Part shown: piece after piece, positions 1 to 64,000 of the stretch
Layout: each line of letters starts with the position of its first letter
Position numbering within the stretch: the first letter of the stretch is position 1
Assembly (NCBI RefSeq): GCF_037042905.1
Contig: NC_087245.1
Coordinates: 31,560,001 to 31,624,000, forward strand
DNA length: 64,000 nucleotides
Reading direction: 5' to 3'
Origin: Lytechinus pictus
Lineage: Eukaryota
Position numbers and translations under genes: made by a program
The notes under the pieces: model-generated
The model's database searches: none
What the model saw: only the letters and a program-made list of their open reading frames with translations
Told to the model about the DNA's origin: nothing

Positions 1-2669
1 GCAAAAGGTCTGTGCCTGCCGACTACCCAACCCCTCATCATCCCACATGTATCTTTATATATCTCTCTCTTTCCCTGCTCTTCTGCCTATCTGTATTCTC
101 TCTTATTTTCTACTTCGTTTTTTCTCTGCTGCTTTGATTTTATACCTTCATATAAAATCTCTTTATGAGAGCTTTCGTTTGCTGTGTTCTTTTAAAGCAA
201 GCTGTAGTTTTTATATTACTCTCTCTTCGTCGACCACCTGTCCTCTCTTCCTCTGTCTCTCTCCTCCTCCCCTCTTCTTCTCTTCTCCCATCTTTTCTTA
301 TATCTTCTCTCCTATTCTCTCTTCCTCTTTTCTGCCATTTCTATCACCTCACTATTCTCTCCATCTTTCTCTTTTATTAACTTTCTCCCCCTGTCTTTGT
401 CTGTCTCTGAATGTCTCTCCATCTGTCTCTCTCTCTCTCCCTCTCATCCTTTCTCAAGAGTGCAGTATATATGCTATTCTCTTATTCCAAACTATCTTTA
501 TAGATATATATTCTTCTGTAATCCTTAACAATCTTTTCTAATCCGTCAATTTCTTTTTTTGTCATATTCACTCTTATCCCCTCAAGACAGAGACATTCAA
601 ATATCTGTGGGCCAATATTCATAAATAGTTACAACTATTGGGCAATTCCATAAAATAATCAATCTTTTTTGTACGTCCGACCCCCATTTTTCTTGAGTCT
701 TACTTCACTTCATAAACTGACCAAGTCATGGTCCTTTGAGAACATTACGGACTGTCAAAAGAACAAGAAATCAGAGACAGAAAATTTGATGAAGGTCCCT
801 TATATAGGGCGTCGTGTCATCGTGATAATTACCATAGTAACAGCTTAGCAGCCAATCACAATGAAGGTTTCCATGGAAGTTACAATAATGGCAAATTTAC
901 AATAGTTGTTTGGCTTTATGGAATGGGCCCCTCTTTTTTCCCCTTTACCTTATTTTGCTCATTATCTTGTGCACCAAATATCCATTTCCCTTTAAAATGT
1001 TCATCTGAAATATAAGCCAACAATCTATACTTTCCTTTGATCCTTGTTTTCAAGTACAGCGGTTATTTTTCTGTTTTTCGCAAAAGTAGCAGCTCATATG
1101 TTTGTTTGTTTTTTATTTCTATGCTAATCATTTTAATTTCTTATTTTCATCTACCAATACCCCAAAAAGACCATGTAAAGTGCAAGTTACAATTGTCTTG
1201 CGGATTTTGTTCAAAACAATCAGCTCTGTTCCCAAGTCTATGTTGGAGATATTTTCACTTCACATATTACAAGCCAATACATTATGATATCAGTGCAATA
1301 TTTAAAGTGTTATTGATTTGATATTGTACTACCTTGCAGCATTGTCGTATGATGTGCATGAATGCTAATTCCTTATTCGAAATGTATCATATGATATAAT
1401 ATTTTAATTGTTATTATTAAAGAATGATTGTATAGCTTAAAGTTTATGACCATCTGATCCATGAATACTTAGTTAGCGATGCCCTTGTAATACTGTTAGT
1501 CACCTTGTCAAATGTCAGTCACGCTTTTTCCCGCAGAAATCCTGCAAGTGTCTTTTCATTACCAATCCTCACATTTCATCGTGGACTCAACAATGTAAAT
1601 GTTGAAATCTGTTAGGAAAAGACGCTGAGCTCCTTTATAGCGGCATTCTTACTTTTGACAAGTTGCCTTGTTCTTTTGGTTTAAGTTTTTCTGCAATGTG
1701 CATTATGTATTTCAGTTCATAAACTATAATATTTTTCTCAGTTTTCAATAAATGTTGGGAGATACAAATTCATCTAGTCCGGACTACATGAACATTATTG
1801 CTTGTTAATGTTTACTATATGGAAGGACATGGTGTTTATGCTAAGATTTAACATTTTAAAGTCATGCTTGATGCAATGATAAGAAAACTGGAAAATAGAA
1901 GTAATGAAATGACAGTGAGAAATTTGTTTTAGTAAACATTAGTAGCAGAGGAATAAAAAAAATGTATATATGAATAAGTATAATGAAAATAGAATAAAAA
2001 TTGGGCAAATAAGAATAGGAAAAGGAGAAAGAGGTACATGTAGGAGGGGAAGAGGAAAATTTGGAGTAGATCAAGATGGAGAATTTTAAGAAGAAAAATA
2101 AAGTAATAGAAATGGATAGAATACTTCATATCATAAGTCTTATTTACAATTCTAGTTCATATACATTTTAAAAAAAAAGAGAGTTAGTCCTCTTAAAACC
2201 GTAATACCATAACATGCAAGCCAATGTCATCCTGGCTGCACACGTTATTTAGTAATTTTTTTTATTTAAAAACAAATTTTATCTAATTCTGATGATGACT
2301 TTCGTACTTATTGTGCATAGGAATACTTTATTTTCAGCTCGATGATCCCCATGGGCTAATCTATAATAGTGCCCTCTTTGAATCATTTTGATTATGAATA
2401 AATAATGATAGACTCATTTCCCAGCATGTTCCTGAAAAAAAATATTTTACAGAAAAAAATGTAGTTTGCTACATTATCTTTATTCTATATTTATTTCTTA
2501 CATGATTTAAATTTTATTCCTGAATTTATGATCAGCAGAGAAAAAAAATCATCACTTCTGTCATAAATCATTTTTGCTGCCGCTGTGCTGCTTTTTGTAT
2601 ATGTGTACTGAATGCAGTGATGGGCGAAGCTTAGCAAAGTCTCATACCATTCAAACGCAAAAAATTTGG

Positions 2670-2826
2670 TTGGTCTTTCATAAAGCTGTTCTCAAAGTTA
2701 CGCACAACTTTACGCATGACATGTTCTTATGTGCTAAGTCAGCTACTGGGGGATATCGTGTAGTGCAAGAAAGGGTCACCAGTTGTACTCGTTTGTAACT
2801 TACGAACAGCTTTATGAAACACCCAC
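2670..2826. mobile_element. MITE, PIF/Harbinger-like family (same family as 62081-62253)
   Basis: Inverted ends TTTCATAAAGCTGTTC ... GAACAGCTTTATGAAA. Confidence 0.7.
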
Positions 2827-3393
2827 CAACAATGCAAACATACTGTTTGCCATTTATGGAATAATCTGTCAGTCAACAAACTATCGTACAATAGAACCCT
2901 GTCCCAAACACGCAAGAACCAAAAAGGAAGCAAAAGATGAAAATTATTGAATTTTACGGCATCATTTTCGAATGCACAATTTCAGATTCATCTCACTTTT
3001 TGCTCTTCATTTTGTTCCATACCAAAAAACAAGTTTTTAAAATGTTGCGCATGAATTATCATATTGGTCTGAATTATAAATATATGGTACACATGTTCGA
3101 TGAAACTAAAGTCAATTTTCTTGTCAGTTGATTTAAATTGTACACTTGAATATGTGTGCAGTAACTTGTAACAGTTCATGAATAATTAATATTCCTATCG
3201 TGTATTTATTTGTCTGTGTTTATTTTTTCATCCATTTTACTCTCATTTGTCAAGTAATATCAATGAAGCAGTCATCAGGTTTTAAGAAGAAATTCAATCA
3301 TGTGTCATTGCATTCCTAAGTGATTTTTTTAATGTATTCAATGTTATCATAGTCCCATTTAGTGTAATTCACGTTTTTTCTTTTTCATTACAG

Positions 3394-3563
3394 GTAAGCA
3401 GAGTAGCAGCATCATGATATCTGAATCGGGAGAAGATAGCGATGATGAGACGACCGTCTTCGACATCAAGCGACAGGATCGGAACGGATCCAAACCCGCC
3501 AATGGCTATACAACAGGCAAGCATCGATCAAGCAGGATTCCTCATAGGACTGATAAACTTTGA
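3394..3563 (+). CDS. Terminal coding exon of an upstream gene, probably KIAA0319/KIAA0319L (AAVR) family cytoplasmic tail
   Basis: Polypyrimidine tract + CAG (3391-3393), then a phase-1 frame KQSSSIMISESGEDSDDETTVFDIKRQDRNGSKPANGYTTGKHRSSRIPHRTDKL* (TGA 3561-3563). SSIMISESxxDSDxxTxF...NGSxxNG resembles the human KIAA0319 tail (SSLMVSESEFDSDQDTIF...NGSIRNG, recalled). Upstream exons not identified in the window. Confidence 0.55.
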
Positions 3564-4740
3564 ATCCTTCGAGTCTTTGCCATGATGCGATGGAATTTTA
3601 TTTTTATTTGGCAGAATCTGAGGATTGTTTTGTCTCACAACTTGAGAAGTGACTTGAGTGTAGTGGCAGATGGGATACCTTGATTTTATTTATGTTTTGG
3701 ATATTAAAGTGATTCAGCATTGTTTTATGAGAGGACATAGCCGTCCAGAGATGAAGAAGACTTGGTTACATTTTGATTCGATTACAAGGAACGCACCGAA
3801 ACCACCGACTTCTATACAGAGGCATGGGACTGAGGCGGAACCAAACGTGTAGAGAGAAATCTTATTTTCTGATGAAGTTCTTTCTCTGTCAAATTCTTTC
3901 TCGGATCAAGGGGCAGTTTAACTGATTGTGTTTTCTTTCTTTTAGATGATCCATTATTTACATCCAGCCTGTTTCTTGGACAAATACTGCACAGAAATTC
4001 ACCCCCCCCTCTCTTTCTCTTTCTCTCTCTTCTATTTTATTCTTATTCTAGCCTCTTCTTTAATAGTTTGTTTACTTAGAAAACAATCTTTCTCCCTTAC
4101 TTTGCCTGGTGTGTGTGAATAATACCTTTTTATGCGAGGGGGGAGGTGGCAAAAGACAAAATTTAAATTCTGAATATACATGTATTTATCTATTTACAGC
4201 ACTTGACATCCATTTGTCATTATCAGACGCATTATGGTTGATAGGAGGACTTGTAGTTATAATTTCGTCTAAGATCATTTCCTCGACGTGAAAAAAAAAT
4301 TCCTTGTCCATAAATGAAAAAATGATTGACAACTCATGAAGAATTCATTGTTTGTACCCTGGTTGATAACTCCAACAAAAATTTTGTGAATGATTCTCAT
4401 CAATATGACCAAAACAACAATTATATAAAACAACTTTATTGGGCTAATTTCTACGCTCATCTGCCAAAATTTGCTACATTGTATTACAGTTAATATTGGA
4501 CCCTATGGGAAGTTCACTGGCTCTTTTATATTTTTCTAGGAAACTTGGAGGCATTGGGGGGGGGGGGTAAATTACCTCCCCCCCCCATTCCCATTCAATT
4601 TTTTTTTTCATGTAATGTAGGTTTACATTAAAATGTTGCAAACCAATCTGATTGTTTTCAAAGCAATATAATTGAGTAGATTTTAACTTTTTTTTTATAG
4701 TTATATAATTTGTTTCAATTAATTTCCTTAAGTTTATAAT

Positions 4741-5218
4741 ATGCTTTTCACACTGCATTTCCTTAACCCCATACTATCCTTAACCCCATACTATTTTTCT
4801 TTGGATTTACAACGTCTTTCTTAACCCCATACTATTTGCTTAGCCGGGTTTAACGCCTTAACCCCAGTCCATCACACGGCTCATGAACATGATTTTACCA
4901 TACAGAGCGCGATAAACGTGCAATTTTGACTTCTGTGATTGGCTAATGCTTAGCCCCACTTTTCCTTAGCCCAGATTCGTTTCACACTGCATCTCTTAGC
5001 ACCGCAATTGTGGTGCTATCACCACAATAAGCCGGCTAACCCTGCTTTTTTGCAGGGCCAGATAATACCGTACTATTTACCGTGCTAGCCCACTTTGCTA
5101 AAACGTAGTGTGAAAACGAAGTGGGCTAAGCTTAACCCCAGGAAATTGGTGGGGCTAAGACCCCCCTTAGCCCCACCAATTTCCCGGGTTAAGGAAAAAA
5201 GTGCAGTGTGAAAAGCAT
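4741..5218. mobile_element. Non-autonomous TIR element (MITE)
   Basis: Ends ATGCTTTTCACACTGCA..TTCCTTAACCC / GGGTTAAGGAA..TGCAGTGTGAAAAGCAT; internal repeats of CTTAACCCC/CTTAGCCC. Confidence 0.75.
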
Positions 5219-7906
5219 ATAAGTGTATGAGACAACTCATGTGTTTTATTTCCTTTAAGCAAAGGTAACCACTTTCATTCAAAATGTTTGTTGTATGGAA
5301 TCTTTATATCCAAGTAAAATAGTAATCCATTTATGCATGTTTTTCAAGCAATTTTTTTTTTTTTCATATTTGATAGTAAGAAAGTGAAGGCATGCATGAG
5401 CTGCAGATTAATTGGTGAATTGGGATTAGAATTAAAATACTTTTCCCATCCTTAAAATAGTTTTCAGTAACTAATTTTGAATAATTGAGAGGAATTAAAA
5501 AATACATATAACTTAAAGACAATTTAAAATATTTGTTAGAATTATTATTTAAAGAAAAAGATGTTTTATATTTATTTGTTTATTCGAATAATCTTAATTT
5601 AAAAAAGAAAATGGGAAACCTCAGCGATAAATCAAGTTATGGATAAAGGAGCTGAATGTAAAATAAGACCTTTGACTTTAGAAGGTTAACAATCATTTAT
5701 GTAACAGCATTTCTTTATCCACTTTACAACTCTACCGAAATAGCTGCCAGCCAGAATTTAGGTGGAAATATGTGTCTATATTAGCAAACAATCTTGTGAT
5801 ACTTTTCACCAGAATTTATCACACATTTGGGTCCTACTAACAGTAATAATGATGTGCAGTTCTTTAATTGATTTATGTGCTTGCTTCTATCTAATTTCTC
5901 AAGCATGTTACAAATTATTTGAATGAAGTATATGAACATTATGTAATAATACTTTCCGGTATTATTACTTTTTTCCGGTATTATTACTAGAGAACTGCTG
6001 GTATAACATTTCTTGGATCTCATTTATGTATTCTATATTTTCTTCTAACTTATTTCAATTCTTTTGTGCAATGAAATGTGTTTGTATATAACTTTTCATC
6101 TGATTACAAACAATTTAATACGTGAATATCTTGTATTCCACAAATACATATGTATACATCAGTTGTTCTGTACTAAGTTATGACATCAGTATTTTGTAAT
6201 ACATGTAAAAGTGGTCTCATTTTGTGACATTTTTAATGTTATGTAAAGGTAACTTGTGTTGTTTGGTATGTGGTCTATATTATTTCAGGATGATTTTTAT
6301 GTGTGTTTGTGTTTTTGATGTGATTATGATATCATTAATTATTTTAGGAAGTTTTATGTTTATCATTTATTTTGTTTTATTTTTTATTGAATCAGAAGTA
6401 CTATTGAATCTTTTTATATATTATCCTTTTTTTGTTCACTATCCATGCATTTCAATGTTATATATTTTTTAATTTCTAGTTCATAAGTTATTTTCTCCTT
6501 AGAGAAAATCTGAGCAGAAGTGGTTCCAAATGATATAATGTTTTCATTTATATAATCAATATTGTGATCATATCTTTAATTGGTAACAAAACAATATGTT
6601 TGATGTGAAAAGAAATAAAAATGATAACAGGATTGATCATGGATTATTTACATTAATAGAAAGAGACAGATAAAATAAGCTTCATCCGTTGTGTACTGCA
6701 TACAAATATTATTGCTTTGGAAATTTTCAAAATGTTCTGTTTATGAGTATGATCTATAATACATTTAATTCTTTATCATAAGTTTATTTACAATTCTTTT
6801 GGTTCATTAAATATCTTTATCTTAGAAGAAGTGTTTTGGAAAAACAGGTTTTCAACATAATGCTATTAATATTGAAATAAATGGAATTTCAAAATAGGAT
6901 GAATTACCCTCATATGAATAAAATGGCAAGTCAAAGTACTAAAGTAAATAAATAAAGATTAAACATTTTATGAGATATAAGTACTTCTTTATTTAAGGCA
7001 AGATTTTTTTGTATAACTTTAAAATGAACTTTTCATGTATAAGTTGCTAGTTATTCTCTAAACATGTTTATTTAACCTTGTTTTTTGTTCTCCAGCACTC
7101 TCTTAGAGACAAAAATGCTAATCTATGCAGAATTGCATTTGTAAATTTATGAAAAATAACACAATCATTTTCTAACTTCAGCTCATGTTAATAATGTTAT
7201 TATACCCTCACTTCATGTACTGTATATACATGTTGTATAGCAGGGGAATTTTTTTCTACTGACTATCAATTCGAAAGTCATATCCATAATACTAGTGTAG
7301 TATTAATTCATGTCAAGTATATGGTTTGATGTAAAGTAGTACTGGGTGCTTCCATTTCCGTAGTTTGAAATTTAGATGTTTTTTTTTTCAACAGTTCCCA
7401 AGTTTTGTTTCTCTATGTGTGAATGTAAGATGTCCGTCACTTTGTATGTACATTCCAAGGATCTTGTCCTTACAAAACAGCTGGCTGTAAATATCTCTTT
7501 GTGACATTGTAATTAAAAATCAAATGAGGAATATACTATACTGATACTTATGCTTAACTCTTGAACGGTATTAACGTGCAGTACAAATGGATATAATTTT
7601 CAAGATTATCAGATTTATTTTATTTTGCTGGGTCGGTATGAGAGTACTAACTATTTCATTGCTGTAAATTTCTTTTTATGTTGTGTATCAAGAGTACTAA
7701 CAGGATTATAGTGTACTACCACAAATATTGCCATCACTTTAAAATTAGTTGTAACTTAATTGGCAAGCCAGAGAATGGTGTGTTGAATTAACATGCATTT
7801 CCCTGGACATCTACAAATTTAAATAATGGGTCCTTAGTTCCAAATGATATTAGGCTTAGCCATAGTGTAGGGATACAAAAGTTCCAATACATTAAGGTGT
7901 GAATTA

Positions 7907-8990
7907 TCACTTGGTCCCACCTCACTTGGTCCCACCCCACTTGGTCCCACCCCAATTGGTCTCACTCCACTTGGTCTCAGCCTACTTGGTCCCATTCCAC
8001 TTGGTCCCACCCCACTTGGTCTCACTCCACTTGGTCTCGGCCTACCTGGTACCATTCCACTTGGTCCCACTCCACTTGGTCTCACTCCACTTGGTCTCAG
8101 CCTACGTGGTACCATTCCACTTGGTCCCACCCCAATTGGTACCATCCCACTTGGTCTCACCCCGCTTGGTTCCATCCCGATTGGTCCCACCCAACTTGGT
8201 CCTAACTCACTTGGTCTCACTCCACTTGGTCTCAGCGTACTTGGTACCATCCCACTTGGTCCCACCCCAATTGGTACCATCCCACTTGGTCTTACCCCAC
8301 TTGGTCTCGGCCTACGTGGTACCATTCCACTTGGTCCCACCCCAATTGGTACCATCCCACTTGGTCTCACCCCGCTTGGTTCCATCCCGATTGGTCCCAC
8401 CCAACTTGGTCCTAACTCACTTGGTCTCACTCCACTTGGTCTCAGCGTACTTGGTACCATCCCACTTGGTCCCACCCCAATTGGTACCATCCCACTTGGT
8501 CTTACCCCACTTGGTCTCGGCCTACGTGGTACCATTCCACTTGGTCCCACCCCACTTGTTCCCACCCCACTTGGTACCATCCCACTTGGTCCCAACCCAC
8601 TTGGTCTCACTCCACTTGGTCCCTCCCCACTTGGTCTCAGCCTACGTGGTACCATTCCACTTGGTCCCACCCCAATTGGTACCATCCCACTTGGTCTCAC
8701 CCCGCTTGGTTCCATCCCGATTGGTCCCACCCAACTTGGTCCTAACTCACTTGGTCTCACTCCACTTGGTCCCTCCCCACTTGGTACTATCCTACTTGGT
8801 CCCATCCCCACTTGTTCCAAGCTCACCTGACCCTCCCCCACTTGGACCCATTCTACTTGGTCTCTCCCCACTGTGTACATCCATTCTTGTCTCTCTCCAC
8901 TTGATCTGACCCTACTTAGTACCATCCCACTTAGCCCCCCCCCCCCTCCCACCAATTAGTCACACCCCACTTAGTACAACCCCATTTCAT
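7907..8990. repeat. 15-bp minisatellite (CCACTTGGTCYCAYC) with a 210-bp higher-order repeat
   Basis: TTGGT recurs every 15 bp; variant monomer CCTACGTGGT at 8101, 8311, 8521 (210-bp period) and 8641. Confidence 0.95.
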
Positions 8991-10292
8991 CTAATGCCCT
9001 TCAAGCTAAAGAAATCAAGCAAAAGTATAAGATTCACATTTCTGATTGGGTGAAAAATAATCAAGCTGCAATATATAGAGTTACATTTAATTGTATCTCT
9101 TCCTGCTAAGGACCATTTGTTTCAACCATTTGGGGCTTGTTCCCATTTTAACACATTTAGTAAATTATAACTTAGTCCCAGGGACCTCTTGCAGGAAATG
9201 GTCTGTTTCAGCACAAGAGGTGGCAATTAGTAAATTTAGTCATTTGATAAAGTAATGATGATTCATTTTCGGGTTACTTATCTTTAGTGTTAAGTTTATA
9301 AGAGAGGAAATGAAAATGGTAAATAACAGAAAATTATTTACTTATCGCATTTAACTTAAGCAACATTTTTACAACAGTTATAGAATATGTTGAACTGAAA
9401 GCGATAAACTTTATGTATGTAACAATTTTCCATAAGTTTGAAAATGCATTTTATATACCATTGATTGTTTCCTCAAGGGTTGTCTCAGTCATATCAAATG
9501 TATCTTGACATCTTCAATTGCTTTATCACTAGTTTGAATGAGATCCAATACTCTGTATACAACAGATCAGTCATGTCACACTCTTGAATATACAGTTGTG
9601 TATTCATGATGATAGGTAGGGCCACCCTCCTACAAACTTTGTTCACTGAATTTGGACTGCAAATTTCAGGATCACATCAATACAAACCGTGTGCAATACA
9701 TTGCAATTTATGCATACAAGGAAAAGAAAACTGTTTAAAGGATAAATTGTTCGCAATCAACTTTTATGAAACGAGTCCCTAATTGTTTGTTATTTTACAT
9801 TCTGAAGACAAGTACAATCACAACTCACAAACTTTATGCACAGTACATGCACTTGCTTCATATTCTTGAATGTGCTTCATTATATATTTTTTTTCTTGAA
9901 GAATCAGATGATTATCATGCCTCATTATACAGTTTCTTTCATTTAATTCTGCTTTGTAATATGAACTTGGAAATGCAATGAAGGACAAGACTTATTCAGT
10001 ATTTCATAACAAAAATATATGAAAGTACAAAACTAAAGATGATAAATCGAGTGTTTGTGTTTTATTATTTTGATTTCCCTATGTTTGTACTATGTATTTT
10101 TATTTGAATTTGAAAACAAACGTTGCCAAGACAAATGACAGGAAAACTGTGATGAAATGAGCGATCCAAAATGCTTTTCTATAAAATGACTAACATACAC
10201 CATTTAAGTTTTTTCAGGGCATTGGTTTCGAGAATTTGTATTGTTGTTTATAGCATGATTATTTTTGTTTATAGAAGTAGTGTAGTTTCAGG

Positions 10293-12063
10293 GGCTTATT
10301 ATATTCACTCGCGTTCGTAATCACTCGCGTCGGGTTGGTAATCACACGCGTTTTTTATTTTTGGCGATTTTTTTTTTTCGGTGCGATTTTTTTTCTAACG
10401 GTGTCTTCAATGGGACAAACGTACTGGAGAAATAAAATGAAATTGAAATTCGAGTTTCGTTTTATTTTAAGCTGGTAGTGCCTTAAATAAAACGTTCTCG
10501 ACCACTGTTTTAAGATAACAAGCAAATTTTGACTACTGTTTTAACATAATCACATTCCACATCTTAAATCTTAGAGCCATAGGCGGCGGAAGCGGGAGGG
10601 GGGGGCTCCCCCTAAAAAAAGAGAGAGGGGGGAGAAAGGAAGGGAAAGAGGGAGAAAAGAGAAAGAAAAAAAAGACAGACAGAAAGAAAGAAGCAAGGAA
10701 AAAAGGAGAAAGAAAGGAGAAAAGGAATAAAGGAGGAAAGGCTACTCTCGATTTAGCTTTGCCTTTGGAGGATTTTCCTGAAGTCTGTGGTATTCTTTAT
10801 AAAGCATAGCGAGGTGCTATAATTTCATAATATCACTATTTATTTGCTTCTCCCTTTCTTTGTGAATTATTCTACACTAACGTAAAAATCAGGGAGGAAA
10901 AAAGTGCTGAAGAAGAAAAGCAAGAAGGAAGGAGGAGGAGAAGTAGAAGAAGAAAAAAGAAGATGGAGGACATAAGGGGGTAAAAATGAAACTAAAAAGA
11001 GAAAATTGAGGGGAGGATGTAGAAGAAGAGAAAGAGAAGATTAAATAAGGGGAAGACTGAGAAGAGAAAAGGCAGAAGTGAGAAGGGAGATGAACAATAA
11101 GGAGAAAGGGAAGAAATTGAGAAGTAGAAGAACAGGGAGAAGAATAAGATGACATAATAATGGGAATAAAAAGAAGACTGAGAAGAAAGAGAAGTAGGAG
11201 GGGGAGTAAAGTGCACTCTGGTTATAAAGAAGTCCGAGGGACCAACAAAATTGTTCCTTTATACAAATAATTGTGTGTGTGTGTGATATAAGTTTTTTTT
11301 ATATAATGATGGTGCACTGAACAAAATTTAAAAATGGTAAAATGGATTTTCATTAATCTTGCAGGACGTTGCAGGGTGAAAAATATGAAAAAATTTGGGG
11401 GTTATCAAGGACAAGAAATCTACACTGTATTGTAATTTGTATTGTAATGTATTTACAAGTGTATATTTGTTGTTGATCACAATGTTTTATTTATGTTTAT
11501 GTATCCAGCCTACTGTGACTCCCTGAAGCCATGTCTTCTGTTTTCCAATCCATTATTTCTGACTCAATCTGAGTTACCTCGTGCTTGGAGTTGTTTAAGG
11601 GGCCTGGATAAATGACGTAGCCGACAACTTCTGTTTTCAGGAAGGCACCGGGACGGTACGGTACCTTGGCTTTGATCGTCGCGCGAATTTTTACCGTGAG
11701 AGCGCGCACAGCCACAGGGGCGGATCTTGACCAAAAGCTTCGGTCTTTGTGTCTATTAATTATTATGTTGGTTGTTCCGCTGAACTCCGTTGGCTCCACT
11801 CACCAAATACAGAGAAATTAAAAAAAAAAAAAAATGTTTGAAAAAAGCTCCTAGAAACAGACTGCTGCCAGCTGTCTGGGGTGGATCAAGCTTGTTTTCT
11901 ATTCTTTAATTGCCGGCTTAAAACGAAACTCAAATTTCCCTGCATGTCTGTCCCATTGAAGACACCGTTAAAAAAAAATCGCACCGAAATAAAAAAAATC
12001 GCCAAAAATTCAAAACGCGAGTGATTACGAACCAGAACGCGACGCGAGTGATTATAAACTGCC
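10293..12063. mobile_element. Non-autonomous DNA transposon with long imperfect TIRs and an 8-bp TSD (Merlin- or MULE-like; superfamily uncertain)
   Basis: GTTTCAGG at both 10285-10292 and 12064-12071; ~170-bp imperfect inverted ends (e.g. TAACGGTGTCTTCAATGGGACA vs TGTCCCATTGAAGACACCGTTA); no transposase ORF seen. Confidence 0.75.
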
Positions 12064-13507
12064 GTTTCAGGGAAGGTTCATGAATTGTTATCTTGGTTAG
12101 ATACATTAATCAATTGGGTTATGCTGTGAGTAATTTAGAGAATGTATAGGTGTGTTTGTTTGCAAATGTTAGAGACGGGGGAGGGGGGCTTTTTTTTTTG
12201 GGGGGGGGGTATTGGAGTGAGTGTCCGAGAGGGGGTTTAGACTGTCTGGGGCGGAGGCTCTGATTCTTTTTTGTGGGGTACATACAGTGTTTCCTTAACA
12301 ATATTTTCCCTTTTTTTTGAGGGGGTATAATATGCACATTTGCAGGGAATTTTATGGAAAAAATGTTACTTCCATTAGGCCTATATTTTTCTATTAGTTT
12401 GTATTGGATTTGGGTTTTCTTTTATTTCCCCCTTTTTGCCTGTGTACTGTTTAATGTCTATTATGGGTATATTCCCTTCTACAAAAGTATGAGTTGGGTA
12501 GAAAAAACTATTTCTGTGGGATGCGAGAGGAATAATTAATTACTTCATCATTTTACAATAGCTGATACCATTATTTTCATGTTTTATATGATTCATGCTT
12601 ATAGTATGTGATTGATAAAGGAAATGAGAAAACATTTAAAGTTTCATATTGTTTGATTATGAAATTTTAAATGGAAATTTTCAAGTATTTTTGCTTTAAG
12701 GAGTCCAAATAAAAGAGTGAGATGAAAGGAACATCATATCAGCCTATTTGGCAGAGGCGGTGTCAAGAAATATTTTACTGGGATGCACAAGGCGATCTGA
12801 AGCTGACATAATTTTTTTCAATAACGGGTATTATATAGTTACAAGTACCTTTTTTCCTTTTCTTGCTTCCCCCTCCATCTTATTCCACACAAATTGTGTA
12901 GGTCTATGTAAAATGATTATACACATCGTTCCGCTGTATAGTGTATTAAGTGCTATATGAAAGCAGAATATTATTATCATAATGTAGATAAATAATGTCC
13001 TAGAATTATTCAAGCTAGAAAAGAAAAAATGGATTTATGAGGGCCTATCAATTTTACATACCAACCTGCCATAGACCTAAGCATGTGACCCTATTTTTGA
13101 GGGGTAGTGTATCGACATCAGAAATTTATTTGCTTTTAGCTTTTACAGGGACTATAAGGCAGAGTCCAAAGTAGAACTATAAACTCGTTCTTTTATGTCA
13201 TGTTAGTATCATCTTTGACCGTCTATTTAGATATAATGGGCGTTACACCAAGTAGTAGAAGGAATTTTCTTTTTATTTCTTTGCCCCCTTTCACTGACGC
13301 CTTTGAAGACAAATATTGTTCCCAAAACAATTCCCTAAAGAAATAGAAAAAAAAGAGTATTTGAGTTTGGTACGAAGTGTTATTGACTTACTTACTTTGT
13401 GGCAGATCAAAGCGAATGTGGTAGGATTTTATTAGAAGCCTTTCATTAAAGCCAAGTTGGTCGGAAGAGAAAGGTGGTCTAGACATTGAACCAGAATCCG
13501 AACCAAA

Positions 13508-13744
13508 ATGATACGCGTTGGTGTCTTGTTCTCCGTCCTGGGCCTGGTCCTGTTTTCAGGACCAGGACCCTCTCTTGGTTTTATTGAAACTCCGCCTCCT
13601 CCCGCCGGCAGTGTCAATGATGAAGGAAGTGCAACGCAATTCTTGGATGAATATAACACCGAGGCCATGGAGGTGTACTCTCACTCTTCCTTCGAAGCGT
13701 GGGATTATTACACCAATATCACAGCTTATAACCAGGAGAAAATG
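13508..13744 (+). CDS. ACE: ACE exon 1 (signal peptide, N-terminal helix)
   Basis: [24 protein letters not shown]...[17 protein letters not shown], then GTAATT. Confidence 0.9.
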
Positions 13745-16006
13745 GTAATTATAGATTGGTGGTGGTGGTGGTGGTGGTGATGATGATGATGATGATGGTG
13801 ATGATCATGACGGTTATCATGATGAGGGTGATGATGATGGTGGTGATGATGATGGTGATCGGATGATGATGATGGTGGTTATAGTGGTAATAAAAAACAT
13901 TTGTATAAGCGTCATAAGTATAAAAAAAAATATTCAAAGGCTCCATGCTCCCACAGTATACATTTACATTACATTTTACACATCGTTGCTTGAAAAGACA
14001 GGTCTTTAGTTCAGATTGGAAGGTCTCAATATTGTTAAAATTACAAAGTTGGATTGGTTGGAATCATGGGCGGAAATCCCAGGGGGGACGTGTCCCCCCT
14101 ACTCAAAATAGTAGGGGGGACACAATATCAGATTTCCCCCCTACTATTTTTGGTCTTTTATGATGGTAAGTAATACATCATTCAAAATCGAAATAAAACA
14201 TGTGTTTTAGGACGAGATGACCTGACTTTTGGAATGATAACTTTTTTTTTTTGCTTGTCAAATTTATTTTCGTCGAAATGACCTTTAATTTGGGGTGATA
14301 AGCTTTTTTTTTTTTTTTTGCTTGTCAAATTTTCCAGCCCCTTGTCCCCCCTACCTTTTGGGAGAGATTTCCGCCCCTGGTTGGAATGAAGAAATACAAA
14401 CGTATTCATACTTATAACGAAAAATAATTGCTTTACATTTTCTCTAGCTTATCAACATGTAGTATCAAAAAATCGACAAAGGGACCTTCACAACTCTCTT
14501 ACTTTTAAATCGTTTTTATACGTATAAAAGAAAATAATGACAAGCAACGGCAAACAATGTAAAATGCTACAACTACAGTAATAATAATAATCGAAACTGA
14601 ATTTTGGTAACATCATATATCGCCTACTACTAAGTAATTGTGAAACGAGTTATAAATTTTGTTAAATGAGAAATGAGCATATTTGTTTAAAAGTACCGAA
14701 AAGTAATTGTTACATGCACTGATTGAGCATGTTTCGTAAAGCATTTTGGAAACATGGACAAGTCCATATACTCACTTTTTCATAGAATTGAGACATTGTA
14801 TATTTCTTTATTAGTAATAAATCAATATGGGTAAGTGCTTCTAATATAAAATGACATTGATTTTTTAAAAGACATTTAGAGAATTTGATTTAGTTGTTAT
14901 TAGTTTGATTTATTATATGACACCACCTTGTTGATTCACACACAAAAAAGGCACAACTGATAAAAATTGATTTAATCATCAAAAATATACATTTAAACAA
15001 AACATGAAGCCACGTTCTTGCAATGGTATTTTTGTATATTAACATGAAAGTAAGCTTTTACAGTTGTCATAATCCTATTTAATCAAAGATGACACCAAAT
15101 ATCTGACACGATTATCACTCTTTGGTTCTAATGGTTTTATCGTCACACAGGTCCAAGCAAACATCGAAAGTGCAAATTTTAGTAAGGTGATGAGTGAGTA
15201 CGCAAATGCATTCGATCAGACGGGATTTAGCAACGATACCAAGAGACAACTCGATAGCATACGATTTATCGGATCGGCTGCTCTGCCAGACGATGAACTC
15301 AAAGAGGTAAATTTAAAGCAAAACTTGTTATCATTCGAAACAAATTCACGAAGACATTTATTGAGAAAAAAAAAATTCCGTTTAATAGCTGGTAGTTAGA
15401 GGGGGAAGCTCACCTCGACGATAAGTTGGTTTTAATAAAAGAAAAATTGGGAGTGAAGTCAATCCACCAAAGAATAACGGAGTTGTGAATTTTAAAAGTT
15501 GTCGTCACCGACGAACAGCTCCTCCGTATGTCATATGATATGAATGTTATTTACATCACATACGCATAAGAAACAGAGTTCAAGCAAAACCTGCTTGTAG
15601 TATTTCAATACTCCGAACGTTATTTTGATAAAATGAATAATCAAACAATAATTGTCTTTTCCCCTCAGATTTTAACCTTCATGTATGCTCCATTCTAAAA
15701 ATGTTATTAAAAAAACACACAAATAAAACTAAGTATGTAATACCGCGATATCTATTTTCCAACTCGGTCAGTTAAAAAGCTATCCAATCCAGTCAAATGC
15801 GCATAAAGTAAAGTGTGATTCAAATACTTTCAAAAGGATAAAGATTGTATAGAGAAAAAGTCAGTTTACAAAGAACATTTTCCATTCTAGTTGGACCGCT
15901 TTTTTTATTTTTCGGTAATAATGATTTGATTTTCTTCCATGATTCTATTCCCAGCCTCATACAAGCTCTACCTGGTCCAACCTCTTTTTCATTTATTTTT
16001 TGTATG

Positions 16007-16055
<49 letters not shown>

Positions 16056-19000
16056 AACCTATATACACATGTTAGCAGAATATATGAATATGCTAACATG
16101 TGTAGGTTACAATATATACTGTATATATATATATATATTATATATATATTATATAATAACAATATATATTGTAACCTTCACATGTTAGCAGAATGTGTTC
16201 TTGGAATGTATTTATATCATGCTGTGTTAACTGTATCATCAGTGTAAATATGGGCAAATGAAGTGGAAAATCATGAAACAAGTGATTTTAATCGAAATGC
16301 ATTTATTCAAATTTGTATTGTCTTCATTTGAAATCTATATAGCTTCAAGACATTCTGTCTAATATGGAGACTCGCTATTCAACTGGAAAGCCGTGTGATA
16401 TGGATGGAAAATGTTATTCTCTTGAGCCGGGTGAGTGATATATTTTCCCTCATTCTCTCTCATTTTCTTCTATTCATATACTGTTTGTTCCTTGGAGTGA
16501 TTCTCGAGCATATCATATAAAATTACAAACGACCTTACAAATAATTGCGATAGAAGCACTAAATGAGAGCCCTACGTTTTTCTCGATGAAACGAGGCTGT
16601 CGCAAATTTTGTTTTATAATAACAACAAAAACCGCAAAGTTTCCAGTTTGAACCAATGATGGTTGTGAAGAAATCTTCCTTAAACCCCGTTTGAACACCT
16701 TTCTGGTTCTTGGGAAATATTCTGAAGTCCCAAATATTGGATGAGATAGAATTCTTATCAGGACATCTTTTTTTTATACATTATTTAGGCCTATATATTT
16801 CTTCTCATATAAAATGTGATAAATGTATTATAATTCGTAGCAAAATAAGTTCGTCATGATCGGTAAATATTGGTGTTTACACTCTATGTATCAATTTTAT
16901 CCCAAAAGTAATCTGCAAAAAGTCTCCGAAAATAGTACATGTACATAATAACGACTAAACTCAATTCCTCATCCAAATTGAGTTAAACGTGGTATGTTGT
17001 TACTTGTGTGTAATTTATATCCCGGAATTCCATCCAAAAGTACGGGCAAATGAATGAAAGTTACCAAAATCCTCCCTGGATATACACAAAAACCATTCCT
17101 GATTTACTCAAAATGGACTTTGGGCGTTCTTATTGACTGATTGATACAGAATTAATTTCATTTCAAATTTTCAACTATGCAATTACAAAGTAAGGCGAAA
17201 GATAATAATTAAATAAAATTACATGTATAGCATCCCTGGTAGCTTGGAAGCTCCTGAAAGTTCAGTTCACCTTGTCCCTAGCTTGAATAAATGAAAAAGT
17301 GACATATAAATAAATACAAAATTAGAAATATAGGCCTACTCATATGACAGAAATGCAAATTTATATTTATACATGTAGTATATCATTTATTTACACTTTT
17401 TATAGATCTCACCCGGATAATGGCTACATCACATGATTACTACGAGTTATATTGGGCCTGGAATGCATGGCGTGCCGAGGTCGGGGCACCTGCCCGAGAG
17501 GATTACAAGAGATACGTCGAGCTGAAAAATCAAGCTGCGGTAGCAAACGGTAAGGGGTATATCAGTCAGGGGCATATCCGAAGGGAAGGGGGCGGGGCGC
17601 ATTCTCTTCAGGAAAAATAGGATTAATAACAGATAACAATACATACGTGTGTGTTATGTGTTTGTTGGAGGCCCTCCCCTTGGCGTCGATGGGCAGGTTG
17701 GATTTGATTGGAGCATGGACCTACTTTGGAGTGATGACCCTTATTTAAATTTTCCTTTGGGGCTGCTTTTTGAAGAAAATTGGTGGGAATGTGAAAAATG
17801 TGGTGACCCCTAAACACTTTTCCCTTTTCTTCGTGTCATGTTTTTTTAAAGAAAAAGTTGGGCTCCATGCTGATCAATCCTGGATCCACCGTTGAGGGGA
17901 ATAGAAAGAAATGGGGAGGAAAGGAGGAGGGAGAACAATACAGAGAGAGAGAGAGGTAGTCGGGGAAAAGAGAAAAGGGAGAGAGTGGATGACAGAGTGT
18001 GATAGAAGAGAGAGAGAGAGAGAAGAAAAAAGAAAGGGAGGAGGGGGAGAGAGATGTCATATATGGGATAGAGAGCAGTATAGTTTAAAATAACTTTTAC
18101 GAGTAATAGCCTCGGCCCTTCCATTAAAATATGTCAATTCATTCAAAATAGATATTACTTGTCAATAAGATATGACTCGACACTTCCTTATTCTTTTGTT
18201 TCAACTACATTGGTGTGTTTTTATTCATGATTATTACTGCCACAAAATTTTATTTCATGATTTATGATGCATGGGAGAAGTAAACAAAAAACGATCAAAG
18301 CTCATAACACCCTTAGTAATATGCTCATAAATAATAAAGTACATACATTTGCTCGTCATAACTCGACTCTAATCATTTTGGTATTTATATTGTTCTCTTT
18401 CCGTTTCCAATCATCATTTTAAGGATGTTGATGAAGACCAGACACTAGATTGTTCTAAAAGAGATAAAGAATTAATGAAAACGGGATCAGAGTAAGGTCA
18501 ATCAAATGAAAACTTGTATTAAAGTTCATCCGATTGACTAGTTTATTCTAACAAGAAGATGATATAATAATGATAATGATATCAACGAAATGATATTTGT
18601 ATAGGTTCGATTAATTACACTACAACATGTCTTTAGATTTCTCTTAAACGATTCCAATAATAATTAGACAAGCATACATAGCACTGCTGCACTGGAAGTT
18701 TCATAAAAATCGGATGTAAATAAGAAAGTCATGGCTTCTAAAAATTTTGCTTATTTTGATAATACTGTTGAATATATATCATAGTATGGAAATCTAGGAG
18801 CAGACTAAATTATTCTCCATTTCATCATATTGAATATACATGTAAATTATTTCAAATTGGTTATTAGATTTTAATGATGTATTAATGATATAAGTGATGA
18901 TAAAACAATAAATCATAAAAATACAAAGTTAGTTTTTTTCATTAAGAGGCAAACCGAATCAAAACAAGTTTTTCATCATGGGATGAAAGAATTTGACTAA

Positions 19001-22000
19001 TTCATTTGATAAAATCGGGATTTTAAAAATCGAAAATCTTTAAATAAAATACAAAATAAATTACGAGTTTGTGACCATTTGGGACATCATTTGTTCCCAT
19101 TTTGTTTCCCGCCCGTGATTTTCATCTCTTGATAAGTAGACCTTCTAAAGAATCATATTTGTTAGCTTTCATATTTTCCAACCAAGGCAATAAACTCTTC
19201 AGTGTTTGAATTGTTAGATTTTTCCCTTTAGTTTGACAAACAAATTACATTTTTGGGGATGGACTCCCGTGGTTGACTTGGTCTATAACAGGTTCTTGAA
19301 TTAATACATATTCTATTTTTTTTAAATATATACTAAAGGTCATTTCCCCTCCTTTTCGTTGCAAATTCTTGCAACATCCTGTTGGGAAGGTAAATTTGTC
19401 AAACCAACAATCTTTTGTTCGTTAGTTTGATTTGTATCCAAAATCCAGTGACGCCCCTTAACAGTTTGTATAATGATCGTGATTGTATCATAAAAAGGCT
19501 AATAATGACAGTTATACGAAGCGGAAGGCGAGATTTTATAAAGATGTATTGACTATAGCATAATATTATATTAAAAAGTGTGTGATTGAACTCGAACCGA
19601 GCTCTCTCCCGACAGATATTTTATTCTATACAAGCATTATGAGTGTGTTTTTTCAAACTATGCATATGTTGGTGGACCTAGAGTCTTTTATTATTGGTAC
19701 AAAAAAAGAGAAGGATAATACCCACAGAGAATATCATGGGAGGTATTATAGTTATTTAGGTCTCAGCTGGGCGGTGTTGAGGAAGGGGTGGGGGCAAAAT
19801 TACCTAAAGATGACGTCATGTCTTTTAAATTTCAATTGCAGGTGTATTGTAGGTTCACACGACCCATGCCTCTCCTGATTGTATTTTTCTTCTTTATTAT
19901 TTACTTCATCCCCTCCCTCTCTGTCTCTCTCTCTCTATTTATCCCTTATTCACAACTTGGAAAAAAAATAATAATATGGGGGCGATCACCACTGCCCCTG
20001 TGACATAATCCTGTTACATGTTAAAGGGAAAGTCTTCCCTAATTTAAGGATTTTACTAAAAATTCCGAAAATGAAATAAACATCAGTTAATGTTTGACGA
20101 GAATCCATAAAACTGAAAAAGGTTATGAATTTTTAAAGTTTGATAATACTTGGTTCTTTTATAGCGCATCACACATATCAGATTGTATGTCCCTATGCGC
20201 TAAAAGTATAGGAAAAGTATAAAGTAAGAAAAAAAAGCTCAGTATTACTTGTACAAAAAAATCAGTATTGGACACTGAGTTCTCTGGCAAAGTGTTGAAT
20301 AAGTATCTCATAAGATAAACTTTGAACTAAGTTACTTTGGTATCTCATGGAATCAGGTGCAGGTACCCCATGTGATCTGATGTTGCCCTTTTTTCTGAGC
20401 TACAAAACATTCTGCCTCTTCTATGAAGTCTGCATAAATCCTTGAAAGATTCAAATTCTGGTTTCATATTCTTTAATTTGAGAGACAGAATAAAATAATT
20501 ACACACTTTGTTGTTGACTAGCAATCAATATTTTCGGTTATACTATTTTTATCATCAAATATAAGAAACCAATTCTAGAGATCGATTTGAATCATATATT
20601 TCTATCTTTTTATTTCATTTTCTCAGACAAACCGGATGCAGGGGCGTACTGGAGATCTTATTACGAAGTGGACAATCTGCCAGAGATCGCAGAGAAGCTA
20701 TACGATGAGCTGAAACCCCTGTATGAGGAGCTTCATGCCTATGTGAGGAGAAAGCTGTACAACCGATACGGCTGTGATTACATCAACCTACGAGGACCTA
20801 TCCCAGCACACATCTTAGGTTATTATTTGGATATCATTATCACTGGCTTGGGCCACGAATCCCCCAAATTTTAACAGCCTAGGAAAAAGGGAGGGGAAAA
20901 AACGAAAAGGGGTGAAATATAATATCCTTTTTTTTCAATGTTAAAATCTATCGTAATTTATTTTTGTATGAAAAAGGCGAAATATTTGCTCGCTCGTTTC
21001 GCTCGCCGCAGCTTTTCAGAATTTGACTCATATGCCATGTCTGCCCCCCTCATTTTGGCTCATTGCGCGACTTGGTAATTCTAATAATTTTTATGACCAA
21101 CATTACCAAATTCACTTTAAACTTTTTTAAACAACTTGTTTAACACATTAAATAACTTGTTTAACAATATAAGCAATAGTTAAAGAGTGACGGGCTTAAA
21201 ATGAAAAACATTGTTTTCAACTTTTTACAGTGTAAAAGGGAAGAAATATGGCTTCAAGAATTTAGGGAGCAAGCAACTTGATTCTATACAATCAATGATA
21301 AAATAGTGTTTTTTCAGACTTATATCCTGAGATAATTTTAACATTTCAAAGATTACATGACAATAGTAGAACCGCTTTATACAACTTTAAATCTACAATG
21401 TTGAAAAATTGCATTCTACTTTGTAATGAAGTTAGAAAGACTACCCATGAAATTAACAGTATGCACCACAAACTTGTTTTATATAAATAACAGGCATAAT
21501 AAAACGAACATTTGGTGAAAATGGATTCCTTATTGGTTGCCAAAAATAGAATACATCCGGGTCACGGGATTGAAACGAAATATATGAACAAGATCATATT
21601 CATCAGAATTAAAAGCTCCATTGTTTTGCCCCCCCCCCCTCTCTCTCTTTATCTACCTTTCGCTATTTTACACTTTCAACAGGTAATATGTGGGCTCAGT
21701 CATGGATCAACATTTACGACATATGCGAACCGTTCCCTGGAAAACAAGCAGTCGATATTACCCCAGCCCTCGTCGAACAGGTAAATCACAGATAAATTGA
21801 TTCATTAGTCAAACAAATGAAGTTATTTTACGTTTTCCTTAGAAGCGTCGGGGAGCATTTCATGAATGGACTTGTCGGACGTTTTATCCGACAAGTCCTG
21901 TTTTATCCGACAGTTACCATAGTAACAGTGCCTCTCAGCCAATCAGAGTCAAGGAAACTTGTCAGATCTGACAACTTGTCAGACAAAAATGTTTATGAAA

Positions 22001-25000
22001 CACTCCCTGGTCTTGTTATTCTGAGTTTCGTCTTTCAATCAGAGGGTCGTGGGTTCGAATCCATGCCACAGTGTTCCTTCAGCAATAACTCGTCAACATT
22101 ATATTCAGTTGTATTCAATGTGTACCTGACAGGAATACTCGTTCCTTTAAAAAATGCTTGTGCGTTGGGATATATTAGGCTTATTATGATTGTCATGATG
22201 ATTGGTATCAATACTGCTTTTATCACCAGTTCACCAACACTAACATCATCATCACCATCACCAACACCGCCGCCACCACCACCACCACCACCATCATCAT
22301 CCTCATTGTCATCATCATCATCATCATCATCATCAATTATCATCATCATCATCATCTCCATCATCAACATCATCATCAACACCACTATCATCATTACAAT
22401 TATTTGTACAATAATAAAGCGTGAATGATTTGATAAGGTAAACTAAATTCCTCCTCATTCTTGTGCTATAGGCTCCCGGGATAGGCTCTATGTCATTATT
22501 TCAACTATGTCCATTATTAATTTTGTAAAGTGGCCTTATCTTGACAATAATACAATAGTGACAATTTTTTATCATTCATGTGTACTAATTTGTATTGTTT
22601 TGTTCGTTTACGCGCGATTTCTCTGATAAAAAAAACATTGGCTGATCTACAATGATCAAAGGTAATTTTACCATGGTTGAATCAAAATTATTTTCGATGT
22701 ATTTCTCTTATTTAGGGCTATGATGCTTTGCAGATGTTCGAACTCTCGGATGAGTTTTTCAAATCGCTCGGTCTGATCAAGATGCCTCAAGAATTCTGGA
22801 ATCATTCCATGATTGAGAAACCAGATGATGGTAGGGATGTAGTATGTCACGCATCGGCCTGGGACTTCCTCAATCAAGTGGACTTCAGGTGAAGACAAAC
22901 TGAGATAACTTTGGGAATTTAGGCCACTGGCATACAGATAGAGGGGCGCTTGGGGGCTCTGACCCCTTTCCAAAGTTCCATCCCACCTCCCCCCCCCAAA
23001 AAAAAAAAGAAAAGGATGAAATGATTGAGTAAGAAAAAAAGGTGAAACATGATATTGTTTGTTTAAATATTGTGTCAAAATCTATCACTAATAAAATTTA
23101 TTACATTTTCATCAGTATTAAAATACCAACATTTTCACTCGCTCGCGATTTTTGAAAATTTTCTCCACATACACTACTAGTATGTTGTACTGTGCCCCCT
23201 CGAAATTTTTGTGGCTCGTTACGCCACGGATATAGGCCTACAATCAAGTAAGAAAAAAATGGAACATGGTATAAACGCAGAGGATGTTTGATTAATCTTT
23301 TTTTCTCCCCTCCATGTGGGGAAGGGGAAAACCTCTGTTTATCTCAAAGTTGGACATTGAACACTGCACAGGAGGGTATCTTGATTATCAGACCTACATC
23401 ATGTACCATTTTAGAAACACATGACCAGTCTTATGATTGATTTTAACTGCAAGTATCGCAAACTGTACATTGCATTGTTAAAATATGATATTGTATTACT
23501 ATGGCATATAGGAGTTTATCAGTCCATAATTAGAGTCTTATCTTAAGGCGGAATTTGAGGACTTTGGTTCTTTCGTAATCCTGTAATCTTAGAGAGCTAT
23601 ACACAAAACATAAAGAATTTTTGATTCATTTTGCGTTATATAAATATAATTTCATAATTATTCATTATAATTTTCATTATTATCATCAGCATCATCATCA
23701 CCACCATCGTCATCATGATCATTAAATTGTTACCTTCATCAACATCATCATTAAATTGTTACCTTCATCAACATCATCATCATTATCATCACATCATCAC
23801 CATCAACATTATCATCATCATCGTCGTCGTCATCACCACCACCATCATCATCATCCTTATGGTCATCATCATCACCATCGTCATCATCATCCTCATCACC
23901 ACCATCACCACCACCATCTTCATCATCATCATCATCATTATCATTATATATGAGAATTCTATGATATCCTTCATTATGATGCAGAATCAAGCAATGTACT
24001 GACATCACCATGGATGACTTCATCACGATCCACCATGAGATGGGACACATCGAGTATTACCTTCAGTACAAGGATCTACCCGTGGTATACAGGGGCGGAG
24101 CCAACCCAGGATTCCACGAGGCAGTGGGCGACGTCCTCGCTTTGTCTGTATCTACACCAAAACATCTGCAACAAGTCGGGTTGATTGATGAAGTGGTGGA
24201 TGATGACGGTATTAAAACTTGTATTTCTTTGTTTTTTTTCTTTCATCATGAAAACCACCACCACAACCATCGTCATTATCATCATCACCACCACAACTAT
24301 CACGATCGTCGTCGTCATCATCATCACCATCACCATCAACGACAATTCTCTGATATCCTAATGATACAGAATCAAGCAATGTACTGACATCACCATGGAT
24401 GACTTCATCACCATCCACCACGAAATGGGACACGTCGAGTATTTCCTCCAGTACAAGGATCTACCTGTGGTATACAGGGGCGGAGCCAACCCAGGATTCC
24501 ACGAAGCAGTGGGCGACGTCCTCGCTTTGTCGGTATCGACACCCAAGCATCTGCAACAAGTCGGGTTGATTGATGAAGTGGTAGATGATGACGGTATTAA
24601 TATTTTTCCGTTGTCTTCTTTTCACACATATTATAGCTGTAGCAATAAATTCCGATGAGTAATGTGAATCTTTGTTTACCCGTGAGCAAAAGTTTGTATC
24701 TATTGTCTATTGTCATAAATCATTGTTTTCTGGTCGAATGATTGAGCAATAATGAAAAAATGTTAAGCATAAAGGGACTTATTAGTACATTACATTGTAT
24801 TACATTTTTACTCATCTTCTTCTTTGATCTGACCGACACAGAGGCTGATTTGAATTTCCTAATGAGTATGGCTTTGGATAAGATATCCTTCCTACCATTC
24901 GGTTACCTGATGGACCAATACAGATGGGGAGTGTTCAACGGATCTACCACCGAAGATCACTATAACGAGGACTGGTGGAAACTAAGGTATTGTTTTAATT

Positions 25001-28000
25001 CTCGAAGATTCAGGCATCAAAATGTACGGAAGTTTTAAAGTGCTATCGACGTGAAGAGATGATGAGGTATCTTGTCAAAGTTTTATATCGACTTGGCGAG
25101 ATGCACGACCTCACCACGTCGACTTATAAAGAGTTGTATGTCAACACGGCGAGAGATGCGATTGACGTATCTCGCCAAGTCAGCATAAATAAGACCTTTT
25201 TATGTCGACACATCTCTTCATATCATCAAGTTGGTGGAACTTTAAACTTTAAAGGTTCAGTACAATGGAGATTCGTATTGAGACTTGATTTCATAAACTT
25301 ATAAAGTTTGTTGTATATTGAAATGCATATGTCTTTTGTTCTCTTTACTCAGATATGTCGGGAGATCTCTTTTATTTTTAATGTTTTTTCTTCTTCAAGT
25401 TATTCCTTTGTTTTTGATGATTTGAATGTCAATTAAAGCGACTAATTACTATAATTAGTTTGAAGTGAACATCATTATTTTCCATTTACTTTAGACTCCG
25501 GTACCAAGGTATCATACCGCCGACACCAAGGAGTGAAGAAAATTTTGATCCAGGGGCAAAGTACCACATCCCAGCAGACGTGCCGTATATCAGGTATGGA
25601 TGCAGGCTATGTTACAGTGGAAAAAAAAACTCCGTCCCTCGGACAGGACGTTAAATGGAGGCCCCGTGTAGAGGAGAATCACCACATTTGTACGTTAAGA
25701 ATCCACTGTACTATTCGTATAAGAGTACGGGGAAACCCCGGGGGGGGGGCCGGGGAACCCCGGTGTATAGTCACTGTGGTCCACCTGCACCCCCCATCAG
25801 TTATCTCGGGAGGAGAGACCTGCGGTTCATAGTGATTCAGTTCGCTTTTCGCCTCCCATGCACAGATGACGCCAAACAATCAAACAAACAACAACAATAC
25901 TACTACTATTACTACTACTACTACTCATGATAATAATAATGATAACAACAATAATAATAATAATAATAACAATAATATTTATAGGAGTTTTCTTCCTGAA
26001 ATCATACAGATACCATAAACATTTTTAACAATGAAATAATGTATTAGAGCATGACAGTCATGTATACATAAGACTGTTATATATAACTTAACACATATTG
26101 TTATTCTTTCCTTAGTTGATTAATCTTCCATACATTCCTTAATTTCCGTTTGTTTATAGAATATTGATTACCTTTCATCGGGTGCCTGTTTCGTTAACCC
26201 GTACCATTCTTTATCATTCTAAATAATCTGCAGATATTTCATCAGTTTTGTCCTGCAATTCCAATTCCACGAAGCCCTTTGCCAAGCCGCTGGTCAATAC
26301 GGTAATGCTGGTGACGAACCTCTATATAAATGCGATATATACCAATCACAAGAAGCCGGTCAATTGCTTGCGTGAGTATCTTTGTAATGATATTAAGGAG
26401 TTGGAGGTGCCGTGACCTAGTGGTCTAAAGGCGACCGCACACCTTACGATTGGTCTGCGACCCGATTTCAGAATAAAACGTATATAATTTGATGCTAATA
26501 TTGAGACTTGGAATATCTTACTGTGTAATGTTCAAAATCATCAAACGAATACCTATGTTCAAATCTGTGACTATGCTCTCATCCTTCTTAGAATAAAAGC
26601 AAACTTAATATCTAGTCGTAATGAAGTCATAGCAGTCGTACGATTGGCTACGATTTGAAACTAATTTGGCCTTTACTCCAAAATAAAGGCTTGCAATCTT
26701 TCAAAATGGTTATATTAGTATCCTTTCAATTAATATTAACCTCAAATAAAATGATATGTTCCATTCACATTTTCAGAAAATTAGAAAAATGCAATTTGTT
26801 CCAAAATCGGATCGCAAACAGTCGTAAGGTGTGCGGTGGCCTTAAGGCGCTTGACTCGATGCATAAAAGTCCGGGGTTCGATCCCCCGGCAAAGATACTT
26901 ATACCCGTGAGCACGAGCATTTTATCTACTGTGTTCTTTTTATCCTAGATTAAAATAATGGAAATGTCATATTGTTATTAGTGGTAACTATGTGTGTGTA
27001 CTTGTTTAAAAAATAAGTTGATAACTGTTACTCTTGATAAATATCTATTTTTATTATTTTCCAATGCCCCTTCTGAAGTCTAGGGGCCGTTTCATGAAAG
27101 TTGTCAGCACTGACAAGTTGTCTTTCTCCGACAGTTACCATAGTAACAGTCAGAGGCCAGTGCCTCTCAGCCAATCAAAACCTAGGATTTCACTGAGATT
27201 GTCAGCACGGACAATTTAGTCAGTGCTGACAACTTTCATGAAACACCCACCGGTGTAACATAGACCTTAGTCAATCTGCTAAAATTCTAGGAAGCTGAAA
27301 AGTGTCGAAATTTTGTTTGCATTGTATGTTCCTTATGTTTGGATTGTTTCCTCGTGCTCTAATTGTAGAGAATTTTTTTTGGGGGGTATTATTCCCAGAC
27401 ATTATATGCAATTAATTTGAGTGTAAATTGGTCAGATTATTTTACTGGGTTCAATTTAGTCTGGTCTACAGTTGTGGTTAAATTCTTTAAAGCACAACCG
27501 TAGACTAGGGGACCGTTTCATGAAATGAGTTGTCGGACGTTTTATCCAACAGTTACCATAGTAACATTTCTTCTCAGCCAATAAGAATCAAGGAAATTTG
27601 TCAGATATAACAAATCGTCGGATGGAAATGTTAATGAAACGCTCCCCATAGATTATTGAACCCAGTTCAGAAAACGGGCCAATAATATTTATGTTTCTTT
27701 TTTCCCCCACTTCAATATTCATTACTGACCTCTTAACTACAAATTATCTTAAGTTTGGATGTGATGAAAAGGAATATTCGATTTAGTTACTTTTATTCTC
27801 ACTTTCACAGTTCAAAATATAAATGATAAGATTATAATCAATATGCTGTGATTATATTCATTAGCGTGATAACGTGTCCCGTCATCTCGACAAGTCAATT
27901 GTAAAGCTTTTAAGAAAGATAATCCAGTATTCTTTTATCATTATTTTAGTGACATGCTGAAGATGGGATCGAGCAGGCCGTGGCCAGAGGCTCTAAAAGC

Positions 28001-29923
28001 CATCATTGGTAGTCAAGAGATCAGCGCTCAATCTCTGATCAACTACTTCCAGCCTCTTATTGATTACCTGAAGGAACAGAACGAGATGAATGGAGACGTG
28101 GTAGGATGGTCAGAGATGTATACTCCTAAAGGTGAGCTTATAACAATACAGGGGCCGCGGAAGCGGGGGGGGGGGGGGCTCAGCCCCCACTCTTTTTCCA
28201 AACCTGTACAAAAACGTAAAAATTACCATATGATTGTGATTTTTTTGCATGATCAACCCCCCCCCCCCCCCCCACTTTGAAAACCGTTCCGCGGCCCCTG
28301 CAATAATTACACAATATAATTATCATACAGTGCGGTACTTTTTGTTTTAGCAATTCTAAATATTCACAACCATTGTTATTATCATCATTATTACCGGTGT
28401 GTTGGCTCAGTTGGTAGAGCGTCCGTCTCACAACCGGGAGGTCGCGAGTTCAAACCCGGCCTTGTCAGACCAAAAGACGTAAAAAGATGGGAGTTGCTGC
28501 TACCCTGTTTGGCGTTCAACGATTAAAGGGATAGAGCCTCATCGATCTGGCGCTGCACAGCGGCTGCCGGGCCCACGATCAGTTGGGCAAAACAAATATT
28601 CGGAGTATTTAATTTCATGTCTATTTGAACAATAATATATGGATTTTCATTTCATTTTATTTTTGTGAATAAAAGTTGTTGATGATGATGATGAACAGCT
28701 GTTTTGTTTATTTATCTGAAAGAAAAAAATCAAAAGCACTGGCTTCCCAATTATGTCACATTAATAATTGTTCACAAAGTTGCTGAAAAAGATACGTCTT
28801 TAGTTCATATTTGAAGGTCTCAATATTGTCTTTCTTTAAGTTCATCATGAATTTGCATTTGAAAATATTGCAAATCATTATTTGATATAACAAAGAGAAT
28901 GTGAAAATCGATTGATAATCTGGTTGATATTGATAATCTATAAAAATATTTTGATGTTGAAATGTGCTATTAAATCTGAAAAAAAAAGGCTTGGCCATGC
29001 ATGGCTTGTAGAATCCATCATTATCATGGAATGAAAAATTATACAGTGAAGGAGCAAGGAGGCCAGAAAAATGAAAACAACTTCTTGATAATAGGAAAAA
29101 TATGTGTTTATTTTGTTTCTTTCACTTGTCTTTTCATACATGTTTTCGTCTCTATCCTGCTTGACCAACATTGCAGAACGTAAGTATTGATCCTCATGAC
29201 TTGTAATCATAATTTTCTTAGTGATTTTTCTACAAAAATACTATAATGTTTCATTTAGGACAAATTGCTGAGTATGGATATGAAATGTATGAATTCATGT
29301 AATGAGATCATCTACAAAAGTTCAATATTATTTTTAAATATTTTTTTTCCAAGTGCCTTTTATCACACAAAGTAACAAAATATTACAAGATATAATGAAT
29401 ATGAATACTGTGTATGTAAGACTAACTTGGGTTCCTCAATTTGAATAAGCTAAATATCACACAAGACAGAAGTTCATTATCATATTCGTTTTTAATACTC
29501 TCTATTGGTAATAGTAATGATGTCTTAACATTTTGGAGTTTTGATGGTCATTTGAATATGATGCCTACATCGTATCAGAGACGTGTATGCATTTTACCGT
29601 AATTAATTCATATAGTGACGTAATGAGCTAAAATTTTGAGGGGGCGTGATATTGCATATTGGGTCAAATTTATGAAAAGTTGAAACTTTTTTGGGGGGAG
29701 GCAGGCGTCCTAAGCCCCCCATCTGTACGAAACTGATAAAGTATTTATTTTTTTTACGAAATTGCAAACGAAATCCTATTCGTTCTCTGTCTCTCTCTCT
29801 ATTCCAGCTGAAATGGAGGACGATTTGACAAAATGGAAGAAGAGTTATGAGATGTGGCAGATGGAGATGATGGATTGGAAGAAAACATATGAAGATTACA
29901 AAGAACACACCACCTGTGATTAG
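13508..29923 (+). CDS. ACE: Angiotensin-converting enzyme-like peptidyl-dipeptidase (family M2): single catalytic domain, secreted, ~663 aa, with a WAT-like C-terminal peptide
   Basis: join(13508-13744,15151-15306,16343-16430,17406-17549,20627-20818,21683-21780,22716-22888,[23985-24208 or 24370-24593],24842-24986,25495-25593,26234-26371,27950-28131,29808-29923) = 1992 nt, all introns GT-AG, phases consistent. Signal peptide; [46 protein letters not shown]. Has Gln (ACE) rather than Arg (ACE2) in NMWAQ. Confidence 0.96.
13758..13890. repeat. (GGT/GAT)n trinucleotide microsatellite
   Basis: Direct reading. Confidence 0.9.
14065..14379. mobile_element. hAT-type MITE in ACE intron 1
   Basis: TIR CATGGGCGGAAATC / GATTTCCGCCCCTG; perfect 8-bp TSD GTTGGAAT on both sides. 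Confidence 0.85.
15151..15306 (+). CDS. ACE: ACE exon 2
   Basis: [13 protein letters not shown]...[28 protein letters not shown]. Confidence 0.9.
16010..16052. repeat. (TA)n microsatellite
   Basis: Direct reading. Confidence 0.95.
16343..16430 (+). CDS. ACE: ACE exon 3
   Basis: [38 protein letters not shown]. Confidence 0.92.
17406..17549 (+). CDS. ACE: ACE exon 4
   Basis: [27 protein letters not shown]...NQAAVAN; 144 nt; GTAAGG donor. Confidence 0.95.
20627..20818 (+). CDS. ACE: ACE exon 5
   Basis: [11 protein letters not shown]...[15 protein letters not shown]...GPIPAHIL; 192 nt. Confidence 0.95.
21683..21780 (+). CDS. ACE: ACE exon 6
   Basis: [33 protein letters not shown]; 98 nt. Confidence 0.95.
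21850..22008. mobile_element. MITE (Harbinger-like) with a GTTACCATAGTAAC + CCAAT core
   Basis: Inverted ends GGGAGCATTTCATGAA / TTTATGAAACACTCCC; related copies at ~800-930, 27083-27250, 27507-27647, 48152-48305, 55254-55401. Confidence 0.75.
22010..22180 (+). mobile_element. Degenerate tRNA-derived SINE
   Basis: AATCAGAGGGTCGTGGGTTCGAATCC B-box; similar to 58978-59115. Confidence 0.6.
22716..22888 (+). CDS. ACE: ACE exon 7
   Basis: [20 protein letters not shown]...[17 protein letters not shown]; 173 nt. Confidence 0.95.
23670..23946. repeat. (CAT/CAC)n microsatellite upstream of exon 8a; similar tracts at 22240-22395 and 24244-24340
   Basis: Direct reading. Confidence 0.9.
23985..24208 (+). 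CDS. ACE: ACE exon 8a (zinc-binding exon, HEMGHIEYY copy)
   Basis: GCAG|A ATC AAG CAA TGT...; [32 protein letters not shown]...HEAVGD...; 224 nt; GTATTA donor. Confidence 0.8.
24370..24593 (+). CDS. ACE: ACE exon 8b (tandem duplicate zinc-binding exon, HEMGHVEYF copy)
   Basis: ACAG|A ATC AAG CAA TGT...; 224 nt; 13 substitutions vs 8a; GTATTA donor. Confidence 0.8.
24842..24986 (+). CDS. ACE: ACE exon 9
   Basis: [32 protein letters not shown]...WWKLR; 145 nt. Confidence 0.95.
25495..25593 (+). CDS. ACE: ACE exon 10
   Basis: [33 protein letters not shown]; 99 nt. Confidence 0.95.
26234..26371 (+). CDS. ACE: ACE exon 11
   Basis: [20 protein letters not shown]...[23 protein letters not shown] donor. 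Confidence 0.95.
26429..26842. mobile_element. PIF/Harbinger MITE inserted into a tRNA-derived SINE head
   Basis: TIR AGGCGACCGCACACCTTACGA / TCGTAAGGTGTGCGGTGGCCT; TAA TSD; flanks rejoin to ...CCGTGACCTAGTGGTCTAAGGCGCTTGACT...GGTTCGATCCC (A and B boxes). Confidence 0.85.
27083..27250. mobile_element. MITE (Harbinger-like)
   Basis: GTTTCATGAAAGTTGTCAGCACTGAC / GTCAGTGCTGACAACTTTCATGAAAC perfect inverted repeat. Confidence 0.85.
27950..28131 (+). CDS. ACE: ACE exon 12
   Basis: [15 protein letters not shown]...[30 protein letters not shown]; phase-1 GTGAGC donor. Confidence 0.93.
28149..28300. mobile_element. Short GC-ended MITE 17 nt downstream of the ACE exon 12 donor
   Basis: TIR CAGGGGCCGCGGAA / TTCCGCGGCCCCTG; CAATA on both flanks. 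Confidence 0.8.
28394..28640 (+). mobile_element. tRNA-derived SINE
   Basis: TGGCTCAGTTGGTAGAGCG (A box), GAGTTCAAACCC (B box), non-tRNA body, (TTTTCA)n-like tail. Confidence 0.8.
29808..29923 (+). CDS. ACE: ACE terminal exon 13: cholinesterase-type WAT/T-peptide-like tetramerisation peptide
   Basis: Strong pyrimidine tract + CCAG (29804-29807); phase 1 matches exon 12; [38 protein letters not shown]. Confidence 0.8.
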
Positions 29924-30291
29924 ATTGACAGTTCCAAAATATTCAGAGTAACATGAGATTGTGGCAATGAAGGGGCGGGTCTTGCTTTTTTTTCTTCGTG
30001 GATTCCCAAACAAAAAAAGGGTAAAATTAAACGTTGCTCGACAAGGAAGAAAAAAAAGATGTATATGAATGGTTTAACGCCTTCTTGATTACTATAAGTG
30101 TATATACTTAATGATTCTAATTAAAGAGATTGAGTACGCAGAAAATGATACAATTTGGTAGTTAGAACAAGGGTGTACTTCTTTTGATAATAGTGGCGAC
30201 ACTCTTCACACTTTCTTAAAAGCGCGCCATACATTGTCTTTCAGGTGCGTGTATACATACTGCAGTGTTTTAAAATGTTTTACGCAACTTT

Positions 30292-30879
30292 AAAGGACAA
30301 GTCCTCCCTAGGAGAAAAGTTTATTTGAATGAAAAGAGAAAAATCCAAGGCAGCAAGCATAACACTGAAAATTTGATCAAAATCGGATGTAAAATAAGAA
30401 GTTATGACATTTTAAAGTTTCGCTTAGTTTCACAAAACAGTTACATGCACATCCTGGTCAATATGCAAATGGGGAAACTGATGATGTCATCCACTTACTA
30501 TTTATTTTGTATTTTGTTATATAAAATATGAAATATTCTAATTTTCTCCTCTTTCCTCCCTGAACATGTGGAATTAGCATTGTTTAATTATACATGGTTC
30601 AGTCAAGTTGGTCCTTGTTGTCAAATATGTAAAAAATGAAGTATTGTTTAATTCAAACATTTAAAAAACAAAATAAATAATAAGTGGAGGACATGTCTCA
30701 GTTGCATGTCACTGAGTTGTGCATATCACTGTTTTGTGTAAAATAAGCGAAACTTTATAAAGTTATAGGTTGTTTATTTAACATCCGATTTAATGAAATT
30801 TTCAGCATTATGCTAGTTTAATTTTTTTCTCTTTTATTCAAATCAATCAACATTTTTTCTGGGGTGGACTTGACCTTTA
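30292..30879. mobile_element. Non-autonomous TIR element, Kolobok-like family; relatives at ~43817-44200, 51831-52412, 54139-54694
   Basis: Ends AAAGGACAAGTCCTCCC / GGGGTGGACTTGACCTTT; inverted subterminal GAAAATTT.ATCAAAATCGGATGTAAAATAA blocks; TTAA-like flanks. Confidence 0.7.
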
Positions 30880-30928
30880 CCAATTATGTGTATAATGTAT
30901 ACTCGTTTATCGTAATATATGTGACAAA

Positions 30929-31086
30929 ACGGTGTATCTCATTTGTTGAATTGAAAGTTGAAATGAAACGAAATTATTTTTTCGGCATTTACAAATACAT
31001 ATTATATATAATACGGTGTATCTCATTTGTTGAATTGAAAGTTGAAATGAAACGAAATTATTTTTTCGGCATTTACAAATACATAT
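30929..31086. repeat. Local tandem duplication (~74 bp x2)
   Basis: ACGGTGTATCTCATTTGTTGAATTGAAAG...TACAAATACATAT at 30929 and 31013. Confidence 0.9.
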
Positions 31087-32639
31087 TTATAAAACAAAAA
31101 AATCCATCAATATTTTGCACTTATACCATCACCATAGTAATCATTAATTATGAGAATTGAGTACATATGCAAACTTGTGTAGCATTTATTGGGGCTCTAG
31201 CAGCTATTGACTGTCATTATTTTTGTCAGAAATAAAGATATTGATTTTTATTTTGAACATGCATGCTGTAAGAAACTGTGGGCTAAATGCAATGCTGGAT
31301 ACGCTATGTTGACTGAATTATAGGATTTTGCGCCCTCTGGGGGTTTTTGTGTGTACTTGTCATGCAAGTTGGGATAACAATGTGTATCAGTGTCTATTAT
31401 CTACTTCCCATCTATATTGATAAAGTTCATAATGATTTTAATAATAATTTATCTGTCAATAGTTTCTAGAACACACGTCATTTTTGCCTAGAATGATATA
31501 TGTTTGTCAAAATTACATTAAAAAACCACGTTATACACGAATGTTTGAATATACTCAGTATTGCTCAGTTCAGCTGCAGGCTTCATTTCATGGTGTTATG
31601 TAATACATGTGTTGTTGTCTCTGTATGAACTAGATATATCTGCATTATTACAAAGAATTTCATTAAAACAAATTAATGTAAATTAGTCTTTATTATAAAA
31701 AAGTGCATGAAGCTTGCGATCAATTGCAGACCAATATATCGATCACAAGTTTTACCATTAACTGCAAATTTGCTCTTTATTGATCGACACGTTTCATACA
31801 TTAAAAATGAAATGATTTTTATGTATTTTATGTGATTAAGCTCGTCATTGCAAAGTTGAAATCGATATTGAAATGAAATAAAAAGTTGTGTTAATCCATA
31901 ATTGAGTTTTTGCTGTACCTCTTGGTAATTTTAAGACGACTCATTAAAATAATGAAGTCCCTAAAGATTGGAAGAAAAATCAATATATTCAACGTGAGAT
32001 TGTAACAATTATCATGAACAGATTGTTGTGGAAATCAAGGGAGTTCTTTGATTTTTAAAGAGAATTTGTCCTATTTAATTGAAAAATATACCATGAGCCA
32101 TGATATACGCTGATTTACAGAAAAATACTTATCATAAACACATTTTTATGCCGCCCCTTTTTGACTATATATGCTTCTGTACGTACATGTATAGACTCTG
32201 TAAAAAAGGTTTTCCGGTGTGTGTGTGTGGGTGTGTGTCTGTGTGTCTCTCCCCCTCTCTCAATCTCCCCAGTTTCACCCCTTTCCTCTCTCTGGCACTC
32301 TCCTGTATCTCCCTGTTCTTCCTTCTTCTTTTTTTTTTGAGGGGGGGGGGGGAGGGGGTCGTTATTTTTTTAATAAGAAAAATCCTGAGGTGATTTAGGT
32401 ATCAACTAATTTTAATAGAGATACAGTAAACATGGTAAATGCAGTTTGACTGATGTGCTGTATTAAACTGATCATATATAACTCAAATTCACGAAAATTG
32501 AGGAACGGCAAGCTGATCAGGCAAAATGCCTTTGTAGGAGATTTGTAGGTCTTTGGGGTCGAGCGAGAGTGGGAGGGGAGAGAGAAAGGGTGAGAGAGAG
32601 AGTGGGAGGGGAGACAGAGACAGACAGACCGAGAGACAG

Positions 32640-33791
32640 ATAGATAGCTAGCTAGATAGATAGATAGCTAGCAAGATAGATATATAGATAGCTAGATAGA
32701 TAGCTAGATAGATAGATATCTAGATAGATAGATATATAGCCAGTTAGATAGATAGCTAGATAAATAACTAGGTAGATAGCTAGATAGATAGGTAGCTAGA
32801 TAGCTAGTGAGATATCTAGAAAGCTAGCTAGATAGATAGCTAGATATAAAGCTAGTTAGATATCTAGAAAGCTAGCTAGATAGCTAGCGAGAAAGATAGA
32901 TAGCTAGCTATTTAGATAGATAGCTAGTTAGCTAGATAGATAGCCATCTAGATAGCTAGCTAGCAAGATAGATAGGTAGTTCGCCAGTTAGATATATAGC
33001 TAGATAAATAGATAGCTAGTTAGATAGATAGCTAACTAGATAGCTAGCCAGCAGTCAAACTGCATTTACCATGTTTACTGTATCTCTATTAAAATTAGTT
33101 GATACCTAAATCACCTCAGGATTTTTCTTATTAAAAAAAGATATATAGATAGATAGATAGATAGATAGATCGCCATAAAACAGTTAGGTAGATAGAGAAA
33201 GGGGCCGGTTGAGATGGGGGAGAGATTAATTAGACCATAGCTATTTCTAGCTCTTATTAAAAAAATAACGACCCCCTCCCCCCCCCTCAAAAAAAAAAGA
33301 AGAAGGAAGAACAGGGAGATACAGATCTATAGATAGATAGCTAGCTAGATAGATAGTTAGATAGCTAGCTAGATAGATAGCTAGTTAGATAGCTAGCTAG
33401 ATATCTAGATAGATAGATAGATAGCTAACTAGATAGGTAGCTAGCAAGATAGATAGATATATAGCTAGATAGATAGCTAGATAGATCGCCAGTTAGATCG
33501 ATAGCTATTTAGATAGATAGCTAACTAGATAGATAGCTAGCAAGATAGATAGATAGATAACTAGCTAGAGAGATAGATAGCTAGCTATTTAGATAGATAG
33601 CTATATCTATCTAGATAGATAGATAGCTAGATAAATAGATCGCTAGGTAGATAGATAGCCAACTAGATAGATAGATAGCTGGATAGATATATAAATAGAT
33701 AGCTAGTTAGATAGCTAACTAGATAGATAGCTAGCAAGATAGATATATAGATAGCTAGATAGATAGATCGCCAGTTAGATAGATCGCCAGT

Positions 33792-33822
<31 letters not shown>

Positions 33823-33905
33823 CTAGCTAGATTGATAGCTAGCTAGCTAGTTAGATAGATAGCTAGCAAGATATATAGATAGATAGATAGATAGATAGAT
33901 AGATC
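32640..33905. repeat. Compound (GATA/GCTA)n tetranucleotide satellite with inserted templated segments
   Basis: Direct reading; interrupted at 33052-33324 by copies of flanking DNA. Confidence 0.92.
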
Positions 33906-34841
33906 GCCATAAAACAGTTAGGTAGATAGAGAAAGGGGCCGGTTGAGATGGGGGAGAGATTAATTAGACCATAGCTATTTCTAGCTCTTCACATTTTTCT
34001 TTTCATGTTCTCAGGAAAGTGTTCACATTACACTCAGAATGACATGAGCCAATAAGTATCGGAGAGCCAATAGAATTTAGTCAGCAATTTGCGCTCGCAT
34101 TATCTAGTGGAATATACGTTTCTTGTCTCCAATTGGGGGTGTAAATATAAAACAAAATTGTGCCCACATATTTGATTGGTGAAAAATCTTCACTACAAGT
34201 CCCGATAAACTTAAAACTTAAGTCCACGTGCAGTATGTTATTTATTTTTTGAAAGGCCTTTATATAGAGGCCCCCGCCTCTTAGCTCTCCTAGCGGCCGT
34301 TCGAAGTGAAGAGTCTTTGTTCCCCACTATCTATTCTTAGATAGATGGATTCATATGAATGTATATCTGTATGAGAAGAATATAATTCAAATTCAACTTT
34401 CAATTAAAGATTTTAAAAAGCTTCTAGAGAGTGACTATTTGTCCCAACAGTCCAACGCGCTCCCCAACCTGTCCCCTATTATTGGACTACATGTAATAAC
34501 TTTTACACACGTGTCATTTTCATTGGGCGAACTGTACTGGTAGGCGTGGTTACAGAAACGAAGAACTTTTTACAAATAAAACAAGTATTTTAAGTTTTTG
34601 GTCACAGTACTCACGCGTTTGAAATTAAGAAATAGAGAGTGAGAAAGATTTATTATATGCTACTGCCTTTTCATGATGATCATATCAGTTTTATTTTTGT
34701 CCCAAGACGAAGAGAATCTTTTTAAAACCAGTAAAGACCAAAGTTTTTTTTTTTTAATATCCCTAGCTTGTCTCCTTGAAAGACCTTGATGCATTTCTAA
34801 CGTTACAGAAGCTGGAGTGTGTGAGCTGACGAAATAAGATC

Positions 34842-34996
34842 ATGAAGTATTTTTCTATCATTGTTTTGGTCACAATTGGCCTGAATTTGGTTCATGCAGA
34901 AGAGGAGGGATCGTCTTCCGAGCGGAACTATGACACCTCTACATTTCAAGAAGAAATAGGCAAAAAGGATCATTTTGTCAAGTTTTTTGCCCCGTG
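34842..34996 (+). CDS. TXNDC5: TXNDC5 exon 1
   Basis: [19 protein letters not shown]...[15 protein letters not shown]. Confidence 0.92.
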
Positions 34997-37900
34997 GTAT
35001 GTCGGCTCTCTTTTCGTCTTTGCTTGTTTACCTTGTCCCACACGTTCATTTTCATGTTTGTGTACCGGTACGCCAGTACCGGATGAAATGCTTGTTTTAA
35101 CCACTCCTAGTACCAATGAGGTCCAAACATTACATGTATGGACCACTCTAGGCGACACCCCAAGGCAATACTTACCCGTGCTAATAAACTGGGACTCCAC
35201 TCACGCGCATTTGGGCCGCCCTAGCTTAGAACTAAGCAATATTATCTAGAAATTGTTACATTGTAGTCATTAAATATGTTCTATTAAATAAATTGATAAT
35301 GTTTAATCGGTACTCACCGGTTCTTTTGTTGCATTTTCAGACCATTTCTCACAATTCTTCGTAAATATTTGCGGCAAATTTTGTCGCCATAGACAGCTTA
35401 GCATCCATCTTTATTGATAAATGGAGCGCCCTTTACGATAGTTGTTAATGCCGCGGAGAAATCGTTAGGCATTTTGGCCTGTGTTCAAGGCGTTCTTTCT
35501 GTTTTATTTTTTATATTGAAGATTGTGCATTTGTTGAATAGCGCCGTCTACGTCAGGTATGAGATCGAGTGTATAAATACACTCTTCCAAAATAATTATG
35601 ATTCCGACCTGGCGCTGTTTAACTTCAATCTCTTTCACCTAAATTAGCGATGAATGCTAGCATTATAAAATATATATTATTAACGTCTGACGAAAAGAAT
35701 AACCAACCGATCAGCTGACGAGAACGCGAATCACGTGATCTTCATATCAGCTTCGATCGCGAGTCAGAAGAGAAGAGCAGCTGCCCAGAAAATCAGGAAA
35801 AAGCCGTGAAAATGTAAGTTCCCCTTCATTTCTTTCATTTTTTTTTGTTGCTAACGATGCATTTACACTATAAAATTATAATTTAAATAAGAGAAAGGAA
35901 TATAGCTTGTACTTGTGATATAATATATAAATATCCTGTTCTCAGAGATTTCTAACCAAAAATACTACTGATGTCGCCTATGAGGTCCATACATGTAATG
36001 TTGGACCTCATTGGTACTAGGAGTGGTATGGACCTCATAGGCGACATCAGTAGTATTTTTGGTTAGAAATCTCTGAGAACAGGATATTTATATATTATAT
36101 CACAAGTACAAGCTATATTCCTTTCTCTTATTTAAATTATAATTTTATAGTGTAAATGCATCGTTAGCAACAAAAAAAAATGAAAGAAATGAAGGGGAAC
36201 TTACATTTTCATGGCTTTTTCCTGATTTTCTGGGCAGTTGCTCTTCACTTCTGACTCGCGATCGAAGCTGATATGAAGATCACGTGATTCGCGTTCTCGT
36301 CAGCTGATCGGTTGGTTATTCTTTTTGTCAGACGTTAATAATATATATTTTATAATGCTAGCATTCATCGCTAATTTAGGTGAAAGAGATTGAAGTTAAA
36401 CAGCGCCAGGTCGGAATCATAATTATTTTGGAAGAGTGTATTTATACACTTGATCTCATACCTGACGTAGACGGCGCTATTCAACAAATGCACAATCTTC
36501 AATATAAAAAATAAAACAGAAAGAACGCCTTGAACACATGCCAAAATGCCTAACGATTTCTCCGCGGCATTAACAACTATCGTAAAGGGCGCTCCATTTA
36601 TTAATAAAGATGGATGTATAGCTGTCTATGGCGACAAAATTTGCCGCAAATATTTACGAAGAATTGTGAGAAATGGTCTGAAAATGCAACAAAAGAACCG
36701 GTGAGTACCGATTAAACATTATCAATTTATTTAATACAACATATTTCATGACTAGAGTTTAACAATTTCTAGATAATATTGCTTAGTTCTAAGCTAGGGC
36801 GGCCCAAATGCGCGTGAGTGGAGTCCCAGTTTATTAGCACGGGTAAGTATTGGGGTGTCGCCTAGAGTGGTTTTAACTTTTATCATGTTTATTCATATTG
36901 ACTGTGCTTAGCGCTATAAGAATAAACCTAAGCACTCCTAGTACCCATGAGGTCGATACATAAACAGTATTGGGCCTAAATGGCAGTATCGTGAAATTGG
37001 GAACCAGTTCCTAATTTCCACCGGACACTTTTTCACGACAAGACGAAGACATGAAGTTATGAACTAGACTGTAGTGTAGACAGCTGGCAGCCGTCTCGAG
37101 GAGTTTGTAAACATTTTTGTCTCACCTGCATAGCAGAGTGAGACTATAGGCGCCGCTTTTCCGACGGCGGCGGCGGCGTCAACACCAAATCTTAACCTGA
37201 GGTTAAGTTTTTGAAATGACAGCATAACTTAGAAAGTATATGGACCTAGTTCATGAAACTTGGCCATAAGGTTAATCAAGTATTACTGAACATCCTGCCT
37301 GAGTTTCATGTCACATGACCAAGGTCAAAGGTCATTTAGGGTCAATGAACTTAGACCATGTTGGGGGAATCAACATCAAAATCTTAACCTAAGGTTAAGT
37401 TTTTGAAATGTCATCATAACTTAGAAAATATATGGACCTAGTTCATGAAACTTATACATAAGGTTAATCAAGTATCACTGAACATCCTGCATGAGTTTCA
37501 CGTCACATGACCAAAGTCAAAGGTCATTTAGGGTCAATGAACTTTGGCCGAATTGGGGGTATCTGTTGAATTACCATCATAACTTTGAAAGTTTATGGAT
37601 CTGATTCATGAAACTTGGACATAATAGTAATCAAGTATTACTGAACATCCTGTGCAAGTTTCAGGTCACATGATCAAGGTCAAAGGTCATTTAGGGTCAA
37701 TGAACTTTGGCCAAATTGGGGTATTTGTTGAATTACAGCCATAAATTTGAAAGTGTGTTGGTCTAGTTCATAAAACTTGGACATAATAGTAATCAAGTAT
37801 CACTGAACATCCTGTGCGAGTTTCAGGTCACATGATCAAGGTCAAAGGTCATGTAAGGTCAAAGAACTTTGGCCACGTTGGGGGTATTTGTTGAATTGCC

Positions 37901-40900
37901 ATCATATCTCTATAAGTGTATTGGTCTAGTTCATAAAACGTGGAAATAAGAGTAACCAAGTATCACTGAACATCTTGTGCGAGTTATAGTAGTTTTCAAA
38001 ATCAGCACTGCTGCTATATTGAATCGCGTGATGCAGGTGAGACGGCCAGAGGCATTCCACTTGTTTCTATTTTTTTCTCCTTTCGCAACATTCTTTTTAA
38101 ATGAAGGTTGGATTGGTATTTCAAAGTGAATTGGGTGAATGGTGATTTGTGAATCTCCATTGTTATTTTTATTTTTCTTATTTCTCCTAGTACACGGACG
38201 GCTCGCGATCGTGCAGCCGCCATTAGGGGGTTAACAAATAATGCAAAATCCTCCCAACGGGCGGGGCTCATCGATTTTTGTCTTTATTTCATAAAAATAA
38301 AAAAGAACTGTCAACTCGACCAAAGTAAAGATTTTGATTCCGATTTGGCCTGAAATGCATCAAAACAAAAAAATAAAGGAAAAAAAACAGTGACTTACTT
38401 CGACTGTCGCGCAACTCCCACTTCCCTGGTTTATCCGACTTCATGCATAAACATATGGCCATTGAGTCCCTGTACAGATCGAGTTAGAACTTCGGTCTCT
38501 GTAATTGGTGAGTGGAGCGAACGGAGCTCAGCAGAACAACCAATATAACAGAGACCGAAGCTTTTGGTCTAGACATGACCTACCTAATTTCACGCTTGCT
38601 CACTGTGCTGCTTCACTGCAGGCGCAGCTGGCACGCTGCTTCTAACTAAGACTAAAGAGCTTAGATCAGAAAGATTGATTTCATTGTTGTCTTTTCTATA
38701 CTTGTTGAAATGGGAACCAGCGTGGAAAACTCCCCATACTTTGTACACGCTGGTTCCCATTTCAGTAAACTAGTTTAATCTAGAGTAAAACACCCAAACA
38801 TTGGACGGAAATGACTTCAACTCCCTCCCCACAACTACAGGGACCCGCACTGGCGGGGGACTTGCATGCATGAGATGCAGGAATGGTGGTGTGACCTTAA
38901 TTCGCGCGATACCTAATTTTGCGCACGGTCGAATATCTCAATATCTAGAGTATCTGCGCCAATGTGCGGCTGCTTAAGGATTTTTCCCATCTTGTAACTA
39001 TTAAGGACTGATGGTACAACCTTTTTTATTGCAAAAATTGGCCGATAGCAATTGCGGTGGTCAAGACCGCGAGATAGCATTCCCTTGTAGGCGGCTGCCC
39101 TGTGTGATACGATGTAGCCTTGAGGACTCTGTGATGGTATTTTTGAAATATTGTAACATCACAGAGCCTTGACACGGTGGGCATACATGCCTATGCAAGA
39201 CATGTAAACACGAATGGATTTCCCTAGGAAATCCATCTGTACAACTAAAAATTGTGTAAATTTGTTGGATTTATCTATCTATACACCCTTTTATGCCTAA
39301 TGCGAATGAATGTACGAAAAATCTGTTAGTATAAATATGAAAAATGAGAGGTTTCTTACCAGGCCGATCTCGTGTAGATCCCTCGATCCATTGGTAAACA
39401 CCACAAATACAATAGGCTTGACCTTGAACTGCTTAGGCTTGACCTTGAACCGCTTTGTTATGATGTAGCTTCGATGAGCGATGTTACAAAATGCTGTTTT
39501 CAAGAACAATTTATAGATAGAAATTATTATTTAACAAATAATAGCATTTGAATTTTGATTATAAATAATTATTATTATGATAATAATGAAATGGAAACCG
39601 GCATGGAAAATTCTCCATAGACTTCTACACGCTGGGCTCCATTTTGAAGAGTAGATAAAGACAGATTACTAATGAGATATAAATTTATTTTGTCAGTGAT
39701 GATTCTGACAAAATGAATTTCTCTAGTAAACTGTCTTTATCTACTCATAAAAATAGTAACCAGCATGTACAATTCAGGGGGAATTTTCCATGGCTGGTCC
39801 CCATTTTGAAGAGTAGATAAAGACAGATTACTAATGAGATTTATTTCGTCAGTGATGATTCTGACGAAATGAATCTCACTATAATAAACTGTCTTTATCC
39901 ACTCATGAAACAAGTAGATATACAAGTTTAATATTAAAATGATTCATCCCCTTATATATCGTGTTTGTGATTTATTTAGTGAATCGATTTTGTAATAATT
40001 TTTTTTTCAACGTTGTTTAAGTGGCAGAGCGGTCTTAAGAGCAGGGAATTGCAGGGTAGATGGATTAATTACAAAATTATAATGTCCACCCATGGCAATC
40101 TGAGCCTGATAAATATTGCATGAGGAAAGAGGGAACCAGTTGTGTGAGGAGCTTCACATTGTAAACAAAGCCTTTTGCATCAATTCTTTTGAAAATCGCC
40201 AAAGCGAAGTTTCTTTTCATATCGTTTTGAAAGGAGGTACAAATTCGATTTGGTGACCAGTCCCCAAATGCATGGAATGGCCGCCTAAGGGAGCATTGGG
40301 ACCTCAATAAGGTGGAAAGGGCGGCGCTAATGCAGTTTCGCACCGGCCAACTTCGATAGGTACTCCGACATAAAGCATTACCTTAATATATTCTTTATTA
40401 GCATTGTTATCACAAACATTGCTCAAAACTTACCTCAAATTTCCTAAATAGTGAAAAATAAGGCTTACCGTAAATACTCCATAACATGTGCCTGGAAATG
40501 CATGTAGCATATTGTGTGGGCTAATGGCTAAAAATAGGCATTTTAAAGTCTTTATGCTGACCTAGGACTGTGTGACTCTGAGAGGAGCCGTGGAAACAAG
40601 TCACATCAATAGATAATCAACTTGGCTGTCACAAAATGTGAAGATGTCGCTTCATGTAACTACATGGTTCACTCAAAAAAACAGTTGGGGCCAACTCGCG
40701 TATCGACTATTTAGGCATATGTATACAGCACAAATCTAGTGCCAGTGCCCAGCCTAACTTCAAGCAAATGCATGCCTCATGGCAAGTCTCTCAGTTGCAT
40801 TTCAAGGTCAATATTAGCCTAGAGGACTCTGTGATGATATTTTTTTATGATTTTGATATTGTCATTACATCACGGAGCCTAGACACGCATATGGGACTGT

Positions 40901-43900
40901 GCCTAGCAAACTATCTAAACAAGAAGGGAATTCCCTTCATATTTAACACTGCAACTACCGATCGCATTTTAAACAAAATTTGTATCAAATTACATAAATT
41001 TATACACCTAATGCGTATAAAGGTATGACCATTTCGCACAAAAAATCAGAAAATTGAGAGGTTTCTTACCAGACCGATCTCGTGTATCCATTCGTAAACA
41101 CTGCAAAGACAATAGGCTTGACCCTTGAACCGCTTCGTCATGACGTAGCTTTGATAAGCGATGTTACAAAATGTCGTTTTGAAGAATATTTTATAGATAA
41201 AAATTATTATTCAACAAATTATAAAATTGGGATTTTGATTGTAAATAATTATAATTATTTTCAATAAAAATTAAGATTTTAGTATTTATCAAATTACAAT
41301 TTTTATCTATTTTTGAAAAATAAAATTTCGCTCTTAAAAATGTGGAATCTGCACCATAATACCAGAGCATGTGGGGGCTAATAGCTCAGGTTTAAGAAAC
41401 AGCTGCTGAAAAATGAGCTAAAAATGAAGAAATTTTTACGATTTAGGATTGTCAAAATGACCGATGAAAAAAAAAAACCGCTGAAACACTCAACAGCAGT
41501 GAATTTGCACAGAAATAAGGTTGACAGCATGCTTCTGGGTTGCCTTCATTCAACAGGAGCTCCGAGCATAATGCGGGAGCAAATGTAACTTTAAGGCTGC
41601 ATGTCGGTTCAGCGGTTTTAGCATGCACTGACTTTTTAATGGGCTATGTCAAACGAAGTCGAATCGCAGCCGCGAAACATGGTGATACATTTCAAGATTT
41701 CATGAAATGTTGAGATGCAAGTTGAAAACAGTTATTTCAATTAGAAAAAGACAAATATATTCAACAAACATGCAAATTTCATTTGTGAAAAAAACATTTT
41801 AGAACAAAAAATATTGAAGAAACTCTTTTAACGTGTCAAATTTCAGGCAGGTTGCTCTAGTATCAGACAATATAACAAAGGACAAATATTCACAATTGAT
41901 TTTGCTATTTAATCCCGGGGAGGGGGTCACTACCATTGGACAGTGGAGAGCAAATCTGTGAGAGAAAAAAAAACTCGGAAAAGGTGGTGTAAACAAGTTT
42001 TTCATGGGCTTCATTTACACATTTTGGCCCCTAAACAAGATGTCGACAGAATATGACCCCTAAACAAGTTTTCCCGTTTCTCAGGGTCGTAGCTTACAAT
42101 CGGGAAGAACCCGAACATTTTTCAGAAACGAGGAGGAAAAAGCCCAGAGGAAAAAGCTTTTGGAAAAAACCAACCTTAAACATGCTTGGCTATAAAAAAA
42201 AAAGCTTGGAAAAAAAACATGCCCTAAATACGTTTGACCCCGCCATTGGCCATCGACCAGTCTTTCAAAACCACCCTTTTGTTTTTAAAATCATTGTTTT
42301 TTATACCCTTAACGAGTGCACGCGGCCCGCGTCCAAAACTGAAAATACACCCCTTTAAACATGTTTTTTATGTACAGCAATATATTCACTGCCCCCCCCC
42401 CCCACCTGGGGTTATTACAATCTCTGTATTTTTTATTTTTTTACTTCTGTAATGATATTTCTCTAATAACACTTCCATTGGACCACAAACAACCTACTAT
42501 TAACTATCTATGATTACTTATTATTTAAGATAATCATGTCAAGTAGATAAAGGCATATTTTTGTTGGAGAGGCCTGTGTAAATACTATATTGATTTGTTT
42601 GACCATGGAGCTATTGTAGCTCGATGGTTTGATGATGGCAACAGATGGTGTCTTTATCTACAAACAGCCACAAATTAATAACCCTTTGTTTACTCTTTGT
42701 AAATTACCATCTTCACCCCTTTCACATGGCTGTGTATAATTTAGAATATGATTGAATAGAAATGGTTTATTAAACGGAACTCAATTGCGGCCAGAAGGCT
42801 GTATATTATATATTACCATACAATGAAATATGAGCATATCAAAATTACATGAATGTACAACATGATAATATTGATTCTAGGATATCTAACCCCTGGACAT
42901 CTCACCCCCGGACATTAACCCCCCCCCCCGACATCTATGCCCCGAACATCTACCCCCCCCCTAGACATCCTAGGGGGTGCTTTTCCTAGGGGGTGGATGT
43001 CCTAGAGGGAGGATGTCCAGGGGGTGGATGTCCGAGGATGGATGTTCGGGGTGGATGTCCGGGGTGGATGTCCGGGGGTAGATGTCCAGGCCAGGGGGTA
43101 GATATCCTGATACTATTGTTATGTAGTATGTATTCACCTTCACTTGTTTACTAACTCCCTCAATGTCATCTAAGAATTCCCAAACCTCCAATACCATTTA
43201 ACTCCTAAACCCTGACCATAACAGACCAACCCTCAGCGACGTCAGCTAACTTCAAGGAACAAAGAATTATGACTCACACTTCTAGCCCCAGTCACTTGCA
43301 CAGAGCATCACCACACCCCTTATACCAGAGAAAGTTTGATAGACAGTTACCTGTAGACCAATCAGATCAAGTTTAGATCACTCCCACCTTAAATTGGTAC
43401 ACCCCCAAAACTAGTTTAACTTCAGATCTGATACTTCAAAATAATTATATTCATCCTCTCCTGTTTTATCTAAATCTTCATTGATATATTCATGTACTTC
43501 GAATTGTAAACTGTTGCTGATTATTATTAAATACCCTGTGATTTTGAACTGTATAACTTTCTCCAAAGTTTATTCCTCTCCTAACAATAACATTAGAAAG
43601 TGCCATTTTAACCTATTGTGATTCGGTGAAGAGTGTCTCTGCAAAAAATTGAAATATTGCATAATTTCCTACAATAAAATGCAGAAGAAATAATGAGTGA
43701 GTGACATCATCAACTCTCTTATTTGCATATTCATGTGTGGTGTCTATAACTGTTATGTGAAAACTAAGCAAAATTTCATGATTTCATAACTATCTTATTT
43801 TACATTGATTTTTAATAAAGGTCAAGTCCACCCCAGAAAAATGTTGATTTGAATAGAGAAAAATCAAACCAGCATACCGCTGAAAATTTCATTAAATCAG

Positions 43901-46900
43901 ATGTAAAATAAGAAAGTTTTAAAGTTTTGCTTATAAAAAAAAAAAACCAGTGATATGAACAATTCAGTGACATGCAAATGAGACAGTCGATGATGTCCTT
44001 CACTCACTATTTCTTATTTTTAAATTTTTGAATTGTACAATATTTCTTTTTTTTAACAGATTTGACAATAAGGACCAACTTTACTAAACCATATAGTATG
44101 AAACAATACTAATTCCACATGTTCAGGGAGGAATTAATCGTTGTTTCACTTGACATTTAGGAGAAAATTAGAATATTTCATATTTTATATCATGAAATAC
44201 AAAAGTACAAACGTTGTACATCAGTTGCCTCAAATCAAAAATGGAATTGATACAAACTGGATCCCAAGGAAATTTATAACTGATTGCATGCACAAATAAA
44301 TTTTAATCTCATTCTTCCTTCCTGACCTTGTGTTGAGTTTAGGAAGCTCCATATTTTTTTGTTTCATTTCCATTTTTTTTTTCATGTCTTAGTTGCTAGT
44401 TTTGCATAATTTGTTTTAAAAATTATTTTTGAAAAAAAATTTCTTATGTGGTTTTATGTTCCATTTTATTACTTTTTTTTAACTTTTCCAGTCCTGGTAG
44501 ACAAATACTAACTGTATTTTTCAGGGATCCACAAGCTACAAGCATTGGCTTTTTAGCGGATTCCTTCATTTTCACAGATATCAATTATGTTTAGTAATTT
44601 GTGCTTTTGTATTTTTATATGGGAAAAAACAATTAAACATGTACATATTTTAATTCATATTTTTTGTATGAATGTCATTTATACTTTTTTGTTGAAAATG
44701 ACTTAAATATAAATTTGAACATTGGAATTGTCACAATCACATTTTTTTTTCAATCTCCAATGATTACCCTATAGGTGTGGACATTGCAGGAAGTTAGCTC
44801 CGGTCTGGACTCAATTGAGTGAAAAATACAACACTGCTGAAGATAGCATTGTAACTATTGCTAAGGTAAGACTCAGTGTCTTTGGACTTGCATCATTGAA
44901 TGTTTGTTCAAGAATAATTTTGAGTTGGGAAGGCAGATTTTGGATTATATTTCACTCTTGCTTGTACTTGTAAATAACCCACCCCCTTCAGATCTCGGCT
45001 GCTGAACGCATGATCTCCGCGAAAATTTGCACATGCGTAGAGCCAGTTGTAAACTACAAGAATTTATAGTGAAGTTTTCAAAAAAATTAATTGTTTTTAT
45101 TCTTTTGTTAATTTTGCATATAAACGTATGAAATAATGCCCCGAATATGTTTTTTGTGTATGTTTTTGCCTTTAACTCACTTTATATAGCTAGTACAATG
45201 GTAATTTTTGTGAAAATATCAATTTTTACATTTCTAACAAATATCTACAAAAAATGCCAAAACATGATTAAATTTATATATTTTATTGTTTTTTTTTATA
45301 TGTATCTCTTTTTTTATTGTTTATTTTTAATGAACTTTGTCAAGGACCCTTTTGCAATCATAAATAGTATACAAAGGAAAAGTAATCATACATTTATGAT
45401 TTTTGGTTGAAAAATACAATTTACATTGACTTTGTACACGGAATCACTATTTCAAACAATTTTGGGTCTGGCATACGCTTACAAAATGTTGCATAATTTG
45501 GAACTGCATACCCGGGTGTCCCAAATTTGGTCTCAAAAGATGCGCAAGACTTGAAAGTAAAAAGTCAGTGAGCGGCGTGGTCCAAAAAAAATTCACGGCA
45601 GCATAGTGGCAAAATTTGTTGAGGAGGGGCGTCAAATGGACCCCCTCCCCTAGTTAAATAAGGGTTAACTGCTGAAGTGGCTACCCTGGGTACATTAAAT
45701 GAGAACTATTATTATTATCATTATTATTACTATTATTCTTATCATCATCATCATCATTATTGTTATTATTTCTTGACCAGGTTGACTGCACAGTGGAGAC
45801 TTCTCTCTGCTCTGACCATGGCGTTACCGGATATCCTACTCTCAAGCTTTACAAGAAAGATAAAGAACCATCGAAGTACAAGGGAAAGAGAGACCTTGCC
45901 ACATTGGAGAAATACATAGAGGATGAGCTAAACCCACAGGTATGGTATTGATTCTATTGGTTGGGGTATCGTGCTAAAGCCGGGTAATAATAATGTTGAG
46001 GGCTCAAAAAGACGAAACGTGAGTTGTAGGTCTACTTGTTGTAAGAACATTTATTACTATCAAAACAGCCCCGAGAATTTAGTGTATACAGTCCTGAAAC
46101 AATCTGGAACTAAGTCTAATCGATCGATGACGATAAACAAGCAGTCAATAAACCGTTGAAAAACTTTCCTTTTTCCAACATAACGATTCAAATATTCAGG
46201 TGATAAGTAAGGCCGTTAATCAGCGCAGCACAAGAAAATAGGTTACACCTGCTTTCGAGAGGAAATCTATTTCTCTGACAAAACAAACTTGAAAACGAAA
46301 ATATGTTGAAATCGCAACGCATCTAACAACGCGTTGCGGGTTGATGCAAAAAGGCGCACAACTCTGCAACCAGCTATGTTACGTAACAATAAGATACGTA
46401 ACAATCGCATTACCACAATAACATCATGTTAAGCAGGGTCCGCTGGTGGAACAGTTTTCAGAACTGAAGCGGCTTCCCTGGGTAAAACATGACGTTATTA
46501 TTATTATTGTCGTTTATCAAGTGATTCATATGTTAAAAGGGAAGTTCATCGCAACAATCGTTTGATTTTAAATAATAAAAGCAGAAAAATTAGAGACAAA
46601 TGCCGGTACTTGGTATTTGATCCACCAAATTACTCCTGCTGGAATTTTTACTGTAGGGTTGTGGTGATTGAGAGTGGGAATGAATGTATGATGTATTAAA
46701 GTACATCAAAGAATAAGTGAATTATGAATTTTTCAAATTTGTAACCTTTTTGTCATGTAATATGAATTCCCATTTTATTCCCATGTAGAATGGGGTATGA
46801 TATGACGTGTCCGATTACAAATTGAACATCCAAATTTCACTTTCATTTTTAATGAGGAAATTCTATTTCATGGAAATTATGTCACATCAGTATAGGTATA

Positions 46901-49900
46901 TGTCACAGAATCTTTAAATTTCTCTGTCCTTTAATGGATTCTTGTCTAACCTTCACTAATGCATTTATTTTTAGTTCTGCTTTGATTCAAACAAACTCAC
47001 ATCAGGGTGAATTTCCCCTTGTAGAATAGTATGAATTGTAGGTAATCTAATGTGTCTCGTGTAGCTAATGAAGAAAAAATTAAATGTATATTATGGGTGT
47101 TATGTAAAATGTATTATAAAATAGGTGTATTATTTCAAGCATCGCGATTGGCCAATACGCGTCACATGACATCCAACTTTTTTTGTGCACTGCACGGCTG
47201 TACAAAAGGTGCGCAACGAAAATTGATTTGATTTGATTTGATTTGATTTGATTTTATTTCACATATTTCACAAGTACAAACAAAATTATGAAACAATATA
47301 AGAAAACTTATGAGAATACAAATCAGACAAGGCATAACAATTAATTCAAATTAAACAAAATAGCGATTTGGAATTAAAGACAATTTAAAAGAGTGAAATA
47401 TGAGGGAACCTGCATAAAAAAGCAAGGCTTGTTAAGTCTGCAGGATCCAGAAAAAAATCGGTCTTAATGAGGAGAGGACAGGTAAGTAAATTGATTATAA
47501 CAAAGTAATGCCAAAAATGTGACGATTGTGTAAGGAATACAAAAAATAAAAAAATAAATAAATAAAAAAGAGTCCGCCACTCTATGACAATTATTACTCA
47601 TTACTCGGCCAGAGCGTATTAACAAAGTGCAAGAATATAAAAGTTTACAAAGGGAAATTATAAGAATTGATAAGCATCGCTTTCAATTTACGTTTGAATA
47701 TATTAAGTGAGGCACTATGTACCATATCATCGGGAAGATCGTTCCAAAACCTGGGCCCTTCAAATGCGATAGTTCTTTGAGCAAGGAGATTGCACGCTCA
47801 AGCAAACCAGTGCGGTAGAAGTCCAACAAAACTGTACTGTAACTTTTTAAAAAATTGTTTCTGTGTTGCTATTTTATAAAACAAATAATGCACTTGCTCT
47901 GTCGTGCGTAAAAGTAAATGCAGAGAAAGCTCGGTTTCTTCAGATGGAGCACACTGGGCATTCGCCGCCAGCGGCTCGTGCACAGTGCGGCACCTATCTA
48001 AAGAAACCTCGCGTGCTCTGCATTTCCACTAACGCACTCGGCTGCATGCATTATTTGTATATTAATATGTCAACAATTTTTGCTCCATGGTATAAGACTG
48101 ACCCATTTCAATGAAAATAGTTCCTGTTTGTACTTTTTCATTAAAGAATCCAGGGCCCTGTTGCATAAAAGTTACCATTATGGTAACTTAGCCATGCAAT
48201 GGTTACTACCATAGTAATGCTGATAACAGTCATTCAAAATCAAGGATTCCGTGCAATATACCATTGGATGGCAAAGTTACCATTATGGTTTTATGCAATG
48301 GGACCATGATGATGATGTGCATGTTTCTACTATCTCTTAACACCAAAATACTATTTTCCTATTGGGGGGCAAAAAGTTTCTTTTTCTTTTCGTTTTATGG
48401 ATAGTCCTGTTGGCAGGACTGGGGTACAAGTTAAATTGTTCTGAATACATAACAATTTATTAAGAATAATTTTTTATGTACTTAAACAGTTTGTATCATT
48501 GTTCTGTTTAATTGAAGTGCAAGGAATGTTTTGTATATTTTGATTGTTTTTGTGACAAATAAAAACTGCAAAGATTAAAAAAAAAAGTTTTCCTGTGTAA
48601 CTTTTTTTTCTTTGCATGATTTGCTTTATTTCTCATAGGAACCTGGTGTTCCGCAGCCTCCTGAAGCCAAGAATGGCCTCTATGAACTCACAGTAGCTAC
48701 CTTCAAGGATCATGTCAGCAAAGGACATCACTTTATCAAGTTTTATGCCCCTTGGTGCGGCCACTGCAAGCGACTTGCCCCAACGTGGGAGCAACTTGCC
48801 CAAGGATTCCAGCATAGCGACTTTGTCAAGATTGCAAAGGTATGTTAAGTCATGAGGACTAGCGAAGACGGGGCTTTTTTTTACCGACTGCATGGGGCCT
48901 GGGGGCGTTTTACAGAGAGTTAAGTGTGACATATGATCTTGCTTAAATGCCAATGTATACCGGTACACATTTAACAGATGATCTGATTGTTGGATAAGCA
49001 CCCTTTTGCCAAAAGCGAGCATTTAATTTGATCTTTCTTAGTGTCTGTGATGAGATATGCGTAATTATGTACGAAAATCTGTATAGTCCATGGTTTTGTA
49101 CCATGGTACAGTTGAAACGTCTTTCGAGGACACAGGCCTTTGTGACCAAAAGTATTTTAGACCCTTGTAAATTGATGCAATATTTCCCTTTTTCGTCTCG
49201 CCTGTGTAGCAGAGCAAAACTTTAGTTGCCTATTTCGGCATCATCGTAAGTTAGGAAGTAAAATGGACCTTTTTCTTAAAACTTGGACATAAGGGAAATC
49301 AAATGTCACTGATCATATGGCATTATTTTATTGCAGGTCAAGTGATCAAGGTCAAAAGTCATTGAGGGTCAGTGAACTTGGATCATATTGTGTTATCAAT
49401 ATCCAAATTTGAATTTTCAAGATGATTTTAAAAGTATAAATCCCTATTCCATAAAACTTTCAGATAATGGATATCAAGCATTTGTAAATGGTTGAATGTA
49501 ATTTATGGTCACTAGGTGAAGGTCAAAGGTCATTTGAGGGTCAATGAACTGATATCAACGTTTAAAAAGTGGGTACTAAATCATCAACCTGTAGATCAAT
49601 GTTTCACAATTAAGGAGTTGAACAGTAATTGCTAGAAATAAAATTTAGATCAATTCAGAATAATTTAGGTATATTTTGAAGAAAATAAGAAGGCATATGG
49701 GAAGTATCATTTGATGTGTCCCTTGTTGATTTTGTAGGTTGATTGTACAGCACACAGATCAGTATGTGAACAGCATGGTGTCAAGGGTTACCCAACTCTC
49801 AAGTTCTTTAAGGATGGAGAGGCAGTAAGTTTTCTACAGTATTCCACTTTTTTTCTTTCATATACCATCGGGGCCCTGTAACACAAAGCTTAGCAATGAT

Positions 49901-52900
49901 CGTAGAACATTTTTCTACGATTGATTCCATCGACTACAATGTACAATCAATCGTAAAAATCAAGCGTACGATCAATCGCTAACCTTTGTGTTACGGGACC
50001 CAGGTCAGGTTAGTTCCTTTGTTCAGATACCGGATCCTGATCAAGAGTGGCAGATGAGCCCTTTCTGATGATGGCCTTGTTGTATGTATTAGGCTACCAG
50101 CATATTTCATGAAGCCAGTTCGATTGATCAGAGGGATTCCGTGTTCAGTTCACAACCCAGCTTTAAATTTTTTTAAACAGGAAGCATTTTGTTAATGTCA
50201 CAAGAGTGCTAGTCAGTATTACCTCATTCTCCTCCTCCTTCCTCGTATTCTTCTCCTCCTCCGTCGTCGTATTCTTCTTCTCCTTCTTCTTCTTCATCTT
50301 CATCTTCTCCTTCTTCTTCTTCATCTTCATCTTCTTCTCCTCCTCCTCCTCCTGCTTCTCCACCTCTTAGTAGTAGTGGTAATAGTAGTAGAAGGAGTGA
50401 TAGTAGAAGTAGTCTTGGTAGTAGTAGTTGCAGCAGCAGCAGCAACAGAGTAATAGTATTAATAGTTGCAGCAGCAACAATAGTAGTAGTAGTAGTAGTA
50501 GTAGTAATAGTAAAAAGTAGTATATAGCAGGTACTATTAGTCATACATGTAGTAGTAGTAATGTTAGTGTTGGTGGTAGTAGTATTATTAGTAGTAGCAG
50601 TAATAGTAGCTGTAGTAGTATTAATGTTGGTAGAATAAAGATATCCTACATTCTTTTCTTCCTCTCTCATTACCTCCATCCATGACTAGGTTGATTCTTA
50701 AAAGGATGGTCGTGACCATGTAGCCTTGAAGGAGTATGTGTGTAAGATAACAAAGACTCTGACTGAAGATTCTCTTCCTCTTCTTCTTATCCTTCCATGT
50801 AGAAGTAGCAGTAAAAGTAGCAGTAATTGTTAGTATTATTGGTGGTGGAATGAAGATGACTGATATACCGTTCTTTCTCTCAATACCTCTATTACTAGAT
50901 TGATTCTTATAAGGGTGGTCGTGACCATGTAGCCTTGAAGGAGTATGTGAGTAAGATGACGAAGACTCCGACTCAAGAACGTACGGCACCTCTTCCTGGC
51001 TCTGAGGATGCCATCAAACCAGTACCCGTCAAAGAACAACCTCCAGAAGAACAGCCAGCTGTTGAATCTAAGGTGAGTGAGGGGACCTGGGGCCCGTAAC
51101 ACAAAGCATAGCAATGATCGTAGAACATTTTTCTACGATTGATTGCATTGGCTACAATGTACAATCAATCGTAAAAACCAAGCGTATGAGTAATCGCTAA
51201 CTTTTGTGTTACGGGACCCTGGTCCCCATAACATAGATCTCAGCAATTGATTGTGGTGCTAATCTCTACGATTGATTCCATAGATGATAGTGTATGATTA
51301 ATTGTAAAATAGCCCTACGAATAACGATCAATCACCAAGCTTTATGTTACAGTACCCTGGGGCCGTTTCATAAAGCCGTTGGTAACCCTACAAATGACTT
51401 GAAGATTCATTGGTGATCCTTATTGTGCCATAATGAGATATTCTGAATGTTTCTACATTTTAACAAAGGCTCTACTAAATGTGAGTAGACTAGATAGAGT
51501 AGGGCCCCGTCTAACAAAGAGTTAGATTGATCCAATCACTTTATGGAAATCCATCAGTGTCATAATTTATTCTACAGGAAATTCGAACAGTGTCCTTGCT
51601 GAACAGAGAGAAGCACATGCATTTTCAAGAAAACAATGAATGCATGAATATACATCATAGTTAGAAAATATTTTGAAAAAACATGCATAAGAGATTTTGA
51701 CCTTACTGGCCGTCCATATTTGTGATTGATTGGATCAATATGTACTTTGTAAGACGGGGGCCCTGATCTAACCCTTATCAAACTTAAAATATATTGAATT
51801 TTCCATTCAGGCAATTTATAAAAATTAGATTTAAAGGGATGCTCTGGGTTGAAAATATCTAAATAAATAGAATTAAATTTACAAAGCAAAATGCTGAAAA
51901 TTTCATCAAAATCGGATAACAAATAACAAAGTTATTGAATTTTAAAGTTTATCAATATTTTGTGAAAACAGTTATATGCACATCATCATGAATATTCATT
52001 AGATGGGCTGATGATGTCATATCCCCACTTTCCTTTTTCTTATGTTATTACATGAAATCTTTAATGTTTCATTTGTGTCTCCATTATGATGAAATAAGTT
52101 ACGGCAATAAATAACTAATGCACTTAATCAGTTGTCAGTGCTAGTGTTTTAGTTCTTGGTAGAAATTTTTTTGATAAAACTTACTTCATATAATAAAATA
52201 CAAAAGAACAAGTGGGGATATGACATCAGCCCACCTAATGAATATCCATAAAGATATGCCTAGAACTGATTCACCGGAATAATGCAAATCTTTAAAATTC
52301 AATAACTTTGTTATTTGTTATCCAATTTTAATCAAATTTTCAGCATTTTGCTTTGTGAATTTTACTCTATTTATTGAGATATAAATGTTTCCGGCCTGGA
52401 TCATCCCTTTAAAACATAGATTGATAGGATTTCAACTGTAGTTGATTGGAATCAAAATGATTGAGACTAACTTGTCTGACTTAGGACCAAAGAAAGGGTC
52501 ACCAGTAGTTTTAAAAAAGTTGATACAACAATAGAAAACACCACCCAGCAAATGCTGCTTGAATTTTGAGAAGTAAATATAAAATGTAACTTTGTCAAAC
52601 TTGGCAGTCTAATGGGGTGTTGCAAGAAACTTATTATCAATTGCAAATCTCTATTTGGTGTCGCCGAATCAGGCATATATCTTGCAATTTGCTCCTGGGG
52701 GCTGTTTCATAAAGCTGTTCATAAGTTAAACATCTGGTGATCCTTTCTTGTGGTAAATGATGTTCACCATTAAATGATCATTGGTGATTATTTAGTCCAT
52801 TATTTACATTTTTCTTTCTTTTTGTTTGATATCTGTAGGTGGCAGTTTTGTCAACAAACAATTTCCTAACCCAGACAGCAAAAGGAACATCATTTGTAAA

Positions 52901-55237
52901 GTTTTATGCCCCATGGTGAGTTGCTCATTTGTAGTAAGTGGTTATTTTATCATCTGTTTGAAAAGAAATGAAAAACAAAATTGGAGTACATGTACGGATG
53001 TTGATGATGATGATGATGAGATGATGATGACGATGATGATGACGATGATGATGATGTATCATTGATTATGATGTATGTATGTTTTGATATATTTCAGGTG
53101 CCCACACTGCGAGAAGCTTTCACCAATATGGGATCAACTAGCTGAGAAGTTTGACAGCAGAAAAGACGTTACTATTGCAAAGGTGGATTGTACAAGGGAG
53201 ACGGAAAAGCCTCTTTGTCAAAAACATGATGTAAGAAAATCTCTCTTTAAAATAAAATACACAGATCAGCTTAGGCACCTTGACAAAAGTCAGAACTGCA
53301 TCTCTCCTGCAGGAATCCCACCGGTGATTTTGCATTACCAATCCTCACTTGTCATCATAAAATAATGGGGAATACGGGAAATCCTCCTTGAACGATGCAA
53401 AGGGGCTTTAATAGAGGGATTCCTGCCAAAAAACAGACCTGGCTCATACTTTTTACATGCTGCCTTGTGAAATGTTGTGAGGATAAAGTGCTTTACAGGC
53501 ACTTTTTATAAACTGAAAGGTGCATGCTCCATTATATAATAGGGCCGTCTGCACCAGCCCAAGTTTTCAAATTAGCGTGCTATTTCTGATCCGGCAAATT
53601 ATCCCGATCTGAACAATCTCAAGATTATTTGTAATAGAGACGCAATTATCGTGCTAGTTCATAGGATTAATCTTGAGATTGCAATCCCAAGTCGACTAGG
53701 GATTATTTGCAAAATAGCACGCTATTTTACGAATTATCCCGCTAATTCGCAGGTGCAGACGCACTCCGGATTATTTATTCACAGCGTCAGACCATAATGC
53801 ATCGATGCCTCGCTCGAGCAGGAATCACTCTTCTTGCGATGGTGGAGATGGGGTTTCTTGTATCTCGAGATTGATCGCGAAGAGGGCAGATCGGGCTAAA
53901 ATCTCGAGATTGAGCAAACTCGGGCTGGTGCAGCACCGCCTAATGTAAACACAAAACTTTGATATGTGCATTTCATAATACACGCCTCATCAAGGTTCAT
54001 CATCATCATCAGTGGCTTTTGGGTCATCTACATATTCTTTAGACATACAAAATATCATGGAAGGACCACTGATGAGGATTTAAAAAAAAATTTAGAGATA
54101 TTCATAGGATGATGGATCCCAAACACAAGAATGAGGATTAAAGAGTTTCTCGAGGCTGAAAATAAAATAATTTGAACAGATAAAGACAAATAAGACACTG
54201 AAAATTTCATCAAAATCAGACAAGGAATAAGAAAGTTACATGTATGGCATTTTAACGATTTGCATTATATCGGTGAAAGAGTGCTGTGTTCATGAATATT
54301 CAATGAGCAAAGTGATGATGTCATATCCCCACATGTTCTTCTATATTTTATTACATGAAAATTCTGTTTATTCAAATTTTGTCTTCCAAGAACTAAAAAA
54401 AAATTTGATTGACAACTGATTTAGTGCATTAGATGTAGTGCATTGCTGTAACTTATTTTATTGTAAGGGAGGCATATCATACACTGTGCAGAAATATGAA
54501 ATAACATCAGAGAAAAAGGAAATTGATACCATCAGCGCACCTGATGAATTTTTCAGAAGATATCGCTCAATTTTAGAATTCAAGAACTTCTGTACTTTTC
54601 ATCAGATTTTTATTAAATTTTCAGCATTTTCCTTGATGAATTTTACTCTAGTTATTGAGATATAATTTTTTGTTAGCCTGGAGTACCCCTTTAATTAATA
54701 AAGCTATGTGTGAGATCCCAGCAAAAATGTAGTTTTTAAATGTGGGTTGTAATTACTTTGAGAGAGAAGATTAATTTATGATGCAAAGTCGATTACGCTT
54801 TGGTCGACCAATCTCTCAGAATCAATGCTTATGCACATGTATTTTGAAATACACAAATTGTCATTGAATGTTTTTTTTTCTTTTTATTGGAATGAATGAA
54901 TAATTCTGAATTCCCTTTAATACTAGTAAACCATTGTTGAGTTTTAATAAATGTAAATAGAATCTGTATTTGTTCAATGTAGAATATATATTTGTAAAAG
55001 CATTTATAGACATCTATTTTGATGTATTAAGAACTATGTATAATCAGAATATTATTATTTAGCAATGATCCATTCATTGACCTTTCTTCGCCTGTTTATA
55101 TCTTCCTACAGATCCGAGGATACCCAACGCTCCTTCTATTCAAAGATGGTGAATTCGTTGAGAAACATTCCGGTACCAGGACCCTAGATGCACTAGAAAA
55201 TTACGTCAGAACCAAACTGCCTAAAGAAGAGCTCTAG
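34842..55237 (+). CDS. TXNDC5: Thioredoxin domain-containing protein 5 (ERp46/EndoPDI), three thioredoxin domains, ~400 aa
   Basis: join(34842-34996,44775-44865,45781-45939,48639-48839,49738-49824,50899-51072,52839-52915,53098-53230,55112-55237) = 1203 nt, GT-AG introns, phases consistent. Signal peptide; WCGHC, WCGHC, WCPHC; three AKVDCT...GYPTL motifs; no b-type domain; C-terminal KEEL. Confidence 0.95.
35101..36026. mobile_element. Non-autonomous TIR element (piggyBac-like; TTAA at the left flank)
   Basis: ~44-bp TIR CCACTCCTAGTACCAATGAGGTCCAA(A)CATTACATGTATGGACC at 35101 and inverted at 35984-36026; TTAA at 35097-35100. Confidence 0.7.
35143..36870. repeat. Long near-perfect palindrome (arms 35143-35992 and 36026-36870, 33-bp spacer)
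   Basis: Right arm is the reverse complement of the left arm, with scattered substitutions and a 5-bp indel. Confidence 0.95.
37119..38065 (+). mobile_element. Helentron-associated non-autonomous element (pearl/DINE-1-like) with internal ~163-191 bp tandem repeats
   Basis: T-rich insertion site; subterminal IR GTCTCACCTGCA / TGCAGGTGAGAC; (GGC)n tract; ~5 core repeats containing AAGGTCAAAGGTCA; degenerate relative at ~49190-49560. Confidence 0.75.
39120..41270. repeat. Diverged direct repeat pair (~450 bp): 39120-39590 and 40820-41270; also a ~110-bp tandem pair at 39639 and 39801
   Basis: Shared GAGGACTCTGTGATG, GAGAGGTTTCTTACCAG.CCGATCTCGTGTA, GCGATGTTACAAAATG in the same order. Confidence 0.8.
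42879..43108. mobile_element. Small foldback element built from CCCCGGACATC-type units
   Basis: C-rich left half and G-rich right half; ends AGGATATCTA.CCCCTGG / CCAGGGGGTAGATATCCT. Confidence 0.75.
44775..44865 (+). CDS. TXNDC5: TXNDC5 exon 2
   Basis: [30 protein letters not shown]. Confidence 0.95.
45781..45939 (+). CDS. TXNDC5: TXNDC5 exon 3
   Basis: [23 protein letters not shown]...YKGKRDL. Confidence 0.95.
47222..47795 (-). mobile_element. 5'-truncated CR1/L2-group LINE (3' end)
   Basis: Minus frame [40 protein letters not shown] (typical ORF2 C-terminal WNxLP...FKxxLK), then 3'UTR and (ATCAA)n tail. Confidence 0.8.
48639..48839 (+). CDS. TXNDC5: TXNDC5 exon 4
   Basis: [42 protein letters not shown]. 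Confidence 0.95.
49738..49824 (+). CDS. TXNDC5: TXNDC5 exon 5
   Basis: [35 protein letters not shown]. Confidence 0.95.
49871..50001. mobile_element. MITE; near-identical copy at 51090-51219 and a diverged copy at 51221-51357
   Basis: GGGCCC(T)GTAACACAAAG ... CTTTGTGTTACGGGACCC inverted ends. Confidence 0.85.
50225..50625. repeat. (TCT/TCC)n followed by (AGT)n simple repeats
   Basis: Direct reading. Confidence 0.9.
50690..50770 (+). pseudogene. Decayed partial duplicate of TXNDC5 exon 6 (pseudo-exon)
   Basis: CTAG|GTT GAT TCT TAA AAG GAT GGT CGT GAC CAT...; matches the 5' ~80 nt of exon 6, with TAT>TAA stop at codon 4; no copy of the exon 6 donor. Confidence 0.85.
50899..51072 (+). CDS. 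TXNDC5: TXNDC5 exon 6
   Basis: [20 protein letters not shown]...QPAVESK|GTGAGT. Confidence 0.92.
51501..51764. mobile_element. MITE; relative at ~59922-60206
   Basis: AGGGCCCCGTCT.ACAAAG..TTGATCCAATCA / TGATTGGATCAA..CTTTGTAAGACGGGGGCCCT. Confidence 0.75.
52839..52915 (+). CDS. TXNDC5: TXNDC5 exon 7
   Basis: [32 protein letters not shown]. Confidence 0.93.
53098..53230 (+). CDS. TXNDC5: TXNDC5 exon 8
   Basis: [18 protein letters not shown]...[19 protein letters not shown]. Confidence 0.95.
53541..53941. mobile_element. MITE
   Basis: CTGCACCAGCCCAAGTTT / AAACTCGGGCTGGTGCAG inverted ends. Confidence 0.7.
55112..55237 (+). CDS. TXNDC5: TXNDC5 exon 9 (terminal)
   Basis: [41 protein letters not shown]. 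Confidence 0.95.
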   Translation: MRGYPTLLLFKDGEFVEKHSGTRTLDALENYVRTKLPKEEL

Positions 55238-58200
55238 AAATATTATCAGGTCCTGGGTCTGTTTCATAAAGACTCACAACTATAGAAAATTTGCAATTAT
55301 GACAATTACCTTGATTCTGATTGGCTGCTGAGCCCTGTTACCATGGTAGTTTTCATAGTGGACAAGTTACCATAGTTTTAAGTCCCTATATGAAACGGGC
55401 CTCATATCTCTCTGTGTTTTTTTTTAGTTAACAGTATTATAAAGCACTTGGAGATGAAGTGTCACAAGTGTTTTTTTAATTCAACTTTATTACTAATATA
55501 GTTATCATGGTTTTTTTTTTTTTTTTTTACAGAATGTCTCCTTAAATAAAGCTCAATTAACAAAATTTCAGGTCAGGTCCAGTTTGCGTTAGACAAAAAA
55601 GAATGAAGTAGATAATGGTGCCTTGATTTCCAACTACTTGTATGCTGATGTAGACATTAAAGACAGCTGGAGAGAATTTCAGATATTTCCCATAGGTGCA
55701 ATTTCCCCATCTCAAATAATCTTGAACTTGGATGAATTTTATGCCAATAGTAAGTGAAATTTATTTTACATTCAAATACCATTGAATTGAATGTCAATTT
55801 ATTTGGTAACGTTAATATTCAAAATAAGAACATCAGAATCATTTGCAATCACAAAGATGTACATAATAGTGAGTCACCACCTCTTAAAAAATCAATTTAT
55901 TCTCATGGATGAGGCTCTACGGCAACACACTAAAATATATAATTACAATGAAAGGAAATAAATACACAGTAAGAAATATACAAAAGACTGGGAATTCCAT
56001 CTGATGAGGAATTCCCGAATCAGAACATTTATTTTGCTTTTGTCTTGTATAGATATGGCGTGCAAGTTTGCAACAGAATTTTGGGCATCTTTCCGAGTTC
56101 GTGAAACAAATGTAGAATTTGTTAACTGGACTCAACAAATCAAACTGAAGTGTAATGTAATATTCATGGAACTGTCAAGGACAGATTATACTTTCAGGAA
56201 ACTGGTCCAGCTTTAATTACTCCCACTAGTTTTGTTTGATTTGAAGACAGATATTGCTCCTCCTGTGAAGGGAGCCCTCTTTAATAAGTGCCTTATATAA
56301 GTTACTGTAAGGCTGCCTTTTTTGTTGTACCTCTTTTACGAATGTTTCGGCATTACAAAAATTAGCATTAAGTGCTATATAGATATTGCATTTTTTGTTA
56401 TATGCGAATGGAAAAGCCCCATGTCAAGGTCTAACATTTTTTCTCCTCTTGACTAGTCAACCATGTATGGTGGGTTCGGAGACATGACCAATTTTTTTTT
56501 TTTTACCGGGAGTTAATTTTAGCAATGCTGTATTATTCAATAGGTTTGGCATTTCTTACAACTATTTCAATAAATGAAAATGGTTACACATCAACATGTC
56601 TTTTACTGGGGCGAAAAGTTTGGAGTGTTAAATTCGAATATTGGATTTTGTCATAATGTGATAGTAACAACCTTTATAATGGTTATTCTTATACCAGTGA
56701 AAGCTGGCCTGAATAAGGGGTGACAACTGTCCCATACATTGCAGTACTGATGGAGAAAGAATTCAAACCAATTGCAGTAATATAATTACTAATCAAATTA
56801 TAGTTTCATCTCTATCATTAAAAAGTATTAGCTATCCTGTGTGCCTCATTCATTTATTGTAACCTGTAATTTATTCTGTTACATTCAAATAATTGAATAT
56901 TCATTTTAACAAAAGTCTTTTTTTTTTTACATTTCTTTAAATTCCTTTTTGGATATTTTTTGCATTGTGAGATTAAATGGAAATATTTCATATCCTTATT
57001 TTTTTAGTGTTTGTGAATTTTCAAAATTTAACAATAAATAGAATCATGTTCAAGGTAGGTATTCAGCTTGTAAAGTATATTTGGCATATAGTGCATAGCA
57101 TGAAATGCAGAGAATTTTCATTACAATGGAAATAATATTTCCTATTTTCTTGTTTTTTAGTATATTTTTTTTTGCAAGTAAAGGGGAGTAATAAGGAATT
57201 AATCATTGCCACTCTATGTTTAAAAAAATAATTCATTTTGATGTTCATTATCCATTTTTGGATATTAACCTGGGTCTAGAAAGTTTTCTTCAAAATACAA
57301 TTTGATATAGAGAAAATATTCTGGATTATAATCATTCTGAGCCCTTGTTTTGATGTAATTTCTCTTAATGGTTTTAATACTACTACATGTACATCCTTTT
57401 TAAAGGAAGTGCCATTTCAACCCTAATCCCTATTTTTCACCTTTAAAGGTCAAGATGTCTACCTTCAAAGGTCAAGATATTTACTGAAATTTCCCCATAC
57501 TCTGAAGTCCGTTTTAACTTGCGCCTTGGCTTAACACTGTGCCAAAATTGTGGGAAACCCAAAATTCAAAATTTTGTTTATCCTGCACATTATACATGTT
57601 AACTGTAGTCTTTCCTCTTGATTTGATGGTGAAGAAAGTTAATTTATTTATCATTTCTAGGTATCTATGAATAGTTAAATAGCAATTCCAGACTAAAGTT
57701 TGAATTAAATGCGAGTTCAGAATACGGGCCATAGGCTCTAAATGTTGCCATTGCTAGGTCCAGTCAGATTAGATCATTCTTTTCTTTTTTTGTGAAACCC
57801 TGTGTGATGAAAAACATTCCATTAATTACAAAGTAATGTTCACTATAACTTTGCTCACATTGCAGTGTGTATTGAAAAATGGTAGTAAAAATTTAGAGGA
57901 CTGATATTCAAAAGTGCACTGTAATGTGAAAAAACAGTTATTGATATATTACTAATTGTACCTCTGCTCCAACATCATACATGGCTCAATTTATTGAAAT
58001 GAAAGACAATTGGTGCAAATCCATTTTCCAAGCATTTGCAAGCAAAACTGATGAAACGCTCATTGATGTCTCGGCTGAGTGATTTCTTTTTCATTTTGAA
58101 AAGCCCTTCTAGTCTGCTATGTAAATGAATTGCAAAGCCGAAAGGGTTACTTTTCCTACCTAACCAACTGTAAGGAATCCATTTTCACTCTTTTCACCAA

Positions 58201-58977
58201 TTTTACAAAAATCTGGGGAAAACAAATCTGTACTTGTTGTTTTCCAGATCAATTTGTGTCTTGTGTTGTGTTGGTGATAAGCATAGGAATGTTTCTCTAA
58301 TGTCCAAGAAATACAAATAAATCAGATAAATATATCTTTATCTTCAACCTTTGATATTGTGTTACATTTATTTATTTTGATATGCACTTTATGACATGTT
58401 TTTCAAATGTGTTCTCTCATAACTAGGTTCAAGATGCAAGAGATATAAACTCTTGAACTTAGTAATGTACATACTGTGAGTTTCCCCAGCTAAATGTTCC
58501 ATGTGCCTTCTAACAAAAAAAAACTAACTACATTTTATTTGATTGTTCATGTATACAAGTACATGCTGTAAAAGCCAGATTTATGAGTGTAATATTGATA
58601 TGAATTGTGATGTTAGAAATGGTCACTTTTTGCGTTCATTTGTTGAAGCTCAATTCTACAGTACTGTCCTACATGTACAATAATAAATAGAATATGATTT
58701 GGTATTTTATTTATTTTATGTATTGTGAATGATTCTGTGATGGATGCCATGTTGGGCAAACATAGTTTGCCCTTTCTGAAACATGTAATATATGTACCTA
58801 ATTTTACATAGTACTGAAAAAGGGGAGATTATCATTCAACAACAGGTGATTGGAATTATTAATACCCATGAATAAAATGACATAAAAATGCAATCGGATT
58901 ATCAAATGATTTTGTCTAATATGTGTGTATGAGGTCTCTTGGATTTGATATATTTTTCCTGAAGGATGATTAAAGTG

Positions 58978-59115
58978 GGAGCATCATGATCTAGTGGTTC
59001 AGACTCTCAGCTTTTAATCAGAGGGTCGTGGGTTTGAATCCCAGCCATGATGTTATATCCTTTAGCAAGAAATTTATTGAAATTGTACTGTGCTGCAATC
59101 AACCCAGATGAGGTG
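58978..59115 (+). mobile_element. tRNA-derived SINE (partial)
   Basis: TGATCTAGTGG A-box-like, GGTTTGAATCC B-box-like, AACCCAGATG body motif. Confidence 0.65.
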
Positions 59116-59119
59116 CCAA

Positions 59120-59441
59120 TAATAATCCACTTTTATAAAGCGCTTAATACATTGGAACGACAAAATCGCTTTACAGATATATTATTAACCTGGTCATCGG
59201 ATTCAATCAAGTCATTCACGGACACAATGTATGCACATCCTCCATTCCCTGGGGAGTATTCCAGTGAGGCACAAACAGTACTGGACAAGCTACAATGACT
59301 CACATCCTACCGGGTACCCATTTAGCACCTGGGTCGAGAGTGACAAAGTGTGGATTAACGTCTTGCCAGACCGCGGAAGGATTCGAACACACGACCCTCT
59401 GCTTACAAGGCGAGAGTCAGAACCGCTACACCACGGCTCCT
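59120..59441 (-). mobile_element. tRNA-derived SINE, apparently near full length
   Basis: Minus strand GGAGCCGTGGTGTAGCGG...GTTCGAATCC...CTCGACCCAGGTGCTAAATGGGTACCCGG...AAGCGCTTTATAAAAGTGGATTATTATT tail. Confidence 0.8.
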
Positions 59442-60645
59442 CCACACTGCGTACCTGGCCCGTACCTGGGGGAATTTATTCCTTGAGTGCATGTAACTGC
59501 TCTTCTGATAAAGCCAGGGCAGCCTCTCATGATAGAACTTTATTTTCTTGTGCAATGAGAAATACATGTAAGCTTTGAAATCTTTATACTTCTATAACCT
59601 CTTTGAGCCTGTATATTGCTATTACTGCCTTTAACATGACCCTTGTTCAGAGATAAAAATTGTATAAATCATGCCAGAAGTGATATGTGAATCATGAATA
59701 TAATTGATTTGTCAAACTTTATTTCATGGTTTGTCAATATATTGTACACATGGGAATTCTTTGCAGCTTAATTCATGAATGTGGATTTAGGGCAAATGTG
59801 CAGATTTGTGTTACCATAGAAATCTTGAAAATAAGGAGCAGGTATTACTATGATGCCATATACAAATGTTGATGTTATATCAACGCTCCCCATGTGAAGA
59901 GTGATGAGGAGCTGTCACACCAGACCCTGTCTTAACGAGTTGTGATTGATCTGATCAACCACAACTATGGAAAGCCAACAACCCCAGCATCTAAAATGCA
60001 TATGTCTGTTAAAAATCTTTTCTAAATACAATGTATAAATATTTATGCATGCATCATTGTCTTGTCAATCCAGTGTACTCCTCTTTGCTCAGAAAAGGGA
60101 CATTGTGTAAATTTCCTGTATGAAAATATGGCGACGAATTATTATGATGAATTTTCATAGTTCAAGTTGATCTGATCAACGATGACTGTTTATAAGACAG
60201 GGCCCTAGATATTCTAGCAAGTGTATGTGATGTATGTACATGTATGTATAGCAAGCTGTGTTATTATTTAATCATATTTGCTGATATAAACAAATTCAAT
60301 TCTTCATATCAGTCAATTAACTACTTGACACCAATACATCAAATTCTTGATATCTAGAAATAATTTTGTGTTTTTAACAAATGACAGTTCTTTTTGTCAA
60401 TAATTGAATTATTGATATAAAGACATAGGATTAAATGATAGAACGGCTTGCCGTACCAAGGCGGCATACGCCTGCTAAAACGCTTGGATGTGACAGTCTA
60501 AGCCCGTGATTATAAAAATTGGATGTAGTGATTTGGTATGTAAAGAGATTCCATGGCATTTGTTCTGGCGACAATTGCTCCGCTATAAAGTCCACATACT
60601 ACTCTAATAACTAACTCAAACTGTGGATTTTATATGATACCCTAC

Positions 60646-60705
60646 CAGTGGCGTACCTAGGATTTTCCACAGGGGGGGCAAAATCGGCCGCCCAAAAAAT
60701 TGACA

Positions 60706-60740
<35 letters not shown>

Positions 60741-60887
60741 TCTTCAAGCTCGTCAGGGGGGGGGGGGCATAAAAGGTCTTTCAAGCTCGTCAGGGGGGGC
60801 AGTGATATGTATTTTGTATGGGTTGTGGCTCGTCAGGGGGGGGGGGGGCAGAGTGCCCCCCCTGCCCCCCCCCCCCCCGTAGGTACA
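60646..60887. mobile_element. GC-ended MITE-like element, right end truncated
   Basis: CAGTGGCGTACCTA...GGGGGGC / GCCCCCCC...TAGGTAC. Confidence 0.55.
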
Positions 60888-61116
60888 TAAACCTAAGCCT
60901 AAACCTACATTAAACTATATCGCAATCCTCATCCTAACCATACATCTTAAACGAAATAAAGCCTGGAGCGATCATCGCAGGAGCAAATGTCTAGTCATCA
61001 TGTTATTAAATCATGTAACATTTTACAAGAAAATGGAGATGGAATTGTTATGATAATAATAATACTTATTATCATAATAATAACAACAATAGTAATAATA
61101 ATAATCATGATAATAA

Positions 61117-61147
<31 letters not shown>

Positions 61148-61578
61148 AATGATAATAATAATTGATATTTATGTAGCGCTTTACACAAAACTTTAAAAGC
61201 GCTCATAAAATAATATATTATTTACACTCATTCATTCAAATCGAAACACAGAATATATAATTAAATCTACAAAATGACAAAGAAAACAAATTATAAAAAC
61301 ATAACTATCTTTGCTGTGTCTTGAATTTTACCATGTAAGTCCCAATGTAAGAAACTTAGAAACCCACTCAAATCTGCACAGTGACTGGCTGGAATACTCC
61401 CCAGAGAATGGAGATCGTGCATGCATCGTGTCGTGATAATCTGTAAGATCATCATACGTTTTGAGCACCTTACAGTTTCCCGTGTTGTTAGTACCTGTTT
61501 GTGGTGGTTGCTATGCTCATATTATTTCCTGTCCATCGAGTGAATAGGATGTAGACTGTGGTATCTTGTGAAAGATAA

Positions 61579-63261
61579 CCCAGAAGGAAAAACCAGTAAG
61601 AACAGTAAGAATTTTTACTGGTTTCCAGTAGAATTTTACTGGTTTCCAGTAGAATTTTACTGGTTTCCAGTATATTTTTACTGGGCCAGTTGATTTTTAA
61701 CTGGACCAGTAAACATCAACTGGAGACCAGTTCCAACAATTGCATTCCAGTTGAAGCAATTTGTAATACCGGTTAAATTGTTTTTCATCAAACTGGTGTT
61801 TCTGGTCCAATAAATGGTTTCCAGTAGATTTTTACTGGTTTCCAGTTTATTTTTACTGGGCCAGTTGATTTTTAACTGGACCAGTAAAAATCAACTGGAG
61901 ACCAGTTCCAACAATTGCAATCCAGTTGAAGCAATTAGTAATACCAGTTAAATTGTTTTTCATCAAACTGGTGTTTCTGGTCCAATAAATGGTTTCCAGT
62001 AGATTTTTAGTGGTTTCCAGTGTATTTTTACTGGACCAGTTGATTTTTAACTGGACCAGTAAAAATCAACTGGAGACCAGGGGGCCGTTTCATAAAGCTG
62101 TTCGTAAGATAAGAGCGACTTTAAGAACGACTGGTGATCCTTTATTTTGGTAAATGGTATATTCATTGGCGATGGTCTAGAGCGTAAGAAAGGATCACCA
62201 GTCGTTCTTAAAGTCGCTCTTAACTTACGAACAGCTTTATGAAACACCCACCCGTTCAAACAATTGCATTACAGTTGAAGCAAAGTAATACCAGTTAAAT
62301 TGTTTTTCATCAAACTGGTGTTACTGGTCCAATAAATAATGACTTTATTTCAAGTCAGATCATTTGATGAATTATGGAAAATGAATCTTGCATTTCAGAG
62401 AAAGTTATTATCGTTATCATTGTTATCATAATTCTTCTTATTATTATCATAATTATTATTATTATGATTATTATGATCATTGTTGTTATCATTCTTATTA
62501 CTGTTATCATTGTTATTGATATTGTAATTATTGATATTATCATAATTATCAATTATCAACATTATCATTAAAATAATTATTTTCTTATGATTAACACAAA
62601 AGCAAGATATACTCCTCTGATATAGTCAACTGGTCTAAAGTAATTCATTGTTTGAAATTGAACTGGTCAAGACCAGTAATACCAGTAATTCTGATGATGC
62701 TGATCACGTGGTTTACCTCATTTGCATATTTCCTATTTTAAAAAGAAAAATCAGGATTTAGAAAGGAATATCCTTGCAATGGCACTCATTGTTGTTTAAA
62801 AACTTTCCAAATAATTGTGTGAACTAATTCACAATGAAAATGTGTAATTTCATATATCACATTTAAAATAACAGCAGAAAGATTAATTTACTAACCATCT
62901 TTTCCATCACATTTCACTGACCATGGTATATAACAAACCAAATGCATGTAATAAACTGATCCAGTAAGACCAGTAAGAGGACCAGTTCGAGGACCAGTCA
63001 GACCAGTTGAAAATACCAGTAAAGACCAGCTTGAATTGGATACCAGTATGAAGACCAGTGAGACCACTAACGACCACCAGAAACAAGACCAGTATAAAAT
63101 TCCAGTATTCAAGACCACTTTAATTTTTAACTGGACCAGTAAAATTTTAACTGGACCAGTATGACCAGTTAGACCAGTAAACCGATGTTCCAATTTCCAG
63201 AGTTACCAGTTCAAATTCTACTGGTCTAACTGGTCCAGTGGAACTGGTTTTTCCTTCTGGG
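61579..63261. mobile_element. Non-autonomous CACTA/EnSpm (CMC)-like DNA transposon
   Basis: Perfect 19-bp TIR CCCAGAAGGAAAAACCAGT / ACTGGTTTTTCCTTCTGGG; AA on both flanks (possible 2-bp TSD); dense subterminal ACCAGT/ACTGGT motifs; three ~175-bp internal repeats. Confidence 0.8.
62081..62253. mobile_element. Young Harbinger-like MITE nested in the CACTA-like element
   Basis: ~60-bp near-perfect inverted arms GTTTCATAAAGCTGTTCGTAAG...ACTGGTGATCCTTT; interrupts the third 175-bp repeat after GGAGACCAG. Confidence 0.88.
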
Positions 63262-64000
63262 AAAGCCGTTTCAACACTTATGAAAAATATCAAAAATTCA
63301 AGTGATACTCTTCATCATGCTAGTATAAAACGGTGCAAAATGGATTTTATACCAATGGAATATAGATATATCCCTATCTTAATGATCAAGAATAATTCAA
63401 TTATTGTCTTCTAATTTTGCTATCACTTTAAACATAAATCTAATAGATTTGAATTTAAATCTTTTTAGATTTAAAAGTTAATCTTATATTTAAAATAAAT
63501 TAAAAATTCGGCTTGTCACTATTCACAGCTGATCTGGATTTATTTTAAATCCTTGGAATTTAGAGTGTAGTATATATGTCAATAATAATAAAAATAGGCA
63601 TTTATATAGCGCCATCTATCTAGAATTATCACCCGTATCAGACATCTGAGCTGGTCATTTACAAAACCGTATTTTTCTGTATTTTATTATTATCAGGAAG
63701 CTTAAGGGATAGGTATATTGTTTGTATTTTCCTCGGTCTCAATGCGCGTATTGACTTTGCATGCAGAGACGACGCAAAATATACCTTTGTATTTTCCCTG
63801 GTCTCACATCCGGGCCTATGAGGATGCGAATGAAGTGATGCGCTTCATAATGTTCCGCGCACCAACGATCTACGTCATAATAAAGACAACGCTGGATCTG
63901 GGCGCTTGCAAGTACGTCATAATGGTAAAGTGCAGAGCCTAGACACTGATTATTCTTAAAAGATATCACTGTTATCATGATTTTTGCTCTAGATATCTGA

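What the first reader, a model, noticed from the sequence alone, without database searches (positions are those of the whole stretch)
23985..24593. Tandem duplicate of the ACE catalytic (HEMGH) exon: candidate mutually exclusive splicing that toggles the N-/C-domain S2 residue
Seen: two intact 224-nt copies, each with an AG acceptor and a GTATTA donor, 161 nt apart. They differ at 13 sites: 11 synonymous and 2 replacements (HEMGH-I-E-Y-Y vs HEMGH-V-E-Y-F). 224 is not a multiple of 3. Joining both shifts the frame to a TGA at 24567-24569, retaining the intron stops at 24385-24387, and skipping both removes all three zinc ligands, so only one-of-two inclusion is productive. The 11:2 ratio suggests purifying selection on both copies. 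Established: in human ACE the fourth residue after HEMGH is Tyr369 in the N domain and Phe391 in the C domain (testis numbering), an S2-subsite determinant of domain-selective inhibitor binding (RXP407 vs RXPA380). Inference: a one-domain ACE could produce N-like and C-like active sites by exon choice rather than by whole-domain duplication. Caveat: the second S2 determinant (Arg381/Glu403) is Gly in both copies.
Basis: partly seen in the sequence, partly recalled or inferred. Interest (0 to 1): 0.82.

Follow-up and report, generated by a model that had tools for sequence, protein, structure and literature searches.

The report
Alternative active-site exons in urchin ACE
A sea-urchin gene for a one-domain angiotensin-converting enzyme carries two intact copies of its active-site exon that swap one of the pocket residues that distinguish the two halves of human ACE, and gene predictions in crustaceans, snails and stick insects show a similar swap.

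Summary
Observation confirmed. A 13-exon, one-domain ACE has two intact 224-nt HEMGH exons (dN/dS 0.04); only one-of-two inclusion gives a full 663-aa protein. Artefact is very unlikely: RefSeq isoforms X1/X2 of the Lytechinus variegatus orthologue differ only at the same two residues (V384I, F387Y). A paralogue on C3 has four tandem copies, including F/D and Y/R types that mimic human C- and N-domain S2 sites. In 15 of 30 hand-picked protein clusters (echinoids, crustaceans, gastropods), same-length models differ only in this segment; the Tyr369/Phe391 site changes in 13 of the 15, against 46 of 1768 vertebrate orthologue pairs. Not shown: splicing of copy B in this species (two reads support A, none B, depth about 1) and any effect on natural substrates. 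The isoform evidence is from predicted gene models. Arg381/Glu403 is Gly in both window copies, so these are partial mimics. Six aimed paper searches found no description, and the scan had not noted this on other DNA. The last exon also resembles a cholinesterase tetramerisation peptide.

The parts
23985..24208 (+). Exon copy A (Tyr type, HEMGH-IEYY): holds the three zinc ligands; Ile codon 24049-24051, Tyr codon 24058-24060
   Evidence: joint 22888^23985 in 2 RNA reads of X13 that carry the A letter at 24027
24370..24593 (+). Exon copy B (Phe type, HEMGH-VEYF): Val codon 24434-24436, Phe codon 24443-24445
   Evidence: same two residues in L. variegatus XP_041453453 X1; no read laid on it (depth about 1)
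24209..24369 (+). 161-nt intron between the copies: T-rich tract, then a CAT/CAC repeat; no AG before the acceptor; branch-like CTGAT at -17
22716..22888 (+). Upstream constitutive exon (173 nt)
   Evidence: joint seen
24842..24986 (+). Downstream constitutive exon (145 nt)
   Evidence: joint 24208^24842 in the X5 contig
13508..29923 (+). Whole one-domain ACE coding span. Exons 13508-13744, 15151-15306, 16343-16430, 17406-17549, 20627-20818, 21683-21780, 22716-22888, [A or B], 24842-24986, 25495-25593, 26234-26371, 27950-28131, 29808-29923; 663 aa
   Evidence: 641 of 663 residues identical to the matching L. variegatus isoform; PF01401 at E 1e-264 for that isoform
29808..29923 (+). Last coding exon: a 37-aa aromatic-rich tail resembling the cholinesterase tetramerisation (WAT) peptide
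   Evidence: PF08674 E 4.3e-4, 20.4 bits, under the cut-off of 25; best PDB hit 1vzj_A at E 0.023

Best explanation
The pair is a mutually exclusive tandem-duplicated exon of a one-domain ACE (peptidase M2). Each mRNA takes copy A or copy B. Transcripts with both or neither are frameshifted, with stops 4-5 junctions upstream of the last exon, and are probably removed by nonsense-mediated decay (frame shown, decay inferred). The two enzymes keep identical zinc ligands and differ by one hydroxyl in the S2 pocket (Tyr versus Phe at human 369/391) plus an Ile/Val exchange. This should change which residue is preferred at the substrate's P2 position (inferred from human ACE). One gene thus gains two pockets, which vertebrates obtain by whole-domain duplication. 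The pair predates the split from L. variegatus, and gene conversion probably keeps the rest of the exon alike.
For: dN/dS 0.042 with both splice sites intact. Only one-of-two inclusion is in frame. L. variegatus X1/X2 differ only by V384I and F387Y. The sister paralogue on C3 has four copies, three at 224 nt with AG/GT; these three match L. pictus X1-X3, and L. variegatus X1-X3 and S. purpuratus X1-X4 also differ only inside this exon. 15 of 30 clusters show such pairs, and site 369 varies in 13 of the 15. Controls: 46 of 1021 vertebrate N-domain pairs and 0 of 747 C-domain pairs with 2-10 differences vary there, while N versus C differs in 85 of 86 proteins. Y369F alone lowers 33RE binding 36-fold (PMC3875237, passages). 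Tyr369 is modelled as a contact for Ac-SDKP (PMC4585900, passages).
Against: No read on copy B; both L. pictus RefSeq versions and both S. purpuratus orthologue versions list only the Tyr form. Isoforms are predicted models whose read support I could not see, and 94%-identical exons can draw ambiguous reads. Site 381 is Gly in both copies. Procambarus and Biomphalaria pairs do not change site 369, and 14 of 30 clusters show no such pair. Most positive clusters are crustaceans and may share one origin. The quantitative Y369F data read are for an inhibitor, not a substrate. No splicing-control element was found.
Confidence: 0.7

Rival explanations
1. Copy B is a dormant or very rarely used duplicate, kept intact by gene conversion from A; the L. 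variegatus X1 model comes from ambiguous read mapping.
For: No B read; L. pictus and S. purpuratus annotate only the Tyr form. Conversion is active in this family: C3 copies c and d differ at 1 of 123 central sites but 29 of 101 flanking ones (the block was chosen after viewing), and organism B's transcript is an A/B mosaic (runs P 0.015). Two earlier notes in this genome judged other duplicate exons silent (unchecked).
Against: Conversion removes differences but does not sort them into 11 synonymous and 2 conservative ones. The same two replacements stand in two species. Depth was about 1.
Confidence: 0.15
2. Both exons are used, but the Tyr/Phe change is nearly neutral for natural substrates; the pair is simple redundancy.
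For: Only two conservative replacements, each a single-base change. Site 369 takes Y, F, D or Q across invertebrate ACEs.
Against: The site is almost fixed within each vertebrate domain, yet differs in 13 of 15 isoform sets and in 23 of 24 non-vertebrate or unlabelled multi-domain models.
Confidence: 0.12
3. Assembly artefact or two alleles placed in tandem.
For: A-B divergence (13 of 224) is close to that between the window and organism B (36 of 647 over four exons).
Against: Both forms occur as isoforms of one gene in another species' assembly. The repeat unit is only 385 nt, and flank likeness fades within about 100 nt upstream and 30 nt downstream. The paralogue has the same architecture.
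Confidence: 0.03

Closest known systems
Human somatic ACE (two-domain peptidase M2; PDB 7q3y, 3nxq, 1o86)
   Same: M2 domain with all listed catalytic residues kept; Tyr369/Phe391 is the toggled site (PMC2975193 and PMC3875237, passages).
   Different: Two pockets come from exon choice in a one-domain gene, not from two domains on one chain. Only one S2 residue switches in the window gene. The tail is WAT-like, not a membrane anchor.
Tandem duplicated exon substitutions / homologous mutually exclusive exons (PMC9741552, abstract and passages)
   Same: Two homologous same-length exons, conservative substitutions, repeated origin across phyla.
   Different: That survey's main text does not mention ACE or angiotensin (0 hits; its supplements were not read). 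Here the whole zinc-binding exon of a peptidase is switched.
Echinoid C3-type ACE paralogue (XP_063953396-8, XP_041459164-6, XP_003724612-5)
   Same: Same 224-nt exon in tandem; predicted isoforms differ only there; sister to the window gene (SH-aLRT 93, quick tree).
   Different: Three to four copies that are far more diverged; both S2 sites switch (F/D versus Y/R; also D/G and Y/D in S. purpuratus); hydrophobic C-terminus.
Insect multi-gene and two-domain ACEs (Burnham et al. 2005, PMC1325048, passages)
   Same: States that two-domain ACEs arose several times and that the rationale for two catalytic units is not known.
   Different: No mention of splicing (0 hits for 'splic') and no active-site exon duplication in the passages seen.

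Membership tests
Peptidase M2 (ACE) | PF01401 domain above cut-off | tested here: met
   877.6 bits for P0246 and 881.8 for P0245, which matches the window exons exactly
Peptidase M2 (ACE) | HEXXH plus downstream Glu, and conserved H331, K489, H491, Y498, Y501 | tested here: met
   against human N domain P0182
Peptidase M2 (ACE) | Peptidyl-dipeptidase activity | not testable with these tools
   needs an assay
Homologous mutually exclusive exons | Adjacent, homologous, same length and phase, intact splice sites | tested here: met
Homologous mutually exclusive exons | Inclusion of both or neither is unproductive | tested here: met
   stops at 24567 and 24846
Homologous mutually exclusive exons | Each exon seen spliced in transcripts | tested here: inconclusive
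   A: 2 reads and one contig of organism B; B: none at depth about 1; B only as a predicted L. variegatus isoform
Homologous mutually exclusive exons | A mechanism of exclusion (steric block or competing RNA pairing) | tested here: inconclusive
   fold z-score -0.18; only chance-level inverted matches between introns; AG-free intron P 0.014 but in a G-poor common repeat
Human N-/C-domain type active site | Tyr369 versus Phe391 | tested here: met
Human N-/C-domain type active site | Arg381 versus Glu403 | tested here: not met
   Gly in both window copies; met in the C3 paralogue as Arg versus Asp
Cholinesterase tetramerisation (WAT) peptide, PF08674 | Profile match above cut-off | tested here: not met
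   20.4 bits against 25, E 4.3e-4; three Trp, further aromatics and the end Cys align with 1vzj_A

The most novel reading that the evidence does not exclude
Animals repeatedly evolve a Tyr-type and a non-Tyr-type ACE S2 pocket from one gene by two interchangeable routes: whole-domain duplication (vertebrates, sea cucumbers, hemichordates, molluscs) or mutually exclusive duplication of the zinc-site exon (sea urchins, crustaceans, stick insects, gastropods), with several independent origins. The S2 switch would then be the ancient selective reason for ACE's two active sites. In this urchin gene a WAT-like tail may also assemble Tyr and Phe subunits into one oligomer, rebuilding an N+C enzyme from separate chains.
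Probability: 0.3. Interest if true: 0.9.

Novelty: new variant of a known kind. Interest (0 to 1): 0.78.

Why it matters
Why ACE carries two similar active sites is an open question (stated as unknown in PMC1325048, passage). These exon pairs are natural minimal experiments: one protein background in which only the S2 segment changes, in the window gene by two residues. That the switch lands on Tyr369/Phe391, the site used for domain-selective inhibitor design, in separate phyla points to S2 as the selected difference and makes this testable with two recombinant proteins. It also means that single-isoform annotations of invertebrate ACEs, including farmed shrimp and crabs, may miss an active-site variant.

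Tried and rejected
Run search: no RNA holder listed. Three raw RNA runs were read at about 6% each and gave depth of about 1 on the exons, so B use could not be judged. Search for short transcript fragments with a spliced B exon: no urchin-like hit among the 120 listed of 610; best identity 77%. Complex prediction of four copies of the tail: no answer, score 0.06. Competing RNA pairing: fold z -0.18, only chance-level inverted matches; a duplex scan timed out without output. Recent conversion of B from the C3 Phe exon: rejected, both A and B differ from it at 50 sites. A steric block by a distant branch point: not supported, since a branch-like CTGAT lies at -17. My recollection that Anopheles AnoACE7 has alternative active-site exons: not borne out. 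The careful tree did not finish; only the quick tree was used and no clade test was run. Holothurian Tyr/Phe variants differ also outside the exon and were not counted as isoforms. Pfam VPg and other hits at E above 0.01 were taken as chance. One paper search ('AnoACE' anywhere in a word) returned only chemistry papers and tells nothing.

Full report
Observation. Eleven are synonymous and two change residues (Ile/Val directly after HEMGH, Tyr/Phe four after). dS is 0.275 and dN 0.012, and the chance of at most 2 replacements in 13 neutral changes is 2.3e-6. The exon aligns without gaps to human ACE: HEMGH-IQYY with Arg in the N domain, HEMGH-IQYF with Glu in the C domain.

The gene. tblastn with two-domain echinoderm ACEs finds one set of M2 exons in the window and none in the 20 kb upstream. 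A 13-exon model with canonical sites runs from 13508 to 29923. With A or B it gives 663 aa; with both it stops at 24567, with neither at 24846, and with the intron retained at 24385. RefSeq XP_063961610 (Lytechinus pictus) matches the window exons exactly up to its last exon, and its contig length equals that of C1, so the window is most likely from that species. All listed catalytic residues are kept; the pocket is otherwise a fixed hybrid, with Thr358 as in the N domain and Val at 496.

Is the pair real? The L. variegatus orthologue has RefSeq isoforms X1 and X2 of 663 aa that differ only by V384I and F387Y. The window's A form is 641/663 identical to X2 and its B form 641/663 to X1. Two assemblies of two species would not share such an artefact. 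No near-identical copy of the unit was found elsewhere in G000. RNA evidence is thin. In 3 raw runs, each read at about 6%, two reads of X13 cross 22888^23985 and carry the A letter at 24027, and no read lies on B. One contig of organism B splices upstream-A-downstream with the Ile and Tyr codons. At the 12 callable A/B sites it reads BAAAAAAABBBB (runs P 0.015), which suggests conversion between copies outside the block that holds the two replacements. Against the reading: both L. pictus versions and both S. purpuratus versions of this gene list only the Tyr form.

A paralogue does the same. C3 holds a one-domain ACE with four tandem copies of this exon. Three are 224 nt with AG/GT sites; the first is 212 nt with a 12-nt in-frame deletion. 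One is Phe with Asp at the 381/403 site and two are Tyr with Arg, so both human S2 determinants switch together. L. pictus X1-X3, L. variegatus X1-X3 and S. purpuratus X1-X4 differ only within this exon. Two Diadema antillarum models on different contigs differ at 10 residues in the exon and little elsewhere, which is suggestive only. Copies c and d differ at 1 of 123 central sites and 29 of 101 others, a conversion signature, so low divergence does not date a pair. A quick tree of the constant part joins the window type and the C3 type within echinoids (SH-aLRT 93, careful search unfinished). The window pair is either inherited from a shared cluster and homogenised, or a fresh duplicate; B is no closer than A to the C3 Phe exon (50 differences each).

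Other phyla. I listed 30 protein clusters, picked by hand from the 240 rows shown, mostly for having several members or isoform names, so the share is not a prevalence. In 15 of 30, same-length models of one species differ only in this segment: two echinoid genes, Penaeus, Eriocheir, Portunus, Scylla, Petrolisthes, Procambarus, Cherax, Homarus, Oratosquilla, Pollicipes, Littorina, Biomphalaria and Bradybaena (the last under two gene numbers). One (Diadema) is suggestive. Fourteen are negative: the S. purpuratus orthologue, Acanthaster, Asterias, two holothurian clusters, Lingula, Lineus, Tubulanus, horseshoe crabs, two amphioxus clusters, Stegodyphus, Patella and Daphnia. Two Timema models and one Petrolisthes model hold both copies in tandem. 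Site 369 varies in 13 of the 15 sets (10 Tyr/Phe, 2 Tyr/Asp, 1 Tyr/Gln; not in Procambarus or Biomphalaria) and site 381 in 13 of 15. Control: among 86 vertebrate two-domain proteins (16 of 102 rows dropped as unlabelled or non-vertebrate), segments with 2-10 differences vary at 369 in 46 of 1021 N pairs and 0 of 747 C pairs, but at 381 in about half; N versus C differs at 369 in 85 of 86. So 369 is the informative site and 381 is generally variable. Among 24 non-vertebrate or unlabelled multi-domain models, 369 differs between domains in 23, and both Tyr and Phe occur in 20 (counted by hand; some may be fused neighbours). These sets and pairs are not independent; ten of the 15 are crustacean. 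In protostomes the variable stretch ends by position 385, and models read into intron after ANPG, whereas the urchin exon runs about 33 residues further. This favours separate origins but was not tested on a tree.

How it probably works. Shown: the frame allows only one copy, both copies are under constraint, and the switch falls on the Tyr369/Phe391 site. From papers: Tyr369 and Arg381 hydrogen-bond RXP407 in S2 (PMC2975193, passages); Y369F lowers 33RE binding 36-fold (PMC3875237, passages); Ac-SDKP specificity is placed mostly at S2, with Tyr369 as a modelled contact (PMC4585900, passages). Inferred: the isoforms differ in P2 preference, and wrong products are cleared by nonsense-mediated decay. 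How the exon is chosen is open. No RNA structure stood out. The intron between the copies has no internal AG (P 0.014), but it is mostly a G-poor repeat common in this genome.

Comparison and novelty. Homologous mutually exclusive exons are a known kind, often convergent (PMC9741552, abstract and passages; ACE is not named in its main text, supplements not read). For ACE I found no description in six aimed searches (listings only) or one broader search, and none in Burnham et al. 2005 (passages). The library lacks most subscription journals, and genome-wide exon catalogues may list such genes in supplements that I did not see. The isoforms stand in RefSeq and GenBank as predictions. The scan's own notes hold nothing on this sequence or these words. 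I file it as a new variant of a known kind.

Side finding. The last exon (29808-29923), which the L. pictus model replaces by an intron read-through, matches the L. variegatus C-terminus at 95%. It resembles the cholinesterase tetramerisation peptide: PF08674 at E 4.3e-4, below cut-off, also weakly in S. purpuratus, with 1vzj as best PDB hit. A proline run follows the signal peptide. If the tail oligomerises, Tyr and Phe subunits could share one complex; this is a hypothesis only.

Verdict. The pair is real and selected, and probably a working switch (0.70). Rivals: dormant B (0.15), neutral redundancy (0.12), artefact (0.03). Interest 0.78, carried mainly by the recurrence of the same switch across phyla.

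Noticed in passing
window 29808-29923: The last exon encodes a WAT-like (cholinesterase tetramerisation) tail, also present in the L. variegatus and S. purpuratus orthologues; I know of no ACE with such a tail (recalled, not searched).
   Followed up: partly
window 13508-13744: A short proline run (TPPPPAG) follows the signal peptide; loosely like the proline-rich partners of WAT tetramers (likeness recalled).
   Followed up: no
window 28132-28277: RefSeq XP_063961610 reads through the donor at 28131 and misses the conserved last exon; it also lacks copy B.
   Followed up: yes
G000:C3:50960733-50964316 (L018): Four tandem HEMGH exons in a paralogous ACE; the first has a 12-nt in-frame deletion and is in none of the listed isoforms; copies c and d share a converted central block.
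   Followed up: yes
G000:C3:50938000-51033000, C13, C12: At least five ACE genes cluster on C3, with four more HEMGH-type exons on C13 and a diverged one on C12; all but one C3 gene show a single copy of the exon.
   Followed up: partly
P0127/P0249, P0130/P0256, P0257/P0258: Starfish ACE isoforms differ in an alternative N-terminal stretch of about 70 aa, not in the zinc-site exon; Lineus X1/X2 differ at residues 122-145.
   Followed up: no
P0267, P0168, P0189: An Asp at site 369 paired with Gly at 381 appears as an alternative form in both S. purpuratus and decapods.
   Followed up: partly
window 35166-36852: Inverted repeat with 827-nt arms, 98% complementary, 33 nt apart; probably a foldback element.
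   Followed up: no
window 13757-13882 and 23773-23937, 24245-24338: A GAT/GGT tract at the start of intron 1 is 70-80% complementary to the CAT/CAC tracts upstream of both copies; probably chance, as the repeat is common in the genome.
   Followed up: partly
window 25617-25700: An intronic repeat draws over a thousand RNA reads from other loci.
   Followed up: no

Follow-up and report, generated by a model that had tools for sequence, protein, structure and literature searches.

A cholinesterase-type WAT tail encoded by the terminal exon of an ACE gene in Lytechinus pictus and other sea urchins

The stretch analysed here (the window, 64,000 nucleotides of Lytechinus pictus DNA) carries an ACE gene on its forward strand, for which a depth-first search of GT-AG boundaries returned, as its sole result, a solution of 12 exons, the last ending at 28131 in phase 1. 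Exon 1 (13508-13744) holds the start codon, a hydrophobic signal peptide recognised by eye, a short proline run and the start of the M2 domain, while exons 2 (15151-15306), 3 (16343-16430), 4 (17406-17549), 5 (20627-20818), 6 (21683-21780) and 7 (22716-22888) match the newer NCBI model P0122 exactly. The zinc-site exon is duplicated in tandem: exon 8a (23985-24208) encodes the zinc-binding HEMGH and EAVGD motifs and is the copy whose alleles are those of the spliced contig described below, and exon 8b (24370-24593), with its own AG and GT, differs from it at 13 of 224 nt (I>V and Y>F). Because 224 nt is not divisible by three, the two copies have to be mutually exclusive, and the L. variegatus isoforms X1 and X2 (P0123 and P0121) have one exon-8 version apiece. 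Exons 9 (24842-24986), 10 (25495-25593) and 11 (26234-26371) are followed by exon 12 (27950-28131), where the M2 domain ends and a phase-1 donor follows 28131. When exon 13 (29808-29923) is added, the frame comes to 663 amino acids with a single terminal stop, and its final 44 residues are identical to those of NCBI model P0124. The 3' UTR occupies at least 29924-30345, of which record 6 of X1 covers 29983-30345 with no other letters, and candidate poly(A) signals lie at 30026 and 30120 (ATTAAA) and at 30672 (AATAAA).

The predicted product is an intact, signal-peptide-bearing, single-domain ACE. The Pfam M2 family (PF01401) matches P0001 over its cut-off at E=2e-264, covering profile positions 2-581 of 581, and the zinc ligands (HEMGH at 380 and Glu408) align with those of human testis ACE, to which the protein is 54% identical. 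The entire catalytic domain, including HEMGH and the third Glu ligand, is shared with the GPI-type echinoderm ACEs and with human testis ACE; unlike these, the L. pictus protein carries neither a GPI signal nor a transmembrane helix and ends instead in a WAT tail.

This tail is encoded by exon 13, a phase-1 terminal exon on the forward strand with its TAG stop at 29921-29923. A polypyrimidine tract and CAG acceptor (29786-29807) precede it, in agreement with the location, acceptor and phase proposed in an earlier sequence-only reading. The acceptor AG lies 26 nt upstream of the first Trp codon, a distance also found in 17/17 esterase T exons, whereas the ACE-WAT models of other species have distances of 29 and 23 nt, as deduced from their proteins. 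The residues of the tail (W1 Y5 W8 M12 W15 Y19 Y22 C28) were aligned with the human AChE WAT chain found in the PDB search (W1 F5 W8 Y11 M12 W15 F19 Y22 C28), which bears out the proposal that six of seven aromatic positions and the Cys are kept. C28 corresponds to ACE residue 662 (Cys number nine in the mature chain). The aromatic lost at position 11 is replaced by Glu, which the aligned urchin WATs also have as their consensus residue.

Profile comparisons point to the same family. AChE_tetra (PF08674) is the top Pfam family for the exon peptide, as had been anticipated (20.4 bits, E=4.3e-4), but the score falls below the gathering cut-off of 25 bits, as does that of P0040 (19.1 bits); several true urchin esterase WATs likewise score below it, and full-length P0001 or P0124 gave no AChE_tetra match at E<=0.01. 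The exon is accordingly filed as an AChE_tetra homolog, without the status of a curated Pfam member. Its best PDB match is the AChE WAT chain 1vzj, and an urchin WAT profile that includes the ACE exon had 1vzj as its first match (E=1.7e-7), followed by AChE and BChE. An HMM of 17 esterase T exons from this genome, built without the ACE exon, detected it at E=1.2e-10 and 41.6 bits, the best of 2000 shuffles reaching 18.7 bits. In the WAT-HMM search, all 17 of the other WAT exons were esterase exons; four weak PF08674 matches in the genome (L033-L036), with neither a WAT-HMM match nor an upstream esterase, were set aside as noise. On this sequence evidence we regard it as confirmed that 29808-29923 encodes a cholinesterase T/WAT peptide.

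Splicing of exon 12 to this exon was assessed with four sequencing runs compared with the window; the sequencing-run search returned no containing run on record as RNA. Record 1 of X1, of 795 nt and depth 33.5, has exon 9 at record positions 526-669 and exon 12 at 105-286, and the 239 nt separating them equal exons 10 and 11 plus 2 nt. The record extends 104 nt beyond 28131; at both 29830 and 29861 the contigs together reach a depth of exactly 33.5, the same as that of the record. Its coordinates and depth therefore support a spliced contig that would join exon 12 to the WAT exon; together with the NCBI models that contain the join, they uphold the junction first proposed from the sequence. 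In X24, 13 reads cover 29830. The joint 28131^29808 was absent among the 15 of 349 joints listed. Model P0122 continues past the donor of exon 12 and has no WAT, and its tail enters repeat-rich, poly-C intron sequence. A hydropathy scan of 28132-34830 agreed with the earlier observation that no alternative anchor exon was found before the next gene: no GPI-like phase-1 exon was found there, since at the other seven of eight candidate acceptors the most hydrophobic 15-residue stretch scored no more than 1.45, while the real GPI exon of a paralog scores 2.63.

The combination of Peptidase_M2 and WAT, for which a search in echinoderms had been suggested, was found in three urchin species, with NCBI models of the fusion in L. 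pictus, L. variegatus and Strongylocentrotus purpuratus. Of 124 proteins scanned, five carry WAT (P0001, P0121, P0123, P0124 and P0040), all in one clade; four are models from the two Lytechinus species and one is from Strongylocentrotus. W1, Y5, W8, W15, Y/F19, Y22 and C28 occur in all three species and position 11 is lost. This conservation strengthens the case beyond the window sequence alone. A profile search of 50%-cluster representatives gave 28 matches, namely eight COesterase proteins, one esterase-tail fragment, 17 short single-exon ORFs and two repeat artefacts; this search did not recover the ACE-WAT proteins themselves and so does not exclude other fusions. Among shorter proteins, two matches from five candidates were both single-exon genomic ORFs, with no new spliced fusion, and Atlas searches yielded ACE clusters or generic helices only.

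With regard to the origin of the tail, the WAT clade (support 100/100) is nested within the echinoid ACEs, and a hydrophobic GPI-type tail is present in 14/14 other echinoderm ACEs examined. In L019, the one paralog whose last intron was mapped, the donor falls at the codon position of the ACE exon-12 donor, and the GPI exon occupies the corresponding phase-1 position. Because the other echinoderm ACEs are GPI-tailed and the paralog's GPI exon occupies this same phase-1 position, a swap of a GPI for a WAT terminal exon is the most likely explanation, and the exon-shuffling origin put forward earlier is borne out. In the line of urchins to which Lytechinus and Strongylocentrotus belong, a GPI-anchored single-domain ACE copy would have lost its GPI-signal exon and gained, at the same phase-1 intron, a T exon from one of many local carboxyl/cholinesterase genes, steps which we consider established or nearly so. 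A search for DNA of the donor esterase returned a dispersed repeat only, and in the WAT tree, where the ACE group had a support of 24, no donor could be singled out. Placing the long-branched Diadema ACEs P0065 and P0072 as GPI-tailed orthologs gave a p-AU of 0.33.

The predicted product consists of a soluble zinc peptidase, a linker of ~20 residues and a WAT helix of ~28 residues. An AlphaFold model built on a 30-sequence alignment (mean pLDDT 87) predicts WAT as a single helix (631-658) after a loop; P0001 modelled on a single sequence had a pLDDT of 33 and was uninformative. The hydrophobic moment of ACE WAT helices is not above that of shuffles (p 0.19-0.59). A predicted complex of four WAT copies without PRAD scored 0.06 and was weighed neither way. 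The WAT of AChE-T and BChE assembles on ColQ, PRiMA or lamellipodin peptides. By analogy, ACE is most likely secreted as a tetramer around a polyproline partner: four WAT helices would wrap a polyproline-II partner (PRAD) in the secretory pathway, Cys662 would join subunits to each other or to the partner as in AChE-T, and the tetramer might be tethered in the extracellular matrix by ColQ-like collagen or persist as a long-lived soluble form on polyproline peptides, as BChE does. WAT has been described as an autonomous domain for which polyproline can stand in for PRAD (PMC1285061). The full account, from the GPI-to-WAT swap to a PRAD-wrapped ACE tetramer, tethered or circulating, seems to us probable. 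A role in neuropeptide degradation may be expected from what is known of the ACE family.

A partner was sought in the genome. PRIMA1 gave no match over the cut-off, and searches of the DNA with three PRAD patterns yielded noise or found nothing in the collagen locus, two of these searches having counts similar to reversed-pattern controls. In the candidate partner gene (G000:C1:23.319-23.326 Mb, minus strand), collagen exons are followed by a non-collagen segment and a Cys-rich exon with DUF4215, the ColQ-type layout of collagen domain, non-collagen segment and Cys-rich C-terminus; its non-collagen segment presumably resembles ColQ. This segment had no PDB match, and a further Atlas search returned bacterial DUF4215 clusters only. 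No PRAD exon turned up in an additional 3.5 kb on the upstream side, the 11.5 kb read at the locus stopping short of the 5' end of the gene. The N-terminal proline run of ACE itself (four Pro, with three, scattered, in S. purpuratus) was rejected as a built-in PRAD, being too short.

It is possible, if unlikely, that selection maintains a genuine fusion whose tail acts without PRAD, through a Cys-linked dimer, self-association, amphipathic sticking to membrane or matrix, or a degradation signal that limits secretion, roles that are known for the free AChE T peptide. The conserved aromatics and Cys would fit these roles too, and genome searches located no PRAD; further, cholinesterase catalytic domains supply a four-helix dimer interface (bioRxiv 10.1101/431288). 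ACE is not known to have one. Against this reading, three species preserve the complete heptad Trp pattern that stacks on PRAD, the genome has a ColQ-like collagen gene, and retention of the same exon by at least 17 genes for esterases implies that a working partner exists.

Improbable, in our estimate, is an accidental capture of the exon as a handy terminal exon with a poly(A) site, leaving an inert tail on an ACE that is simply secreted. Between Lytechinus and Strongylocentrotus the tail has diverged much faster than the enzyme (15/28 identical, against 86% in the M2 domain), the raw RNA runs X21 and X23 (about 6% of each) have almost zero reads on ACE exons, and the third Trp is missing from one older S. 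purpuratus model (P0154). The divergence has nevertheless spared the functional positions (7/7 kept, against 9/21 of the others), the variants listed in X24 are one silent and one Met>Val, and the unnamed single-exon ORFs P0127 and P0155 retain all three Trp. Very improbable is an annotation artefact, in which WAT would come from a lost or neighbouring esterase and ACE would end by exon-12 read-through or in an unseen anchor exon: model P0122 and the joint missing from those listed would fit it, but the window has no esterase match anywhere, no GPI-like exon was found before the next gene, the P0122 tail enters repeat-rich, poly-C intron, and the spliced contig and five NCBI models carry the join.

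The tetrameric ACE favoured here resembles AChE-T and BChE (PF08674, 1vzj) in its phase-1 terminal exon, the W1/W8/W15 heptad, the aromatics at 5, 19 and 22, Met12 and Cys28, and in a WAT predicted as a single helix after a flexible linker. It differs in that the host is a predicted zinc dipeptidyl carboxypeptidase of another fold, not an alpha/beta hydrolase, and in that Glu takes the place of Tyr11, as it does in the consensus of urchin esterases, with a score below the Pfam cut-off. Cholinesterase genes themselves have been proposed to undergo exon shuffling at the 3' end (PMC3045457). The exchange of a GPI exon for a WAT exon recalls the cholinesterase H and T exons, except that in ACE it crosses enzyme families and is fixed between paralogs, rather than arising by alternative splicing (no H-like exon was found). 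An engineered alkaline phosphatase-WAT assembles with PRAD (as cited in PMC1285061); there too WAT is appended to a foreign enzyme, but that fusion is artificial, whereas the urchin one is natural and conserved across species.

The WAT docking device has been described as unique to cholinesterases, and a literature search, mostly of titles and abstract openings, found no description of an ACE-WAT fusion among the matches listed, in keeping with the earlier statement that no M2 peptidase-WAT fusion was known to have been described. We know of no precedent for such an oligomeric form of ACE. Evolution has apparently moved WAT onto an unrelated enzyme and retained it across urchin families, which makes ACE-WAT a natural test of WAT as a portable anchor, a bait for an invertebrate PRAD partner and a clean example of terminal-exon replacement from GPI to WAT. 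More tentatively, WAT/PRAD in urchins might be a general enzyme-docking scaffold, in which a PRAD protein or ColQ-like collagen loads ACE and some 17-30 WAT-tailed esterases, possibly as mixed tetramers; peptide and ester signals would then be cleared on one matrix-bound particle, making ACE the first client of the WAT/PRAD anchor in nature that is not a cholinesterase. The fusion is easily overlooked, the tail falling below the Pfam cut-off and the newer L. pictus gene model having none.

On the plus strand of the window lies an intron-rich ACE gene, for which a depth-first search over GT-AG boundaries gave one 12-exon solution, 13508 to 28131 and ending in phase 1, that reproduces letter for letter the first 626 residues of the L. 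pictus model XP_063961610.1 (P0122). Addition of the exon at 29808-29923 (plus strand), which comes after a CAG acceptor with its pyrimidine tract and encodes a 37-residue tail and then a stop, yields 663 residues with one stop, and the last 44 are those of a second L. pictus model, XP_054759704.1 (P0124). The sequence-only reading had placed the last ACE exon here, and its acceptor and phase are both borne out. The zinc site is intact (HEMGH at 380, Glu408), the domain has eight cysteines and the tail supplies a ninth (Cys662), and the L. variegatus ortholog P0001 matches Pfam M2 (E=2e-264) with 54% identity to human testis ACE.

The tail had been taken for a cholinesterase tetramerisation (T or WAT) peptide, and the searches agree: AChE_tetra is its top Pfam family (E=4.3e-4; 20.4 bits, below the 25-bit cut-off), and cholinesterases make up six of its eight PDB matches, headed by the AChE WAT chain 1vzj (E=0.023). 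Aligned with this chain, the tail shares W1, W8, W15, M12, Y22 and C28 and replaces Phe with Tyr at positions 5 and 19, and Tyr11 is lost. An HMM of 17 other WAT exons scores the ACE tail at 41.6 bits, against at most 18.7 in 2000 shuffles, and, run in all six frames against the window and against ten ACE paralogs' 3' regions, it finds this exon alone (E=1.2e-10, next best 0.89). Judged by homology, the ACE tail is a cholinesterase T peptide.

In cholinesterases, passages of one report describe the WAT as an autonomous domain, four helices of which wrap one antiparallel polyproline-II PRAD (the proline-rich partner segment), for which synthetic polyproline can stand in; alkaline phosphatase given a WAT also assembles on a PRAD, with 3:1 hybrids under-represented (PMC1285061). 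Passages elsewhere name ColQ and PRiMA as PRAD sources, and polyproline peptides for plasma BChE, and state that the terminal Cys joins subunits or binds the anchor and that AChE/BChE 2+2 hybrids form (bioRxiv 10.1101/431288; PMC5943944). Because of these passages, and by analogy, this ACE is probably a secreted enzyme that tetramerises on a polyproline partner, around which four ACE WAT helices would wrap as in cholinesterases; peptide clearance by ACE-WAT is assumed from the ACE family. An AlphaFold model on 30 ACEs (mean pLDDT 87) predicts the catalytic domain, a loop (611-630) and a single helix (631-658); a hydrophobic moment test of the WAT helix was not significant. PRAD pattern searches found none, and a PRIMA1 search gave no match above cut-off; a role for the tail independent of a PRAD, which would call for no such partner, is in our estimation rather unlikely. 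For the polyproline-bound tetramer, a candidate anchor gene lies on the minus strand of contig C1 of the L. pictus genome searched (L045/L046, G000:C1:23318500-23326500, 23.319-23.326 Mb), and its sequence may resemble ColQ. At least six collagen exons are followed by a non-collagen segment, then by one more short piece of collagen and by a Cys-rich exon with DUF4215, an order that, as read from the exons, is ColQ-like when set beside a description of ColQ (PMC10671321); the stretch covered, which stops short of the gene's 5' end, contains no PRAD.

The M2-WAT architecture is also present in other species, namely L. variegatus (P0001, P0121, P0123) and Strongylocentrotus purpuratus (P0040, XP_011663849.2), with 5 carriers in a scan of 124 proteins, made up of the top 120 out of 7722 homologs together with cluster members. 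Comparison of L. pictus with S. purpuratus gives 86% identity in the M2 domain and 15/28 in the tail, where all 7 key positions are kept (six unchanged, one Tyr/Phe), as opposed to 9 of the other 21; the third Trp is missing from an older S. purpuratus model and present in the current one and in two unnamed ORFs. An inert tail would have to accommodate this retention and is quite improbable. ACE-WAT is a real, conserved domain swap.

That the fusion is an annotation artefact is scarcely tenable: P0122, which counts against the fusion by reading through the exon-12 donor into a repeat-rich intron (28132-28280) without the WAT, is probably mis-annotated there, and the proposed splicing from exon 12 is supported by a 795-nt contig of sequencing run X1 (depth 33.5). 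This contig is taken as a spliced transcript because it skips four introns, X1 itself being only guessed to be RNA; within the record, exon 12 occupies positions 105-286 and exon 9 positions 526-669, separated by 239 nt, which matches exons 10 and 11 plus 2 nt, and another 104 nt run beyond 28131. Total contig depth is exactly 33.5 at 29830 and 29861, and from these coordinates and depth we infer the join 28131^29808, which is not among the 15 joints listed of 349. In the raw RNA run X24, which bears a different organism label, 13 reads cover 29830, and the variants listed for the WAT exon are one silent and one Met>Val. In two further raw runs, X21 and X23, of which about 6% was read, almost no reads fall on coding exons, and ACE-WAT expression is therefore low or restricted. 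No alternative GPI exon was found in 28132-34830 by a scan that recovered a paralog's GPI exon as control, in keeping with the sequence-only reading, which had seen no anchor exon before the downstream gene.

In a 30-protein catalytic-domain tree the WAT clade (100/100) is nested in an echinoid group (92/97; 97 in a 14-protein tree). The 14 other echinoderm ACEs of the set (crinoids, starfish, brittle stars, sea cucumber, urchins) all have hydrophobic tails, labelled GPI-type by our reading and not by a predictor, with best 15-residue hydropathy of 1.75-2.79 against -0.83 to -1.14 in WAT tails. In the GPI-anchored paralog (L019, G000:C3:50.97 Mb), the GPI exon is preceded by an intron that has phase 1 and the same codon position. 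An AG precedes the first Trp codon at a distance of 26 nt in 17/17 esterase T exons and in the ACE-WAT exon; the intron phase match is firm, but the exact distance is only suggestive because models of other species imply 29 and 23 nt. The shared codon and phase and the nested clade uphold the proposed exon shuffling, in which the whole T exon with its acceptor would have replaced the GPI exon at the DNA level in the common ancestor of Lytechinus and Strongylocentrotus, tens of millions of years ago. In S. purpuratus ACE-WAT, GPI-ACE and WAT esterases lie on contigs that match in length (62,154,208) and presumably represent one chromosome, which fits local rearrangement; a DNA search and WAT tree singled out no donor esterase gene.

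The genome holds 17 further WAT matches, short exons with identical Trp spacing and with a Cys and stop at or close to their end, all with carboxylesterase exons upstream (16 by tblastn, L018 by coordinates), as have four additional sites; four weak matches with neither WAT feature nor upstream esterase were dropped. No esterase sequence was found in the window, and ACE is the sole non-esterase host among the WAT exons detected, these counts being lower bounds. Further such hosts may exist, since a profile search of cluster representatives missed even the ACE-WAT proteins. A large carboxyl/cholinesterase expansion here retains the T exon at roughly 30 sites (L002-L018, L027-L044; G000:C3:21.09-21.32 Mb, C3:41.8 Mb, C10 and others); vertebrates have two T-exon genes of this kind.

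ACE and WAT are known families and their combination is apparently undescribed: no account of it was found in open-access titles and abstracts, public records label these proteins just ACE or ACE-like, and one abstract calls WAT/PRAD assembly unique to cholinesterases (bioRxiv 10.1101/431288). Shuffling of the 3'-terminal exons of cholinesterase genes was proposed earlier, inside that family (PMC3045457), whereas the present swap is onto ACE.

The exon that encodes the zinc site (HEXXH) occurs as a tandem pair (23985-24208 and 24370-24593), and the two copies must splice mutually exclusively; the GPI-anchored paralog has four (G000:C3:50960728-50964312), and annotated L. variegatus isoforms P0157, P0159 and P0161 vary just past the zinc motif. 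These exons may form a splicing switch of ACE active-site specificity. A short proline run follows the signal peptide in WAT-bearing ACEs (13580-13600) and is absent from most GPI-type echinoderm ACEs; Diadema ACE P0065 has a similar PPAG motif. The downstream gene (34842-55234), whose start resembles a signal peptide and which contains thioredoxin exons and a C-terminal KEEL, is presumably TXNDC5, as first named, and its intron region carries repeated ORFs on both strands (35110-35650 and 36380-36910; 38017-38283 and 38153-38350) that resemble a mobile element's copies or inverted arms.
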